Source: Acidimicrobiales bacterium (GTDB lineage: Bacteria > Actinomycetota > Acidimicrobiia > Acidimicrobiales > Aldehydirespiratoraceae). From it: a DNA stretch of 64,000 nt. Within the stretch, counting starts at the first letter, position 1, and each line of letters begins with the position of its first letter. The position numbers and the translations under genes were made by a program. Below the pieces are notes generated by a model, which was not told the DNA's origin, made no database searches, and worked only from the letters and a program-made list of their open reading frames with translations. Shown piece by piece: positions 1-64,000 of this stretch. The stretch covers positions 3,086,921 to 3,150,920 of the forward strand of contig OZ220747.1 of the NCBI GenBank assembly GCA_965117015.1, given 5' to 3'.

Positions 1-373
1 AGTTCTCGTAGAGGCGCACCACCCTCGACGTCTCGCCGGCCGCGCTCAGCAGGCGGTCGGCGTCGTCGAGGTTCAGCGACATCGGCTTCTGCAGCGACAC
101 GTGCAGGTCGCAGCCGATGGCGAACGCGGCGATCTCGTAGTGGAGGTGGTGCGGGACGATTATCTCGACCAGGTCGACCAGGCCCGACTGGCACAATTCG
201 CGGTAGTCCTCGAAGATCGTGGCGTCAGGAAGCCCCCACTGGCGCCGCTTGGACGCCGCGTTCTCCGGCTCGGTGTCGCAGAGCGCGACGACGGCCGCAT
301 CGTCGCGCTCCCGGTACCCGAGAACGTGCAGGTCGGAGATGCGCCCGCAACCGATGATCCCGACCCGCAGCAC
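1..373 (-). CDS. Gfo/Idh/MocA family oxidoreductase, N-terminal part (3' end outside window)
   Basis: Manual reverse translation from a GTG at 373 gives VLRVGIIGCGRISDLHVLGYRERDDAAVVALCD...IIVPHHLHYEIA. This is the Rossmann GxGxxG N-terminus typical of the family. It starts 2 nt after the stop of the upstream permease gene (same operon). Confidence 0.7.
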   Translation of the reverse strand, partial: MLRVGIIGCGRISDLHVLGYRERDDAAVVALCDTEPENAASKRRQWGLPDATIFEDYRELCQSGLVDLVEIIVPHHLHYEIAAFAIGCDLHVSLQKPMSLNLDDADRLLSAAGETSRVVRLYEN

Positions 374-375
374 GC

Positions 376-1296
376 CTACTCCTTCAGGGCCCCGGACAGC
401 AGGCCCCGGACGAAGTGCTTCTGGAAGACGAAGAAGATGACGACGGTGGGGATGCTGGCGATGACCGCCAGCGAGGCCTGGGTTCCGTAGGCCACCGTGA
501 ACTGGCCCTTCACGTTGAGCAGCCCCAGCATGATGGTGGCCACGTCGTCCCGGGCGCTGGTGAACACCAGCGGGTAGAGGAAGTCGTTCCAGATGAACGT
601 GAACTGCAGAGTGGCCAGGGCGGCCAGCGCGGGCCGGGCCAGCGGCAGCATGACCCTCCAGAAGACCTCGCCCTCGTTGGCGCCGTCGATGAGGGCCGCG
701 TAGCGCAGCGAGTCGGGGATCTGCTCGAAGAAGTTCCGCATCACCAGCGTGCACACCGAGAACCCCACCGCGGAGTGGATCAGGATCATGGGCCACAGGG
801 TGTTGAGGAGGTCGAGGCTCCTGAACATGGTGAACAGGGGCACCAGCAGCACCTGGGGCGGGACGAACAGGCCCGAGACGATGATCAGCTGTATGGCGGT
901 GCCGCCTCGGGGCCTGAACTTGGCCAGGGCGTACCCGATGAGCGTGCCGCCCGCGATGGAGACGGCCACCGCCGGGATGGCCACCTGGAACGAGTTGATC
1001 AGGTAGCGGACGGTGTTGGCCGTGCTCCACACGTCGACGTAGTTGGCCAGGGTGAGGTTGCCGGTCAGTGCCCAGATGCCGCGTTGGGCGATCTCGGTGT
1101 TGGTCTTGAGCGAAGTCGCCAGCACGCCTGCCACCGGCACCAGGTACAACGCCACGAACACGGCGATCAGCACCATCCCGGCGCGCCGTCGCAGCGTGCG
1201 GCCCCGGGGGCCCGCGCCGTGTTCGGGCACGGTGCTGCCGGCGCTGCCGGCCCCTTCGGTTCTGCCGGCGGCCAGCGAGGCGGTGCTAGTCGACAT
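376..1296 (-). CDS. carbohydrate ABC transporter permease (MalG/UgpE-like)
   Basis: 306-aa ORF with multiple hydrophobic helices and a sugar-permease EAA-type loop region (RYAALIDGANEGEVFWRVMLPLARPAL). Overlaps the upstream permease gene by 11 nt. Confidence 0.85.
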   Translation of the reverse strand: MSTSTASLAAGRTEGAGSAGSTVPEHGAGPRGRTLRRRAGMVLIAVFVALYLVPVAGVLATSLKTNTEIAQRGIWALTGNLTLANYVDVWSTANTVRYLINSFQVAIPAVAVSIAGGTLIGYALAKFRPRGGTAIQLIIVSGLFVPPQVLLVPLFTMFRSLDLLNTLWPMILIHSAVGFSVCTLVMRNFFEQIPDSLRYAALIDGANEGEVFWRVMLPLARPALAALATLQFTFIWNDFLYPLVFTSARDDVATIMLGLLNVKGQFTVAYGTQASLAVIASIPTVVIFFVFQKHFVRGLLSGALKE

Positions 1297-2161
1297 AGCT
1301 GCCTCGCCTGCCCCACCAGGTCAGACCGCCGACGACGACCAGGGTCATGGCGAACAGGATCAGCGACACCGCGCTGGCCAGCCCCTGCTCGTGCTGGCGG
1401 AACAGGATGCGCCACACCAGCATGGGCATCGTCTCGGTCTCGCGGACCGGCCCGCCCTGGGTCATGGCGAACACCAGGTCGAAGTTGCGCAGCGAGTTGA
1501 TGGCGATCAGCGACAGCACCACCGTCGTGATCGGCCGCAGCAGCGGCACGATCACCCGGCGGAACACCTGGAATTGGCCGGCTCCGTCGACCCTGGCCGC
1601 CTCGACCAGCTCGCCGGGGATGGACGTGAGACCGGCCAGGTAGAGGATCATGGCCAGCACGGCCTGCTGCCACGCCCAGGCGATGAACACCGCCCACAGG
1701 GCGGTCGAGCGGTTGGCCAGCCACGCCTCCTCGAGGCTCTCGAGCCCGACCAGCCCCAGCATCTGGTTGATCAGTCCGTCGCCGGGCTGGTAGATCCAGA
1801 TCCAGACCTGGCCGACCACCACCAGGCTGATGGAGATCGGCACGAACAGCGCCGACTTCATGATGGCTGCGAAGCGGGTGTTGGCCTGCAGCATCATGGC
1901 GATCCCCAGTCCCAGCGCGGGCGGGATCAGCGCGCCGAACAGCGTCCACACCAGCGTGATGCGGATCGACTTGCGAACGTGCTCGTTGGTGAAGGCCTCG
2001 ACGAAGTTGTCGAAGCCGACCCACTGGCTGGTCTGCCCCAGGATGTTGGCGTCGGTGAAGCTGAGCCGCAGGGCCATGGCCGTGGGCACCACCACGATGG
2101 CGGTGAACAGCAGTATGGGCGGTCCCATGAAGAGAATGGCCCAGCGGGTTGTCGGCCTCAT
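1286..2161 (-). CDS. carbohydrate ABC transporter permease (MalF/UgpA-like)
   Basis: 291-aa ORF, membrane protein, with motif EAARVDGAGQFQVFRRVIVPLLRP typical of CUT1 permeases. Confidence 0.85.
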   Translation of the reverse strand: MRPTTRWAILFMGPPILLFTAIVVVPTAMALRLSFTDANILGQTSQWVGFDNFVEAFTNEHVRKSIRITLVWTLFGALIPPALGLGIAMMLQANTRFAAIMKSALFVPISISLVVVGQVWIWIYQPGDGLINQMLGLVGLESLEEAWLANRSTALWAVFIAWAWQQAVLAMILYLAGLTSIPGELVEAARVDGAGQFQVFRRVIVPLLRPITTVVLSLIAINSLRNFDLVFAMTQGGPVRETETMPMLVWRILFRQHEQGLASAVSLILFAMTLVVVGGLTWWGRRGSYVD

Positions 2162-2222
2162 CCGCCGTCTCCTAGACGATGCCTAGCGGGAAACTATCGA
2201 CCGACCGCGGACTGCGGGGCAG

Positions 2223-2266
2223 CCGGCGGTGCCGGACCCGTGGGGGACGAGGTCCGGCACCGCCGG
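2223..2266 (-). other. intercistronic stem-loop (16-bp perfect stem, 12-nt loop) between the SBP and permease genes
   Basis: CCGGCGGTGCCGGACC (2223-2238) is the exact reverse complement of GGTCCGGCACCGCCGG (2251-2266). Confidence 0.5.
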
Positions 2267-2341
2267 TGGAACCGGTTCGAGCCGGCGAGGAGGGCGGCCG
2301 GATTCCGCGGGTCGCGGCTGGCGCCCCTCCGGCTCGACGCG

Positions 2342-3616
2342 CTAGCCCGCGAAAGCGGCCTGGGCGTCGGACTGGGCGCTCGACAGGAGGTCGGCGTAGC
2401 CCGACGGGTCGTCCATGAAGGCCTGGAACATGTCCAGACCGACCTCGGCCACGGGCGGAGGTGTGGCCAGGTCGTAGTTGAACGAGTAGGAGTCGGCCTT
2501 GCCCACTTCCACCAGCGCCTTGGCCATGACCGGGTTGAGCTGCGTGGTGTCGGCGTTGGAGTTCGGCGGCAGCGCCCCCTGCTCCAGTGCCCACGTGAGC
2601 TGGTTGCCGGGATCGGCGTAGTGCTCCAGCAGCAGCATGGCGCCCTCGGCGTTGGCTGCGTCGGCCGACAGGGCCCAACCGTCGATCGGTCCCAGGGCGG
2701 CGTTCTCGACCGCGGGATCCAGCACCGGGAAGTTGAAGAAGTCGTAGTCGGTGACCGGTTCGAGGCCGATGCCGTTCCAGTAGCCGGTGATCCATGTGCC
2801 CATGAGGGTCATGGCCGCCTCACCGTTGGCGACCTGGTCGGCGGCGTCGGTCCAGGTGTAGGCGTTGGCATCGTCGACGAAGAATCCCGAGTCCACCAAG
2901 CCCTTCCAGAGTTCCATCGCCTGGACGACCTGCGGATCGGTGTACGACGCCTCGCCAGACATCAGCTTGGCCCGGTAGTCGGGCCCGGCCGTGCGCAGGA
3001 TGAGGAAGTCGAACCAGAACTGGGCCGGCCAGCGGTTCATCGAGCCGAGGGCGATGGGCTTGACCCCGCTAGCGGCTATCTGCTCGGCAGCTGCGAAGAA
3101 CTCTGGGGCGTTGGTGGGCATCGAGGTGACCCCGGCCGCCTCCATCACATGGGGGTTGTAGAAGAAGGCCACGTAGTGGAACCCGAACGGCAGCAGGTGG
3201 GGTTCGCCGCCGTGGATCCCGGCGTCGACCAGGGCCTGCGGGAAGTTGTTCCAGACGTCGGCGTTGTCGAAGACCTGGGTGATCGGCTGGAGATGGCCGT
3301 TCTCGAACACCGACTGGGTCCGGGCTCCGGCCCAGTAGGAGAACACGTCGGGCGGCTCGCCGCCGGCCAGGGCGACGAGGATCTGGTCCTTGAACGCCTC
3401 GTGCTCGATGGGGCTGACGACGGCCTCGCCGGCCTCGAACGTGGCGTTGACGTCGAGGATCCCCTGCTGGCCGAGGTCGGATCCGTAGTAGTGGGCGACT
3501 TCGACTTGGCCGGCGCCTGGGTCTTCGCTGGTGCCGCTGCACGCGGCAGCCACGAGGGCGACTATCGCGATGAGAGCGAGCGCGTAGCTACGTCGAATCT
3601 TGGTGAGTCTGGTCAT
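2342..3616 (-). CDS. sugar ABC transporter substrate-binding lipoprotein (family 1 SBP)
   Basis: ORF 2342..3688 trimmed to the internal ATG giving MTRLTKIRRSYALALIAIVALVAAACSG (signal peptide plus lipobox Cys). The body resembles extracellular solute-binding family 1. RBS-like AGAGGGG lies upstream. Confidence 0.85.
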   Translation of the reverse strand: MTRLTKIRRSYALALIAIVALVAAACSGTSEDPGAGQVEVAHYYGSDLGQQGILDVNATFEAGEAVVSPIEHEAFKDQILVALAGGEPPDVFSYWAGARTQSVFENGHLQPITQVFDNADVWNNFPQALVDAGIHGGEPHLLPFGFHYVAFFYNPHVMEAAGVTSMPTNAPEFFAAAEQIAASGVKPIALGSMNRWPAQFWFDFLILRTAGPDYRAKLMSGEASYTDPQVVQAMELWKGLVDSGFFVDDANAYTWTDAADQVANGEAAMTLMGTWITGYWNGIGLEPVTDYDFFNFPVLDPAVENAALGPIDGWALSADAANAEGAMLLLEHYADPGNQLTWALEQGALPPNSNADTTQLNPVMAKALVEVGKADSYSFNYDLATPPPVAEVGLDMFQAFMDDPSGYADLLSSAQSDAQAAFAG

Positions 3617-3635
3617 GTGTTCCCCTCTTGGAATC

Positions 3636-3666
3636 GGTCCAGGCGCGGCCTCCCCCGCGCTGGACC
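3636..3666 (-). other. hairpin in the 5' leader of the SBP gene / downstream of the aldehyde dehydrogenase gene
   Basis: GGTCCAGGCGCGG ... CCGCGCTGGACC, a 12-bp stem with one bulged G and a 6-nt loop. It ends 20 nt upstream of the SBP ATG. Confidence 0.4.
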
Positions 3667-3668
3667 GG

Positions 3669-3696
3669 ACTCTAGCAAGTGGTGCCAAATAGTCAA
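3669..3696 (-). promoter_or_regulatory. candidate promoter of the CUT1 sugar-uptake operon
   Basis: The minus strand reads TTGACT-16 nt-TAGAGT (-35 at 3691-3696, -10 at 3669-3674), just upstream of the leader hairpin. Confidence 0.35.
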
Positions 3697-3736
3697 TGCT
3701 GTTGCGAGATGATCAACCGTCTGTCGGCTCAGCTTC

Positions 3737-5191
3737 TCACGCCGGTGCGACGTTGATGTACTTGACGACGGTGAACTCGGCTACGCCCTCGGCGCCGCCC
3801 TCGCGGCCGAAGCCGCTGTGCTTGATCCCGCCGAAGGGTGCCTCGGCCAGCGCGATGGCGAAGTCGTTGATGCCGACCATGCCCACCTCGAGGCGGTCGG
3901 CCACGTCGAGGCACCGCTGCAGCGACCCGCCCAGCACGAAGCCGGCCAGCCCGAAGTCGGTGTCGTTGGCGATGCGCACCGCGTCGTCGAGGTCGTCGTA
4001 GGCGCGGATCGGTGCGATCGGCCCGAACGGCTCGGCCACCATGATCTCGGTGTCGAGGTCCACGTTGGTGAGCACGGTGGGCTCGAACCACCAGCCGGCG
4101 TCCCGTTCGATCCTCCGGCCCCCGGACTCGACGACTGCTCCGTCGCTCACCGCGGAGGCCACCAGCTGCTCCATGGCCTGAAGGCGCCGCTCGTTCTGCA
4201 AGGGGCCGAAGTCGCAGGACGGGTCGTCGCCGGGGCCCATGGCCAGCGCTTCGGTGGCGGCCACGAAGCTGGCCACGAACCGGTCGTGCAGGGCCGCAGG
4301 CACCAGGAACCGGCTGGGCGAGATGCACACCTGCCCGGCGTTGCGGAACTTGCCCCTCGCCGCGGTCTCGCCGGCCCACTCGGGGTCGGCGTCGTCGAGC
4401 ACGATCACCGGCGAGTGGCCCCCCAGCTCCAGCGACACCGACTTCAGTTGCTTGGACGCCTCCTCCATGATGTGGCTGCCCAACGGAACCGAGCCGGTGA
4501 GGGTCACCTTGCGCACCCGGGGGTCGGCGAGGATCATCTCGGAGATCATCGCCGGGTCGCCCACCAGCACGTTGACGACCCCGGCCGGGATGCCGGCGGC
4601 CTCGGCAGCCTTTGCCAGCCACAGGGCCGCGGTGGGCGTCTCCTCGGCCGGCTTGACGATGATGGTGCAGCCGGCCGCGGTGGCTGCGGCGATCTTGCGG
4701 GACGGCAGCAACGCCGGGAAGTTCGACGGAGCGAAGGCTCCCACTACTCCCACCGGCTCGCGCTGCACCAGCAGGCGCCGGCCCGCGCCCCGGGCCGGGA
4801 TCACCCGTCCGTAGATGCGGCGGGCCTCGTCGGCGCACCAGTCGAACTGGTCGGCCGCGGCCGCGACCTCGCCCTCGGCCTGGGCCAGCGGCTTGCCCTG
4901 CTCTGCGGTCACCGACGCGGCGATGTCGGCGAGATGGTCGCGGATGTAGGCGGCCGCATCCCGCAGATGCTGGGAGCGGGCCCACGGGTCGGTGTTGCGC
5001 CAGGACTGGAGAGCGCCGGCGGCGGCGTCGAGGGTCTCGGCGACCTCGGTGGGCGTGACCGTTGCGACTTCGGCCGCCGTCGATCCGTCGGCCGGATTGA
5101 CCACCGCGAGACGTGGGCCGCTGCCGCCCCAGACACCGCGGAGATAGGACGAGTCTGGCGTCACCGACCCATTCTGCCTTACCGGACTCAC
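3737..5191 (-). CDS. NAD(P)-dependent aldehyde dehydrogenase (succinate-semialdehyde dehydrogenase-like)
   Basis: 484-aa ORF with ALDH hallmarks: ELGGHSP (catalytic Glu region), GQVCISPSRF (catalytic Cys), PFGGIKHSGFGREGG. GTG start; exact start uncertain. Confidence 0.85.
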   Translation of the reverse strand: MSPVRQNGSVTPDSSYLRGVWGGSGPRLAVVNPADGSTAAEVATVTPTEVAETLDAAAGALQSWRNTDPWARSQHLRDAAAYIRDHLADIAASVTAEQGKPLAQAEGEVAAAADQFDWCADEARRIYGRVIPARGAGRRLLVQREPVGVVGAFAPSNFPALLPSRKIAAATAAGCTIIVKPAEETPTAALWLAKAAEAAGIPAGVVNVLVGDPAMISEMILADPRVRKVTLTGSVPLGSHIMEEASKQLKSVSLELGGHSPVIVLDDADPEWAGETAARGKFRNAGQVCISPSRFLVPAALHDRFVASFVAATEALAMGPGDDPSCDFGPLQNERRLQAMEQLVASAVSDGAVVESGGRRIERDAGWWFEPTVLTNVDLDTEIMVAEPFGPIAPIRAYDDLDDAVRIANDTDFGLAGFVLGGSLQRCLDVADRLEVGMVGINDFAIALAEAPFGGIKHSGFGREGGAEGVAEFTVVKYINVAPA

Positions 5192-5208
5192 AGAACGAGC
5201 GCGAGAGG

Positions 5209-5257
5209 GAACTTCAAGGAGTTAGCCACACCAGAGGTGGTTAACCCATTGAAGTTC
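5209..5257 (+). repeat. 49-nt nested-palindrome intergenic element, copy A
   Basis: GAACTTCAAGGAGTTAGCCACACCAGAGGTGGTTAACCCATTGAAGTTC. Same length and same termini as the copies at 15891-15939 and 43554-43602. Confidence 0.85.
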
Positions 5258-6083
5258 GGCCCTCGGCGTCCAGGGCCTGGGGTGCGCCGGGATCGGTGAT
5301 CCACTCGGTCCAGGATCCGTCGTACACGGCGACGTCGTCGTGACCGGCGATGGCGTAGGCCAGGGCGGTGCCGCAGGCGCCGACCCCGCCGCGGCAGTAG
5401 GCGATAGTGGGCTCGGGGGCGCACGCGCCGGCTGCGGCCAGGCGCCGGCGAGCCTCCTCGGGCTCCGCCCAGGTGCCGTCGGCGCCGGTGAACTCGATGC
5501 CGGGCGCGGTGATGCTGCCGGGGATGGCCCCGCCGTCCTGCTGGCGGGCTCCGGCCATGCGCCCGTCCACCAGGCGGGTCGAGGTGCCCAGGGCCGCGAG
5601 CACGTCCTGGTGGGTCGCGTAGAGGCTCGGGTCGTAGCGGGGGGTGAACTGCGCCCGCGGGTAGCTAGGCACCTTGTCGTCGGTGGGGCGTCCTTCGGCC
5701 TGCCATTTGGTGATGCCGCCGTCAAGCACGGCCACGCGGGTGTGTCCGTAGACCCTCAGCGCCCACCACGCCCGGGCCGCCACCGTCACGTGCTGGTCGT
5801 CGTAGGTCACCACGAAGGTGTCGTCCCCGATGCCGCGAGAGGCCATGGCGTCGGCGAAGCGTTCCGGACCGGCCAGCATCCACAAGTCGGGCCGCTCAGG
5901 ATCGGCCAGGTCGGTGTCCCAGCGGGCGTGCACCGCGCCCGGGATGTGGGCCTTGGCGTACTCATCGTCGCCGTTGCGCATGTCGAACGGGCGCAGGTAC
6001 CAGCGGCAGTCCACGATCCTCACACCCGGGTCGTCCAGGTGCTCAGCCAGCCACCGCGTCGACACCAGAGGACCTTGTGTCAT
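5241..6083 (-). CDS. sulfurtransferase with tandem rhodanese domains (thiosulfate/3-mercaptopyruvate type)
   Basis: 280-aa ORF. N-terminus LVSTRWLAEHLDDPGVRIVDCRW and active-site loop YCRGGVGAC are typical of SseA/rhodanese proteins. Confidence 0.85.
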   Translation of the reverse strand: MTQGPLVSTRWLAEHLDDPGVRIVDCRWYLRPFDMRNGDDEYAKAHIPGAVHARWDTDLADPERPDLWMLAGPERFADAMASRGIGDDTFVVTYDDQHVTVAARAWWALRVYGHTRVAVLDGGITKWQAEGRPTDDKVPSYPRAQFTPRYDPSLYATHQDVLAALGTSTRLVDGRMAGARQQDGGAIPGSITAPGIEFTGADGTWAEPEEARRRLAAAGACAPEPTIAYCRGGVGACGTALAYAIAGHDDVAVYDGSWTEWITDPGAPQALDAEGRTSMG

Positions 6084-6101
6084 GGCCAGAGCTTCGCAGA
6101 C

Positions 6102-6207
6102 GGGGCCGGGGCCGTCACGTCCGGTAGCTGCCGCGGACCGTCACGAGCCGAGGCGGGGCCGGGGCCGTCATCTCCCGAAGCAGCCGGGGACCGTCACGAG
6201 CCGACTA
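6102..6207. repeat. imperfect tandem duplication (2 x 53 nt) with CCGTCA recurring every 26-27 nt
   Basis: Copy 1 at 6102-6154 and copy 2 at 6155-6207 both begin GGGGCCGGGGCCGTCA and end GGACCGTCACGAGCCGA. Copy 2 contains the stop and last codons of the LLM oxidoreductase gene. Confidence 0.75.
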
Positions 6208-7210
6208 CGGCCGGGCGCACCTGCTCGGCCAGCAGGCGGACGCCCTCGTCGCGGTCGGGTCCGAACGTGTACCAGGCCAGGGGCAGGTCGAGACCGGCGT
6301 CGGCGAACAGCTCCAGGCCCTCAATCACGTCGTCGGGAGTGCCGGCCACGCCGAAGGTGTCCACGAGGCTGTCGCTGACCACCGCCGCTCCGGCCTGTTC
6401 ACCGCCCTCAGCGACCGCGGCCCGGACCGCGGCCACGGCATCGGGGTCGGCACCGGCCTCATCGACCACCACGCCCTCGACCCGGGCCAGGTAGTAGGCC
6501 AGCACTTCCTTGACCGCGTTGCGGGCCTCGCTGCGGTCCGGGCCGACGCTGGTCAGCACGTTGGCGCTCAGCAGCAGGTCGTCGACGTTGCGACCGGCCC
6601 GCTGCGCCCCGGCGGCCAGCCGTTCTCGGGCCCACCGGGTGTAGCCCACGCTGGTTATGGCGCCGAGCTGGACGCCGTCTGCGAACTCGCCCGAGACCTC
6701 CATCATCCGCCGGCTGACCGCGCCCACGTCCACGGGCACCGGCTCCGGCGGCGGCCGGTCCAGGCGGAGGCCCGGTGCCACTGAGAACGTCGTTGGAACG
6801 AAGTCCAGCTCCTCGCCGGCGGTGAGGCAGCGCACCGCCCGCACCGCCTCGACGGTGTTGGTCAGGGGTCGCCACCCGGGCGGGTCCATGCCGAAGCGCC
6901 TCACCGTCCACTCCGCCGCGCCAAGCCCGTACCGCAGCCGGCCCGGCCCGATGTCGGCCAGGGTGGCCGCCTCGAGGGCCAGCAGTACCGGGTTGCGGAA
7001 CACCGGGTTGGCCACCCCGATGCGCACGGTGACCCGCTGGGTGGCCTGGAGCGCGGCGGCTGCCACCGGCATCACCGAGTTGAACAGCCGGCTCTCGGGC
7101 AGCGACACCTCCTCGAAGCCGAGGCGGTCCGCGGCGGCCACCACGGCTAGCGTGTCGGCGACGGGATCCTCGTTAGACAGCGAAAGGCCCAGGCCTCGGA
7201 ACCCGTTCAT
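6194..7210 (-). CDS. LLM-class (luciferase-like) flavin/F420-dependent oxidoreductase
   Basis: ORF 6194..7267 trimmed to the ATG giving MNGFRGLGLSLSNEDP. Luciferase-like TIM-barrel sequence features are present (LGFEEVSLPESR, GLGAAEW). Confidence 0.75.
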   Translation of the reverse strand: MNGFRGLGLSLSNEDPVADTLAVVAAADRLGFEEVSLPESRLFNSVMPVAAAALQATQRVTVRIGVANPVFRNPVLLALEAATLADIGPGRLRYGLGAAEWTVRRFGMDPPGWRPLTNTVEAVRAVRCLTAGEELDFVPTTFSVAPGLRLDRPPPEPVPVDVGAVSRRMMEVSGEFADGVQLGAITSVGYTRWARERLAAGAQRAGRNVDDLLLSANVLTSVGPDRSEARNAVKEVLAYYLARVEGVVVDEAGADPDAVAAVRAAVAEGGEQAGAAVVSDSLVDTFGVAGTPDDVIEGLELFADAGLDLPLAWYTFGPDRDEGVRLLAEQVRPAVVGS

Positions 7211-7245
7211 CTTCCTCACGATCGTCACGGCGACAGGAGCTGCGA

Positions 7246-7824
7246 ATGTGGATCTCCACGATTCCATACGACGAGGCTGAGGGCGAGTTGAGAGCCCACT
7301 ACGACCGCCAGGCCCGAGCGCTGGGCGAGCCCACCGAGATGACCATGGCCGGATCGTTGCACCCCGCGCTGGTGGCGGCCCGCCTCAATCTGTACGCGGC
7401 CACCGAGAAGTGCCCGTCGCGGCTGACGCCCCATCAGCGCAACCTGATCAGCTTCGTGACGTCGGCCATCAACGGCACGATTCACTGCATGAGCCAGGTC
7501 ACGATCAAGCTGCGCCAGACCGGGCTCGACGACGAGGCCATCGCCAAGCTGGCCGCCGACCCGGACTGCTTCGAGTCACTGGGCCTGTCGCCGGCCGACG
7601 CCGCGATGGTGCGCTACGCGGTGAAGCTCACCCGCTCCCCTGCCTCGGTGACCGAGGCCGACGTTGATGAGCTGCGGGCCGCGGGGTTCGACGACCTCGA
7701 CATCATCGACGCCAACTCCCAGTGCGCTCACCTCAACTATGTGAACCGGGTGGCGATGGGGTTGGGGATCCACTCCGTCGTGGACCCTGACTTTCCTGCT
7801 TACTCGGCTCTTCCGCAGGGATAG
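7246..7824 (+). CDS. carboxymuconolactone decarboxylase / AhpD-like peroxidase-related protein
   Basis: 192-aa ORF with RBS CAGGAG upstream. Sequence (SAINGTIHCMSQV, DIIDANSQCAHLNYVNRV) resembles the AhpD-fold peroxidase-related family. Confidence 0.7.
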   Translation: MWISTIPYDEAEGELRAHYDRQARALGEPTEMTMAGSLHPALVAARLNLYAATEKCPSRLTPHQRNLISFVTSAINGTIHCMSQVTIKLRQTGLDDEAIAKLAADPDCFESLGLSPADAAMVRYAVKLTRSPASVTEADVDELRAAGFDDLDIIDANSQCAHLNYVNRVAMGLGIHSVVDPDFPAYSALPQG

Positions 7825-7870
7825 AGCGGGCTGTCCCGGCCGGCGGGTCCTGTCGCCGGGCTCCGTTCGG

Positions 7871-7896
7871 CCGACGGGGCTTCGCCCCATTGTCGG
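7871..7896. terminator. hairpin between convergent genes
   Basis: CCGAC GGGGC TTC GCCCC ATT GTCGG. No clear U-tract. Confidence 0.35.
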
Positions 7897-7941
7897 CCGC
7901 CCGGACCCGTCGCCACCCCCCGGCCTCTCGGGACGGGGGCC

Positions 7942-8868
7942 TCACGCATTGTTGAAGATCTCGGCGCTTTGGCGGATGTGGTCGGCTGCGGTGGCTTCGT
8001 CGTTCATGGGGAGCATGAAGATGTCGAAGCAGTGGCGGAGTTCGCCGATCCGGGCTGAGACCTCGGCCGGGGTTCCGGCCACGCCGTAGCGGTCGACTAG
8101 GGCGTCGGGCAGCAGCCTGGCCGCGTCGTGCATGCGGCCAGCCAGCATCAGGCGGCGGACCTCGGCGGTGGTGGCATCGTCCAGGCCGTCGGCCCGCCTG
8201 ACGTCGGCGGGGGCGTCCACCGCCATGTAGGAGAAGTGGGGCAGGACCCGGCGGCGCTCGGTGTCGTTGTAGGCCAGATAGGCGGACCAGGCGATCTGGG
8301 CGGAACCAGCCGAGCGGATCCGGTCGGCGGCAGCAGGCAGATCGGCGGGTGGTGCGGCCGACAGGATCACGCAGTCGGAATGCTCGGCCGCTAGGCGCTG
8401 CACTCTGGGCCCCCGGCCGGCGACCGCGATGGGCATCGGCTCATCGGGGTGGAACCACGGCAGGGACGCCTCCCCCACCGTCTCGCCTGCCAGCAGGCGC
8501 TGGTTGAGCTCGAACGTCTCGCGTAGCGCGGTGAAGGGGCGCTCCGGGTCCATCCCGAGCGGCTGGAGGACCCGGCTGCCGCCCACGCCGAGACCGTGCA
8601 TCACCCGGCCCGGTGCCAGCTCCGCCAGAGTGGCGATGGCGGCCGCGGTGGCCACCGGGTGCCTGCTGAAAGGGTTGGTGATGGCTGGGGCGACGGTCAA
8701 GCCGGTGGCCTCGACGATGGCCGTCAACGCCACATAGACGTCGCGCTCGGTGCCCTCGTCGGCCACGAAGCACATCTCGGCTCCCAGCGACTCTCCCAGG
8801 CGGGCCAACTCGACCAGGCGGCGAACCGGCTGGGTGGGCTCGAACCACACTCCCCACCGCACACTCAT
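7942..8868 (-). CDS. LLM-class F420-dependent oxidoreductase
   Basis: C-terminal 308 aa of track ORF 7942..9501, starting MSVRWGVWFEPTQPVRRLVELARLGESLGAEMCFVADEG. The upstream extension is Arg/Gly/Pro-rich shadow sequence and overlaps a real gene in another frame. Confidence 0.75.
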   Translation of the reverse strand: MSVRWGVWFEPTQPVRRLVELARLGESLGAEMCFVADEGTERDVYVALTAIVEATGLTVAPAITNPFSRHPVATAAAIATLAELAPGRVMHGLGVGGSRVLQPLGMDPERPFTALRETFELNQRLLAGETVGEASLPWFHPDEPMPIAVAGRGPRVQRLAAEHSDCVILSAAPPADLPAAADRIRSAGSAQIAWSAYLAYNDTERRRVLPHFSYMAVDAPADVRRADGLDDATTAEVRRLMLAGRMHDAARLLPDALVDRYGVAGTPAEVSARIGELRHCFDIFMLPMNDEATAADHIRQSAEIFNNA

Positions 8869-9467
8869 GAGGCTTGCTCCTCCCGCTCGGCCCGGCCTTG
8901 GCGCAACGACTCGCGGCCCAACGGTATGTACTGCACCGCGGACAGGTAGCTGTAGACGAGCGAGGGGACTGCGCAGACCCATCCCGCGACCCTGAAGCCG
9001 TCGGCCACCGCTATGTCGGAGGCGCCGGCCAGCAGCAGGGGGAAGCAGAAGTACAGGCCGAAGGTGGCGCACTTGCCCCACCAGGTGACGTCGATCGGTT
9101 TGGCGCCCAGCGACAGCAGCACCAGCCCGACGACGGCGACGATCCCCTCCCTGGCCAGGGTGAGGATCACCAGCCACCAGGGCACCGAGCCATCGATGCC
9201 GACCGCGAAGACTCCGACCAGCAGCACGGCCCGGTCGGTGATCGGGTCGAGCATCTTGCCGACCTTGCTGACCGAGTTGAAGCGTCGGGCCCACCAGCCG
9301 TCCACCCAGTCGGTGGCGCCGAGCGCTCCCCACAGCAGCGCCGCCCCCCAGCGGTCCCCGGAGCTGAACAGCAGCCACAGGAACCAGGGGATGCAGGCCA
9401 GCCGGGCCGCCGAGATCAGGTTGGGGACGGTGAGGATCCGGTCCTCGCCGGTGCTCGGGTCGGCCAT
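8865..9467 (-). CDS. CDP-alcohol phosphatidyltransferase family protein (PgsA-like)
   Basis: 200-aa membrane ORF with signature DWVDGWWARRFNSVSKVGKMLDPITDR (D-x2-DG-x2-AR...G-x3-D-x3-D). ATGA overlap with the downstream gene. Confidence 0.85.
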   Translation of the reverse strand: MADPSTGEDRILTVPNLISAARLACIPWFLWLLFSSGDRWGAALLWGALGATDWVDGWWARRFNSVSKVGKMLDPITDRAVLLVGVFAVGIDGSVPWWLVILTLAREGIVAVVGLVLLSLGAKPIDVTWWGKCATFGLYFCFPLLLAGASDIAVADGFRVAGWVCAVPSLVYSYLSAVQYIPLGRESLRQGRAEREEQAS

Positions 9468-9491
9468 GGGTCTTCAGCCTACGATCAGGGG

Positions 9492-9893
9492 ATGCCCACA
9501 ATCTTCACCCGGATCATCGACGGCGAGATACCCGGCCGGTTCGTGTGGCGCGACGACACCTGCGTCGCGTTCATGGACGTGCGGCCCCTCAACCGGGGCC
9601 ACGTGCTGGTGGTGCCCCGAGCGGAGGTCGACCACTGGGTGGACCTCGACGCCGACACCGTGGCCCATCTGATGGCGGTGGCCCACCGGGTGGCCGAGGC
9701 CCAGAGGGCCGCCGGGCTGGCCCCGGACCGGGTGGGCCTGATGATCGCCGGCTTTGAGGTGCCCCACGTGCACGTCCACGTCGTGCCCATCTCGACCATG
9801 GCCCATCTCGACTTCTCGAACGCCGACACCAGCCCCGACCCCGCCGACCTGGACGCGGTCGCCACCTCGCTGCAGGAGCACCTCAGCTACTGA
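9492..9893 (+). CDS. HIT family (histidine triad) nucleotide hydrolase
   Basis: Starts MPTIFTRIIDGEIPGRFVWRDD. Histidine triad HVHVHVVP is present. Confidence 0.85.
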   Translation: MPTIFTRIIDGEIPGRFVWRDDTCVAFMDVRPLNRGHVLVVPRAEVDHWVDLDADTVAHLMAVAHRVAEAQRAAGLAPDRVGLMIAGFEVPHVHVHVVPISTMAHLDFSNADTSPDPADLDAVATSLQEHLSY

Positions 9894-10605
9894 AGATGTC
9901 GAGCGGTTCGGACGGCTCGATGAGGTGGGCGCCGTTGTTGCGGGCGCTGTTCACCTCGGTCGACACCGGATGCATCCGGATCAGTCCCGGCGGCGCGGGC
10001 ACGAGCAGGCTGGTGGCGGTCTCAGCGTCGCTGATGGCGGGGTCCAGCCATAGGTCCCAGGCGCTGGGCGGCAGCACTACCGGCATCCGGTCGTGCACCT
10101 TGGCCATCGCCTCGTTGGCCTCGCAGGTGATGATGGTGCACGAGTGCAGCTCGAAGGGCTCGCCGTCGTCGTCGGGGTTGTCCTTGTCGCGCCACTGCTC
10201 CCAGAGGCCGGCGAAGGCGAAGGGCTCGCCGTCGGGACGGCTGATGAACATGGGCTGCTTGTGCTTGGTGCCCTCCAGGCGGCGCCATTCGTAGAACCCG
10301 TCGGCCGGGATGATGCAGCGCCGGCGGGTGAGGGCCACCCTGAAGGCGTTCTTGGTGGCCACCGTCTCGGCCCGGGCGTTGATCATCCGGTTGCCGATCT
10401 TGGGGTCCTTGGCCCAGAACGGCACCAGTCCCCAGTGCAGCCCGTCGAGGCTCCGGGCCCCGTCCCGCTCCCGCACGGCGTAGACGGTCTGCGTCGGCGC
10501 GACGTTGTGGTTGGGCGCCAGAGTGAGGTCGGGCGGCGGTGCCGCGGCACCGAAGTAGTTGGCCAGCTCGTCGGGCGGGGTGGCCGACACGTAACGCCCG
10601 CACAT
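9883..10605 (-). CDS. SOS response-associated peptidase (SRAP/YedK family)
   Basis: 240-aa ORF beginning MCGRY (catalytic Cys2) with WGLVPFWAKD and FYEW motifs. Confidence 0.85.
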   Translation of the reverse strand: MCGRYVSATPPDELANYFGAAAPPPDLTLAPNHNVAPTQTVYAVRERDGARSLDGLHWGLVPFWAKDPKIGNRMINARAETVATKNAFRVALTRRRCIIPADGFYEWRRLEGTKHKQPMFISRPDGEPFAFAGLWEQWRDKDNPDDDGEPFELHSCTIITCEANEAMAKVHDRMPVVLPPSAWDLWLDPAISDAETATSLLVPAPPGLIRMHPVSTEVNSARNNGAHLIEPSEPLDIFSS

Positions 10606-10616
10606 GGAACCGGAAG

Positions 10617-11687
10617 CTAGCTGGGCCGCGGCGGAGCGATCCGGTCGAGGGCGGCGACGGCCTCGGCCACGATCCGATCGATCAGCTCGGCGCAGGTGGG
10701 CAGGTCGTCAACGACGCCCACGCATTGGCCAGTCGGCAGGACGCCGGCGTCGATGTCGCCGTCCACCATGGTTGCCCGGGTCAGCATGGGGGCGTTGGCC
10801 GCCATCGCCATCTGGCTCCAGGTCAGGTCCTGGCTGCGGCGTATGGCCAGCCCCTCCCGCAGCATCGCCGTCATCGACATGCCGGTGAGGCCCCGGAACC
10901 GCCATGCATTGACCGCGGCCCGTGCCATCCGGGTGATCCGGGCCGATTCCAGCGATTCGACCAGGCGGGTGCGGATCACCCGCTGGGGCTTGCCGTCGAT
11001 GCTGCTCGATACCACGGTGCCGGTGACCGGCGTGCCCAGGTACACCGCCTTGACCTCGTCCGGCACCGTGGACTCGGCAGTGAGCAGGAAGCGGGTGCCC
11101 ATGGCCACCCCGTCGGCGCCCCACGCCAGGGCCGCGGCCAAGCCTCGACCGTCGTGGAAGCCGCCGGCGGCGATCACCGGCACATCCACCGCGTCGAGCA
11201 CCTGGGGCAACAGCAGCGAAGTGGGTATCGAGCCGGTGTGACCGCCCCCCTCGCCGCCCTGGCACAGGATGACGTCTGCGCCGAGTTCGGCCATCTTCTC
11301 GGCATGGCGGCGGGCCCCCACGGTCGGCATGACCAGCACACCGCCGTCCCGCAGCCGCTGCAGCACCGGAGCCGGCGGCGGGCCGGCGAAGCTGGCCACC
11401 CTCACGCCGGCCTCCACCAGGCGGTCGGCCCGGTCGTCCAGGTCGGCCGCGTCGGGGCGCAGGTTCACCCCGAAGGGCTGATCGGTGCGGGACCGGACCT
11501 CGGCGATGGCGGCGTCCATCTCGTCGAGGGTCATGGTGGCCGAGGCCAGGATCCCGAGTCCGCCCGCCGCGGCGGTGCCGGTCACCAGCGACGGCCCGGC
11601 CACCCATCCCATCCCGGTCTGCACAATGGGATAGTCGATGCCGAACAGCTCTGTGGCCCGGGTCCGGAGCCGCTGGTCGACGCTCAC
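10617..11687 (-). CDS. nitronate monooxygenase family (NAD(P)H-dependent flavin oxidoreductase)
   Basis: 356-aa ORF. FGIDYPIVQTGMGWVAG and QGGEGGGHTG motifs are typical of the NMO / 2-nitropropane dioxygenase family. Confidence 0.8.
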   Translation of the reverse strand: MSVDQRLRTRATELFGIDYPIVQTGMGWVAGPSLVTGTAAAGGLGILASATMTLDEMDAAIAEVRSRTDQPFGVNLRPDAADLDDRADRLVEAGVRVASFAGPPPAPVLQRLRDGGVLVMPTVGARRHAEKMAELGADVILCQGGEGGGHTGSIPTSLLLPQVLDAVDVPVIAAGGFHDGRGLAAALAWGADGVAMGTRFLLTAESTVPDEVKAVYLGTPVTGTVVSSSIDGKPQRVIRTRLVESLESARITRMARAAVNAWRFRGLTGMSMTAMLREGLAIRRSQDLTWSQMAMAANAPMLTRATMVDGDIDAGVLPTGQCVGVVDDLPTCAELIDRIVAEAVAALDRIAPPRPS

Positions 11688-11814
11688 GGCTGCACCCTAC
11701 CGGCCGCTCCCCTTCTACTCGGGCGACTCACACGGCCGTCCCCGGCGTGGTGCGGCCAGCCGCCTATCCTGCGAATGCTCTTACAAACGGCGTGCACGGA
11801 AGGGGGTGGACGCG

Positions 11815-12849
11815 ATGGCCCGAAGGCTCACTGAGTTCAGCCACGGCGCTGGTTGAGCCTGCAAGATCGCCCCCGGCGATCTCGCGCACGTGGTGCGCGG
11901 CCTAACCCCTGACCCCCCGCCGGAGTTGCTTGTCGGCCTGGCCACCGGTGACGACGCCGCCGTGTGGCGGATCGGCCGCGGCCGTGCCCTGGTCCTGACC
12001 GCCGACTTCATCACGCCGGTGGTGGACGACGCGCGCACTTGGGGCCGCATCGCGGCCACCAACGCGGTGTCCGACGTGTACGCCATGGGCGGGAGGCCCC
12101 TGCTGGCACTGAACCTGGTGGCCTGGAACTCCGAGGAACTGTCCAACGACCTGCTGGCCGAGGTGCTGGCCGGGGGCGAGGACGCCGCCCGGGCCGGCGG
12201 TTTCGTGGTGGGCGGCGGCCACACGGTCGACGATCCCGAGCCCAAGTACGGGATGGCCGTGGTGGGCGAGGTCAATCCGGGGCGCATGCTCACCAACGCC
12301 GGCCTGCGTCCGGGCAGTGCGCTGGTCCTGACCAAGCCGCTGGGCACGGGGATCATCTCGACCGCCATCAAGCGGGCCGAGGCCCGCCCAGAGGTGGTGG
12401 ACCGGGCCGTCGGGGAGATGACCCGGTCCAACGCCAACGCGGCCGAGGCCGCCATGCGGCACGGGGCCACCGCGGCCACCGACGTGACCGGCTTCGGCCT
12501 GCTGGGCCACGGCCTGCGGATGGCCCAGGAGTCGGGCGTCGACCTGGAGATCTCCGTCGGCGACGTGCCGATCATCGAGGGAGCGCGGGAGCTGGCCGCG
12601 CTGGGCACCGTCCCCGGCGGGACCCAGCGCAACCTCGACTGGGTGTCGCCCCATCTCGACCGCGGCGACGCCGGGGAGGCGGCCGTGACCCTGCTGGCCG
12701 ACGCTCAGACCTCAGGGGGACTGTTACTGGGCATGGTCAGCCACGACGCCGGCCTGGCCGCCGTCACCGAGCTGAGGGCCTCAGGCCACGAGGCCGCCAT
12801 CATCGGCGAGGTCACCGAAGGCTCCGGCCGCATCCGCCTCCAGCCCTGA
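11815..12849 (+). CDS. selD: selenide, water dikinase SelD with in-frame TGA (probable selenocysteine) at 11854-11856
   Basis: Track ORFs 11638..11856 (ends ...MARRLTEFSHGAG-stop) and 11890..12849 are in the same frame. Joined, they read MARRLTEFSHGAG-U-ACKIAPGDLAHV. This matches the SelD N-terminal glycine-rich loop, where the catalytic Cys/Sec sits. The rest is AIR-synthase-like SelD sequence. RBS GGAAGGGGG lies upstream. Confidence 0.85.
11860..11886 (+). promoter_or_regulatory. candidate SECIS hairpin downstream of the selD UGA
   Basis: AGATCGCC (11864-11871) pairs with GGCGATCT (11875-11882). The stem can extend by TGC/GCG across an A/C mismatch. It starts 4-8 nt after the TGA. Confidence 0.5.
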
Positions 12850-12858
12850 GATCGCAGG

Positions 12859-13662
12859 TCAGTCGAGAAGGTCGGGCTGCTCTCGGACTATCTCGGTGTA
12901 CAGAGGCTGGAACGTGAACCACATGGCCAGGCCGGTGCCGACCATCGAGTAGGTGTGGCGGGCGACGTCGTCACCGATGTCGATCGGGTCGCCGGCGGCC
13001 TCGGCCAGCATCTGGGACTGGCAGGCCCGGTCCATGGCCACGAAGGCGCCCGCGGCCGCGTCCACCGACGCGCCCACGGTGAGCAGGCCGTGGTTCTGGA
13101 GGATGGCGGCCTTGCAGTCGCCCAGCGCGGCCGCGATGCGCTTGCCCTCGTCGAGCTCCATAACCACGCCGCTGTAGCCGTCGAAGATCACGTGGTCGTC
13201 GTAGAAGGCGCAGGCGTCCTGGGTCAGCGGCCGCAGCGGCCGCCCCAACGCCGAGAACGACTTGCCGTGCATCGAGTGGCTGTGGGCCGCAGCCACCACG
13301 TCGGGACGAGCCGCGTGGATCTGGGAGTGGATGGCGAAGGCCGCGCCGTTCAGGAGCGCGCCCTCACCGTCGACGATGTTGCCGTCGGAGTCCACCCGGA
13401 TCAGGCTCGATGTCGTGATGTGGGAGAACGGCACACCCCACGGGTTGACCCAGAACGTCTCGGGATCCTCCGGGTCGCGCACGGTGACATGGCCGGCCGC
13501 GCCCACCGCTCCGTCCTCGAACCCGAACTTGGCGAAGATCCGGTAGGTGGCGGCCAGGCGCTGCTTGCGGTGCAGCCGCTCCTCCTCCACCGTGTCGAAG
13601 GTGGGCAGGTACCACGGCGAGTCCAACATCGGTTCGCCCTCGCTGCCCTGATCAGTGCTCAT
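12859..13662 (-). CDS. class II aldolase/adducin family protein
   Basis: 267-aa ORF. GHVTVRDP and AAHSHSMHG (metal-binding His cluster) are typical of the family. Confidence 0.8.
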   Translation of the reverse strand: MSTDQGSEGEPMLDSPWYLPTFDTVEEERLHRKQRLAATYRIFAKFGFEDGAVGAAGHVTVRDPEDPETFWVNPWGVPFSHITTSSLIRVDSDGNIVDGEGALLNGAAFAIHSQIHAARPDVVAAAHSHSMHGKSFSALGRPLRPLTQDACAFYDDHVIFDGYSGVVMELDEGKRIAAALGDCKAAILQNHGLLTVGASVDAAAGAFVAMDRACQSQMLAEAAGDPIDIGDDVARHTYSMVGTGLAMWFTFQPLYTEIVREQPDLLD

Positions 13663-13717
13663 GGCCGGATCGTAGCGCCGACCGCTCAGGGGTTCGCCTG
13701 CGCCTGCCGCTGTGCGA

Positions 13718-14872
13718 TCAGTGGCTCCGATCTGCCGGACGCCGGCCGGTCGGCGCTCCTCCGAGAGGCTGTGCGACCGTTCTGGTGGCGAATACGCCGA
13801 TGGCCGCGGCGAACATCAGCCCGCTGCCGACGATGCCGAGGACGGTGGCTCCGGCGCTGTCGAGGAGCAGGCCGCCCAGCAACGGTCCTCCGGCGCGGCC
13901 TGCGGCCATCAGCGCCTGGGCGTCGCCGACGCGCTCCTCGGGGTAGCGGGAGCGGCTGGCCAGCACCTCGAACACGCCCGGAATGGCGGCCCAGAAGAAG
14001 AACCCCCACACCACCAGCGCGCCCAGGAACAGCCACGACCAGTCGGCCGTCGCGACCACGATCGCACAGACCGCGGTGGCGGCCATCCACGGGCTCGGGA
14101 ACCTGCGGGTGACCCTCAGACGAGCGCCGGGGATGGCGACCACCGCGTTGAGGCTGAAGCCGATCGCGACCAGCGCCACCGACAGCCCCGGATCGCCCGT
14201 TCCCAACACCACGGCGTAGATGAACACCGCCGACCCGCCCAGTGTGAACAGGCCCAGGCAGACCAGCAGCACCCGGGCTGCCGGCACCGCCCGATGGCGC
14301 GCCCGGTCCGTGGGAAGCTCCCGGACCTCGCTGCGGAACCCGAACGCGAGCGGGACCAGCGACACTCCGGCCAGCGCCGCGAAGACCAGCCTCGGACCGC
14401 CCGCGTCCAGCAGCAACGACACCAGCGGCGCAGCCACCACCCCGACCACGGGCCCGGCCACGGCCACATCGCCCATGCGGCGGTCGTCGCCGAAGGCCTG
14501 AACCCAGCCGTACCAGGCCAGCAGGCCCAGGGCCACGCCGCTGACCAGACGCAGCGGCACCAGCAGCGCGAACGGTGGCAGGGCGGCCGACACGAGGTTG
14601 GCGGCCGCCGCGGCCAGCAGTGAGGAAACGAAGACCGGCTCGCGGGGCTGCAGCCAGCGTCCGGCACCCCAGGAGGCGATCACGAAGCCGCCGAGTTGGA
14701 ACACACCGATCAGCGACGCCACGCCGAGGCTGATGCCGTAGTAGTCGGCGATCTCGGGCAGCAGGAACGGCGTCGACACGAAGGCCAGCACGCTGAAGCC
14801 GACCGCGAGCAGGATCCCGACCTTGACGGTGGGCCGCAGCAGGTAGACGAGGCGTACCGGAATCTGCATCAA
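13718..14872 (-). CDS. MFS transporter
   Basis: 384-aa ORF, about 12 hydrophobic segments, Ala/Gly/Leu/Val-rich. Confidence 0.75.
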   Translation of the reverse strand: MMQIPVRLVYLLRPTVKVGILLAVGFSVLAFVSTPFLLPEIADYYGISLGVASLIGVFQLGGFVIASWGAGRWLQPREPVFVSSLLAAAAANLVSAALPPFALLVPLRLVSGVALGLLAWYGWVQAFGDDRRMGDVAVAGPVVGVVAAPLVSLLLDAGGPRLVFAALAGVSLVPLAFGFRSEVRELPTDRARHRAVPAARVLLVCLGLFTLGGSAVFIYAVVLGTGDPGLSVALVAIGFSLNAVVAIPGARLRVTRRFPSPWMAATAVCAIVVATADWSWLFLGALVVWGFFFWAAIPGVFEVLASRSRYPEERVGDAQALMAAGRAGGPLLGGLLLDSAGATVLGIVGSGLMFAAAIGVFATRTVAQPLGGAPTGRRPADRSH

Positions 14873-14992
14873 TCGAAACTACCGTCGCCGATTCGGACCA
14901 CTCGTGTGGCACGGGGTGACATCGGCCACATGACGCCGGGCCGATGGTGCGAGACTGGCCGTATCAAGAGCCGTGACAACAGGAGGGCGGTG

Positions 14993-15892
14993 ATGGCTCA
15001 GCGGCTGTGCGAGGGACGGGTGGCGCTGGTCACCGGAGCCAGCAAGGGTGGCACCGGCACGGCCATCGCACTGCGCTTGGCGGCCGAGGGAGCCCGGGTG
15101 GCAATCACGGCCCGCAGCGTCGACGGCTTGGAATCCACCCAGTCACGCATCCGCGATCTGGGCGGCGAGTGTCTGGTGCTGCCGTCGGATCTGAGCGACC
15201 CCTACGGCGCTCGGACGGAGTTGGTGGCCCGCACCGAGGCCGAGTTCGGTCCCGTCGACATCCTGGTCAACAACGCTGCGGCCGGCGGGTACGGCGCTTT
15301 CGAGTCTGTCGGGCCCGAGCGCCTGGAGCGGGCCCTTCAGGTGAACCTGTGGGCACCGTGGGAGCTGATGGCGGACGTCGTCGGCGGGATGCGCGAGCGG
15401 GGCTGGGGAGCGATCGTCAACATCACGACGTTCTCGGCCGAGCTGCCACCCGGTCCGCCGTTCCCGACCAACAAGCCGTCCAAGGCCGGGGCCATGTACG
15501 GGGCCAGCAAGGCCGCCCTGAACCGGCTCACGGTCTCCGTGGCCAGCGAGTGCGAAGGCCAGGGCATCGCGGTGAACGCCCTGTCGCCCCAGGGTGCCAT
15601 CGCCACCCCCGCTCTGGTGGCCGCGGGTTGGGTGGAGGGCGCGATGTTCGAACCGCTGGAGACGATGGCCGAGGCAACGCTGGCCCTGTGCACGGCCGAT
15701 CCTGCGGTGCTGACCGGCCGGATCGCTTTCAGCCTCCAGCTGCTGGTGGAGTTGCAGCGCCCGGTGCTCGACTTGCAGGGTGAGGAGCTGGTGGAGGGCT
15801 GGCAGCCCGAGGACCTGCCCGGCATCATCGCCCGCCAGGAGGAGAGCCTCGCCGGCCGGGGCTGGCCCGACGCCTACCGCTTCGGCCGGTGA
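14993..15892 (+). CDS. SDR family oxidoreductase
   Basis: Trimmed to the ATG after RBS AGGAGG: MAQRLCEGRVALVTGASKGGTGTAIA. NNAA and YGASKAAL catalytic motifs are present. Confidence 0.8.
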   Translation: MAQRLCEGRVALVTGASKGGTGTAIALRLAAEGARVAITARSVDGLESTQSRIRDLGGECLVLPSDLSDPYGARTELVARTEAEFGPVDILVNNAAAGGYGAFESVGPERLERALQVNLWAPWELMADVVGGMRERGWGAIVNITTFSAELPPGPPFPTNKPSKAGAMYGASKAALNRLTVSVASECEGQGIAVNALSPQGAIATPALVAAGWVEGAMFEPLETMAEATLALCTADPAVLTGRIAFSLQLLVELQRPVLDLQGEELVEGWQPEDLPGIIARQEESLAGRGWPDAYRFGR

Positions 15893-15939
15893 ACTTCAAG
15901 CGATAAACCACATCTGGTGTGGCTAACGGCTTGAAGTTC
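15891..15939 (-). repeat. 49-nt nested-palindrome intergenic element, copy B (inverted orientation)
   Basis: The plus strand reads GAACTTCAAGCGATAAACCACATCTGGTGTGGCTAACGGCTTGAAGTTC. Its reverse complement aligns with copies A and C. The first two nt overlap the TGA stop of the SDR gene. Confidence 0.85.
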
Positions 15940-16018
15940 CGGCTGCATCCCGACTCGGCCACCGACAGCGCTCGTGGTGGGCCATGATGGTCACAGCAAG
16001 TCCCAGCAAAGGAGTCGC

Positions 16019-16756
16019 ATGTTCGATCTGAGTGGACGCACCGCTCTGGTGACAGGCGCAGGTCAGAACATCGGTGCCGGGATCGCTAAGGGTCTGGCTG
16101 GCCAGGGTGCCCACGTGGTCGTCAACGACTATTTCGCCGATCGGGCCCAGGCGACGGCCGACGAGATCATGGCGGCGGGCGGAAGCGCGGTGCCCAGCGT
16201 GTTCGACGTGACCGACCTGGACGCGGTCACAGAGGCCGTGGCCGGTATCGGGGTGATCGACATCCTGGTCAACAACGCCGGACTAGCCGGCCCGACCGAC
16301 ATGAAGGCGGAGCAGTTCCGCGGCATGGATCCGGCCGACTGGGCGGCCGCCGTCGACGTGAACCTCCACGGGGTCATGAACTGCTGCCACGCCGTGCTCG
16401 ACGGCATGTGCGATCAGGGCTGGGGCCGCATCATCACCATCTCGTCCGCCGCGGGCACCCACGGCGTGAACATCGGGGTGGCTCCCTACAGCGCGGGCAA
16501 GGGCGGCGGTCTGGCCTTCACTCGCTCGCTGGCCCTGGAGGTTGCCCGCTCGGGCGTGACGGCCAACACGTTGGCTCTGGGCCTCTTCGAACGCAAGAAC
16601 CGGGAGATAACCGAGCACTTCGCCAGGGCGGTGCCGGTAGGCCGTACTGGCCGGCCCTCCGACGTGGCCGCCGCCTGCATATGGCTCGCCTCAGACGAGG
16701 CCGAGTGGGTCACAGCCCAGACCATCGGCATCAACGGCGGCTCGCTAACGAGTTGA
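16019..16756 (+). CDS. SDR family oxidoreductase (FabG-like)
   Basis: MFDLSGRTALVTGAGQNIGAGIA after RBS AAGGAG. NNAG and YSAGKGG motifs are present. Confidence 0.85.
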   Translation: MFDLSGRTALVTGAGQNIGAGIAKGLAGQGAHVVVNDYFADRAQATADEIMAAGGSAVPSVFDVTDLDAVTEAVAGIGVIDILVNNAGLAGPTDMKAEQFRGMDPADWAAAVDVNLHGVMNCCHAVLDGMCDQGWGRIITISSAAGTHGVNIGVAPYSAGKGGGLAFTRSLALEVARSGVTANTLALGLFERKNREITEHFARAVPVGRTGRPSDVAAACIWLASDEAEWVTAQTIGINGGSLTS

Positions 16757-16776
16757 CCGCCGAGAAGGAAGGATCC

Positions 16777-17547
16777 ATGAGACTCGAGGGAAAGGTGGCG
16801 CTGATCACCGGGACGGCCAGCGGGATCGGGCGGGCCACTGCGCTGCGTTTCGCTGAGGAGGGCGCCCGGGTGGTGGCGGCCGACATCGTCGAGGCCAACC
16901 ACGAGACGGTCGAGATAATTCGGGCGGCTGGCGGCGAGGCCACCGCGGTTCACGCCGACGTGTCCGACGACGCGGAGGTCGCGCTGGCCGTGAAGACCGC
17001 GGAGTCCACCTACGGGCAGTTGGACATCGCCTTCAACAACGCGGGGATCATGCTGGCCGACGACGCCGATGCCGTCGCCACCACCACCGAGACCATCGAC
17101 AAGACCCTGGCCGTCAACCTGAAGGGCGTGCTGTACGGCTGCCGCCATCAGATACCGGCCATGCGCCGGGCCGGAGGAGGCTCGATCATCAACACGGCGT
17201 CGTTCGTGGCGTCGGTGGGCGCGGCCACTCCCCAGATCGCCTACACCGCCTCCAAGGGCGCGGTGCTGTCGCTTACCCGCGAGCTGGCCGTGATCCACGC
17301 CCGGGAGAACATCCGAGTCAACGCCCTGTCGCCGGGTCCGTTGCGCACCGAACTGCTGATGTCGTACCTCGACACCGAGGAGAAGCGCCAACGGCGTCTG
17401 GTACACGTCCCCATGGGCCGCTTTGGCGAGGCCACTGAGATGGCCTCAGCCGCCCTGTTCCTGGCCTCCGACGACTCGTCGTACATGACCGGCGCCAACC
17501 TGCTGGTAGACGGCGGCCTGACCGCCGCCTACGTCACCCCCGAGTAG
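16777..17547 (+). CDS. SDR family oxidoreductase
   Basis: MRLEGKVALITGTASGIGRATA after RBS GAAGGAAGG. NNAG and YTASKGAV motifs are present. Confidence 0.85.
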   Translation: MRLEGKVALITGTASGIGRATALRFAEEGARVVAADIVEANHETVEIIRAAGGEATAVHADVSDDAEVALAVKTAESTYGQLDIAFNNAGIMLADDADAVATTTETIDKTLAVNLKGVLYGCRHQIPAMRRAGGGSIINTASFVASVGAATPQIAYTASKGAVLSLTRELAVIHARENIRVNALSPGPLRTELLMSYLDTEEKRQRRLVHVPMGRFGEATEMASAALFLASDDSSYMTGANLLVDGGLTAAYVTPE

Positions 17548-18658
17548 GCCGGGGCTCGCGCGGTAGGCCGAGGATGCGTTCGCCGATGATGTTGCGCATG
17601 ATGGCCGACGTGCCGCCCTGGATCGTGTAGGCGGGCGCGTAGCAAATGGCGGTGGCTACGGCGTCGCCGATGGTGGCGGCCGGGCCCAGCACCTGGGCCG
17701 CGAACTGGGCCACCCGCTGCTCGTGCTCGGTGCAGAACGCCTTGGTCCCCGCGCTGTAGTCGGCGGAGCCCTCGCCCAGCGCGCCCCGGTACACCATGAG
17801 CCGTCCCAGCCGGTAGCCGGTCTCGATGGCGGCGATCTCCTGGCGTGTCTGGGGATCGGCCAGATCGGCGTGCTCCAGGGCGAGCTCGTACAGGGGCCGG
17901 TTGGACACCAGCCGGTCGATGCCTCCCCGCTCGTAGCCAAGCTGGATCATGGTCTGCTTGAAGGCCCCGCCCTCGGTGCCGACCAGATTGTCGGCCGGCA
18001 CTCGCACGTCGGTGAAGAAGATCTCGCAGAAGTGCGAGTTGCCGACCATGTCGCGCACCGGCCGTACCTCGATGCCGTCGAGGCCCATCGGTACGATCAG
18101 CTCGCTGAGGCCCTTATGCGGCGGCCCTTCGCGGCTGGTGCGGCAGATCACGTAGCAGTATTCGGCGGTGGCCGCCCCGCTGGTCCATATCTTCTGGCCG
18201 TTGACGACATAGCAGTCGCCGTCACGGTCCGCTGACGTCTTCAGCGCAGCCAAGTCGGAGCCGGCGTCGGGCTCGCTCATCCCGATGCACCAGGACGCCT
18301 CCCCCGACAGCATCCCGGGCAGGTACTCGGCCTTCTGGGCATCGTTGCCGTAGGTGTAGATGGATGGACCCATCTGGCGGTCGGCGAACCAGCTGGCCGC
18401 GATGGGGGCGCCGGCGCTGATCATCTCCTCGGCCATGATGATGCGCTCGATGCCGGGCCGCCCTCCCCCGCCGTGCTCGGCCGGCCAGGTCATCCCGATG
18501 AAACCCTCGGCCGCCAGCACCCTGGAGAACTCCTTGGAGTGGCCGTTGATCCACGAGTCGCTCCACCGCCCGTAGTCGGCCACGCCCTGCTCGGCCACAG
18601 CCCGGGCCCGGGCCCGCAGCGCCTCCCACTCGGGGCGCATCGAGAAGTCGAGGCTCAC
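17534..18658 (-). CDS. acyl-CoA dehydrogenase family protein
   Basis: ACAD-like sequence (GMTWPAEHGG, WCIGMSEPDAGSD, YTIQGGTSAIMRNIIGERILGLP). Start set at the GTG giving VSLDFSMRPEW; the ATG at 18640 is an alternative. Confidence 0.8.
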   Translation of the reverse strand: MSLDFSMRPEWEALRARARAVAEQGVADYGRWSDSWINGHSKEFSRVLAAEGFIGMTWPAEHGGGGRPGIERIIMAEEMISAGAPIAASWFADRQMGPSIYTYGNDAQKAEYLPGMLSGEASWCIGMSEPDAGSDLAALKTSADRDGDCYVVNGQKIWTSGAATAEYCYVICRTSREGPPHKGLSELIVPMGLDGIEVRPVRDMVGNSHFCEIFFTDVRVPADNLVGTEGGAFKQTMIQLGYERGGIDRLVSNRPLYELALEHADLADPQTRQEIAAIETGYRLGRLMVYRGALGEGSADYSAGTKAFCTEHEQRVAQFAAQVLGPAATIGDAVATAICYAPAYTIQGGTSAIMRNIIGERILGLPREPRPTRG

Positions 18659-18775
18659 AACAGCCTGTATATCCGCGAAGCGGTGCCCGAGAACAGATCC
18701 TCCTGCTCGCCGTGGTTGTAGCCGGCGGCCATGATCTGCAGCGCGTTCCACAGCACCGGGTACGGCAGCGTTGCG

Positions 18776-19774
18776 TCAAGCGCTGCGGCGGGCCCTCCGG
18801 GCCCACGCGTCCAGTCCGACCGCGACCAGTATCACGACACCCTGGATGACCCGCTGCCAGATGGGGTCGACCTGGTGGATGTTGAAGCCGTTGACCATGA
18901 ACGCCAGGAACAGCGCTCCCATTACGGTGCGCCACACCGCGCCCTCACCGCCGGCGATGGACGTGCCCCCGACAACTATCGCCGCGATGACGCTGAAGAC
19001 GTAGCTGAAGTCGTCCGACGGCAGTGCACTGCCCGACCTGGCCGAGTTGAGGGTGCCGGCCAGACCCGCAGCCGCTCCCGACATGGCGAAGGTGAGCGCA
19101 GTGACCATCCGGGTGTTGACGCCCGACAGGTGGGCGGCCTCGGAGTTGCCGCCGGTGGCGTAGATGTAGCGGCCGAACTTGGTGCGACTGAGCACGAACC
19201 AGGCCAGCGCCACGATGAGCACGCTGAACCATGTGGCCGTGGTTAGGCCGAAGACTCGCTCCCGCGCCAGGCTGGACCAGTCCCGCGTGTCGGGGCGCAG
19301 GATCGACCGGTCGCTTATAAGGAAGCCCGCCCCGAACCAGATGAACGACGTCGCCAGGGTGACGATGAACGATCCGATCCGGGCGTAGGCCACCAGCGCG
19401 CCGTTCAGCACACCCGCCACCACGCCCAGCAATAGCCCGGCCACCACGCCCACCACGATGGAATCAGTGGCGTTGAGTGCCTGGATGGCGACGATCGACG
19501 AGGTGATGAACACCGCGGCCTGGGAGATGTCGAAGCCGCCGCCAATGATGGTCAGCGTCGCGAACGAGGCACCGATCAGGATGAGAGACTGCTGGTCCAG
19601 GACGTTGCGCAGGTTGGCGCCCCGAAGGAACCCGTCGGTGGTGGCTGCCAGGAACAGGAAGAGCACCAACGTCACCCACAGGATCCCGTACCGGGTGAGA
19701 AGGACTCGCAGCCGCCGGGTGCGCGGGCCCGCGGCTCCCGCCGATAGCCGGGTCAGGAGGGTGAGGGCGGTCAT
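18776..19774 (-). CDS. sugar ABC transporter permease (CUT2, RbsC-like)
   Basis: Trimmed to the ATG giving MTALTLLTRLSAGAAG. Membrane protein with RbsC/AraH-like features (TIIGGGFDISQAAV, ATGGNSEAAHLSGV). Confidence 0.85.
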   Translation of the reverse strand: MTALTLLTRLSAGAAGPRTRRLRVLLTRYGILWVTLVLFLFLAATTDGFLRGANLRNVLDQQSLILIGASFATLTIIGGGFDISQAAVFITSSIVAIQALNATDSIVVGVVAGLLLGVVAGVLNGALVAYARIGSFIVTLATSFIWFGAGFLISDRSILRPDTRDWSSLARERVFGLTTATWFSVLIVALAWFVLSRTKFGRYIYATGGNSEAAHLSGVNTRMVTALTFAMSGAAAGLAGTLNSARSGSALPSDDFSYVFSVIAAIVVGGTSIAGGEGAVWRTVMGALFLAFMVNGFNIHQVDPIWQRVIQGVVILVAVGLDAWARRARRSA

Positions 19775-19782
19775 GGCGTCTC

Positions 19783-21297
19783 CTAGGTCGGTTGAGGTGC
19801 AGCCGCGAAGGCGGCTTCGAGGATGCGTGACTCGGTGAGGTCGTCGCCGGCGAGTTCGGCGACGACGGCCTGGTCGCGCACTACCAGCACCCGGTGGGCC
19901 AGCCCGATGACCTCGTCGAGTTCCGAGGACACGAACAGCACGGCCAGGCCGGCGGCCGCAGCTCCCGCGATCAGGTCGTAGATCGCTCGCTTGGCGCCGA
20001 TGTCGACTCCTCGGGTCGGCTCGTCGGCGAGCAGCAGCCGTCGAGAGTCGACGAACCATCGGGCAAAGAGGCTCTTCTGCTGGTTGCCGCCGGACAGTTC
20101 CAGCACGGACTGCTCGATCGAGGCCGACCTGATGTCGACGCTCACAGCCGCTTCCGCGGCAGCCTGGGCCTCCTGGCCCGGCCGCATGCAGCCGATCCGG
20201 CTGATGCGTCCCAGATGCGGCAGGGTGACATTGTCACGTATCGATCGACTCAGCAGCAGGCCCTGGTCCTTGCGGGACTCAGGGATCAGGCCCACTCCGG
20301 CGCGAATGGCGTCGCGGGTGGAGCGCCGCTTGATCGGCCGGCCACACACCAGGACTTCGCCGCCGGCGCGGCGATCGGCTCCGTACACCGCCCTTAGGAT
20401 CTCGGAGCGCCCCGAGCCGACCAGCCCGGCCAGCCCGACGATCTCACCGGCTCGCACCTGGAGACTGACCGCAGGATCGTCGCCGGCCCGCCGCATCTCC
20501 TTGACGTCGAGCACCACCGGGGCATCCGGGGGCGGAGGTGCCTTGGCCGGGAAGTTCGTGTCGAGCGATCGGCCGGTCATGGCCTCCACCAGGCTCCGCT
20601 CGGTCTCGGAAGCCGCGGGCCGGCTGCTGACCAGTGCCCCGTCGCGCATGACCGAGACGCGGTGGGACACTTGCAGCACCTGGTCGAGGAAATGCGACAC
20701 CAAGATGACCGTGGTCCCGTCCTGCGACAGCCGGGACACGATCGCCAACAGCGTCCCGGCCTCCTCGGTGGACAGACGGGCGGTCGGCTCGTCCATGACG
20801 ATCAGATCGGCTCGTCGCCCCAGGGCCCGGAGGATCTCTACCTTCTGTTGCTCGGCGACCGGTAGGTCGGCGACCAGCACCTCGCCGGGCACCTCGATGC
20901 CGGTCCGCTCAACCAGCGCGTCGAAACGCCGGTGCTGCACGCGGGTGCGTACCACCCCGCTGAACGAGGGCTCGTCGCCTAGGAACACGTTGTCGATGAC
21001 GCTGCGGCCCGGCACGAGCGACAGCTCCTGGGCCACAACGGTGATGCCGTGGTCAAGGGCGTCGCGCGGGGACCTGAAGGCCACCGGCTCGCCGTCGAGC
21101 AGGACCCTGCCGCGGTCGGGCCGGTGGACTCCGGCGACGATCTTCCCGACCGTCGATTTTCCGGCGCCGTTCTCACCGACGATGGCGTGAACGGTGCCAC
21201 GGTGGACTGTCAGCGAGAGATCGCGAACAGCCCGGGTCGCTCCAAACGACTTGGAGACGTTGTCGAGTTCTATGTGGGGCGCGCTCAGCCGTCCCAT
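19783..21297 (-). CDS. sugar ABC transporter ATP-binding protein with tandem NBDs (RbsA-like)
   Basis: Starts MGRLSAPHIELDNVSKSFG. First NBD: Walker A GENGAGKST and Walker B IVMDEPTARL. Second NBD: GLVGSGRS, signature LSGGNQQK and LLLADEPTRGVD. Confidence 0.85.
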   Translation of the reverse strand: MGRLSAPHIELDNVSKSFGATRAVRDLSLTVHRGTVHAIVGENGAGKSTVGKIVAGVHRPDRGRVLLDGEPVAFRSPRDALDHGITVVAQELSLVPGRSVIDNVFLGDEPSFSGVVRTRVQHRRFDALVERTGIEVPGEVLVADLPVAEQQKVEILRALGRRADLIVMDEPTARLSTEEAGTLLAIVSRLSQDGTTVILVSHFLDQVLQVSHRVSVMRDGALVSSRPAASETERSLVEAMTGRSLDTNFPAKAPPPPDAPVVLDVKEMRRAGDDPAVSLQVRAGEIVGLAGLVGSGRSEILRAVYGADRRAGGEVLVCGRPIKRRSTRDAIRAGVGLIPESRKDQGLLLSRSIRDNVTLPHLGRISRIGCMRPGQEAQAAAEAAVSVDIRSASIEQSVLELSGGNQQKSLFARWFVDSRRLLLADEPTRGVDIGAKRAIYDLIAGAAAAGLAVLFVSSELDEVIGLAHRVLVVRDQAVVAELAGDDLTESRILEAAFAAAPQPT

Positions 21298-22439
21298 TGC
21301 CCGGTGAACTTGTCCACGTTCGCAGCGGTCACCAATCCGTTGTCGGTGACGTCGGCTAGAGGGTTGATGCCCCCGGAGTGGACCCCTTCGGTCAGGGCCA
21401 GGATCATGGCGTCCATGGCGTTGGCACCCTCGCTGCCGGGAGCGCCGTAGATCACGCCGTACCACCGACCCTCGGCCACCGCCTGAAGCCCGGTGATCGA
21501 GCCACCGAGGCCGATCAGCTTGACGTCGGTCATTCCTTCGTCGTTCAGGACGATCTCGACGCCTTGGATCGACTGGTCGGCCCCGATCACGACATCGAAC
21601 TCCGGGGCCGCGATCAGGATGTCCTGCATGGCGTTGATGCCGCCCTCGGGTCCCAGGTACTGGCCCTCGCCATCGGCGACGATGGTCACGCTGGGATTGC
21701 GGGCGAGCACGTTGTCGAAGCCCTCCTTCAAGGCAACGTCGAGCGGGAAACCCTTGATGCCATACAGATACACGACCTGGCACGGGTCGAGCGACCCGCA
21801 GGCCTCCACGGTGAGCTCGCCCATGCGCTCGCCGTTCTCGACGGGAGGGGCCAGCGACGACGCCGCTATCCCGTCCACCTGAGGGGCGCCCTCGGCCAGG
21901 TCGTCGCCGACCACGGTGTTGAGCACGACCACTTCGATGCCCTGGGCCAGTGCGTCCTCGATGTCGGGGATGAGCCCAGGCCCGTTGACCGCGGCCACGA
22001 TCACGCCGTCGTACTCGCCGGAGGCGATGACGTCCTGAAGCTGGGCGGTCTGCGCCTGCGGGTCGAACGCCGCGTCGAACTCGATCATGTCGATGCCGTT
22101 CTCGTCGGCGATCCGCTGCATCTGGGCACGGGAGCTCGCGTACCAGGTGTTGGCTGAGCTGGCCGACAGGTAGGCGATCTGGAGCCCTTCGGTCGACACG
22201 GCCGGTGCCTCGGCCGGCTCAATCGCCGCAGTCTCGGTCGGCTCAGCCTCAGCGGGTTCGGGCTCGGCCGGTTCTGTGGCATCCGGTTCGGCAGGCTCGG
22301 CGGTTACCGCCGAGGTTGCGGAGGGTGCGGTCTCCGCTTGGTCGGCTGGCTCTTCGTCGCCGCAGGCCGCGGCGATCAGCCCTAGGCAGAGCACGACGGC
22401 CAGTAGCCGAAGCGGCTTGATCCTCAATGTTGTGGTCAT
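21285..22439 (-). CDS. ABC transporter substrate-binding lipoprotein (periplasmic-binding-protein type I, sugar-like) with acidic linker
   Basis: 384-aa ORF. Signal peptide with lipobox LIAAAC, then about 70 aa of A/E/P/T-rich linker, then an RbsB-like body (LQIAYLSASSANTW). Confidence 0.8.
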   Translation of the reverse strand: MTTTLRIKPLRLLAVVLCLGLIAAACGDEEPADQAETAPSATSAVTAEPAEPDATEPAEPEPAEAEPTETAAIEPAEAPAVSTEGLQIAYLSASSANTWYASSRAQMQRIADENGIDMIEFDAAFDPQAQTAQLQDVIASGEYDGVIVAAVNGPGLIPDIEDALAQGIEVVVLNTVVGDDLAEGAPQVDGIAASSLAPPVENGERMGELTVEACGSLDPCQVVYLYGIKGFPLDVALKEGFDNVLARNPSVTIVADGEGQYLGPEGGINAMQDILIAAPEFDVVIGADQSIQGVEIVLNDEGMTDVKLIGLGGSITGLQAVAEGRWYGVIYGAPGSEGANAMDAMILALTEGVHSGGINPLADVTDNGLVTAANVDKFTGQWDG

Positions 22440-22515
22440 GGTTCGCTCGCTTTCGAGTTCGGGAGGTTTGGTTGGAAGGCGGGAACGTTGAGCCGCTCCC
22501 TGGTGTCGTAATCGT

Positions 22516-24069
22516 TCATCGCAACGGTCCGGCCGCTTTGACCCGCAGCCTCAGGACGTTGTCCTTGAGATAGGCCATGGTGAGTTCCTCGAGCGCCACG
22601 ACCTCGGTGAGTTCCGGGTCGGCACCCAACGCAATGGCCGAGCCCACCGCGGCGTCCTTGGCCCGTCCGGTGGCCTCGTCGCGGCCTCCGGGGCCCAAGG
22701 TCAGCAGTTGGTCAACCTCGGCGCTGATGGAGGCGATGGCCGCGCCGATGGCGTTGGCCACATCGAAATGGTCGGGCCGGTCGATAGAGCTGACCCCGGC
22801 CAGCGAGTCGGGCAGCAGCGTGCTCCCTCCACCGACCGCGATGACGGGCTGGTCGGAGCGGGTCAGTTTCATCCGGTCGATGGCGTCCTCGAAGATCCGG
22901 TCGACGCGGGCGACGGCTCCCATGGCCACCGTCTCGCCGACAGAGTCCACCGGGTGGGAGCCCATGGCGGCCCGGCCGACCCGCACTGCTACGTCGCTCA
23001 ACGTGAGGGTGGAGCCGCCGAAGCACAGAGCCTCGGAGGTCAGGTGGTACCCGATACTGTCGGGGCCTACGGTCACCTTGCCATCGGAGTTGCGGATCCG
23101 GCTGCCGCCTCCAAGGGCCACCGACAGCAGATCTGGCATCCGGAAGTTGGTGCGGACTCCGCCGATCTCCACCGGGATCGACGACTCCCGGGGGAAGCCC
23201 GATGCCAGAACCCCGACATCGGTAGAGGTGCCTCCGACGTCTACGACGATGGCGTTCTGTAGACCCGTCAGGTACCCGGCGCCTCTCATGGAGTTGGCCG
23301 GGCCGCTTCCGATGGTCAGCACCGGGAAGCCGAGCACGCGGTCGAGGGCCATCAGCGTCCCGTCGTTCTGTGCGAAGTACGGCGTGGCCTTCAAGCCAGC
23401 GTTGTCCATGGCGGTGCTGAGGCCGGCCACGATGTCGTGAGCGACCCGGCGCAGGGCGGCGTTGAGCACGCAGGCGTTCTCCCGCTCGAGCACTCCGATC
23501 GAACCGACATCGCAGCTCAGCGATACGGGAACTTGCTCACCGAATACCTCGGTCACGATGTCGGCTGCCCGATGCTCGTGCGCGGCCGATACGGGCGCGA
23601 ACACGCTGGTGATGGCAACGCTGTCGGGCCGCTCGGGCAGACTGTCCAGGAAGCGGAACAAGCCGTCGGCGTCGAACGGGACCTGCTCCCGACCGTCGAA
23701 CTCGTACCCGCCGTCGACAACGGTCTCCCCCACCGACACGGCCCGGCGAAGCTCGGCGGGCCATGTGGCCAGCGGTGGGACGGCGCGCGTCGCCGGTCCC
23801 CCGATCCTTACCACCGCCACCGAGTTGAGACCGCGACGCTCGAGGATGGCGTTGGTGGCGTGGGTGGTTCCCAGCATCACCCGCGACACCGAGTCGGGAG
23901 GTACCCCGCCCTTCGCCAGAACCGAGCCGACCGCGGCAACCAGGCCCTCGTTGATGTCCGCGGTGGTCGGAGTCTTGACCTTGGCCGCCACCCGCAAAGC
24001 GTCATCGAGGAGCACCGCGTCGGTGTTGGTTCCACCCACGTCGACACCGATCCGGTACTCACCCGGCAT
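22516..24069 (-). CDS. hydantoinase/oxoprolinase family protein (HyuA-like)
   Basis: 517-aa ORF. N-terminus YRIGVDVGGTNTDAVLLDD and internal VVDVGGTSTDVG are the ASKHA-fold phosphate-binding motifs of hydantoinase A / oxoprolinase proteins. Confidence 0.8.
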   Translation of the reverse strand: MPGEYRIGVDVGGTNTDAVLLDDALRVAAKVKTPTTADINEGLVAAVGSVLAKGGVPPDSVSRVMLGTTHATNAILERRGLNSVAVVRIGGPATRAVPPLATWPAELRRAVSVGETVVDGGYEFDGREQVPFDADGLFRFLDSLPERPDSVAITSVFAPVSAAHEHRAADIVTEVFGEQVPVSLSCDVGSIGVLERENACVLNAALRRVAHDIVAGLSTAMDNAGLKATPYFAQNDGTLMALDRVLGFPVLTIGSGPANSMRGAGYLTGLQNAIVVDVGGTSTDVGVLASGFPRESSIPVEIGGVRTNFRMPDLLSVALGGGSRIRNSDGKVTVGPDSIGYHLTSEALCFGGSTLTLSDVAVRVGRAAMGSHPVDSVGETVAMGAVARVDRIFEDAIDRMKLTRSDQPVIAVGGGSTLLPDSLAGVSSIDRPDHFDVANAIGAAIASISAEVDQLLTLGPGGRDEATGRAKDAAVGSAIALGADPELTEVVALEELTMAYLKDNVLRLRVKAAGPLR

Positions 24070-25153
24070 TGATGTCCTCCACGGGGCGGTAGTCGAAGTC
24101 GTAGTTGAAGGCCCTGGGTCCGGCCACAGCCAGACCTTCAGGAGTGCGCCAGAGGCTGTCTATGGGCAGGCCCACGATGGAGACGAGCTGCCCGTAGCGC
24201 AGCAGCTCGGTGACGATGGGTCGGGCGGTGTGCAGGTCGACGGCGGTGATGATGTCGGGGACGCTGGCCCGCACTCTCCCGTCCTCGATCAATACGGTGT
24301 TCTCGTTCTGGAACTCGAGGCGAGCCACTCGCCCGCTGCATTCACCGATCCCCTCGACTACCGCGGATCCCCGGGCGAAGCCCTCGGTGGTCTGGCGGTC
24401 GACATCGACGACTTTGCCCTCGATGAGCGGGTAGCCGTCGAGGTGCTCGCACATGGCTGTCACGGGCTCGTCGGAGACTTCGAGCATCACTCGACCCGCC
24501 GTGATGGCGCGGGTTATCGAGTTCCTGACGGTGGCCCGCCGGGCAGTACCGACCGTCATCGGGTACAGGCAGATGGTGGCTTCGGCCCCCATGGTCGTGC
24601 ATACCGAGCGGGCGATGTCCTCGGCCCAGACCGCAGTGGTGGTGGTCAAGGTGACGACGTTGCCCCGCTCATCGGTCATCACTGCGGGCGTGGCCGGCAC
24701 TCCTGCTAGGTGCGCCGTGGTCATCTGGAGCTCGGGGAACGCCCGACCCATGAGATCGGCATCTACAACCGGGAGGTTGGCGCGTGCCGCCCACGAGAAG
24801 GGCACGACACCGTTCAGTCCCCCGAGCTCCAGACAACAGATGGCCGCCACTTGCATGCCGGTCTCGTTCTCGACGGCCTCCTGCAGGCGCTGCGCCTCGG
24901 TGCCGGCCCCGAACTTCTCGACCATGACCGTGGTCGCGCCCATCATGCAGATGGGCAGGATCAGGCGGTCGTCGTCCAACTCGTCCAGGTCGAGCAGTTG
25001 CACCGGCCCGGAGTGGGCGATGGCCTGCGACGCCATGTGATGGCCCAGCCGGGGATCACCCCCGCCGCCGGCTCCGAAGATCGCCGCGCCGAGGGAGAGC
25101 CACTCCAACTCTTGGGCCCCGATCTCTAGCACTGGAAGCGACCGTAGTCCCAC
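24059..25153 (-). CDS. DUF917 domain protein (paralogue 1)
   Basis: Contains LSLGAAIFGAGGGGDP and other DUF917-like features. Overlaps the hydantoinase start by 11 nt. Start placed at GTG 25153, because the ATG at 25228 lies inside the operator palindrome 6 nt from the divergent regulator start. Start uncertain. Confidence 0.7.
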   Translation of the reverse strand: MGLRSLPVLEIGAQELEWLSLGAAIFGAGGGGDPRLGHHMASQAIAHSGPVQLLDLDELDDDRLILPICMMGATTVMVEKFGAGTEAQRLQEAVENETGMQVAAICCLELGGLNGVVPFSWAARANLPVVDADLMGRAFPELQMTTAHLAGVPATPAVMTDERGNVVTLTTTTAVWAEDIARSVCTTMGAEATICLYPMTVGTARRATVRNSITRAITAGRVMLEVSDEPVTAMCEHLDGYPLIEGKVVDVDRQTTEGFARGSAVVEGIGECSGRVARLEFQNENTVLIEDGRVRASVPDIITAVDLHTARPIVTELLRYGQLVSIVGLPIDSLWRTPEGLAVAGPRAFNYDFDYRPVEDINAG

Positions 25154-25178
25154 TGGGACCCCGTGGAGCGGCTGTATT

Positions 25179-25223
25179 TGTGCATTAGTCAAGAGAGCTG
25201 GGCGATCTTGTGCATTATGCACA
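25179..25223. promoter_or_regulatory. operator candidates in a divergent promoter: perfect palindrome TGTGCAT-T-ATGCACA plus an upstream half-site
   Basis: TGTGCATTATGCACA at 25209-25223 (7-1-7 perfect inverted repeat). TGTGCATTA is repeated at 25179-25187, exactly 30 nt upstream. This is a low-GC island between the DUF917 and PucR-type genes. Confidence 0.6.
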
Positions 25224-25234
25224 TACATGCCAGG

Positions 25235-26719
25235 ATGTGGGCGGTGCTGTTGAGGGACCTCGTCGATCGCGATCCGTCAATCGCGGTCCTGCACGCTGCT
25301 CCGGCCGCGCTGAACCGTCCGCTGGCGTCGGTCCAGATGGTCGACGAGTACCCGGGCGTCGCGGCCGCCGGGCCCGGAGCGCTGGTGGTGCTTGCCCCGC
25401 ACCTGTCTGCCGACGCGGCGTCGTACCGATTCGACCTGGCCCTGGGAGAGCTGCCCGACGGGGTTGCCGGCCTGGCCCTGTCAGGCTCAGCGGGAGAGCC
25501 GTCGGCCACCGCGTTGCGTACCGCGGAGAACCGGGGTATCGCGCTGATCGCTCTGGATCCGGCCACCGATGTGGCCGCTCTCGCGGTGCGGGTACGGGAC
25601 GTGAGCCTCGGCGGGACCCGGGAGGCCGTGACCCGGCTGGAGACCATCTGCGCGATCGTTGACGCCTACGAATCGCGGGGCGAGCACGTCGACTCGCTGC
25701 TGGCCCGCCTGACGACGGAGCTCGAATGCGACATCAGCATCGAGACCGAGCCCGGAGACTCCCCCGCGGTCGCCCTGGACGCGGGCACGGGACAGCCGAC
25801 CTTCCTGGTGGCAGACGCCGAGATGTCTGACATCGTCGTGCGGACCGCGCTGGTCTATGCCGGCCGGGCCATCGAGCTGATCCTGCGTCGCGACTTCGAG
25901 GCCGCCAACTTCCCGGTGCAGTCGAGAGGCGACCTGCTCAACGAGTTCCTTCTCAGCGATGCGGCCACCGGCGCCGATGCCCTTGCCCGGCTCCGGCGCA
26001 GCGGGTTTCCGGTTGACGGTCACCACCTCGCGGCTCGGGTCGACCTGCACAATGTCGCCTCTGGGGTGAACGATGTCACCGACCGGTACCGCCGACAGCT
26101 GCAAGCGGCGCGGTTGCTCAGCGACCGCGTCTCCCAGGGTGACCCCTCCTGGACCGCGGCCGGCACCAACACCTCGGTGCTGCTGGTGATGAGCGAGCCA
26201 CGACGCGATGGTCGGCACTCAGCGATCCTCCAGGACCGGCTCCAGTCCGGCCTGGCCCGCCTCAACGCGCTTGACCCGGGCCTGGAGTGGGCGGCGGGCG
26301 TCGGCACCGTTCAGAGCGGCGCCGGCGGGCTGCGGAACACCGTCGACGAGGCGACGTCGGCGTTGCGGGCCGCCCAGGCCAACAACGCCTACAACCGCCT
26401 CCACCACTTCGATCGGCTCGGGTTCGCCAGGGCTTTGATCCGGTGGTACGAGATCGACGACGTCAGGGCAACGATCGACGAGATCCTGGCTCCCCTGGCC
26501 CGGCTGGGGGACAAGAACGCCGCCGAGGCGATCAACACCCTGCGCGCCTATCTGGACTCGGGCCAGAGCATTAAGCAGACCGCTCACCAGTTGCGCGTGC
26601 ACCGCAACACAGTGCGCTACCGCATCAAGCGCATCCTCGACGTGCTCGAAGTCGACCTCACCGATCCCGAACAGCGCCTCTTGGTGGAACTCGGCACTCG
26701 GGCAATGCGCATCTCATAA
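25235..26719 (+). CDS. PucR/CdaR family transcriptional regulator
   Basis: Trimmed to MWAVLLRDLVDRDPS. C-terminal HTH TLRAYLDSGQSIKQTAHQLRVHRNTVRYRIKRI is characteristic of the PucR C-terminal domain. Confidence 0.8.
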   Translation: MWAVLLRDLVDRDPSIAVLHAAPAALNRPLASVQMVDEYPGVAAAGPGALVVLAPHLSADAASYRFDLALGELPDGVAGLALSGSAGEPSATALRTAENRGIALIALDPATDVAALAVRVRDVSLGGTREAVTRLETICAIVDAYESRGEHVDSLLARLTTELECDISIETEPGDSPAVALDAGTGQPTFLVADAEMSDIVVRTALVYAGRAIELILRRDFEAANFPVQSRGDLLNEFLLSDAATGADALARLRRSGFPVDGHHLAARVDLHNVASGVNDVTDRYRRQLQAARLLSDRVSQGDPSWTAAGTNTSVLLVMSEPRRDGRHSAILQDRLQSGLARLNALDPGLEWAAGVGTVQSGAGGLRNTVDEATSALRAAQANNAYNRLHHFDRLGFARALIRWYEIDDVRATIDEILAPLARLGDKNAAEAINTLRAYLDSGQSIKQTAHQLRVHRNTVRYRIKRILDVLEVDLTDPEQRLLVELGTRAMRIS

Positions 26720-26740
26720 CGGAGACCGGCCACGCGGCCA

Positions 26741-27517
26741 CTAGACGGTCAGCGAGGAGGCGAGCAGGCCTCGGGTGTATGGATGTTCGGGCTTGGCGAA
26801 CAGCTCCTCGACCGGCTGCAGTTCCACGATCTCACCGTCGCGCATGACCGCGATGCGATCGGCTAGGTGGCGGGCGACTCCAAGGTCGTGGGTGATGAAC
26901 AGGTAGGTGAGGCCGTGATCGGCCTTGAGTTGCCGCAGCAGGTTCAGGACACCGGCCTGCACCGACACGTCGAGAGCGGAGGTCGGCTCGTCGAAGATGA
27001 CCATCGCGGGCTCCAGCACCAGTGCCCGGGCGAGCACGGCCCGCTGGGCCTGGCCTCCGCTCAGCTCGTGCGGGAGGCGGTGGCGTATCGCTGCGCTGAG
27101 ATCGAGCGACGCGATCATCTCGTCGGCTCGCTGCCTGCACTGAGCCCGGCTCAATGCGGTGTGGACCCGCAGCGGCTCCTCGATCTGGGCTCCCACCGGC
27201 TGGCGGGGGCTGAGTGCGAGCAGTGGGTTCTGGGCCACCATCTGGACCGGGACGCGAGCCCTGCGGCTGGCTCGCCCCCGCAGGCTGGCGAGCTCGGTGC
27301 CGTCATATGTGATGCTGCCGCGGCTGGGTCGGACCAGGCCGACGACAGCCTCGGCGAGAGTCGACTTGCCCGCGCCCGACTCCCCCACCACAGCCAGCGT
27401 CTCGCCCCTGCCCACATCCAGGTCAAGGCCGTCGAACACCGTGACCGGATGCCTTCGGCCTCCACCCCGCGCGGAGAACTCGACCCGCAGGCCTCGTATG
27501 GAGAGCAGCGCGGTCAT
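26741..27517 (-). CDS. peptide/opine/nickel-type ABC transporter ATP-binding protein (DppF/OppF-like)
   Basis: 258-aa ORF. Walker A GESGAGKST, signature LSGGQAQR, Walker B MVIFDEPTSALD. Confidence 0.85.
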   Translation of the reverse strand: MTALLSIRGLRVEFSARGGGRRHPVTVFDGLDLDVGRGETLAVVGESGAGKSTLAEAVVGLVRPSRGSITYDGTELASLRGRASRRARVPVQMVAQNPLLALSPRQPVGAQIEEPLRVHTALSRAQCRQRADEMIASLDLSAAIRHRLPHELSGGQAQRAVLARALVLEPAMVIFDEPTSALDVSVQAGVLNLLRQLKADHGLTYLFITHDLGVARHLADRIAVMRDGEIVELQPVEELFAKPEHPYTRGLLASSLTV

Positions 27518-28476
27518 CTCGGGGGCCCCGGACGACCGTCAGGGGCAGTGCCATCAGAACCCACCAGGACGCAAGCCGCGTGGTGGCCAGGCTGCACGAG
27601 GCGCGCCTCGGGCTGGCCCGCCCAGCATGCGTCGCGGACGCGGGGGCAACGGGGTGCGAAGGCGCAGCCGTTGATGGCACTCCGGCCGTCAGGTACGAGC
27701 CCGGGGATCGAGGCCAGCTGCTGCCCCACCGTCTCAGGTCGGGGGATGGACTCGAGCAGAGCCTGCGTGTAGGGGTGGCTCGGCGCGGCCAGCACCTGAT
27801 CGGCCCGGCCGTCCTCCGCGACCTGGCCGGCGTAGAGCACGACGATGCGCTCGCACACCCGCCGCAGCACGGCTAGGTCGTGGCTGATGAGCACCACCGC
27901 CAGCCCGGTGCGGTCCCGGAGCTCCTCGATGAGGTCGAGCACCTGCAGCTGCGTGGTCACGTCGAGGGCGGTGGTGGGCTCGTCGGCGATCAGCAGCCGG
28001 GGCGACTGGGCCAGCGCCAGCGCGATCACAGCCCGCTGGCTCATCCCTCCGGAGAGTTCGTGCGGGTAGGAGGCGAGGAGCCGGGGTGCATCCGGCAGTC
28101 CGACCTGTTCGAGCAGCTCACCCAACACTGCGGGGTCGTCGGTCCCGGTTACGAGCCGGAGTTGCTGGCCGATGGTGAACACCGGGTTCAGCGAGGCGCC
28201 CGGGTTCTGGTAGATGAGCGCGGCCACGGATTGCAGCGAGCCGTCCATGGCCATGGGTTCGCCGCCGAAGTGCAGGCTGCCCTCCACGCGGGCGGTGTCG
28301 GGCAGCAGTCCCAGCAACGCGCGGAACAGCACGCTCTTGCCGCAGCCGGACTCGCCGGCCACCCCCACGATCTCGCCGTCGCCCACGTGAAGCGACACGC
28401 CCCTCACGGCCTGCACCGGCCCGGTCGGCGGGTTGAAGGTGACGTGCAGCCCCTCAGCCTCCAGCAGGCTGCTCAT
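27514..28476 (-). CDS. peptide/opine/nickel-type ABC transporter ATP-binding protein (DppD/OppD-like)
   Basis: Starts MSSLLEAEGLHVTF. Motifs GESGCGKS, LSGGMSQR, LLIADEPTTALD and a C-terminal Cys-rich tail. ATGA overlaps on both sides. Confidence 0.85.
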   Translation of the reverse strand: MSSLLEAEGLHVTFNPPTGPVQAVRGVSLHVGDGEIVGVAGESGCGKSVLFRALLGLLPDTARVEGSLHFGGEPMAMDGSLQSVAALIYQNPGASLNPVFTIGQQLRLVTGTDDPAVLGELLEQVGLPDAPRLLASYPHELSGGMSQRAVIALALAQSPRLLIADEPTTALDVTTQLQVLDLIEELRDRTGLAVVLISHDLAVLRRVCERIVVLYAGQVAEDGRADQVLAAPSHPYTQALLESIPRPETVGQQLASIPGLVPDGRSAINGCAFAPRCPRVRDACWAGQPEARLVQPGHHAACVLVGSDGTAPDGRPGPPR

Positions 28477-29402
28477 TCGCGGTCTTCCCGTGTGCGAGGG
28501 TCGGTGACGTCGCGGATCACGTCTCCCATCAGGTTGAAGGCCACCGCCGCGATCACGATGGCCGCTCCCGCGAAGCCGGCGATCCACCACTGCCCGGAGA
28601 GCACGTACTGGCGGCCTTCGGAGATCATCACGCCCCAGTCGGCGGTCGGCGGGCGTGGGCCGAGCCCCACGAAGCTCAGGCCGGCTGCAGTCAGCACGGC
28701 TGCGCCCAGATCAGCGGTGGCCTGCACCCAGACGGGTGCCATGGCGTTGGGAATGAGATGCACGGCGAGGATGCGCCGGTGGGGTATGCCGATGGCGCGC
28801 ACCGCCTTGATGAATGGCCGTTCGCGCAGGCTGAGGACCTGAGCGCGCACCAAGCGCGCGTACCACGGCCACCAAGAGACCGCTATGGCGATGATGGTGT
28901 TGCGGACGCTCGCTCCTAGCGCAGCCGCTACCAGCACCGCCAGCAACAACGGCGGGAAGGCCAGGAACGTGTCGGTGATCCGCATGAGGACCTCGTCGAC
29001 CCATCGCCCGAAGTAGCCCGCCACTGCGCCCACCACCACGCCGACGACCACCGACAGCACTACGACCCCGACCGCCACCACCAGGGCGGTGCGAGCCCCG
29101 AAGAGCAGCCGGGCCAGCACGTCGCGCCCCAGATCGTCGGTGCCCAACCAGTGTGACCAACTGGGGCCCTGCAGACGGATGGACAGGTCCGGAACGCCGC
29201 GGCCGGCATCGGCGTAGGGAGTGAGCCACGGAGCGAACACCGCGGCCACCCCAAAGAGCACGGCCACCACCGCGGCCGCCATCCCCAGCCAGCTTCTCCG
29301 GTAGTACCAGAACGCGCTGCCCGGCGCCGCGAAGCGGCTCGGCTTGCCGGCCACGCCCGAGAGGCCGAAACGACCCGCCTTTGGAGGTGCTTCGGTGCCC
29401 AT
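28473..29402 (-). CDS. ABC transporter permease (DppC/OppC-like)
   Basis: Starts MGTEAPPKAGRFG. Membrane protein with a DppC-like conserved loop (FIKAVRAIGIPHRRILAVHLIPN). Confidence 0.85.
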   Translation of the reverse strand: MGTEAPPKAGRFGLSGVAGKPSRFAAPGSAFWYYRRSWLGMAAAVVAVLFGVAAVFAPWLTPYADAGRGVPDLSIRLQGPSWSHWLGTDDLGRDVLARLLFGARTALVVAVGVVVLSVVVGVVVGAVAGYFGRWVDEVLMRITDTFLAFPPLLLAVLVAAALGASVRNTIIAIAVSWWPWYARLVRAQVLSLRERPFIKAVRAIGIPHRRILAVHLIPNAMAPVWVQATADLGAAVLTAAGLSFVGLGPRPPTADWGVMISEGRQYVLSGQWWIAGFAGAAIVIAAVAFNLMGDVIRDVTDPRTREDRE

Positions 29403-30484
29403 CAGTCCAGAGCCACCCTGGGATCGAGCCGGGCCTGCAGCAGGTCGAGGCCAAGGTTGACCAGCACGTAGATCACGGTGACGGCCAGCGCCGCCGCGGT
29501 GATGACCGGGAAGTCCAGCCGCACGACCGCGTCGGTGAGGTACTTGCCCAGCCCCGGCCATGCGAACACCGCTTCCACCAGGAACGCACTCGACACCGAG
29601 TAGGCAAACGTGAGACCCAGCACGGTCAGGGTGGGCAGCAGCGCGTTCTTCAGCGCTAGGCGCCGGAGCACCGTGCGCCTGGGTATCTGGGCCACGGTGG
29701 CGGCCTCTATGTAGTCGCTGCCGAGCACCTCCAGCATCGATCCCCGGATCAGCCGGATGGTGAGCCCCAGTGGGTAGGCGGTCATCACGGCCACCGGCAT
29801 GGCGAGATGCACGACGACATCCGCGAAGTTCGACCAGCTCCCCGATAGCGCGGAGTCGATCAGGAAGAAGCCGGTCGGCTCGTTGAAGCTGGTGGATGAG
29901 TCGGTGCGGCCCGCCAGTGGCAGCCAGCCCAGCCGGGAGGCGAACAGCAGTTGGAGCAGCAGCGCCGACCAGAAGACCGGCAGCGACACACCCGTCACGG
30001 CGAACAGCCGGATGGAGGTGTCCCCCAACCGGCTCCGGCGGGCCGCGGCGGCCACCCCGGCCGGGACGCCCACCGCCATGGCCAACGCGGTCGCAGCCAG
30101 CGCTAGCTCCAGGGTGGCCGGCAGGAACCGGCGGAGATCCTCGGCGATCGGACGCTTGGTGGCGAACGACACGCCGAGATCGCCCCGGGCAAGCTGACCC
30201 ACGTAGGACGCGTACTGCGACAGCACGGGGGCATCGAGGTTCAGATCCCGGCGCACCTGCTCGACCTGCTCGGGCCGGGCCCTGACTCCGGCGTACAGCG
30301 CGGCGGGATCCGATGGCACCAGCCTGGCCACCACGAAGGTGACGGTGATCACGCCGAGGATCACCAGCAGGCTGGTGACCACCCGGCGCAGCAGGTAGCG
30401 GGATCTGATCAGCCCGGTGCGCTGCTGAGATGGAGCGCTGCTGGGTGTCTGCTCGGTCAAGCGTTGGCTTGGATCAGCTTCCAC
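29402..30484 (-). CDS. ABC transporter permease (DppB/OppB-like)
   Basis: 360-aa ORF. YLLRRVVTSLLVILGVITVTF is the typical DppB N-terminus. An alternative TTG start at 30460 would form a TTGA overlap with the upstream stop. Confidence 0.8.
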   Translation of the reverse strand: MEADPSQRLTEQTPSSAPSQQRTGLIRSRYLLRRVVTSLLVILGVITVTFVVARLVPSDPAALYAGVRARPEQVEQVRRDLNLDAPVLSQYASYVGQLARGDLGVSFATKRPIAEDLRRFLPATLELALAATALAMAVGVPAGVAAAARRSRLGDTSIRLFAVTGVSLPVFWSALLLQLLFASRLGWLPLAGRTDSSTSFNEPTGFFLIDSALSGSWSNFADVVVHLAMPVAVMTAYPLGLTIRLIRGSMLEVLGSDYIEAATVAQIPRRTVLRRLALKNALLPTLTVLGLTFAYSVSSAFLVEAVFAWPGLGKYLTDAVVRLDFPVITAAALAVTVIYVLVNLGLDLLQARLDPRVALD

Positions 30485-31920
30485 AGTGCTTCGATGTGTG
30501 CCCGGGTCGTCCAGATCGAGCCCACCGCGACGCGAACGTAGCGTCGCTCGTCGACCTCGGACCCGGTCACGTAGAAGCGACCGTCAGAGTTGATGGTGTC
30601 GATCAGCGCGTCGGTGGCCGCGTTGCCGTCACCATGGGCGAAGGGAACCATGGCGAAGGGCACTGGAGCGATCAGGTCGAGCCGGGGGTGCAAGTCGATT
30701 CGGGCTGCCAGCGTCCGGGCCCACGCGACCTGGGACCGGATCATCTTGCGCAGCCCCTCGGCACCGAAGGAGCGCAGCACGAACCACAGCTTCAACGCCC
30801 TGAAGGGTCGGCTAAGGGGCAGGTGCCAGTCCCGGTAGTCGATGACCGCGCCCGAAGCCGACGCCTGGTTGCGCAGATAGGGCGGCTGCACGCTGAGCGT
30901 GTCGATGAGCGGGCGACGGTCGGGCACCCACATCACCGAGCAGCCCACGTTGGTGGCCAGCCACTTGTGGGGGTTGAACGTGTAGCTGTCGACCAACTCC
31001 AGCCCGTCCTGGTGGTGGCGGAACTCCTCACAGATCATGGCTGAGCCCGCATAGGCGGCGTCGACGTGGTGCCACATCCCCGTGGACCGTGCGATCTCGC
31101 CGAAGGCGCGTACCGGATCCACTCCGGTGGTGCCGGTGGTGCCCAGCGCCGAGCACACGAATGCGGGCTCGAGGCCGGCTCGGCGGTCTGACGCGACCGC
31201 CGCAGCCAATGTCTCGGGTCTCACCGAGAACACCTCGTCGGTGTCAAGCAGCCTGATGTGCTCGTAGCCGGCTACCCGTGCGCCCTTCTCGATCGAGGAA
31301 TGGGCCTGGTCGGATGTGTAGGCCACCATCTTCTCGATGGGCACGCCGGTGCGCTTACGGCACTGGTCGCGGGCCACCACCAGCGCGGTGTGGGTAGACG
31401 ACGAGGCCCCCGACAGGAGCACTCCGCCCCCACGCGACGTGGCCTTCCACTGCTGAGGCAGATCCAACAGATCGACCAGCCAGTCCAGGACGTGGGACTC
31501 GATCTCGGTCGCCGCCGGCGACGTGGACCACATCATCGTTTCCACGGAGATGCCGGCTGCGGCAAGCTCGCCGAGCACCGCGGCCGGTGAGGAGGCCGCG
31601 GGGAAGTACGCCAGCCATCCGGGGTGCTGCCAGTGGGCCAGCGACGGCGTGACAACCCCATCAAGGTCGTTTAGCAGGGCTTCGAACGGCTCCGGATGCT
31701 CCGGCGCCCGGGCTGGGAGCTTGGCTCGCACTGCGCCGGGTTCGATCGGCTTGTACACGGGCACGGAGTTGAGCCCGCGGTAGTAGTCGCTCACCCAGTC
31801 GATGAGGGCGTGCCCGTTACGCCGAAAGGCCTCGATGTCGAGCGGGTCGGTCGACGGCGACGGATCGTGCGGACCGGCAACACCGCCCTGGAGGGTGGGG
31901 TACTGCAGGCTCTTAGCCAT
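30457..31920 (-). CDS. pyridoxal-dependent (group II) decarboxylase, aromatic-L-amino-acid decarboxylase-like
   Basis: 487-aa ORF. HWQHPGWLAYFPA, HVDAAYAGSA and the NPHKW PLP-lysine motif are typical of DDC/tyrosine-decarboxylase-like enzymes. Confidence 0.85.
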   Translation of the reverse strand: MAKSLQYPTLQGGVAGPHDPSPSTDPLDIEAFRRNGHALIDWVSDYYRGLNSVPVYKPIEPGAVRAKLPARAPEHPEPFEALLNDLDGVVTPSLAHWQHPGWLAYFPAASSPAAVLGELAAAGISVETMMWSTSPAATEIESHVLDWLVDLLDLPQQWKATSRGGGVLLSGASSSTHTALVVARDQCRKRTGVPIEKMVAYTSDQAHSSIEKGARVAGYEHIRLLDTDEVFSVRPETLAAAVASDRRAGLEPAFVCSALGTTGTTGVDPVRAFGEIARSTGMWHHVDAAYAGSAMICEEFRHHQDGLELVDSYTFNPHKWLATNVGCSVMWVPDRRPLIDTLSVQPPYLRNQASASGAVIDYRDWHLPLSRPFRALKLWFVLRSFGAEGLRKMIRSQVAWARTLAARIDLHPRLDLIAPVPFAMVPFAHGDGNAATDALIDTINSDGRFYVTGSEVDERRYVRVAVGSIWTTRAHIEALWKLIQANA

Positions 31921-33073
31921 GGCTGCCGCCGGTCCCCACGAGTTCCTCTATGGGGACGTAGGGGATGCCGAAGCCGAAGTAGCCGGGGCCCGACGCGCTG
32001 GTCAGGGTCTGCGGCTCCCGCATGACGTCCAGACCTCTCATTCCGACGGCCACTACCTCGTCACCCATCCGGATTTCGGTGTTGGTGTAGCCCCGGCCGT
32101 TTCCCGGGTTCACCATCGTCACCAGGTCGGGGCTGCACACCCAGGGCTCGCCGTCCAGCCAGGTGACATGGATCTCGTTCTTGAACCACGCCCGCAGCGA
32201 GTGGCCCGAGGAGCGTTCCGTGCCCGTGATGTCCATGGTGCCGACCATGAAGCCGCCCGAGTCCTGCCACCTCTTGCCGGTGACGACACCCTCGAACAGG
32301 CGCCACCCGCCGGCGACCTCCAGCGCGGCGTCCGTCGGGTCCGCTCCCTCGGCGGCCGCGAGCCGGCAGGCCCGACCGATCTCCAGGCATCGGGTGAGCG
32401 TGCCGGGAACCAGTATCTCCTTCATCCGCTGGGCGCGGATGGCGGTCGAGGCCACCGAGGTGCCGGTGATGCCGGCCATGGACAGGTGGCGCCCGACCCG
32501 CTCGAGCATGTACGAGTTGGCCGTTCTGGCCACGATCGTCGTGTTGCCCCACCGGTCCACCGACGCGAACGGGTCGCTGGCCACGCCGTAGACGTGCGGA
32601 GTGCTCTGCATCTCCTCGGGAACCGCTCGTCCCGAGTAGTCGCCGTCCACTACCGGGATGCCGAGTCGGGCCGCCACCACCAGCGGGGCCGGTGAGTTGT
32701 AGGCGCCGAGTTCTGAGACGACGATGCACCCGATCGGCTCGCCGAGGTGTTCCGCCAGCACGCCCACCGCCTCCTGCATGCCCTGCTCTTCCGATCTCGG
32801 CTTCGCATCGAGGTGCATCGCCCGCAGCAGGGCGTCCTGGTCGGTGGGCGGCGCGATAGAGCCCATGCCGTACACCATGGCCGTGAGGGTGTCGTCGCTG
32901 ATGAGGTCCTTGTCGCTCCATCCGAGATCTAGGCCTTCGGCGAGAGCGGCCTCCAGGATGGCTGCCCCCATGGCGGGGTCACCGCCCCCGCCGGTGGACA
33001 TGAACCGGCACCCGTCGATGAAGTCGACGCAGTCCTCGACGGACGTGAGGGTTCGGGCCTTCGGGATGTTCAT
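31913..33073 (-). CDS. DUF917 domain protein (paralogue 2)
   Basis: 386-aa ORF. N-terminus FIDGCRFMSTGGGGDP parallels the GAGGGGDP of paralogue 1. 8-nt overlap with the decarboxylase start. Confidence 0.75.
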   Translation of the reverse strand: MNIPKARTLTSVEDCVDFIDGCRFMSTGGGGDPAMGAAILEAALAEGLDLGWSDKDLISDDTLTAMVYGMGSIAPPTDQDALLRAMHLDAKPRSEEQGMQEAVGVLAEHLGEPIGCIVVSELGAYNSPAPLVVAARLGIPVVDGDYSGRAVPEEMQSTPHVYGVASDPFASVDRWGNTTIVARTANSYMLERVGRHLSMAGITGTSVASTAIRAQRMKEILVPGTLTRCLEIGRACRLAAAEGADPTDAALEVAGGWRLFEGVVTGKRWQDSGGFMVGTMDITGTERSSGHSLRAWFKNEIHVTWLDGEPWVCSPDLVTMVNPGNGRGYTNTEIRMGDEVVAVGMRGLDVMREPQTLTSASGPGYFGFGIPYVPIEELVGTGGSHG

Positions 33074-33127
33074 CGATCCGGGCGGGCTGGTGGGCGCGGC
33101 GATGCTCGGCGTTGGCCTGCGGTCGCG

Positions 33128-34828
33128 TCAGCCGGCGAGGCGCAGGTCGTGGAACCGCACCATCTGGCTGTACGCCGGGTTCGAGACGAAGCCGGAGTAC
33201 TTGGCGTTGATCACGTCGACGGTGGGGACGTCCAGCATGAACACGCCGGCGTTCTCGTCGACCAGGATCCTCTGGGCCTCCTGGAACATCTCGACGGCCG
33301 CTGCCTGGTCGGTGCCGCTGACGGCATCCGCGTCGACGATCAGCGTGTCGAACGTCTCGTTGGAGAAGTATCCGAGGTTGAAGAACGGTTCATCCTCGGA
33401 ATGGAACGTCGAGAACAGGAAGTCGAAGGGCGTGACGTAGGTCGGGAACCAGAACATGGTGAAGATGTCCTGAGCCCCCTCCGGGTCGGCCTGCGCCTTC
33501 TGCCAGCGGGCGTCGAACGTCAGAGGCTCGAGCACTAGGTCCACGCCGATGGTGGCCAGGTTCGCCTTCCACACCTCGCCGATCTGCTGTTGCTCGGTGG
33601 TGCCGGCGTCGTAGCTGTAGACGAGGGACAGGTCTGTCGCCCCGACGGCCTCGAGGATCGCTCTCGCCCGGTCGAGGTCGGTCTGGGGGAGGTCCAGGTC
33701 GGGGTCGAAGCCCCATACGGTCGCCGGGATCATCCCGTGGGCCCGTGAGCCCTGGCCGCCGTACAACGCGTCAGCCACATCGTCGTAGGGGAACGACAGC
33801 ACGACGGCCTCACGCACCTCAGGAGACAGGCGGCGGTGGTTGAGCATCCCGAAGAGGTTCGTCATCGACGGCCCGCTGATCACCTCGACGCCCGGCACCT
33901 GGCCGAGGGCGGGATAGACGTCGAAGGGCAGGTTGAAGGTGTAGTCGGCCTCGCCGTCCCGGATGAGCTGTTCGGCGAGGACCGGATCCTCGATCAGTCG
34001 GAACTCGGCGATGTCGACCTGCCCGTCCTCCCATCCTCCCCAGTAGCCGTCGAAGCGGACGAGGGTGGTGCTGCCGGACGGGTCGTGGGACTCGATCGTG
34101 TAGGGCCCAGTGCCGGCGCCGTTGCCCTGGTTGAACCACGCGGCGTCCTGGAGAGCCGAGTCGGGGCTCACGATGTACACCGCGAAGCCGGCCGACATGA
34201 TGATGTCGAGTGGCGCCGGCCACGCCAGGTTGAACGTGATCGTCAACTCGTCCTCGACAGCCATCGACTCGATGGGCAGGAGCATGAAGGACGCACCCAG
34301 GCCGAGGTCGATGGTGCGCTGCAGGGAGCCGCGGACGGCTTCGGCGGTGAGGGGCGCACCGTCGTGGAAGTTCACGCCCTCACGGAGGTTGAAGGTCCAC
34401 ACGGTGGCGTCGTCGTTGGATGTCCATGATTCGGCCAGAACGCCGACCAGTTGCTCGGACGCGGGGGCCTCGGGGTCGTCGAGCCGGGTCAGGGTCTCGT
34501 AGACGTTCTGCAGCAGGATGTGCTCCGACGAGAAGGCGCTGGCCGGGTCGAGGTCGGTGAACGAGTAGGGGTTGGCGTACACGAACCGGGTCTCGGCCGC
34601 GGGTGCGGCCGCCTCAGAGTCGGTGGCTTCGGGCTCGGTCGTCTCGGGGGCAGTGTCGGCGGTGTCGGCGTCCGTGGTGGCCGCTTCGGTCGTTGCAGTC
34701 TGGGAAGTCTCCGACTCGCTCACCCCGGCATCGGTACTGGCGGGGCTGCCATCATTCGCTCCGTCGGAGCACGACATCGCCATCAGCGCGATGGCTGCAG
34801 CAACCAGGATCTGCGTCTTCAACCTCAT
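33128..34828 (-). CDS. ABC transporter substrate-binding lipoprotein (family 5, peptide/opine/nickel type) with acidic linker
   Basis: 566-aa ORF. Signal peptide with lipobox MAMSC, about 55 aa of T/E/A/D-rich linker, then a family-5 SBP body. RBS GGAGAGGAG lies upstream. Confidence 0.85.
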   Translation of the reverse strand: MRLKTQILVAAAIALMAMSCSDGANDGSPASTDAGVSESETSQTATTEAATTDADTADTAPETTEPEATDSEAAAPAAETRFVYANPYSFTDLDPASAFSSEHILLQNVYETLTRLDDPEAPASEQLVGVLAESWTSNDDATVWTFNLREGVNFHDGAPLTAEAVRGSLQRTIDLGLGASFMLLPIESMAVEDELTITFNLAWPAPLDIIMSAGFAVYIVSPDSALQDAAWFNQGNGAGTGPYTIESHDPSGSTTLVRFDGYWGGWEDGQVDIAEFRLIEDPVLAEQLIRDGEADYTFNLPFDVYPALGQVPGVEVISGPSMTNLFGMLNHRRLSPEVREAVVLSFPYDDVADALYGGQGSRAHGMIPATVWGFDPDLDLPQTDLDRARAILEAVGATDLSLVYSYDAGTTEQQQIGEVWKANLATIGVDLVLEPLTFDARWQKAQADPEGAQDIFTMFWFPTYVTPFDFLFSTFHSEDEPFFNLGYFSNETFDTLIVDADAVSGTDQAAAVEMFQEAQRILVDENAGVFMLDVPTVDVINAKYSGFVSNPAYSQMVRFHDLRLAG

Positions 34829-34854
34829 TGGGATCTCCTCTCCAGGATGTGACC

Positions 34855-34940
34855 GGTGTGGTAAAAAACATTTAGCATATATCGCTAGTTACTGCAAATC
34901 TTTTACCATAATGCCGATATATCTGTATGATCTTGCAAGA
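34855..34940. promoter_or_regulatory. AT-rich divergent control region between the SBP operon and the Lrp-type regulator gene
   Basis: Conspicuously low-GC stretch (AAAAAACATTTAGCATATATCGCTAGTTACTGCAAATCTTTTACCATAATGCCGATATATCTGTATGATCTTGCAAG) in an otherwise GC-rich window. Contains the palindrome CTTGCAAG. Confidence 0.45.
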
Positions 34941-35050
34941 GAACGCTGCGAGTCGGCGGCCTTGCGCGCTAGATGCCAGCCGTGAGAAGATCGCCCTTCC
35001 GGTCCCGTTGCCCGACCCCATGGCAACCGTAGAAGCGAGAGGTTCGTAGC

Positions 35051-35545
35051 TTGGAGCTAGACGACCTAGACCTCGACATCGTTCGGATTCTCAGCGACGA
35101 CGGCAGGGCCAGCTACAGCGAGATGTCCAAGGCGCTGGGCGTCAGCGTCGGCACGGTCCGGAACCGGGTAAACCAGATGCGGGACACCGGCATGCTGTAC
35201 TTCAACGTCTGGCTGGACCCGCACCGGTCTGGCATCGGCGTCATCGCCACGTTGCTCTTGAAGGTGCAGGCGGGATGCCTCCCGGAAGTGACGTCGACGC
35301 TGATCGATCTGGTCGAGACCGGATACGTCGCCACCCTGGCGGGCGAACACGATGTACTTACGGACGTCTTCTGCCGGGACGCGTTTCATCTCAGCCGTCT
35401 GGTACACGATGAGATCCAGACCATCGAGGGCGTTATCGAGGTCCGCTGCTACCTCGTTACCGACATCAAGTACGAGTCCAGCCTCAACATCCGGAGCGTG
35501 ATCAACAAGTCGGGCGAGTCAGGCAGCGTCAGCGGCGAAGTCTGA
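35051..35545 (+). CDS. Lrp/AsnC family transcriptional regulator
   Basis: 164-aa ORF with TTG start. LDLDIVRILSDDGRASYSEMSKALGVSVGTVRNRV is the Lrp/AsnC N-terminal HTH. Confidence 0.8.
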   Translation: MELDDLDLDIVRILSDDGRASYSEMSKALGVSVGTVRNRVNQMRDTGMLYFNVWLDPHRSGIGVIATLLLKVQAGCLPEVTSTLIDLVETGYVATLAGEHDVLTDVFCRDAFHLSRLVHDEIQTIEGVIEVRCYLVTDIKYESSLNIRSVINKSGESGSVSGEV

Positions 35546-35561
35546 AGGGGCTAAGGAGGAG

Positions 35562-36755
35562 TCAGGTCCCGGAACCGCTCCATGGGACTCGGGGCAGTTG
35601 CTTCTCCTTGTCCACGAACGGAACGGTCTCGACGGTGGCCGCGTGGGGCGTTCCGTTGCAGTCGTGCAGCCGGACCGTCTTGCCGTTCCAGTCGTCGCCC
35701 GGCAACGGCTGGTCGAAGCGCACGTAGCCGATGCCGGCGTCGAGCGTCGGCGACCACGATCCGGCGGTCATGTGGCCCACCGGGCCGCCGTCGAAGTGGA
35801 CGTTCAGGCCGGCTTCCGGCGTGGCGGTGGCGCAGACCAGGCCGAACAGCAGCTGGCTGCGGTCGGCGGTCTCCAGCGCGTCCCGGCCGATGAAATCGCC
35901 CTTGTCGAGCTTGACGAACTGCCCGAGACCGGCACCGTAAGGCGTGAGGCCCGCCTCGATGTCGCTTCCGTTGTCGAGGATCCCGGACTCGATGCGCCGG
36001 ATGCCCATCGACGACGACGAGCTGAACTCCATCCCGAACCGCTCCCCGCAGGCGAACAGGCCGTCCCAGAGGGCGTCGTGGTCGGTGGGCTCCGGGCCGC
36101 TGTTGCAGTAGATCTCGATCCCCGCCTCCCCCGTCCACCCGGTGCGGGACACCCACAGACGTTGGCCGCACACGTCGAAGAAGCCGGCGTGGAAGTACTT
36201 GAAGTCCTTCGACAGCCCGCCGCCTATGGCCGCGTCGAGCACATGGAGCGACTTCGGTCCCTGGATCTGCAGCACCCGCGAGTGGGGGTCGCGCACCTCG
36301 ACGTCGAGGCCGATGGCGTGAGCCTCGAGCCAGCTCTCGAACTCGCCGTTGGCCTTGACGTACATGTACCGGTCCTCGGCCAGGCGCATGACCACGCCAT
36401 CCATCAAGATGGTGCCGTCGTCGTGGCAGGCCAGGCCGTAGCGGCCCCGCCCGACTGGAAGGGTCTCGGTCCGGCAGGTGAGCACCCGCTCGAGCAGCCG
36501 GCCGGCATCGGGTCCGACGATCTCGACCGGCTTCTCCGGGACGTCGTACAGCATCACGCCGCGGCGCAGCTTCCAGTAGTTGGGGATGGGGTCCTCGTCG
36601 CGGGAGGTCTTGAGGGGATAGAGGCGGTTGCAGTACATGCCGAAGACCGTCTGATCGGTCACGTACCGGTCGGCGAACGGAGACTGCCCGATACGGAACG
36701 CGCTCAACTGGACGGTGCCGAACGACTCGACGTAATAGTGCCTGTCCCCGGTCAT
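35562..36755 (-). CDS. aminomethyltransferase (GcvT) family protein, DmdA/GcvT-like
   Basis: C-terminal 397 aa of track ORF 35562..37736, starting MTGDRHYY after RBS GAGGT. GcvT-fold features are present (LYDVPEKPVEIVGPDAGRLLERV, VSRTGWTGEAGIEIY). Confidence 0.8.
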   Translation of the reverse strand: MTGDRHYYVESFGTVQLSAFRIGQSPFADRYVTDQTVFGMYCNRLYPLKTSRDEDPIPNYWKLRRGVMLYDVPEKPVEIVGPDAGRLLERVLTCRTETLPVGRGRYGLACHDDGTILMDGVVMRLAEDRYMYVKANGEFESWLEAHAIGLDVEVRDPHSRVLQIQGPKSLHVLDAAIGGGLSKDFKYFHAGFFDVCGQRLWVSRTGWTGEAGIEIYCNSGPEPTDHDALWDGLFACGERFGMEFSSSSSMGIRRIESGILDNGSDIEAGLTPYGAGLGQFVKLDKGDFIGRDALETADRSQLLFGLVCATATPEAGLNVHFDGGPVGHMTAGSWSPTLDAGIGYVRFDQPLPGDDWNGKTVRLHDCNGTPHAATVETVPFVDKEKQLPRVPWSGSGT

Positions 36756-36762
36756 GGATACC

Positions 36763-36774
36763 TCAAGCGCTTGA
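36763..36774. promoter_or_regulatory. 12-bp perfect palindrome in the divergent promoter
   Basis: TCAAGCGCTTGA lies between the GcvT-like start (36755) and the Rieske oxygenase start. Confidence 0.35.
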
Positions 36775-36821
36775 TGGGCCGGCTCAGGGTAGCCACCCAA
36801 CCCGTGTGCAACGATTGGGGC

Positions 36822-38183
36822 ATGGTCGACACCGCACCCCCGGACGAGGCCGAGATCCTCGGCACTGCCGTCACGGCCTCGGGTCTGGCCGCGGAGGCCC
36901 CGGTGAGGGTCCCGGTCGAGCGCTACATCTCGGCCGGGTTCGCCGAGCTCGAGCACGCCAGGCTGTGGCCCAGGGTGTGGCACGTGGCCTGCACCGTCGA
37001 CCACGTCGCCAACCCGGGCGACTGGTTCGAGCACCGCCTCGGCCGGTGCTCGGTGCTGCTGGTGCGGGGCGACGACGGCGTGCTGCGCGGCTTCCAGAAC
37101 GTCTGCCGCCACCGGGGCAACACCATCTGCCAAGGCTCGGGATCCGGCGCGACCGAGCTTCGCTGCCCGTATCACCGCTGGGCCTGGGATCTGGCCGGCC
37201 GGTTGCGCGAGGTTCCGTCGCGGCGAGGCTTCGGCCCGCTGCGCAACGACGAACTGGGGTTGGTGCCGGTGCAGGTGGACACTTGGACCCGTCTGGTGTT
37301 CGTGAACCTGGACCTCGACGCCGAGCCGCTGGACGGCTGGCTGGAGGGCGTCCCCGACGACATCGCCTGGGCCAATCTGGACGAGTTCCGGTGCGACTAC
37401 TCCACCATCACCCCGGTCAACTGCAACTGGAAGGTGGTCAACGAGGGCTTCTCGGAGACCTACCACGTCCAGGGCCTGCACCGCGAGATGTTGGCCAGCA
37501 TCGACGACGTCAACGCGCCCCAGAGGATCTGGGACCGCCACAGCGCGTCCTACCAGGCCTACGGCGTGCCCAGCCCGCGCCTGGGTCGCAACGTGGACGA
37601 CCAGGTGGTGTGGGACTCGTTCGTGATGACCGAGGGCGGGCGCATGGGACCGGAGTACCGGGAGCCCTGCGAGGCGCCCGACGTGCCCGACGGCCTGACT
37701 CTCCGGGACGTGATCGCTCAGAAGATCCGCGACCACCAGGCCACGCTCGGGGTGGACCTGTCGGGCTACGACACCGCCCAGATCATGAGCCTCAGCCAGT
37801 TCAACCTGTTCCCCAACGCCACCGTGCTGGTCAGCGCCGACCTGTTCACCGTGATGACGGCACGGCCCGGCCCCACCCCCGACGAGGGCGAGTTGGCCAT
37901 CATCAACCTCCGCCGTATGCCGTCGGCCGAGGCCCCGGCCTCACCGCCGGTTCACCTCACCGTGCCCCTCGACAAGGCCGACTTCGGGTTCGTGCTCAAC
38001 CAGGACCTCAGCGTGATCCGCACCATGCAGAACGGCCTGCGCCAGCCCGGGCTGTCCCACGTGGTGCTGTCGGGCGAGGAGTGCCGGATCATCAACATGC
38101 ACCGCCACCTGGAGCAATACCTGGGCCTCGAACCCGGCGGCTGGGAACCGGTCGGGCCGGAAGCGAGTCCGTCGCTGGTGTAG
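36822..38183 (+). CDS. Rieske (2Fe-2S) aromatic-ring-hydroxylating-type oxygenase alpha subunit
   Basis: Rieske motif CRHRGNTIC...CPYHRWAW and catalytic-domain motif NWKVVNEGFSETYHVQGLH. Start at MVDTAPPDE; the ATG at 36774 is an alternative. Confidence 0.8.
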   Translation: MVDTAPPDEAEILGTAVTASGLAAEAPVRVPVERYISAGFAELEHARLWPRVWHVACTVDHVANPGDWFEHRLGRCSVLLVRGDDGVLRGFQNVCRHRGNTICQGSGSGATELRCPYHRWAWDLAGRLREVPSRRGFGPLRNDELGLVPVQVDTWTRLVFVNLDLDAEPLDGWLEGVPDDIAWANLDEFRCDYSTITPVNCNWKVVNEGFSETYHVQGLHREMLASIDDVNAPQRIWDRHSASYQAYGVPSPRLGRNVDDQVVWDSFVMTEGGRMGPEYREPCEAPDVPDGLTLRDVIAQKIRDHQATLGVDLSGYDTAQIMSLSQFNLFPNATVLVSADLFTVMTARPGPTPDEGELAIINLRRMPSAEAPASPPVHLTVPLDKADFGFVLNQDLSVIRTMQNGLRQPGLSHVVLSGEECRIINMHRHLEQYLGLEPGGWEPVGPEASPSLV

Positions 38184-38227
38184 GAGCGTCGCCGGACGGA
38201 CCATGCCCGGAAGCGAAGCCGTGGCGG

Positions 38228-38887
38228 TCAGCCGCCTGCGGACGCCGCCAGCGACTTCAACGAGGCGTAGCTCACCGTCGTAGCAATGGCCGTGGCTTCG
38301 GCGAGGGACGACGGATCGAAGGCACCCCGGTCCACGGCGAGCACCGTCAGGCCCGCCGCCCGTGCCGACGCGATGCCTGCGGGAGAGTCCTCCACCGCCA
38401 CAACCACGTCGCAACCCAGCTGCGTGGCTGCTCGCTGATACAGGTCCGGAGCCGGTTTCGGGAAGGCCACCTGGTCAACGCCGATGATCCCGTCAACCAG
38501 ACCGCCCAGATCGGTCTGGGCCAGAGCGGCTTCGACTTCCGCTGACGTGGAGTTGGAGGCCACCACGACCGGGATGCTGCTGGTCTGCAGCCGCTCCAGC
38601 GTCGCCCGGGCGTCCGGATAGCTGGCGAGGTCCTGTTGCCTGGCAGCAGCGAATGCGGCGCCGAACCGCTCTCCGAGCTCCGCCAGTTCCGGTGCTCCCA
38701 GCCACCTCCTGAAGTAGTCGACGCTTTCCTCGTCGGTGCACCCGGTCACCGCCCGCAGGTCGTCGAGCGTCAAGTTGATCCCGTACTCGCCGGCCAGCGA
38801 GCGCCACACCTGCCAACCGAGTTCCTCGGTGTTCACCAGCACGCCGTCGCAGTCGAACACGACGCCGAACGCGGCGACCGCCGTCAT
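38228..38887 (-). CDS. HAD-superfamily hydrolase (beta-phosphoglucomutase-like subfamily IA)
   Basis: Starts MTAVAAFGVVFDCDGVLVNTE (DxDG motif I). Later VASNS and EDSPAGIASARAAG motifs are present. Confidence 0.8.
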   Translation of the reverse strand: MTAVAAFGVVFDCDGVLVNTEELGWQVWRSLAGEYGINLTLDDLRAVTGCTDEESVDYFRRWLGAPELAELGERFGAAFAAARQQDLASYPDARATLERLQTSSIPVVVASNSTSAEVEAALAQTDLGGLVDGIIGVDQVAFPKPAPDLYQRAATQLGCDVVVAVEDSPAGIASARAAGLTVLAVDRGAFDPSSLAEATAIATTVSYASLKSLAASAGG

Positions 38888-38891
38888 GCGC

Positions 38892-39707
38892 TCATCGGAT
38901 GGCGAGGCGGAGGGTGAGCTCGTAGATCCCGTCGCCCAGCCACTTGCGGAGGAGCAGGGCCGGTCGCCCCAGCATTCCCTTGACGTACCGGCGGCGCGGC
39001 TTGCCGGTGGTTGCCGCCTCCAGGAACACCTTGGCCAGCACCTCGGCCTTAGTGCCGCGGTCCGCGACACGCCCGCTGTCCCTCATCTTCAGGAGCGGCG
39101 CTACCTGAGCCTTGTAGGCGCCGTCGCCGTACTTGCGCAACTGGTCGGCGGCCACATCACCGAAGTCGGTCCTGATCAGGCCCGGCTCGATGAGCACGAC
39201 CTGGATGTTGAACGGCGCAGTCTCGAGGCGCAGGCAGTCCGACCAGCCCTCCAGGGCGTGCTTGGTGGCGTGGTACCACGACCCGAAGGGCGAGTAGACC
39301 TTGCCCCCGACCGAGGAGACGTTCACGATCCGGCCCGAGCCCTGAGCCCTCATGTGGGGCAGGACGAGTTGGGTGAGGTGGGCCACGCCGAAGAGGTTCA
39401 CCTCGAACTGGTACCTGGCGTCGTCGAGCGGGATCTCCTCGACCGGTCCGTACAGGCCGAAGCCCGCGTTGTTGATCAGCACGTCGATACGCCCCTCGGC
39501 TTCGACGATCTGGTTCACGACCCGCTCGTTGTCGTCGCCCTTGGCCACGTCCAGCTCGACCGGGGTGACGCCGTGGTCGGCCAGGTCCGCCATGCGGTCC
39601 ATCCGGCGGGCGGCGGCGTAGACGCGGTGACCCTCGCGGGCAAACAGGATGGCGGCCTCGCGGCCCATGCCCGCCGATGCTCCGGTTATCAGCACAACCT
39701 TGCTCAT
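38892..39707 (-). CDS. SDR family oxidoreductase
   Basis: 271-aa ORF. VVLITGASAGMGREAA, NNAG and YHATKHAL motifs are present. Confidence 0.85.
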   Translation of the reverse strand: MSKVVLITGASAGMGREAAILFAREGHRVYAAARRMDRMADLADHGVTPVELDVAKGDDNERVVNQIVEAEGRIDVLINNAGFGLYGPVEEIPLDDARYQFEVNLFGVAHLTQLVLPHMRAQGSGRIVNVSSVGGKVYSPFGSWYHATKHALEGWSDCLRLETAPFNIQVVLIEPGLIRTDFGDVAADQLRKYGDGAYKAQVAPLLKMRDSGRVADRGTKAEVLAKVFLEAATTGKPRRRYVKGMLGRPALLLRKWLGDGIYELTLRLAIR

Positions 39708-39760
39708 TGCTCTGGCTCCTGACTGATGAGGCTCGCAGCCTCTACCCTGCCGGGCACTCT

Positions 39761-40735
39761 ATGGAGACCGATGACGCCGCCATCCACAACGACGACTTCC
39801 GGCTGGCCAACGGCCTGGGCGGCGAGGCGCTGACGATCCCGTCGGCCAATCCCAGGAACTTCCATCAGGCCATCTCCGACACCGCCGCCATGCCGGGCCA
39901 GGACCTGCGGGCCAAGCTGTTCCTGCCGGAGGGACCGGGGCCGTTCCCGGTGGTGATCATCGCCCCGGGCAGCCTCGGACTCCAGTTGCATCACACACAG
40001 ATCGCCGCCGCGATCACCGACGGGAGCATGGCGGCGTGCGCCATCGACCCGTTCAGCACCCGCAGCGTCGTAAGTACGGTCGTTCGACAGGTTCAGTTCT
40101 CGTTTGCGGCCAGCGCCTGGGATGTTCTGGCCGCGGCCGAGGTCCTCGCGGCCCGCTCCGACATCGACCCGGCCCGGATCGGTGCCCAGGGGCACAGCCG
40201 GGGCGGCTCGGCCGTGCTGAACGCAGCGTCGGTGCACTTGGCGGCGGCGGCCGCGGGCACCCCCAAGCTGGTCGGGGTTTACGCCGCCTATCCCTGGTCG
40301 GGGCAGCAGTTCCTCGACCCCGACGTGGGCACCACACGGGTCCGGGCCATCATCGGTGACCGCGACGACTGGTGCCCGCCGGTGCAGGTCCAGGCCCACA
40401 TCCACGCCATACGGGCGTCCGGCGGAGATGCAACCGTGCGGATCGTGCCCGGCGCCAACCACAGCTTCGACCGCACCACCCCTCTGGAATACATACCGGA
40501 GGCGTCGGTGACGCCGGGGGCGCCCACCTTCTACATCGCCGACGACGGCGCCTTCATCCTGCCCACCTCCGACACCCCGGACCCTGATCTGGTCGACCGC
40601 GACGGCTTCCTCTACGCCATCGAGGCTGGCTTCGGAGTCCGCGGCGCCCACATCTCCGGCAACCCCGATCTCGTGCCGCTCTTCTACGACGACATGATGT
40701 CGTTCTGGACCGACGTTATGTTGCGGGGCGGATAG
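39761..40735 (+). CDS. alpha/beta hydrolase (dienelactone-hydrolase-like)
   Basis: Starts METDDAAIHNDD. Nucleophile elbow GHSRGG. Family assignment is approximate. Confidence 0.6.
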   Translation: METDDAAIHNDDFRLANGLGGEALTIPSANPRNFHQAISDTAAMPGQDLRAKLFLPEGPGPFPVVIIAPGSLGLQLHHTQIAAAITDGSMAACAIDPFSTRSVVSTVVRQVQFSFAASAWDVLAAAEVLAARSDIDPARIGAQGHSRGGSAVLNAASVHLAAAAAGTPKLVGVYAAYPWSGQQFLDPDVGTTRVRAIIGDRDDWCPPVQVQAHIHAIRASGGDATVRIVPGANHSFDRTTPLEYIPEASVTPGAPTFYIADDGAFILPTSDTPDPDLVDRDGFLYAIEAGFGVRGAHISGNPDLVPLFYDDMMSFWTDVMLRGG

Positions 40736-40762
40736 CACCCAGATTTCAGATTTACTAATAAT

Positions 40763-43503
<2,741 letters not shown>

Positions 43504-43553
43504 GCGCGGCCTGGCCTAAGCGGGTGCGCCGGTAGAGGACGGCATATCGGCCG

Positions 43554-43602
43554 GAACTTCAAGCAGTTAGCCACAATAGATGTGGTTTTCCGCTTGAAGT
43601 TC
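43554..43602 (+). repeat. 49-nt nested-palindrome intergenic element, copy C
   Basis: GAACTTCAAGCAGTTAGCCACAATAGATGTGGTTTTCCGCTTGAAGTTC, starting 51 nt after the katG stop. Confidence 0.85.
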
Positions 43603-43639
43603 CCGGACGGCTCCGCGGCCGGTAGCACGCCTACCCTTT

Positions 43640-44401
43640 ATGGCGATGCAGGACCGCAAGATCGCGCTGGTGACCGGTGCCGGCTCCGGCGTGGGCCGGG
43701 CAGCCGCGGTGGCCTTAGCTCGCGACGGCTGGCATGTCGTGGCGGTGGGCCGACGAGCCGACCCGCTGGCCGAGACGGTCGCCGAGTGCGAGCGCGAGGG
43801 CGGCTCCGGCTCGGCCGTGACGGCTGACGTGAGCGACCCGGCCTCGGTCGAGGCCCTGTGCGCGACGGTGCGCGCCGATCACGGCCGCCTCGACCTGCTG
43901 TTCAACAATGCGGGCACGGCCGCGCCTCCGGTGCCGGTCGACGAGCTCGCCGTCGAGCAGTGGCAGCGGGTGGTGGACGTGAACCTCACCGGCTCGTTCC
44001 TGTGCGCCCGGCAGGCGTTCGGGATGATGAAGTCCCAGAACCCTCCCGGCGGGCGGATCATCAACAACGGGTCGGTGTCGGCCCATGTGCCCCGGCTCCA
44101 CAGCGCCCCGTACACGGCCACCAAGCACGCAATCACGGGGCTGACCAAGTCTCTGTCGCTCGACGGCCGGCCCTTCGGCATCACCTGCGGCCAGATCGAC
44201 ATCGGCAACGCCCTTACCCCGCTCACCACCCGCATGAATGAGGGGGTGCTCCAGTCCGACGGCGCCATCCGGCCCGAGCCGACCATGGACGCGGCCGATG
44301 TGGGCCGGGCGGTCGCCTACATGGCCAGCCTTCCCCCCGACGCCAACGTGCTGACGATGACGGTGATGGCCAACGCCATGCCCTTCATCGGCCGGGGCTG
44401 A
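43640..44401 (+). CDS. SDR family oxidoreductase
   Basis: 253-aa [24 protein letters not shown] and YTATKHAI motifs are present. Confidence 0.85.
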
Positions 44402-44406
44402 CGCTC

Positions 44407-45360
44407 GTGCGGGTTCTCATCACCGGCGGCGCGGGGATGCTCGGCCGCAAGCTGACCGGGCGGCTCCTGGAGCGGGGCCGTCTGCGGGGCTACGACATCG
44501 ACACGATCCACCTCGTCGACCTGGTCGAGGCCCCGATCGAGTCCGAGCTGTGCGCCGCCCATATTGCCGACCTGTCCCGCCCGAGCGAGGCCGAGTCGCT
44601 GGTCGCGCTGAGGCCTGACGTGGTGTTCCACCTCGCGGCCGTGGTCTCCGCCGAGGCTGAGGCCGACTTCGACAAGGGCATGGCGGTCAACCTCGACGGC
44701 ACCCGCCACCTGTTCGACGCCATCCGGCTCTCCCCCATCACGCCCCGGGTGGTATATGCCTCGTCGATCGCGGTGTTCGGGGCGCCTTTCCCCGATCCCA
44801 TCCCCGACGACTTTCATCCCACCCCGCTCACCTCCTACGGCACCCAGAAGCTGATCGGCGAGGCCCTGCTGGCCGACTACTCCCGGCGCGGGTTCTTCGA
44901 CGGCATCGGGATCCGGTTCCCGACTGTCAGTGTTCGTCCCGGCGCCCCCAACGCAGCCGCCTCCAGCTTCTTCTCCGGCATTATCCGCGAGCCCCTCAAC
45001 GGCGTCGAGGCCAGGCTGCCGGTTGACCGCGATGTGCGTCATCCCCACGCCAGCCCTCGAGCCGCGGTCGGGTTCCTGGTCCACGCCGCCGAGCTGGACA
45101 CAGCGCGGCTCCAAGGTCGCCGCAACCTCACCATGCCGGGCGTGTCGGTCACGGTCGGAGAGCAGATCGAGGCCCTCGGCCGGGTAGCCGGCCCCGAAGC
45201 GGCGGCATTAATCGTCGAATCACCGGACCCTGCCGTGGCCGAGATCGTCGCCGGATGGCCGTCACGCTTCGACACCACCCGTGCCGACGCCCTCGGTTTC
45301 GCGGCCGACGACACCTACGACGACATCATCCGCGCCTACATCGAGGACGACTTGCGCTGA
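44407..45360 (+). CDS. NAD-dependent epimerase/dehydratase family protein (extended SDR)
   Basis: 317-aa ORF with GTG start. MRVLITGGAGMLGRKL Rossmann motif and YGTQK catalytic motif. Confidence 0.8.
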   Translation: MRVLITGGAGMLGRKLTGRLLERGRLRGYDIDTIHLVDLVEAPIESELCAAHIADLSRPSEAESLVALRPDVVFHLAAVVSAEAEADFDKGMAVNLDGTRHLFDAIRLSPITPRVVYASSIAVFGAPFPDPIPDDFHPTPLTSYGTQKLIGEALLADYSRRGFFDGIGIRFPTVSVRPGAPNAAASSFFSGIIREPLNGVEARLPVDRDVRHPHASPRAAVGFLVHAAELDTARLQGRRNLTMPGVSVTVGEQIEALGRVAGPEAAALIVESPDPAVAEIVAGWPSRFDTTRADALGFAADDTYDDIIRAYIEDDLR

Positions 45361-45405
45361 CGAGGTGTGAGGCCTAGGGAGCTGTCGTCACCCCTGAGCC
45401 CTGGC
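45314..45405 (+). repeat. left copy of a diverged direct repeat (last 15 codons, stop and downstream hairpin of the epimerase-like gene)
   Basis: Aligns with 49935-50025 at a constant offset of 4621 nt. By hand alignment, 40 of 47 positions are identical up to and including the TGA, and roughly three quarters afterwards with one 1-nt indel. Confidence 0.75.
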
Positions 45406-45654
45406 GGGGTCCGTTTCGACGATGGCGGTGACGGTCTTGCGGCCGAGCCCGGACGCCTCGGCGATCTGCCGCAGCGAGGCGCCGACCCGGTGGGCAGTCC
45501 GGATCATGTCGTCGCGGATAGCGATCTCCCTGCCGGCCCGCTCCGCACTCAGGCCAACCACGGCAAGAGCGGTCCCGACCTCATAGTCGAGGCCGGACCG
45601 GTACTTCTCCATTCTCGCGATCGCGGCGGACACTTCAGCTTCGGTGTAGCTCAT
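45388..45654 (-). CDS. small helix-turn-helix protein, function unknown
   Basis: 88-aa ORF. The C-terminal ASLRQIAEASGLGRKTVTAIVE looks like a resolvase/sigma-region-4-type HTH. ATGA overlap with the upstream small ORF. Confidence 0.5.
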   Translation of the reverse strand: MSYTEAEVSAAIARMEKYRSGLDYEVGTALAVVGLSAERAGREIAIRDDMIRTAHRVGASLRQIAEASGLGRKTVTAIVETDPARAQG

Positions 45655-45830
45655 AGATCCTCCCGCAGGCCGGCGGCCAGCTTGTCGCGTGTTCCCAGGA
45701 GGGTCGCCAGTCGCGGTGATAGATCGCCGGACGCTTCGGCGACATTCAGGTGCGCAACGACCATCCCCAGCAGTTCCAGCGCTTCGATCCGTTCCAGCTC
45801 GACACGTACCATTGGTCCATACTGTACCAT
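45651..45830 (-). CDS. hypothetical small protein (59 aa)
   Basis: MVQYGPMVRVELERIEALELLGMVVAHLNVAEASGDLSPRLATLLGTRDKLAAGLREDL. Only the tail of track ORF 45651..46355 is plausible, since the rest overlaps the DMGDH-like gene. Translationally coupled to the HTH gene. No family recognised. Confidence 0.3.
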   Translation of the reverse strand: MVQYGPMVRVELERIEALELLGMVVAHLNVAEASGDLSPRLATLLGTRDKLAAGLREDL

Positions 45831-45862
45831 TAGTGGCTCATAGTGGACCACCAGCGCGAGGG

Positions 45863-48349
45863 TCAGCTGCGGGGTCGGTGGTGGTCGGGGTCGTAGACGG
45901 CTTGGCGGTGGCGGGTTGCCGGGCAGGGCGTGCCGAACACGTCGATGGTGAAGCCGGTGTCGGCGGCCGCGAACCGTCCTTCGACGTAGCCGAGGCAGAC
46001 CCGGCTGCCGGTCCGGAAGCCCGTGCCGGCCGAAGTGACGTAACCAGCAGGTCTCCCGTCGATCCGGATGGTGGCCGACGGAGCCGCATCGCCGAGCTCG
46101 CCGGGCAGCGGCCCGATGTCCACGGTCCAGATCCCGTAGCTCCACTCCGGTGGACGCTCGCTGGCCTCTAGCGCGACGGCGCAGCCGATGAACTCGCCCT
46201 TGTCGAGATGGACGAAGCGGTCGAGGCCGGCGTCGTAGGGCGTGTACTCCACCCCGAATTCGGTCTGCCAGCCGTGGTAGCCCTTCTCGATGCGCATCGA
46301 GTCGAGGGCGTACGACCCGAAGTCGCTCACCCCCAGGTCCTCGCCAGCCTCCCACAAGGCCTCATAGAGGGCCACGAGGTCGGCGTCGTTCACATGCAGC
46401 TCCCATCCCAGCTCACCGACGAAGCTGACCCTCAGCGCAGTGGCCTCGACACCGGCCACCGTGATCTGCCGAGCCGACATCCACGGCGCCGCCGCCCTCG
46501 AGAGGTCGTCGTCGCAGAGGCGCGACAGCAGCTCGCGGCTGGCCGGTCCCATCACCATCAACGTGGCGGCCCGGCGGTCGCCCAGCCGTAGCTCCACGTC
46601 CTCATCGGGGCGGAGGTTGCGTCTCAGCCAGTCGAAGTCGCGCTCGCGGGCCGCGGTCGGACCCAGCAGCAGGTAGCGGTCCGGGTCCAGGCGCGCGATG
46701 GTGGCCTCGCTCCACACGGTCCCGTTCGGGCGCAGCATGTAGGCCAGCCGCACCCGCCCCACGTCGGGGAGCCTGGTGCAGAAGACCCGGTCCAGGAAAC
46801 CAGCCGCCCCCGCACCGGCGACCTCGAAGCGTGAGAACCCGGGGTGATCCATGATGCCGACCCGGTCTCGCACGGCCAGGCACTCGTCCCCCACCGCGCC
46901 GTGCCACGGCTCGTCGCGGTAGCTGGCCGTCTTGTGGCTGTAGCGGGCGGTGGACGAGAACCAGAAGGCCCGCTCCCAGCCGGCGACCTGGCCGAAGTTG
47001 GCTCCCCCGGCGGCGAGGGTGTCGTACAACGCCGACCGGTTCACCGGGCGGGCCGACTCCCAGATCCGGTGCGGGAACGGCTCGGCGTACTGGTGCTCGT
47101 AGAGCTCCCGGACCCGCACGTTGGCGTAGCTGCAGCGCCCGCTCCCGGCCAGGGCCCAGGAGCCGAAGCGCCGGGGATCCCACGGCCACATGTCCCATTC
47201 GGTGTCGCCGCCAATGATCATCTCGGTCAGCGCCTTGCCGGCCGCGGCGGCGTGGGTGATGCCGATCTGGACCCCGGCGGCCAGATAGAAGTTGTCGAGC
47301 CCGGCGGCGGGACCGACCAGGGGGTTGGCGTCGGGGCTGTAGGCGATCGGCCCGTTCACGAACCGGGCTATGCCGACCTCGCCGAGCAGCGGCACGTGGG
47401 CGGCAGCCCGGTAGGCCACTTCGGCGATGTCGTCGGTCGAGGCGGCGAACAGGCCCGAGTCGAACACGTCGGGCACGCCCGTCTCCCACACCGTGCGGCC
47501 CTCGTGGCCGTAGCTGCCGAACAGGAAGGCGTCCTGCTCCTGCCGCAGGTAGAACATGATCTCGGGGTCGCGCACCAGCGGCAGCACGTCCCGGTGGCCG
47601 GCCAGCTCAGCGACCGGCCCGGTGACGAGGTACTGGTGATCCAGCACCGCCAACGGGATGTCGGCCCCGGCCATGCGGCCGACATCGGCCGCGTAGAACC
47701 CGGCTGCGTTGACGATGATCTCGCAGTCGATGGCCGCCGGTGCGCCGCCGGCAACCAGATGGACCCGCCAGTCGCTGTCATGCCCCGGCCCCAGCGCCTC
47801 GATGCCGACCACCCGGCTGTGACGGCGCACCCGGGCCCCGAGCCGCCGGGCCCGGCGGGCCAGACCGTGGGCCAGGCCGCTGGGGTCGATGTCGCCCTCG
47901 TAGGGGTCGAGGAGGCCGGCGATCACGGTCCCGTCGTCGCGCCAGAAGGGATGCATCGCCTCCATCTCGGCCGGCGACACGAGATGGAGGTCGAACCCGA
48001 GGCCGGTGGCGATGCCGATGACGTGGTGGAAGTGGTCGATCCGGCTGGCGGTGTGGCCCGGCCAGAACGCCCGGGTGTGGCGGTAGGTGATGGGATCGTC
48101 GGGGTCGGCGGCCAGTTCGGAGTAGAGCCGCCAGGCGTAGTTGCCGGCTCGCTGGCCGAGCCAACTGTTGGAGAAGGTGGGCACGTTGCCGGCCGCGTGC
48201 CATGTCGACCCGGCGGTGAGCTCGTGCTTCTCGACCAGCACGGTGTCGGTCTGGCCGGCCTGGGCCAGGTGCCACAGGATCGAGCAGCCGACCGCGCCGC
48301 CGCCGATCACCACGATGCGGGCCCGGTCGATGTCGCAGTCCTGGATCAC
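45863..48349 (-). CDS. FAD-dependent oxidoreductase fused to a GcvT-type folate-binding domain (dimethylglycine/sarcosine dehydrogenase family)
   Basis: 828-aa ORF. N-terminal DAO-type IVVIGGGAVGCSILWHLA. C-terminal aminomethyltransferase-like region (FSRFEVAGAGAAGFLDRV, VSFVGELGWELH). Confidence 0.85.
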   Translation of the reverse strand: MIQDCDIDRARIVVIGGGAVGCSILWHLAQAGQTDTVLVEKHELTAGSTWHAAGNVPTFSNSWLGQRAGNYAWRLYSELAADPDDPITYRHTRAFWPGHTASRIDHFHHVIGIATGLGFDLHLVSPAEMEAMHPFWRDDGTVIAGLLDPYEGDIDPSGLAHGLARRARRLGARVRRHSRVVGIEALGPGHDSDWRVHLVAGGAPAAIDCEIIVNAAGFYAADVGRMAGADIPLAVLDHQYLVTGPVAELAGHRDVLPLVRDPEIMFYLRQEQDAFLFGSYGHEGRTVWETGVPDVFDSGLFAASTDDIAEVAYRAAAHVPLLGEVGIARFVNGPIAYSPDANPLVGPAAGLDNFYLAAGVQIGITHAAAAGKALTEMIIGGDTEWDMWPWDPRRFGSWALAGSGRCSYANVRVRELYEHQYAEPFPHRIWESARPVNRSALYDTLAAGGANFGQVAGWERAFWFSSTARYSHKTASYRDEPWHGAVGDECLAVRDRVGIMDHPGFSRFEVAGAGAAGFLDRVFCTRLPDVGRVRLAYMLRPNGTVWSEATIARLDPDRYLLLGPTAARERDFDWLRRNLRPDEDVELRLGDRRAATLMVMGPASRELLSRLCDDDLSRAAAPWMSARQITVAGVEATALRVSFVGELGWELHVNDADLVALYEALWEAGEDLGVSDFGSYALDSMRIEKGYHGWQTEFGVEYTPYDAGLDRFVHLDKGEFIGCAVALEASERPPEWSYGIWTVDIGPLPGELGDAAPSATIRIDGRPAGYVTSAGTGFRTGSRVCLGYVEGRFAAADTGFTIDVFGTPCPATRHRQAVYDPDHHRPRS

Positions 48350-48383
48350 GGCTGGTCGGGCTGCGGCAGTTGGGGCGAGGCCT

Positions 48384-49883
48384 TCATGACTGCGGCGGCA
48401 CGAGGATGTCGAAGGTGGACCGGATGGACTCCTCCGCTCCGGCGGGCAAGTGGCCGGGACGGCCGGCGGACAGGATGCCGCTCACCCTCTGGCGGGCCCG
48501 GTCCCAGATCGCGGGCCGGCCCGCGGTCTCCCACTCGGCCACCGAGGCCCGGTCGCCGATGGTGGGGTACACGTACTCGGTGCGCATCAGATCCAGGGTC
48601 TGCGGATGGCCCAGGTAGTGGCCGTCGCCGGTCACCACCGACTCGACCATGGCGAGATCGAGGGCGTCCTCGGTGACGTCGATCCCCCGGACCGAGCGCA
48701 GGATGGCTCCGCACATCTCGTCGTCGATGACCAGCGCCTCGGGCGAGGCGACCATGATCGATCCCAGCATCCCGACCGAGAGTTGGACCATGTCCGCTCC
48801 CGCCTGGGCGGCCAGCGCCACGGTGTAGCCCTTCTCGTAGCCGGACTGGGTGTCGGCCACCTTGGCGTCGGTGATACCGGCCGACACGGCGTTGGGCAGT
48901 CCGAGCGCGTTGAGCAGTTGGGCGGCCGCGGCGGAGGCAACCGCCGCCTCCCCTCCCCCGCCGGTCATGGCCCCGGTGCGCAGGTCCGACACGAACGGCA
49001 TGAAGGCGTGGATGGCCGGATGGCCCGGCTTGATGGCGTCGATCAGCACGACCGCCGCCAGTATCTCGGCCAGCCCCTGGGCCAGAGCCCCCGCGAGCGA
49101 CGCCGGGCTGGTGGCTCCGGCCTGCCCGGCGGAGCAGGTCTGCACCACCATGCCGCGCCCGATGGCGGCCTCGATGATGTCGCATCCCTCGCCGCTGAAC
49201 CGCAGAGGCGGGACGACGTGGACGGCAACCGCCATGCAGAATGGCCGCCGCCAGAAGGGCCCGTCAGGGCCGAGAGCGAGGTCGAACAGGTCGACGACAG
49301 CACCGACGTTGTCCGCGGTGGTGAAGCTGACGCCGATCGGCTTGCTGGTGGCGGCCGCACAGGCGAAGGCGGTGTTCAGGTCGAGTTCCCGGCCGGTGGG
49401 TGCGTCCCGGCCGACCAGGGGGCGCAGGCCGTAGTGGATGTTGGGGCTGGCGTCGACGACCCGCATCATCGACCACAGATCGGCCAGGGTGGAGGGGCGG
49501 TACGCCCCGGTGGCCGCGTCGAGCGTCTGGACCGCGGCCCCGCCGGTGCCGATGTGCACCGTCCCGCCGCCGATGGTCAGTCCCCGGTCCTCCACGAAGC
49601 CGGGCAGATCGACCCGGGACGGCGACCGCTCGACAGCCGCCTCGACCATCGGCCGGGGCAGCGTGAGCCGCCCGTCCTCGCGCTCGACCGCACCGCCTGC
49701 CACCAAACGGTCGCGGGCGCCGGCCGGCGCGCCCGCCAGCCCGACATCGCTGAGGATGGCGCAGGCGTGCTCGACGATGGCGTCGCAGTCACCGGCGGAC
49801 AGCGGCCGGTAGCCGCCCCCTCGCGGCGGAGGAGTCGTCGCTGCCGCCGGCTGGGCGGCTTGCCGGCTCCGGCGTCTGGCCAT
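48384..49883 (-). CDS. trimethylamine methyltransferase (MttB) superfamily protein, non-pyrrolysine type
   Basis: 499-aa uninterrupted ORF. Arg-rich N-terminus and MttB-like TIM-barrel sequence (IEAAIGRGMVVQTCSAGQAGATSPASLAGAL). No in-frame TAG. Confidence 0.8.
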   Translation of the reverse strand: MARRRSRQAAQPAAATTPPPRGGGYRPLSAGDCDAIVEHACAILSDVGLAGAPAGARDRLVAGGAVEREDGRLTLPRPMVEAAVERSPSRVDLPGFVEDRGLTIGGGTVHIGTGGAAVQTLDAATGAYRPSTLADLWSMMRVVDASPNIHYGLRPLVGRDAPTGRELDLNTAFACAAATSKPIGVSFTTADNVGAVVDLFDLALGPDGPFWRRPFCMAVAVHVVPPLRFSGEGCDIIEAAIGRGMVVQTCSAGQAGATSPASLAGALAQGLAEILAAVVLIDAIKPGHPAIHAFMPFVSDLRTGAMTGGGGEAAVASAAAAQLLNALGLPNAVSAGITDAKVADTQSGYEKGYTVALAAQAGADMVQLSVGMLGSIMVASPEALVIDDEMCGAILRSVRGIDVTEDALDLAMVESVVTGDGHYLGHPQTLDLMRTEYVYPTIGDRASVAEWETAGRPAIWDRARQRVSGILSAGRPGHLPAGAEESIRSTFDILVPPQS

Positions 49884-49933
49884 CGATCGAAGTCTGTCAG
49901 CGCAGTCCGGGGCGGTCAGCGCATTTGCTCCTT

Positions 49934-49981
49934 GCCTACGACGACACCATCCGGGCCCGAATCAAGGACGACCTGCGCTGA
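49934..49981 (+). pseudogene. orphan 3' fragment homologous to the tail of the epimerase-like gene (right direct repeat)
   Basis: Encodes AYDDTIRARIKDDLR-stop, versus TYDDIIRAYIEDDLR-stop at the end of gene 44407..45360. No upstream gene body; similarity starts abruptly at 49935. Confidence 0.55.
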
Positions 49982-50012
49982 CTAGGTGTCAGGCCGGGGC
50001 GCTGTCGTTACC

Positions 50013-50037
50013 CCCGGGTCCTGCCGGTGGACCCGGG
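50013..50037 (-). terminator. hairpin downstream of the cold-shock gene (also within the right direct repeat)
   Basis: CCCGGGTCC-7 nt-GGACCCGGG, 25 nt beyond the csp stop. No U-tract. Confidence 0.4.
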
Positions 50038-50061
50038 CGGCGGTACGGTGAACCTGTCTGG

Positions 50062-50259
50062 TTAGACCGGTCTGACGTTCCGAGCTTCGTCTCCCTTGCG
50101 ACCGGGCCCGATGTCGAACTCGACAACCTGCCCCTCTTCAAGGCTTCTGTAGTTCTCGCCGACGATGTTGGAATAGTGAACGAACACGTCGTCACCATCG
50201 TCGCGTGAGATGAAGCCGAAGCCCTTTTGGCTGTTGAAAAACTTGACAGTTCCTCGCAC
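50062..50259 (-). CDS. cspA: cold-shock protein (CspA family)
   Basis: GTG start after RBS AGGAGAAGG gives [32 protein letters not shown], with RNP1/RNP2 motifs. 65 aa. Confidence 0.9.
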
Positions 50260-50342
50260 TGGTTCCTTCTCCTGCCAACCGGGCTCGTGCCCAGCAAACA
50301 TGTAAGTCTACGTTGGCCAGCGCCGGATCAGCCGCGCCGCGG

Positions 50343-52208
50343 TCAGTGATTGTGGCGGGGCAGGTCCTTGGTGCGGGAGGTGTCCTGGTACTTCAGTGCG
50401 GGGCGCAGGACCATGCCCTCGTCCATCTGGGTCACCATCGACCGCTGGATCTCCTGCCAGGGGGTGTGCGACTCCGGCACCGGGTAGCCGCCCGAAACCT
50501 CCAGCTCGGCCCGCCGCCGTTCGATCTCGGCGTCGTCGACGAGCATGTCGGCCCGGCCGCGGCGCAGGTCGATGCGGATGCGGTCGCCGGTCTGCAGGAG
50601 GGCCAGCCCGCCCCCGACGGCGGCCTCGGGCGAGGCGTTGAGGATCGACGGCGAGCCGGAGGTGCCCGACTGGCGGCCGTCGCCGATGCACGGCAGCGAG
50701 TGCACCCCTCGCACCAGCAGCGCGGCCGGGGGCTGCATGTTGACGGCCTCGGCCGCGCCGGGGTAGCCGACCGGCCCGACGCCGCGCACGATGAGCATGC
50801 AGTGCTCGTCGATGTCGAGGTCGGGATCCTCGATGCGGGCCCGGTAGTCCTCGGGACCGTCGAACACGACGGCCCGGCCCTCGAAGGCGTCGGGGTCGTC
50901 GGGGTCGGACAGGTAGCGCTGCCGAAACTCGTCGGAGATGACGCTGGTCTTCATGATGGCGCTGTCGAACAGGTTGCCCGACAGGTGCACGAATCCGGCG
51001 TCCTCCACCAGCGGCTCGTCGGTGGTGCGGATCACCGCGGGATCGGCGATACGCGCCCCCTCGCAGTTCTCGCCGATGGTGCGCCCGTTGGCGGTGATCG
51101 CGTCCAGATGGGGCAGCAGCCCGCCCCGGATCAGCTCGCCCACCACCGCGGGCACCCCTCCGGCGTGGTGGAAGTCCTCCCCCAGGTACTCGCCGGCGGG
51201 CATGAGGTTCACCAGCAGCGGCACGGCCAGCCCGTGCTTCTGCCAGTCGTCGTTGTCGAGGGCGACGCCCAGGTGGGCGGCGACCGCGTTGAGGTGGATC
51301 GGGGCGTTGGACGATCCGCCGATGGCGGAGTTCACGACGATGGCGTTCTCGAAGGCCTCCCGGGTCATGATGTCGGAGGGGCGCAGGTCCTCGCGCACCA
51401 TCTCGACGATGCGCACCCCGGTGCGGTAGGCCGTCTGGCCCCGCTCCCGGTGCGGCGCGGGGATGGCGGCCGAGCCGGGTAGCTGCATCCCCAGCGCCTC
51501 GGTCAGGCTGTTCATGGTGGTGGCCGTGCCCATGGTGGAGCAGTAGCCCACCGACGGCGCGGCCGAGGCCACCAGGTCGATGAAGCCGGCCTCGTCGATC
51601 TCGCCGGCGGCGAAGAGCTCTCGGGCCTTCCAGATGATGGTGCCCGAGCCGGTGCGCCGGCCCTCGTGCCAGCCGCTGAGCATGGGGCCCACCGAGAGTG
51701 CGATGGCGGGAAGGTTGACGGTGGCCGCGGCCATCAGGCACGCGGGGGTGGTCTTGTCGCAGCCGATGGTGAGCACCACCCCGTCGAGTGGGTAGCCCTG
51801 GAGCACCTCGACGATGCTGAGGTAGGCCAGGTTGCGGTCGAGCGCGGCGTTGGGCCGCTTGCCGGTCTCCTGGATGGGGTGCACGCCGAACTCGAAGGCG
51901 ATCCCGCCGGCTTCGCGGATGCCCTCCCTCACCCGTTTGGCCAGCTCCAGGTGGTGCCGGTTGCACGGCGACAGGTCCGAGCCGGTCTGGGCGATCCCGA
52001 TCTTGGGCTTGTCGGACTGGAGCTCCTCGCGGGTCAGCCCGTAGTTGGCGTAGCGCTCGAGGTAGATCCCCGACATGAGCGGATCGTCCACGATGTCGAA
52101 CCAGGCCGCCGACCGCAGCCCGCCCCGCCCGGGCGCCGGATCGGGCCCGGCAGCAGGATGCAGCGGGCGGGGTTCACCGGATCCGGGGGCAGCAGCCATC
52201 GCAGCCAC
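50343..52208 (-). CDS. IlvD/Edd family dehydratase (sugar-acid/dihydroxy-acid dehydratase)
   Basis: About 620 aa. LRSAAWF near the N-terminus, [16 protein letters not shown] and the [12 protein letters not shown] Fe-S/active-site region. Start at GTG 52208 or ATG 52199. Confidence 0.85.
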
Positions 52209-52235
52209 GCTACGCGCTCGCCGGGGCGTTGGGGC

Positions 52236-53528
52236 TCAGCGGGAGGCCTCGTCGAGGACGCGGGCGAGGATGCCTACGAAGCGGTGGATGTCGGTGAACG
52301 AGTTGTACAGGGGCACGGGCGCCACCCGGATCACGTCGGGGTAGCGCCAGTCACAGGCGACCCCGGCGTCCTCCAGTGCCTGGTGCACTGCAAGGCCGTC
52401 GACGCCCGGCATGCGGATCCGCAGCGAGTGCTGGCACCCCCGCTCGGCCAGCGCGGCGGGCGTGATGATCTCCACGCGGTCGCCGATCACCTCGGCGAGG
52501 AGGAGGTCGAGGTACTCGATCTGCTGTTGAGACTTGGCCCGCAGCGGTTCCATTCCCCCGGCCCGGTCGAACACATCGAGCGACGCCCGCAGGGCCGCCA
52601 TGACAAGGATGGGCGGGTTCGAGAGCTGCCACGACTCGGCGGTGCCGATGGGGTCGAACACGGTGCCCATCTCGAAGCGGATGTCGGGGCGCTGGCCCCA
52701 CCATCCCAAGAACTTGGGCAGTGAGCGGTCGCCGACGTGGCGCTCGTGCACGAAGGCGCCTCCGACCCCGCCTGGGCCGCCGTTGAGGTACTTGTAGCTG
52801 CACCAGACCGCGAAGTCGACTCCCCAGTCGTGCAAGGTCAGCGGGACGTTGCCCGCGGCGTGCGCGAGGTCGAAGCCGACCCGGGCGCCCACATCGTGGG
52901 CTGCGGCCGTGATGTCAGCCATGGGAAGCACTTGGCCGGTGTAGTACTGGACTCCGGGGAGCATCACCAGCGCGAGCTCCGGGCCATGCTCGGCGATCAG
53001 GGCCAGCAGGTCGTCTCGTCGCAGCGTCTCCTCGCCGGACCGTGGCCGGGCGACGACCAGCGAGTCGGCCGGATCGTGGCCCCGTTGGCTGATCTGGCTC
53101 TCCACCGCGAAGTGATCGCTGGGGAAGGCATGGTCCTCGATGAGGATCTTGTGACGCTCGGGCGTGGGGTCGTAGAAGCTCACCATCAGCAGGTGCAGGT
53201 TCACGGTGAGCGAGTTCATGGCCACGACCTCGCTGGGGCGCCCCCCGACGAGGCGAGCCAGCGGGTCCGTCAGCAGCTCGTGGTACGGCAGCCACGCCAA
53301 CTCGCCCTCGAAATGGGCGGCCGCGCCCAGCCGGGCCCACCGCTCCAGTTCAATGTTCACATATCCGGCCGCCGCTCGGGGCACGGCCCCCAGCGAGTTG
53401 CCGACGAGGTAGATCTGCGGCAGGCCGTCGGGACCGGCCGGAATGTGGAACTCGTCCCGGAACCGGGCCAGCGGATCGGCCGCGTCCAGGGCCGCCGCGG
53501 TGTCGGCGCCGGTCGTAAGCACAGTCAC
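52236..53528 (-). CDS. kynU: kynureninase
   Basis: 430-aa ORF with GTG start. DPLARFRDEFHIP, IYLVGNSLG and WCSYKYLNGGPG (PLP-Lys) are typical of kynureninase. Confidence 0.9.
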   Translation of the reverse strand: MTVLTTGADTAAALDAADPLARFRDEFHIPAGPDGLPQIYLVGNSLGAVPRAAAGYVNIELERWARLGAAAHFEGELAWLPYHELLTDPLARLVGGRPSEVVAMNSLTVNLHLLMVSFYDPTPERHKILIEDHAFPSDHFAVESQISQRGHDPADSLVVARPRSGEETLRRDDLLALIAEHGPELALVMLPGVQYYTGQVLPMADITAAAHDVGARVGFDLAHAAGNVPLTLHDWGVDFAVWCSYKYLNGGPGGVGGAFVHERHVGDRSLPKFLGWWGQRPDIRFEMGTVFDPIGTAESWQLSNPPILVMAALRASLDVFDRAGGMEPLRAKSQQQIEYLDLLLAEVIGDRVEIITPAALAERGCQHSLRIRMPGVDGLAVHQALEDAGVACDWRYPDVIRVAPVPLYNSFTDIHRFVGILARVLDEASR

Positions 53529-53531
53529 TGG

Positions 53532-55054
<1,523 letters not shown>

Positions 55055-55077
55055 GTCGCGGTGGGCAGCCCCTTTGG

Positions 55078-56523
55078 CTAGACGATCGAGATGCTGTGGG
55101 AGACGTTCTTGACGACCATGTAGTTGTGCAGGCCCTCTACCCCGCCCTCGCGGCCGTAGCCGCTGGACTTGACCCCGCCGAAGGGCGTCTCGGGCACGGA
55201 GGCCTCCAGCGTGTTGATAGAGAGGTTCCCGGTCTCGACCCTCTCCACCATCCGGTCGATGTAGTCGGCCCGGTTGGTGAACCCGTAGGCCGCAAGCCCG
55301 AACGGCACGGAGTTGGCGCACTCGATGGCCTCGTCGAGCGAGCCCACCCGGTTGACGGTGGCCAGCGGCCCGAAGGGCTCCTCCTGCATCACCCGGGCGT
55401 CGTCGGGAACGTCGGCCAGCACAGTGGGCTCGAAGAAGTAGCCCGACGCTCCGATCCTGGAACCGCCGGCAGCGACCACAGCTCCCTTGTCGCGTGCGTC
55501 TGCGACGAGCTCTGTCATCGCCGCCAGCCGGCGGTCGTTGGCCAGTGGGCCCATCTCGACGCCGGGCTCCATGGGGTCGCCGACCACCGTGGCCGCGGCT
55601 CGTTCGGTGAAGACGTCGAGGAACTCCTCGTAGATGCTGTCATGGACGAAGAACCGCGTCGGTGACGTGCACACCTGCCCGGCGTTGCGCATCTTGCGCA
55701 CCGCCGAGGTGACCGCGGCCGCCTTCACGTCGACGTCCTCGCACACGATGACCGGCGCATGGCCGCCGAGCTCCATCAGCACCGGTGTCATGTGGTCCGA
55801 GGCCAGCCCGGTGAGGTGCCGGCCCACCGCAGTCGAGCCCGTGAAGGCCACCAGCCGGATCGCCTCGTGCGGTATCAGATGCTCGGAGATCTCGGACGGC
55901 ACCCCGCACACCAGGTTCAGCACACCGGGCGGCAGGCCCGCGTCGTGGAAGGCCCGCACGATGTGCATCGCCCCGGCCGGGGTCTCCTCCGCCGGCTTGA
56001 GGATGACCGAGCATCCCGCCGCCACCGCGCCGGCCACCTTGCGAGCAGGTTGGCTCATCGGGAAGTTCCACGGCGAGAACGCGGCCACCGGGCCGATGGG
56101 CTGCTGGTGGACGATGTAGTTGATGCCCGGTGCGCTGGGGATGACCCGGCCGTAGGTGCGGACCGCCTCCCCGGCGTCCCATTCGAAGAACTCGCAGCCC
56201 CGGATGACCTCGAGCTTGGCCTGCGGGTACGGCTTGCCCAGCTCGAGGGAGATGTCACGCCCGATCTCGGCCTGGCGCTCGCGCATCAGCGCCGCAGCCC
56301 TGCGCAGGATCTCGGCCCGGTCCTTGGGCGCGGTCTGGCTCCACACCTCGAACCCCTTGGAGGCCGCCTCCACAGCGTCATCGAGATCCTGGCGCCCGGC
56401 GCGGGCCAACCGGCCGATGACCTGCTCGTTCGCCGGGTTGACCACAGGCAGATCGTCGGCGGTCGTTCGCCAAGAACCCCCTATGTAGAGCCCGACATCT
56501 GGATAGTCAGTCGTCGCAGCCAT
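55078..56523 (-). CDS. NAD(P)-dependent aldehyde dehydrogenase
   Basis: 481-aa ORF. ELGGHAP, GQVCTSPTRF and PFGGVKSSGYGREGG motifs are present. Confidence 0.85.
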   Translation of the reverse strand: MAATTDYPDVGLYIGGSWRTTADDLPVVNPANEQVIGRLARAGRQDLDDAVEAASKGFEVWSQTAPKDRAEILRRAAALMRERQAEIGRDISLELGKPYPQAKLEVIRGCEFFEWDAGEAVRTYGRVIPSAPGINYIVHQQPIGPVAAFSPWNFPMSQPARKVAGAVAAGCSVILKPAEETPAGAMHIVRAFHDAGLPPGVLNLVCGVPSEISEHLIPHEAIRLVAFTGSTAVGRHLTGLASDHMTPVLMELGGHAPVIVCEDVDVKAAAVTSAVRKMRNAGQVCTSPTRFFVHDSIYEEFLDVFTERAAATVVGDPMEPGVEMGPLANDRRLAAMTELVADARDKGAVVAAGGSRIGASGYFFEPTVLADVPDDARVMQEEPFGPLATVNRVGSLDEAIECANSVPFGLAAYGFTNRADYIDRMVERVETGNLSINTLEASVPETPFGGVKSSGYGREGGVEGLHNYMVVKNVSHSISIV

Positions 56524-56612
56524 AGCTCGAATCTAAGTCGCCACAACAGCGGGCACGAATGCCGAGTTCCCCCGGTGACATACCCGAGACGGTAAGGCCG
56601 CGGCACGCAGGG

Positions 56613-57548
56613 TCAGACTCCCGACCGGGCGCTGGCAGCGTCTCGCAACGCGCTGATGAGCGCGTGAGCGCTTGCCGGCAGCTCGGCACCCGATCGGGTG
56701 ATGATCCCGACCGGCACCGAAGTCCCCTCGATGCTCACCTCGAGCGCGACCAGCGTGTCGCGATCAAGTTCATCGGCGAAAATGCCCGCCGGCACGACCG
56801 CCAGGTGCTCACCCCTCAGCACGAGCGCCCTCAGGGGCACGGGCGCGACACATTCGATGACTTGGCCTGGTACCCGGCCGCAGCCGCGGATGAACGCGGC
56901 CTCGATCTGCTGGCGCAGCGACGTGTCGGTCGGAGGCAGGATCCAGGCATCGTCGACCAACTCGGCCAGGCTTCCCCGGTGTCCGGAGCGTGGATGGCTC
57001 GGAGTGCAGACCACGTGCACCTCGTCGTCGTACAGCGCCTCGACGTCCACCCCCGGCATCGACGCGATAGGGGTCACGCGGCCAACCACGAAGTCAACCT
57101 GACCCGACATCAGGTCCTCATGGAGCCGGTCCGGGGTCCCTTCGGAGATCGCGACCCCAACCCCCGGATGCCGGCGGCTGACCTCGAACACCGCCGCGGG
57201 CAGGATGTCGGCAGTCCCGGCTAGCAGCGTGCCCACCCGCACTTCTCCGCTGCGACCGTCGACGATCTCGTCAGCGTGCCGCAGCAGCGAGCCCACCTCG
57301 GAGGCGACGAGTCGCATGTGAGTGATGAGAGGCGCACCGGCCGCGGTGACAGTCATCCCCTTGGGACCCCGGTCGAACAGCCGGACCCCGAGGATCCGTT
57401 CGAGCTCCGACAACGTGCGCGACATGGCCGGCTGGGTGAGATGCAGCACCGCGCTGGCCTCGCGGATCGATCCACGGTGGGCGATGGTCGCGGCCACCAC
57501 CAGGTGCCGCAGCCGGATCTGCCGCGACAGCAGTTCAGCAGGCCGCAT
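56613..57548 (-). CDS. LysR family transcriptional regulator
   Basis: Trimmed to MRPAELLSRQIRLRHLVVAATIAHRGSIREASAVLHLTQPAMSRTLSELE (LysR HTH), followed by a substrate-binding domain. Confidence 0.85.
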   Translation of the reverse strand: MRPAELLSRQIRLRHLVVAATIAHRGSIREASAVLHLTQPAMSRTLSELERILGVRLFDRGPKGMTVTAAGAPLITHMRLVASEVGSLLRHADEIVDGRSGEVRVGTLLAGTADILPAAVFEVSRRHPGVGVAISEGTPDRLHEDLMSGQVDFVVGRVTPIASMPGVDVEALYDDEVHVVCTPSHPRSGHRGSLAELVDDAWILPPTDTSLRQQIEAAFIRGCGRVPGQVIECVAPVPLRALVLRGEHLAVVPAGIFADELDRDTLVALEVSIEGTSVPVGIITRSGAELPASAHALISALRDAASARSGV

Positions 57549-57555
57549 GCCATAA

Positions 57556-57573
57556 CAGTACCGGTATGTACTG
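57556..57573. promoter_or_regulatory. dyad immediately upstream of the LysR gene
   Basis: CAGTAC-CGGTAT-GTACTG, containing the 8-bp palindrome TACCGGTA. It lies 8 nt upstream of the LysR ATG. Confidence 0.3.
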
Positions 57574-57635
57574 GCGCCCGTCCTTGCGCCGGTCATCAGC
57601 CGTCGACCTTGGGTGGCCTAGTCAAGTCTCGGGAC

Positions 57636-58031
57636 TCAGTCCCTGATCCGGATGGCCGCCAGTTCGATGCTGCACGACAGCACCAGGTCTTCGATGGGGG
57701 GATCTGGGACTACCGAGAACACACCGGTGGAGCCCGGCTCGACAGTTACGGCGGTAGCGCCCGTACCGAGGGCCTCGGAGCCGAAGCCGTTGAAGATCAC
57801 CCCGATCTCAACGTCGAGGGGTGCGGTGGCATCGGTGCGGACCTCGCCGTCCCAGCCGTCCTCGGTGCATACCCCGAGATTGACGAGCTCAGTCAACTCG
57901 CGCAGCGAGTCCTCATCGGTCGAAGCGGGATCGGTCTGCGGCGCCGTTTCGGGAAGGCGAAGGCAGGCAGTCGAAACGATGCCCAGCACCACTGCCAGCG
58001 CGAGCATCGACGCCGCTGAGCGCTCACGCAT
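57636..58031 (-). CDS. hypothetical lipoprotein
   Basis: 131-aa ORF. Signal peptide with lipobox IVSTAC, no recognised domain. 8-nt overlap with the upstream fused ABC gene. Confidence 0.5.
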   Translation of the reverse strand: MRERSAASMLALAVVLGIVSTACLRLPETAPQTDPASTDEDSLRELTELVNLGVCTEDGWDGEVRTDATAPLDVEIGVIFNGFGSEALGTGATAVTVEPGSTGVFSVVPDPPIEDLVLSCSIELAAIRIRD

Positions 58032-59874
58032 GAGATGGAGCCTGCGAGACGGCGCCGGTGATGAGCCCGACCAGCCGGGCCACGCTGGTGCCTTCGCCGA
58101 CGGGTTCGACCGCGGCGACCCGGCCGCGCCGCAGCACGACCACCCTGTCGCAGATCTTGAGGACCTGGGGCATGTCGTGGGTGATCAGCAGCACCGCCGC
58201 GCCCGCCTCGGTGAGCTCCCTGATCAACCGAAGAACCTGGGCGGACTGTTCCACCCCCAGCGCGGCGGTCGGTTCGTCCAGCAGCACTATCGACTGGGCC
58301 CAGCGGCCGGCTCGAGCCACCTCGACCGACTGGCGCTGCCCGCCCGACAGCGACGCCACCGGTGTGCGGAGGTTGGGTATCCGCACGCGGAGCTTCTGCA
58401 GCTCGTCGGCCGTCTCGGACCGCATCTGCCGCTTGTCGATCCAGCCGAGGGTGCGCCCGGCCGCGTTGGATACGACGGGTTCGCGACCCAGGAACAGGTT
58501 CTCGGAGGCATCGAATATCCCCACGACGCCGGGCCCTTGATGGACGGCCTCGATGCCGAGTTCCTGAGCGTCGAGGGGCGAATGCAACTCGACCTCGCGC
58601 CGATGGACCATGACAGAGCCCTCATCGAGGGAATGCACCCCCGTCAACGCCTTGACCAGGGTGCTCTTGCCGGCGCCGTTGTCTCCCAGCAGTGCCACCA
58701 CCTCTCCGGGATGCACACTCAACGAGACGTTGTCGAGCGCGACGACGGGGCCGAATCGCTTCGTGGCCCCATGGACTTCCAGGGCCGGCTCGCCGGTGGG
58801 TTCCATGCGGGCGGAACGAGGCCCGGCAACCGCCGGTGCCTCGCCTTCCCCGTTCATGTCGTCCTCCTCCGGTTGCGGGCGCTGGCGTCGAGCGGCCCGC
58901 ACGATGGCGACCTGGAAGGCGGCCGAGGAGACGAGCACCGCACCCTCCACCACGCGCGACCAGTCGGTGTCGACCCGGAACTGGATCAGGCCGTTTCCGA
59001 GCACCGTCAGGAACAGAACACCGGTGATGACATTGGCCGCCGACCCGTGCCCGCCCATGAAGGCCACGCCGGCGAGCAGCACCGCCGTGAGCACTTCGAG
59101 CTCGAGGTTCTGTCCGGTGACCGCCGGGGCGCTGTCGAGCCGGGACAGCTGTATGAGCCCGCCGATCCCTGCGCCGACCGACACCAGCACGTAGAGGCTG
59201 AGCCGGGACCGGGTCACGTTTATCCCTACGGCGACGGCCGCTTCCTCCCCGGCGCCGCAGGCGTGTGCGTGGCGCCCCCACCGCGTGCGGTACCACAGCA
59301 CGAGCAGGACGCCGGACCAGATCGCAGCAACCAGCACAGGTGTCGGGATGTCGAACAGGACGGTCCGGGACCGGCCGAGATAGGAGAACCCGCGTCCGAA
59401 GTCGTGGCTGATCTCCGATCCGGTGATCACGTAGGCCACGCCCCGCAGCAGGAACAGCATGCCGATGGTGACAACGACCGGCGAGAGGTGCCAGCGGGCA
59501 CAGAGCGTGCCGTTGAAGGCCCCGACGAACCCGAGGATCACCATGACCGCCACGCAGGCGAGCAGCGGATGCCATCCGAAGTCGGCCATGAAGTGCCCGC
59601 CCACGACGACCGCCAGCCCCAGTGCGCTGCCCACCGAGAAGTCGACCCCGCCGGTCTGCAGCAGCATGCCGAGCGGGACCGCGACGATGATCGACACCGC
59701 GCTGGTGAGCAGCATCGTCTGAATGTTGGTGACGGTGAGGAAGGTGTCGCGGGTGATGGCCAGGAACGCGCCCAGCACTACCAGCGCGGCGATCAGGCCG
59801 TAGCGGATGGCGATGTCGGTCAGGCCCCGTTGACGGATCCACCTCACCGGATTGGCGACGGCCGCGGCGCTCAC
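58024..59874 (-). CDS. fused CUT2-type ABC permease (N-terminal) and single ATP-binding domain (C-terminal)
   Basis: Uninterrupted 616-aa ORF with GTG start. Residues ~1-330 are RbsC/FrcC-like (TGGVDFSVGS, ACGAGEEAAVAVGINV). After an acidic linker (RRQRPQPEEDDMNGEGE) comes an NBD with GDNGAGKST, LSGGQRQS and VLLDEPTAALG. Confidence 0.75.
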   Translation of the reverse strand: MSAAAVANPVRWIRQRGLTDIAIRYGLIAALVVLGAFLAITRDTFLTVTNIQTMLLTSAVSIIVAVPLGMLLQTGGVDFSVGSALGLAVVVGGHFMADFGWHPLLACVAVMVILGFVGAFNGTLCARWHLSPVVVTIGMLFLLRGVAYVITGSEISHDFGRGFSYLGRSRTVLFDIPTPVLVAAIWSGVLLVLWYRTRWGRHAHACGAGEEAAVAVGINVTRSRLSLYVLVSVGAGIGGLIQLSRLDSAPAVTGQNLELEVLTAVLLAGVAFMGGHGSAANVITGVLFLTVLGNGLIQFRVDTDWSRVVEGAVLVSSAAFQVAIVRAARRQRPQPEEDDMNGEGEAPAVAGPRSARMEPTGEPALEVHGATKRFGPVVALDNVSLSVHPGEVVALLGDNGAGKSTLVKALTGVHSLDEGSVMVHRREVELHSPLDAQELGIEAVHQGPGVVGIFDASENLFLGREPVVSNAAGRTLGWIDKRQMRSETADELQKLRVRIPNLRTPVASLSGGQRQSVEVARAGRWAQSIVLLDEPTAALGVEQSAQVLRLIRELTEAGAAVLLITHDMPQVLKICDRVVVLRRGRVAAVEPVGEGTSVARLVGLITGAVSQAPSHA

Positions 59875-59911
59875 GTGGCCCTCCGATCACCGCGACCCGG
59901 CATGGCCATCA

Positions 59912-61075
59912 TCACCCTGTGTCGACGAAGAGCCTGCGGTAGATCTCGGCCGCCCGCACCAGCTCGCCGATCTCGATCCACTCGACCGCCTTGTGGGCCT
60001 GATCGATCGAGCCGGGACCGAACACCACGAGCTCGGCGGCAAGGTCGTCGTAGAACAGGGCGTTGCTCCCGAACGCCGCCACCGCGGGCATCGAGCCGCC
60101 CGCTTCGCTGATTCTCTGCACCAGCGTGGTATCCGGCTCGCGGTAGAACGCCTCGGCCGCGAAGCCCCTCGCCAACTCGACCTCGGCCGGCGCCGCGGCG
60201 GCCACCACCAGGTCACCCAACGCCGCGAACACCGGCTCGACCCGCTCTCCGGGCGCAGTCCGGCGGTTGATGCGGATCTCGCAGCGGTCCGGCACGATGT
60301 TCGGCGCGATCCCGCCGTTGATCCCGACGGTGGTCACGGAGCCAGCCCCGACCGGTGTCGTCCACTGCGATGCAGCCAGGCGCGCGTGCTCCTCGTCTAT
60401 GGCGGCAACGATCCGGGCCGCCGCGCTCACCGCGTTGATCCCGGTGCTCACCTGCGCCGAGTGGACCGCCTCGCCGTGGACGACCACCTCGAGGTCGCAC
60501 CCGCCCTTGTGACCGTGCACGGGAGCGCACAGGGTCGGCTCCGCCACGATGAGTTGATCGACCGACAGGCCGTTCTCCAGCAGCCAGTCCCGGTACCGCA
60601 TGGCGCCGGGGAAGCCGCCCGCCTCCTCGCCCACGGTGCCCACCACCTGAACGGTGGGGACGGGGCGCCGGCCCTCGGAGCGCAGCTCGCCCAATACGTC
60701 CAGCACTACGGCCAGGCTGGCCTTGGTGTCGACCGCCCCTCGCCCGAAGACCCGGGTCCCCTCGACCGCGCCGTCGAAGGGGTCTCTGGCCATGTGCTCG
60801 ACCCCGACGGTGTCGAGGTGAACGTCGATGGCCATGGTGCGATCCGACGAGCCGGCGAAGGTGGCGTACACGTTGCAGCGCCCGTCGGTGACGTGATCGA
60901 CGACCACCTCAGCACCCAGGGCATCGGCCCGCTCGGCGAACCATCCCGACATGTGCCGCTCGGCGTCGTAGCCGGAGCGAGGGCTCGCATGGAGGGGATT
61001 CACGCTCGGGATCCTCACCAGCTCGCCCAGGGAGGCGGCCAGGCCGTCGGGCGAGGTCGGGCCGTTTGTGCTCAT
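59912..61075 (-). CDS. M20 family metallopeptidase (ArgE/DapE/acetylornithine deacetylase-like)
   Basis: 387-aa ORF. LVRIPSVNP, HLDTV, GRGAVDTK and GEEAGG metal-site motifs are present. Confidence 0.8.
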   Translation of the reverse strand: MSTNGPTSPDGLAASLGELVRIPSVNPLHASPRSGYDAERHMSGWFAERADALGAEVVVDHVTDGRCNVYATFAGSSDRTMAIDVHLDTVGVEHMARDPFDGAVEGTRVFGRGAVDTKASLAVVLDVLGELRSEGRRPVPTVQVVGTVGEEAGGFPGAMRYRDWLLENGLSVDQLIVAEPTLCAPVHGHKGGCDLEVVVHGEAVHSAQVSTGINAVSAAARIVAAIDEEHARLAASQWTTPVGAGSVTTVGINGGIAPNIVPDRCEIRINRRTAPGERVEPVFAALGDLVVAAAAPAEVELARGFAAEAFYREPDTTLVQRISEAGGSMPAVAAFGSNALFYDDLAAELVVFGPGSIDQAHKAVEWIEIGELVRAAEIYRRLFVDTG

Positions 61076-61093
61076 GGGTGCTCGCTCCCCGCC

Positions 61094-61924
61094 TTACGAG
61101 GCGGCGGAGTGTTGGGGCTGGCGGGCCAGCCAGTTCTCCACGGCCGATCGAAACCCCGCCGGGTCCGCAAGGAACGGGAAGTGGCCGCCATCGTCGAACA
61201 CCACGAGCTCGGCGTTGGGAATTCCGTCGCGCAGCTCTTCATGAGCCTCCATTCCGGTGAGGAAGTCCCTCGCGCCGGCGAGCACGAGCGTCGGCGCTTC
61301 GATGCTGGCGAGCGATCCCGATACGTCGTAGCCGCCCAGCAACGCCGCGCCCCGGTTCCAGGCGTCGGCCCGGTAGATGGTCCGGCCGGTGACTTGGGCT
61401 GCGGCCTCGTCGTCGAGTTCGGGGGCATAGAGCGGGAAGGCCGCCGACCAGGAGCGGGCCCACTGCTCATCGGATGCCATGGGCCCCTGGAACAGGGATG
61501 CGAAGGCTTCCACCGCCGCCGCGGGAGCATCCTCGGGAATGTTCGGGGGTCGCTTCACGTGCGCCGCGGTGCTGGCCAGTATCAGGCCGTCGAGGCGGTC
61601 GGGATGGCGCAGTACGTACCTGAGCGCGAGAAAGCCGCCGTAGGAGTGTCCGAACAGGACCATCCGCTCCACGCCGGCCGCCGCCCGGATGCTGTCGATG
61701 TCGTCGACCATCGTCTCCAGCGTCACCGAGGTCCAGTCCTCGGGGGCTGCGGACCGGCCGTTTCCCCGGTGGTCGAACAGCACCACCCGGGCGAAGGCCG
61801 TCCAGCTCTCGGTCATCGGGCGTAGGTACTGGTGATCCAGACCGGTGCCGCCGTGCAGGACCACGACGGTGGGCCCCGATCCCGTCACCTCGTACACGAG
61901 CCCGTTGTGGGTCAGAGGTTCCAT
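61094..61924 (-). CDS. alpha/beta hydrolase (proline-iminopeptidase-like)
   Basis: 276-aa ORF after RBS GAGGAGGAG. HGGTG oxyanion region and GHSYGG nucleophile elbow. Confidence 0.8.
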   Translation of the reverse strand: MEPLTHNGLVYEVTGSGPTVVVLHGGTGLDHQYLRPMTESWTAFARVVLFDHRGNGRSAAPEDWTSVTLETMVDDIDSIRAAAGVERMVLFGHSYGGFLALRYVLRHPDRLDGLILASTAAHVKRPPNIPEDAPAAAVEAFASLFQGPMASDEQWARSWSAAFPLYAPELDDEAAAQVTGRTIYRADAWNRGAALLGGYDVSGSLASIEAPTLVLAGARDFLTGMEAHEELRDGIPNAELVVFDDGGHFPFLADPAGFRSAVENWLARQPQHSAAS

Positions 61925-61952
61925 CGACGGTCTCCTCCTCTCGGGTTGCTTC

Positions 61953-62477
61953 CTACCCCTTCGACATCGGCCAGCTTCGGGGCTGGTCGAGACTGGGCCG
62001 GCGCCGCTCCAAGTCGCCGATCAGGTGCTTGAGCGTCGCTTTGAGCTGGACCGGTTCGACCGAGGTTCTCTCGAGCGTCTCCGCCAGTGCCTCCTGCGAG
62101 ACGTCCATCAGCCGACGGCTCGCCGCCCGACCGTCATCGGTGAGCTCGAAGATCCGCTGGCGCTTGTCACCCGTTCCGACACTGCGGGTGAGCAGGCCCC
62201 GGTTCTCGAGCCGGGTGCAGGCTCTCGATGCCGTCGGCTGCACGACGTAGGCCAGCGCCTGGATCCTCTGCAGGGGCAGCGGTCCGAAGTCCGCCAGAGA
62301 GTTGATGATCCGGCACTCGGTGATGTCGAGGCCCAGGTCGGCCAGCCCGGCGTGGAAGGTCTCCGACAGCAGCTGGTAGGAGCGGTGGAGAAGGAAGGGC
62401 AGGTAGCTCTCGAGGAACCCCTCGTCCGCTCCCCTCCCCTCGTCGAGATGGCCGGGGCCGGTGTTTGTGTCTGTCAC
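61953..62477 (-). CDS. MarR family transcriptional regulator
   Basis: Winged-helix core ECRIINSLADFGPLPLQRIQALAYVVQPTASRACTRLENRGLLTR. Start set at the GTG (VTDTNTGPG); start uncertain. Confidence 0.7.
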   Translation of the reverse strand: MTDTNTGPGHLDEGRGADEGFLESYLPFLLHRSYQLLSETFHAGLADLGLDITECRIINSLADFGPLPLQRIQALAYVVQPTASRACTRLENRGLLTRSVGTGDKRQRIFELTDDGRAASRRLMDVSQEALAETLERTSVEPVQLKATLKHLIGDLERRRPSLDQPRSWPMSKG

Positions 62478-62508
62478 ACCAGTCTGAGTACCACAGATCG
62501 ATCCGCGA

Positions 62509-63711
62509 TCATCCACTGTAAGCGGAGAACACGCGGTCGAACCATGCCTGGGCGGTGTCGGTGTCATCGATGGAGATGGCCACATGGCGGGTCTGGAACG
62601 TCGAGTTGGCCTCGTCGCCGGTGATGGCGGCGTGGCTGACACGCACGACCGCGAATCCGACCGCTTCGAGGTCGAGCGCGGCCGACATCGTGTACATGCC
62701 GCCCGTTCCGCCGCCGTCGGCGATGAGCTCGATGGCCGGGCGCTCGCCGTCGACTCCGGCGATGAACACGTTGCCGGTGTCGAAGCCGTCGGTCTGCTCG
62801 AACGCCGAGTAGCTGCCCAGCGCCGAGCTCTCGGTGATGCCGATCACCATGTTGATCCCCGGATCGGCCTGCAACGCCTCCAGGGTGACGTCGAGCGACG
62901 AGATCGGGTCGAGGGCGCAGAAGCTCGTGACCGGATCGATGCCGGTGTGGGCGGTGATCCGCTCGATCGGTATCGACGTGCGCAGCTGGATGCCCGGGGG
63001 TGCGGGCGGGCACTCGTGGACCAGCCACGAGAAGTCCTCCGGCGCTCCCTGGTAGGTGTTGTCGATCCACTCGATCGCCCGATCAGCGATGATCGTCCCT
63101 GGGATCTCGTCGGCGAGAAGGATGCGGCCGTCGGCATCGGGATGGTCCCAGAGGTAGGTCACGAACGGGATCCCGGCCGCCTGAGCGGCCGCTATGTGAG
63201 CGTCGTACCCGCCCGGGCACATGCTCAGCACCACGATCGCGTCCACGCCGGTGGAGATCATGTTGTCGATGTTCGCGAGTTGCGTATCGCAGTCACCCAT
63301 CGCCGATCCCTCGACGATCTCGTAACCGAGTCGCTCTGCCTCGGCGAACGCCGGTGCCAACACGTTCTGATAGATCGGCACGTTCTCGAAGCCGTACGCG
63401 AAGCCAATCACCCCGCCGGTTTCCGGCTCCTCAGCCGGTTCAGGCTCAGCGGCCGGTTCCGGCTCGGGCTCCTCTGCGGGCTCGGGCTCCTCAACCGGTT
63501 CCGGCTCCTCGACCGGTTCGGGCTCTTCAGCCGGCTCGGGCTCCTCTGCGGGCTCCGGCTCCTCAACCGGTTCCGGTTCCTCGACCGGTGCGGGCGCGGC
63601 CTCGGTCGCCGGCTCCTCAGTGGCTCCATCGTCGTCCGCACACGCCGCCGCGACGAGCCCGAAGACGAGCAGCAAACCGATCCACAGCGTTCCTTCTCGA
63701 AAGCCTCTCAT
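62509..63711 (-). CDS. ABC transporter substrate-binding lipoprotein (periplasmic-binding-protein type I) with EEPEPx-repeat linker
   Basis: Trimmed to MRGFREGTLWIGLLLVFGLVAAAC (lipobox) after RBS GGGGAGG. About 85 aa of acidic repeat linker, then an RbsB-like body (VIGFAYGFENVPIYQN). Confidence 0.8.
   Translation of the reverse strand: MRGFREGTLWIGLLLVFGLVAAACADDDGATEEPATEAAPAPVEEPEPVEEPEPAEEPEPAEEPEPVEEPEPVEEPEPAEEPEPEPAAEPEPAEEPETGGVIGFAYGFENVPIYQNVLAPAFAEAERLGYEIVEGSAMGDCDTQLANIDNMISTGVDAIVVLSMCPGGYDAHIAAAQAAGIPFVTYLWDHPDADGRILLADEIPGTIIADRAIEWIDNTYQGAPEDFSWLVHECPPAPPGIQLRTSIPIERITAHTGIDPVTSFCALDPISSLDVTLEALQADPGINMVIGITESSALGSYSAFEQTDGFDTGNVFIAGVDGERPAIELIADGGGTGGMYTMSAALDLEAVGFAVVRVSHAAITGDEANSTFQTRHVAISIDDTDTAQAWFDRVFSAYSG
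63424..63590 (-). repeat. coding tandem repeat, 18-nt period (EEPEPx units, with a 72-nt higher-order unit)
   Basis: Translated: PVEEPEPVEEPEPAEEPEPAEEPEPVEEPEPVEEPEPAEEPEPEPAAEPEPAEEPE. Confidence 0.85.
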
Positions 63712-63771
63712 GGGACCCCCCTCCCCTCGGCCGGCCCTGATCCCCGGGCCGACATTTATATTACTGTGCAT

Positions 63772-63801
63772 ATATTAGGAGGCCCATATCGATCTTGTCA
63801 A
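63772..63801 (-). promoter_or_regulatory. candidate sigma-70-type promoter of the SBP/MarR/hydrolase/ABC operon
   Basis: The minus strand reads TTGACA-18 nt-TAATAT (-35 at 63796-63801, -10 at 63772-63777), about 60 nt upstream of the ATG at 63711. The -35 is embedded in the palindrome CTTGACAAG. Confidence 0.45.
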
Positions 63802-63831
63802 GGGCAAGACTCCGGAATTGCGGTCCGAATC

Positions 63832-63869
<38 letters not shown>

Positions 63870-63909
63870 ACCGGCCGGTGATTCATGGAGTCCGGCGGTT
63901 CGGCGACGC

Positions 63910-64000
63910 TCAGAACGACGTGCGGATGGCCCAGAGGTCACCGAACGCGGGGCGCATGATGGTGGTGCGAAGGTAGGCGGCCCCGTCGGAGCCGCCCGAG
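63910..64000 (-). CDS. 3' end of an unidentified gene (5' part outside window)
   Basis: Manual reverse translation ends ...SGGSDGAAYLRTTIMRPAFGDLWAIRTSF-stop, with the stop at 63910-63912. Too short to assign. Confidence 0.3.
   Translation of the reverse strand, partial: SGGSDGAAYLRTTIMRPAFGDLWAIRTSF

Follow-up and report, generated by a model that had tools for sequence, protein, structure and literature searches.

A repeated epimerase 3' end around a methylated-amine gene block in sponge-associated Acidimicrobiia: a probable recombination scar and not a mobile-element border

When the 3' end of a gene is found again, in direct orientation, on the far side of a block of catabolic genes, is that block a mobile element? 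Islands that integrases insert into the 3' end of tRNA or protein genes are flanked by attL/attR direct repeats, with a surrogate tail restoring the gene. The question arises in a 64-kb stretch of DNA (64,000 nt; the window) whose host belongs to the uncultured sponge-associated Acidimicrobiia, represented by metagenome-assembled genomes. There Epi (44407..45360, plus strand; Pfam Epimerase) encodes a full-length extended-SDR protein of 317 aa that matches the D-erythronate dehydrogenase equivalog NF043036 of NCBIfam (378 bits, cut-off 325) and ends ...YIEDDLR-stop. Four genes follow on the minus strand: HTH88 (45388..45654; 88 aa, a C-terminal helix-turn-helix, all family matches sub-threshold), sORF (45651..45812; 53 aa as called in a conspecific contig, overlapping the HTH88 start by 4 nt, and without a match in the family search), a DMGDH-like gene (45863..48349; 828 aa; domains DAO, FAO_M, GCV_T and GCV_T_C) and, by profile match, the gene of an MttB-superfamily methyltransferase (48384..49883; 499 aa). 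The MttB-like ORF is uninterrupted and thus has no pyrrolysine codon, and its product, at 280 bits, falls short of the 525 bits set as cut-off for the trimethylamine equivalog. To the right lie a 38-nt leader upstream of the MttB ATG (49884..49921), a 13-nt filler (CATTTGCTCCTTG; 49922..49934), the second copy of the Epi end, the 3' flank (50029..50061, ...GGTACGGTGAACCTGTCTGG) of a cold-shock protein gene, Csp (50062..50259, minus strand; 65 aa, GTG start; profile match), a short spacer from the Csp upstream region to the IlvD stop (50325..50342), and the IlvD/Edd-family dehydratase gene (50343..52208, minus strand), a conserved gene that bounds the variable region on the right.

The similarity of the two copies is real. 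Copy A (45314..45408, plus strand) contains the last 15 Epi codons and the stop, a 27-nt spacer, and at 45388-45408 the stop and last 7 codons of HTH88 on the opposite strand; copy B (49935..50028, plus strand) contains a decayed Epi 3' end (AYDDTIRARIKDDLR-stop), a spacer and an HTH88 tail. At an offset of 4621 nt, 76-77 of 95 alignment columns are identical, and the local alignment score of 101 is far above chance (500 shuffles: 19.0 +/- 2.7, maximum 33). Identity is 40/47 in the coding part (45314-45360 vs 49935-49981) and 37/48, with one 1-nt indel, after the stop (45361-45408 vs 49982-50028), while upstream the match falls to 5 of the 40 preceding bases, leaving the left edges abrupt. The original prediction had read the same offset, coding identity, indel and abrupt edges from the letters by hand, with about three quarters identity after the stop, and formal alignment reproduces each of them. 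Its layout of a full gene with its tail, an intervening block and an orphan tail beside cspA also holds: the tail in copy B is in frame, and tblastn found no Epi similarity farther upstream of it. Since the repeat spans the HTH88 tail, the whole convergent Epi/HTH88 junction has been duplicated and not the Epi tail alone. In copy B the YDDIIRAYIEDD motif, which hardly varies among 120 homologues, has undergone three replacements (I->T, Y->R, E->K); beyond YIEDD the 120 sequences are hypervariable. Copy B is identical in the shown 200-nt stretch of the conspecific contig L081, which matches the window at 99.6% identity across 21 kb.

The Epi-IlvD neighbourhood was compared across twenty-odd related Acidimicrobiia loci (L numbers), with Epi orthologues 80-93% identical in L001-L016. 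The interval proved to be pieced together from modules that occur independently: HTH88+sORF, DMGDH-like+MttB-like, Csp, a HAD hydrolase and an ion channel. HTH88 adjoins Epi in many relatives, with or without DMGDH/MttB, and in the loci compared sORF always accompanies it. The order Epi|Csp|IlvD is found in L115, L117, L119 and L120, and Epi|Csp|DMGDH|MttB|IlvD, lacking HTH88 and sORF, in L007, L113 and L114. Four loci have Epi|HTH88|sORF without DMGDH, MttB or Csp (L003, L004, L009, L118), and L002 has Epi|HTH88|sORF|DMGDH|MttB, of which L006 is a deletion remnant. Both junctions occur together in the window and five relatives (L001, L005, L008, L116, L081), with a full Epi at HTH88 and a 5'-truncated Epi at Csp in the same orientation across the block. 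The 38-nt MttB leader is common to the window, L001, L002, L005, L008 and L116, and after its last nucleotide three different sequences follow (window; L001 group; L002); L006, L007, L113 and L114 have no leader, their MttB ATG lying 7 nt from the IlvD stop. At the place of the spacer 50325..50342, L001, L005, L008 and L116 have a 227-aa HAD hydrolase gene, and the spacer looks like a deletion scar. The Csp of the window is 97-98% identical to that of L007, L113 and L114. In these sponge symbionts, then, genes for MttB-family and DMGDH-like demethylation of methylated amines have been gained, lost and re-ordered at one chromosomal hot spot, and this appears to have happened by ordinary recombination, with mobile-element machinery not in sight.

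The truncated Epi copies form a graded series. In L005 and L116 the relic covers Epi nt 775-945 (171 nt); in L001 and L008 the same relic has lost 45 internal nt and measures 126 nt; in the window it is trimmed to 47 coding nt that start at Epi nt 908, and the filler occupies the place of Epi nt 775-907. Its tail is of two types, EDDA-stop in L001, L005, L008 and L116 vs DDLR-stop in the window. The EDDA tail and its spacer match the full Epi tail preceding Csp in L007 and L113, and the Csp 3' flank of the window is shared with the spacer after EDDA-type relics and EDDA-type full Epi genes of relatives; the DDLR tail, spacer and Csp of copy B are collinear with Epi-Csp of L115 and L119, except for a 22-nt stretch. 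The relic is of the motif class ATCGTyGAATCACC, which is otherwise seen mostly in Csp-linked Epi alleles, and HTH88-linked alleles mostly read ATCACCGAG, though the association of allele class with junction type is imperfect (exceptions L007, L120 and L118). By these comparisons the relic lies inside the Epi allele diversity of the clade. The full Epi of the window is itself a mosaic: its 5' part is nearest to L001 (91.1%; L115 only 87.6%) and its 3' part (nt 775-945) to L115 (93.0%), and these different nearest relatives place a crossover or conversion at the repeat.

The comparative series suggests that copy B is the scar of homologous plus illegitimate recombination that merged alternative Epi-IlvD haplotypes and was later trimmed and partly converted; we put the probability of this reading at roughly 0.7, and as part of it copy B would descend from a second Epi copy, whose 3' end it preserves as a decaying remnant without function. 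One parental haplotype would have had the order Epi-> <-HTH88 <-sORF (<-DMGDH <-MttB) <-IlvD and the other Epi-> <-Csp (<-HAD) <-IlvD. A segment of one would have recombined into the other through a crossover in shared sequence (Epi or upstream thereof, alternatively IlvD) and a second, illegitimate join of the MttB leader, as the left side of the junction, to the Epi interior at about nt 775, that is, by homology-facilitated illegitimate recombination (HFIR). A Campbell-type single crossover of a circular copy with an Epi 3' fragment would be an equivalent route to the same product: full and truncated Epi as direct repeats around HTH88-sORF-DMGDH-MttB, with both junctions kept. Later, in the lineage of the window, Epi nt 775-907 of the relic would have been lost, the 13-nt filler taking their place, the relic tail exchanged or converted to the DDLR plus HTH88-tail type, and the HAD gene deleted, with the relic drifting free of selection. 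The order of these events and the side that was incoming DNA are what we infer, and the direction is ambiguous: the cassette may have entered a Csp haplotype, or relic and Csp an MttB|IlvD haplotype.

Several features expected of such a scar are present, namely a truncated copy in the same orientation, collinear flanks, an alternative haplotype, and one homology-free junction together with signs of a crossover. The case is unusually well resolved, with relics of 171, 126 and 47 coding nt and both putative parental junction types still in the population. The merger reading has its costs. The tail type of copy B is unlike the relics of the relatives and comes with an HTH88 tail, so that the reading calls for a minimum of one more exchange or conversion and one more deletion. 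The order in L007, L113 and L114 requires further events under every model tried, and the recurrent breakpoint after the MttB leader could hint at a preferred breakpoint, against a merger. Finally, the 'empty' sites of L115 and L119 keep about 30 nt of the HTH88 3' end; Epi|Csp there is therefore a secondary deletion and not a virgin target, and the pre-merger Csp haplotype has therefore not been sampled pristine.

Events of this kind have precedents. PMC3240628, and references in PMC5361080, describe HFIR in natural transformation of Acinetobacter, Streptococcus pneumoniae and Pseudomonas stutzeri and in conjugation of E. coli, and both an HFIR-type mechanism and a 'displaced 3' end' as its outcome are documented (PMC3240628; PMC5361080). 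The Epi locus is alike in having one homologous anchor and one join without homology, with the junction abrupt on one side only, and in placing foreign or alternative DNA beside a conserved gene with no need for a dedicated recombinase. It differs in that the event is read from comparative genomics only, donor and recipient look like alleles of one locus and not like truly foreign DNA, and the original junction has been blurred by later trimming and conversion; to our knowledge, competence is not known for these uncultured symbiont hosts. C-terminal displacement with orphan 3' fragments is also described for rhs, CDI and T6SS effector-immunity loci, in PMC5361080 and the rhs/CDI papers cited there. 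In those systems, as proposed here, a conserved gene receives a new 3' end with the incoming module and its resident end is pushed downstream; the displaced orphan keeps its orientation and can recombine with the full gene again. However, they are polymorphic toxins under diversifying selection whose orphan tips and immunity genes are functional, whereas the Epi orphan, 15 codons long and derived from a metabolic SDR gene, has no evident function, and the intervening genes are catabolic. Campbell-type crossover of a circle with an internal gene fragment yields a full and a truncated copy as direct repeats around the insert. This is the arrangement of the full Epi and its truncated copy around the block, which the reverse reaction would delete; but for the block neither a circular form nor a replicon or origin is known, and first formation of the circle would itself require an illegitimate join.

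Could the repeat have arisen in place, with no exchange between lineages? A segmental or tandem duplication from the Epi interior to the MttB/IlvD border, followed by differential loss, seems to us rather unlikely. Tandem duplications are frequent at exactly this locus (73 nt x2.5 in L116; 57 nt x2.6, plus further arrays, in L005). Starting from an L007-type chromosome, a tandem of [Epi nt 775..Csp..DMGDH..MttB] would give the MttB|Epi-775 junction in one step, and the presence of both an Epi tail and an HTH88 tail in copy B is what copying the local junction would produce. But at least two further replacements or deletions are required for the observed order, and the relics are nearer to the Epi genes of other genomes than to their own: the L005 relic is 93% identical to the Epi of L008 and 83% to that of its own genome, and copy B agrees with L003 in 79 of 95 columns, above the 76-77/95 for its own copy A. 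Furthermore, in L001, L005, L008 and L116 the relic tail is EDDA while the resident full Epi has DDLR.

It is very improbable that HTH88, sORF, DMGDH and MttB form a 4.6-kb integrative islet in the Epi 3' end, with a surrogate attL and a displaced attR, now integrase-less or mobilised in trans, as the original prediction had offered for one of two origins; this is already largely refuted. Direct repeats stand on both sides of the block and, as in integrase islands, include the 3' end of the target gene; some relatives have Epi and then Csp directly; the position just after the MttB leader is a junction more than once; and HTH88, which has no catalytic domain, bears a weak, sub-threshold likeness to resolvase/HTH_23-type helix-turn-helix proteins. 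Yet no integrase, recombinase or transposase is encoded in the 64 kb (Pfam searches of the gene calls within +/-10 kb, the locus genes and 36 further ORFs), and no tRNA lies within the window. Unlike those of an integrase island, the repeats here share no identical conserved core and their boundaries are not fixed: copies A and B agree without interruption over at most 12 nt, and across carriers the repeat begins at Epi nt 775 or 908 and has two tail types and differing right ends. The content is not inherited as a unit either. In relatives HTH88+sORF occur without DMGDH/MttB and vice versa, and the four genes are therefore not one unit; in the more distant L010 and L015, HTH88+sORF adjoin Epi and DMGDH/MttB are absent; and, contrary to an insertion signature, L002 has all four genes in place but lacks a second Epi tail. 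The proposed comparison of GC and codon usage with the flanks gave no difference, GC being 0.68-0.74 throughout and GC3 0.92 (DMGDH) and 0.91 (MttB) vs 0.87-0.95 in the flanking genes. As to empty sites, relatives with Epi followed by cspA do exist, as anticipated (L115, L117, L119, L120), but the HTH88 remnant in L115 and L119 speaks against their being uninvaded targets. With no recombinase, no fixed identical core, no unit inheritance and no composition shift, a site-specific att-flanked island was rejected; the evidence favours the other origin that had been allowed, an old duplication or recombination with a displaced native tail. For annotation, the lesson is that a direct repeat of a gene 3' end around a catabolic block mimics an att pair. 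The repeat is real but ordinary, is not a mobile-element border, and opens no new mechanism.

Very improbable, too, is the idea that the Epi end and the MttB leader end are preferred breakpoints of an unlinked, unrecognised recombination activity that shuffles HTH88-sORF, DMGDH-MttB, Csp, HAD and ion channel modules between Epi and IlvD. It would amount to an integron-like cassette site without a linked integrase, and four observations would fit it: the triple junction at the MttB leader, the independent tandem arrays that start at the Epi stop codon in L001, L005 and L116, the hypervariability after YIEDD, and the module order of L007, L113 and L114, a circular permutation of the merged order. 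It is scarcely credible that the Epi-tail match is incidental and the repeat a dispersed intergenic element with a function of its own, either REP/MITE-like or as a shared terminator, for although both copies lie between convergent genes and copy B is part of a stable hairpin downstream of Csp, a degenerate pattern of the post-stop part has exactly two sites in the 64 kb (copies A and B; 0 expected), half of the repeat is in-frame Epi coding sequence, copy A has no notable hairpin in its post-stop part and folds no better than shuffled sequence (z = +1.6), Rfam gave no match, and in relatives this position holds purely Epi coding sequence, up to 171 nt of it. A terminator scan at the copy B/Csp hairpin was negative and a T-run is absent, but this 9-bp G+C-rich stem, in which the Csp 3' flank pairs with the end of relic B (50011..50040, minus strand; z = -2.2), may be a Csp terminator.

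The two repeat stretches of the original prediction could be reproduced in the window. Copy A (45314-45408), at the 3' end of the SDR-type gene Epi (44407-45360, + strand), aligns with copy B (49935-50028), beside the cold-shock protein gene Csp; the offset is 4621 nt throughout, with a single 1-nt indel, and 40/47 bases are identical in the coding part and 37/48 after the stop codon, and the longest exact match is 12 nt. The local alignment score was 101, against 19.0 +/- 2.7 (max 33) in 500 shuffles, and a degenerate pattern for the post-stop part hit only two sites in the 64 kb, copies A and B, where 0 were expected by chance. The left edge is abrupt: the 40 bases that precede each copy have only 5 identities. 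Read in frame, copy B gives AYDDTIRARIKDDLR-stop, an orphan tail, and no more similarity to Epi was found upstream of it. Missed earlier was that copy A also holds, on the other strand, the stop and last seven codons (45388-45408) of HTH88, an 88-aa helix-turn-helix gene; the repeat therefore duplicates the entire convergent Epi/HTH88 junction. Terminator and promoter scans found nothing, and a conserved terminator hairpin in the post-stop part was rejected, as copy A and its counterpart in the related locus L115 fold no better than shuffles.

Starting from the left, the gene series runs from KatG through a classical SDR gene to Epi, an extended SDR that scores above the NCBIfam D-erythronate dehydrogenase cut-off (378 vs 325 bits). 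The - strand then carries HTH88 (45388-45654), a 53-aa ORF (sORF, 45651-45812) overlapping the HTH88 start, a DMGDH-like flavoprotein gene with a folate-binding GcvT domain (45863-48349) and an MttB-superfamily methyltransferase gene (48384-49883), followed by copy B, Csp (50062-50259, -), an IlvD/Edd-family dehydratase gene and a kynureninase-like gene (52236-53528). HTH88 and sORF gave nothing significant in Pfam, NCBIfam, PHROGs or PDB sequence searches. The MttB-family ORF falls under the trimethylamine equivalog cut-off and has no in-frame stop, and is therefore a non-pyrrolysine member; an Rfam match to PYLIS_3, the mttB pyrrolysine insertion element, within it (48776-48875, -, 32.1 bits vs a gathering score of 38) probably reflects coding homology. 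Composition is uniform, with a GC of 0.68-0.74 over the block and its flanks and a GC3 of 0.91-0.92 for DMGDH and MttB vs 0.87-0.95 for their neighbours. Csp itself has a far lower G+C (0.55, GC3 0.70; neighbours ~0.70, GC3 ~0.9).

To find relatives, Epi was used to scan species-representative genomes, and exact-protein look-ups added a conspecific contig (L081) and eight more contigs (L113-L120); synteny was drawn from tblastn, blastn and contig gene calls. Close relatives (L001-L016, 78-93% identity) came only from sponge-associated Acidimicrobiia MAGs ('Candidatus Aldehydirespirator' and Acidimicrobiaceae). The conspecific L081 is 99.6% identical over 21 kb, and its copy B is the same in the stretch examined. 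Where the window has copy B, with the MttB leader on one side and the Csp 3' flank on the other, L005 and L116 carry an identically oriented Epi segment of 171 nt (nt 775-945), and L001 and L008 carry the same segment with a 45-nt internal deletion; in the window a 13-nt filler replaces Epi nt 775-907. Copy B is therefore the shortest in a series of decaying Epi 3' relics. Within YDDIIRAYIEDD, a motif nearly invariant among 120 homologues, it has the replacements I->T, Y->R and E->K, as would be expected of unselected sequence. The 38-nt MttB leader was also considered as a degraded Epi piece (nt ~740-775), and its similarity of ~68% is not convincing.

Among the relatives the Epi-to-IlvD interval is a patchwork. 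It holds nothing in L014; Csp in L115, L117, L119 and L120; HTH88-sORF in L004, in L003 (with ~0.9 kb extra) and in L009 (where the next conserved match is kynureninase, with no IlvD match); and HTH88-sORF plus an ion-channel gene in L118. HTH88-sORF-DMGDH-MttB is found in L006, a deletion remnant in which the MttB ATG lies 7 nt from the IlvD stop, and the same four genes followed by a HAD gene in L002. Csp-DMGDH-MttB occupies the interval in L007, L113 and L114. The merged type, with a full Epi beside HTH88 and a 5'-truncated Epi relic beside Csp, reads HTH88-sORF-DMGDH-MttB-relic-Csp-HAD in L001, L005, L008 and L116, and lacks HAD in the window and L081. HTH88 adjoins Epi also in the more distant L015 and lies ~700 nt from it in L010.

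The tails of the relics match junctions that are intact elsewhere. In L001, L005, L008 and L116 the relic ends ...EDDA-stop, and a spacer links it to the stop of Csp; L007 and L113, in which Csp comes next after a full-length Epi, have this tail and spacer behind that gene. Copy B of the window ends ...DDLR-stop, followed by a spacer and an HTH88 tail, and in L115 and L119 this sequence, lacking a 22-nt stretch, lies between the full Epi and Csp. Hence the relic and Csp of each merged genome repeat an Epi-to-Csp junction intact elsewhere, and the full Epi with HTH88 repeats the other junction type. The motif class ATCGTyGAATCACC, present in the relics, occurs in 5/7 Csp-linked Epi alleles, and ATCACCGAG is carried by 5/6 HTH88-linked ones. 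In the window, Epi is a mosaic of a 5' part nearest L001 (91.1%; L115 87.6%) and of nt 775-945, nearest L115 (93.0%; L001 86.0%), which places a crossover or conversion where the repeated segment begins.

The arrangement is most simply read as a merger of two haplotypes. One homologous crossover would have taken place in sequence shared by the two, and the second join, of the MttB leader to the Epi interior, would have been illegitimate, the process being homology-facilitated illegitimate recombination (PMC3240628). The same product would arise if a circular copy integrated by a Campbell-type single crossover. The intact gene would then bear the incoming 3' end, with the resident 3' end pushed downstream as an orphan. 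An intact gene with a displaced orphan 3' end is the pattern of rhs, CDI and T6SS effector loci (PMC5361080), which the window resembles in this respect, and the feature is another example of a type of genome scar already known. Later, in the window lineage, the relic would have been shortened, its tail turned into the DDLR type by exchange or conversion, and the HAD gene lost; a short spacer (~50325-50342) stands where relatives have that gene. We found no single parsimonious order of events for all nine arrangements, since for the L007 type every scheme tried took two or more additional steps. A pristine Epi(EDDA)-Csp-HAD-IlvD precursor was sought among full-length EDDA proteins, and both candidates, P0037 and P0040, have the L007-type arrangement. 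A JGI metagenome scan with the EDDA-type junction GAGGACGACGCNTGACTGA gave 31 matches, all by chance, with no Epi or Csp nearby.

The displaced tail and the old recombination event of the original prediction fit this merger. Its other reading, in which a 4.6-kb methylamine-catabolism cassette between direct repeats is a mobile islet inserted site-specifically, was not borne out. The repeat edges are not fixed among genomes (left at nt 775 vs nt 908; the right ends differ), the two copies share no exact match longer than 12 nt, the four genes in between are not passed on as one unit, and L002 has all four with no second tail. As for empty sites, the Epi-Csp junctions of L115 and L119 keep ~30 nt encoding the HTH88 C-terminus, which is native to HTH88 even where that gene lies 8.5 kb from Epi (L012). 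Such sites thus result from secondary deletion and are not virgin targets. No integrase, transposase or resolvase domain was found among the ~55 window genes. An origin of the relic from an old paralogue was rejected, as it shares 93% identity with the full L008 Epi, an orthologous allele, and 83-87% with others, within inter-orthologue divergence, and no second Epi locus of the same chromosomes appeared among the best 80 loci. A tRNA or known RNA as integration target was dismissed, with no tRNA gene in 30-64 kb of the window and PYLIS_3 the sole, sub-threshold Rfam match.

Three observations are odd. Three different sequences (window, L001 group, L002) follow the same nucleotide ending the 38-nt MttB leader. 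Independent tandem arrays start from the Epi stop codon in L116 (10951-11131; 73 nt x2.5, 99% matches), L005 (10925-11067; 57 nt x2.6, 75% matches) and L001 (10940-11030; a duplication of ~59 nt, read by eye), and the downstream copies in L001, and at least the last in L005, have CGA where the first has the TGA stop. Finally, in 120 close homologues (P0001-P0120) the residues after the invariant ...YIEDD(L) (window 45340-45360) are hypervariable: LR, LPA, FPGRD, A, LP, LS, LPHRM, LDRPR and others. The Epi end has the look of a breakpoint used repeatedly where a conserved block meets a variable region. For all three, the simplest explanation is a fragile boundary of this kind, with selection keeping Epi intact; that a directed process lies behind leader junctions, arrays and tails, its sole hints, we consider very improbable. 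L005 carries more young tandem duplications, at 11702-11917 (72 nt x3, inside the DMGDH-like gene), 14209-14284 (38 nt x2) and 9900-9999 (50 nt x2), which reflect genuine instability or else artefacts of long-read assembly.

The HAD gene, encoding a 227-aa HAD-family hydrolase, lies between Csp (MttB in L002) and IlvD (L001:16000-16760; L116:16260-16943; L002:15500-16240) and is cleanly absent from the window; a paralogue is found upstream of KatG in L081 and L113. The window Csp is 97-98% identical to that of L007, L113 and L114 and only 92-93% to that of other merged-type genomes, and the Csp module has a history of its own. To the right of IlvD (window 52236-53528; L114-L116, L119) two versions occur, a kynureninase-like gene or a cytochrome P450 gene on the other strand, and the variable region appears to extend past IlvD. 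The KatG/SDR interval holds a 23-nt inverted repeat with a 5-nt loop (GGAACTTCAAGCAGTTAGCCACA / TGTGGTTTTCCGCTTGAAGTTCC, 43553-43603), which may be a terminator or operator. Upstream of sORF and HTH88 (45800-45860) the repeated motifs GTACCATTGGTCCATA, CTGTACCATTAGTGGCTCATA and GTGGACCACC look like a putative operator or promoter; they are kept in L003, L004 and L009, and GTGGACCACC is still present in L007, where sORF and HTH88 are lost. Just upstream, at 35000-39000 (L081:645-4481), are genes for an AsnC-type regulator, a stand-alone GcvT-like protein and a Rieske/ring-hydroxylating oxygenase alpha subunit. The surroundings as a whole seem to serve methylated-amine demethylation, and the DMGDH/MttB pair is therefore functionally not isolated.
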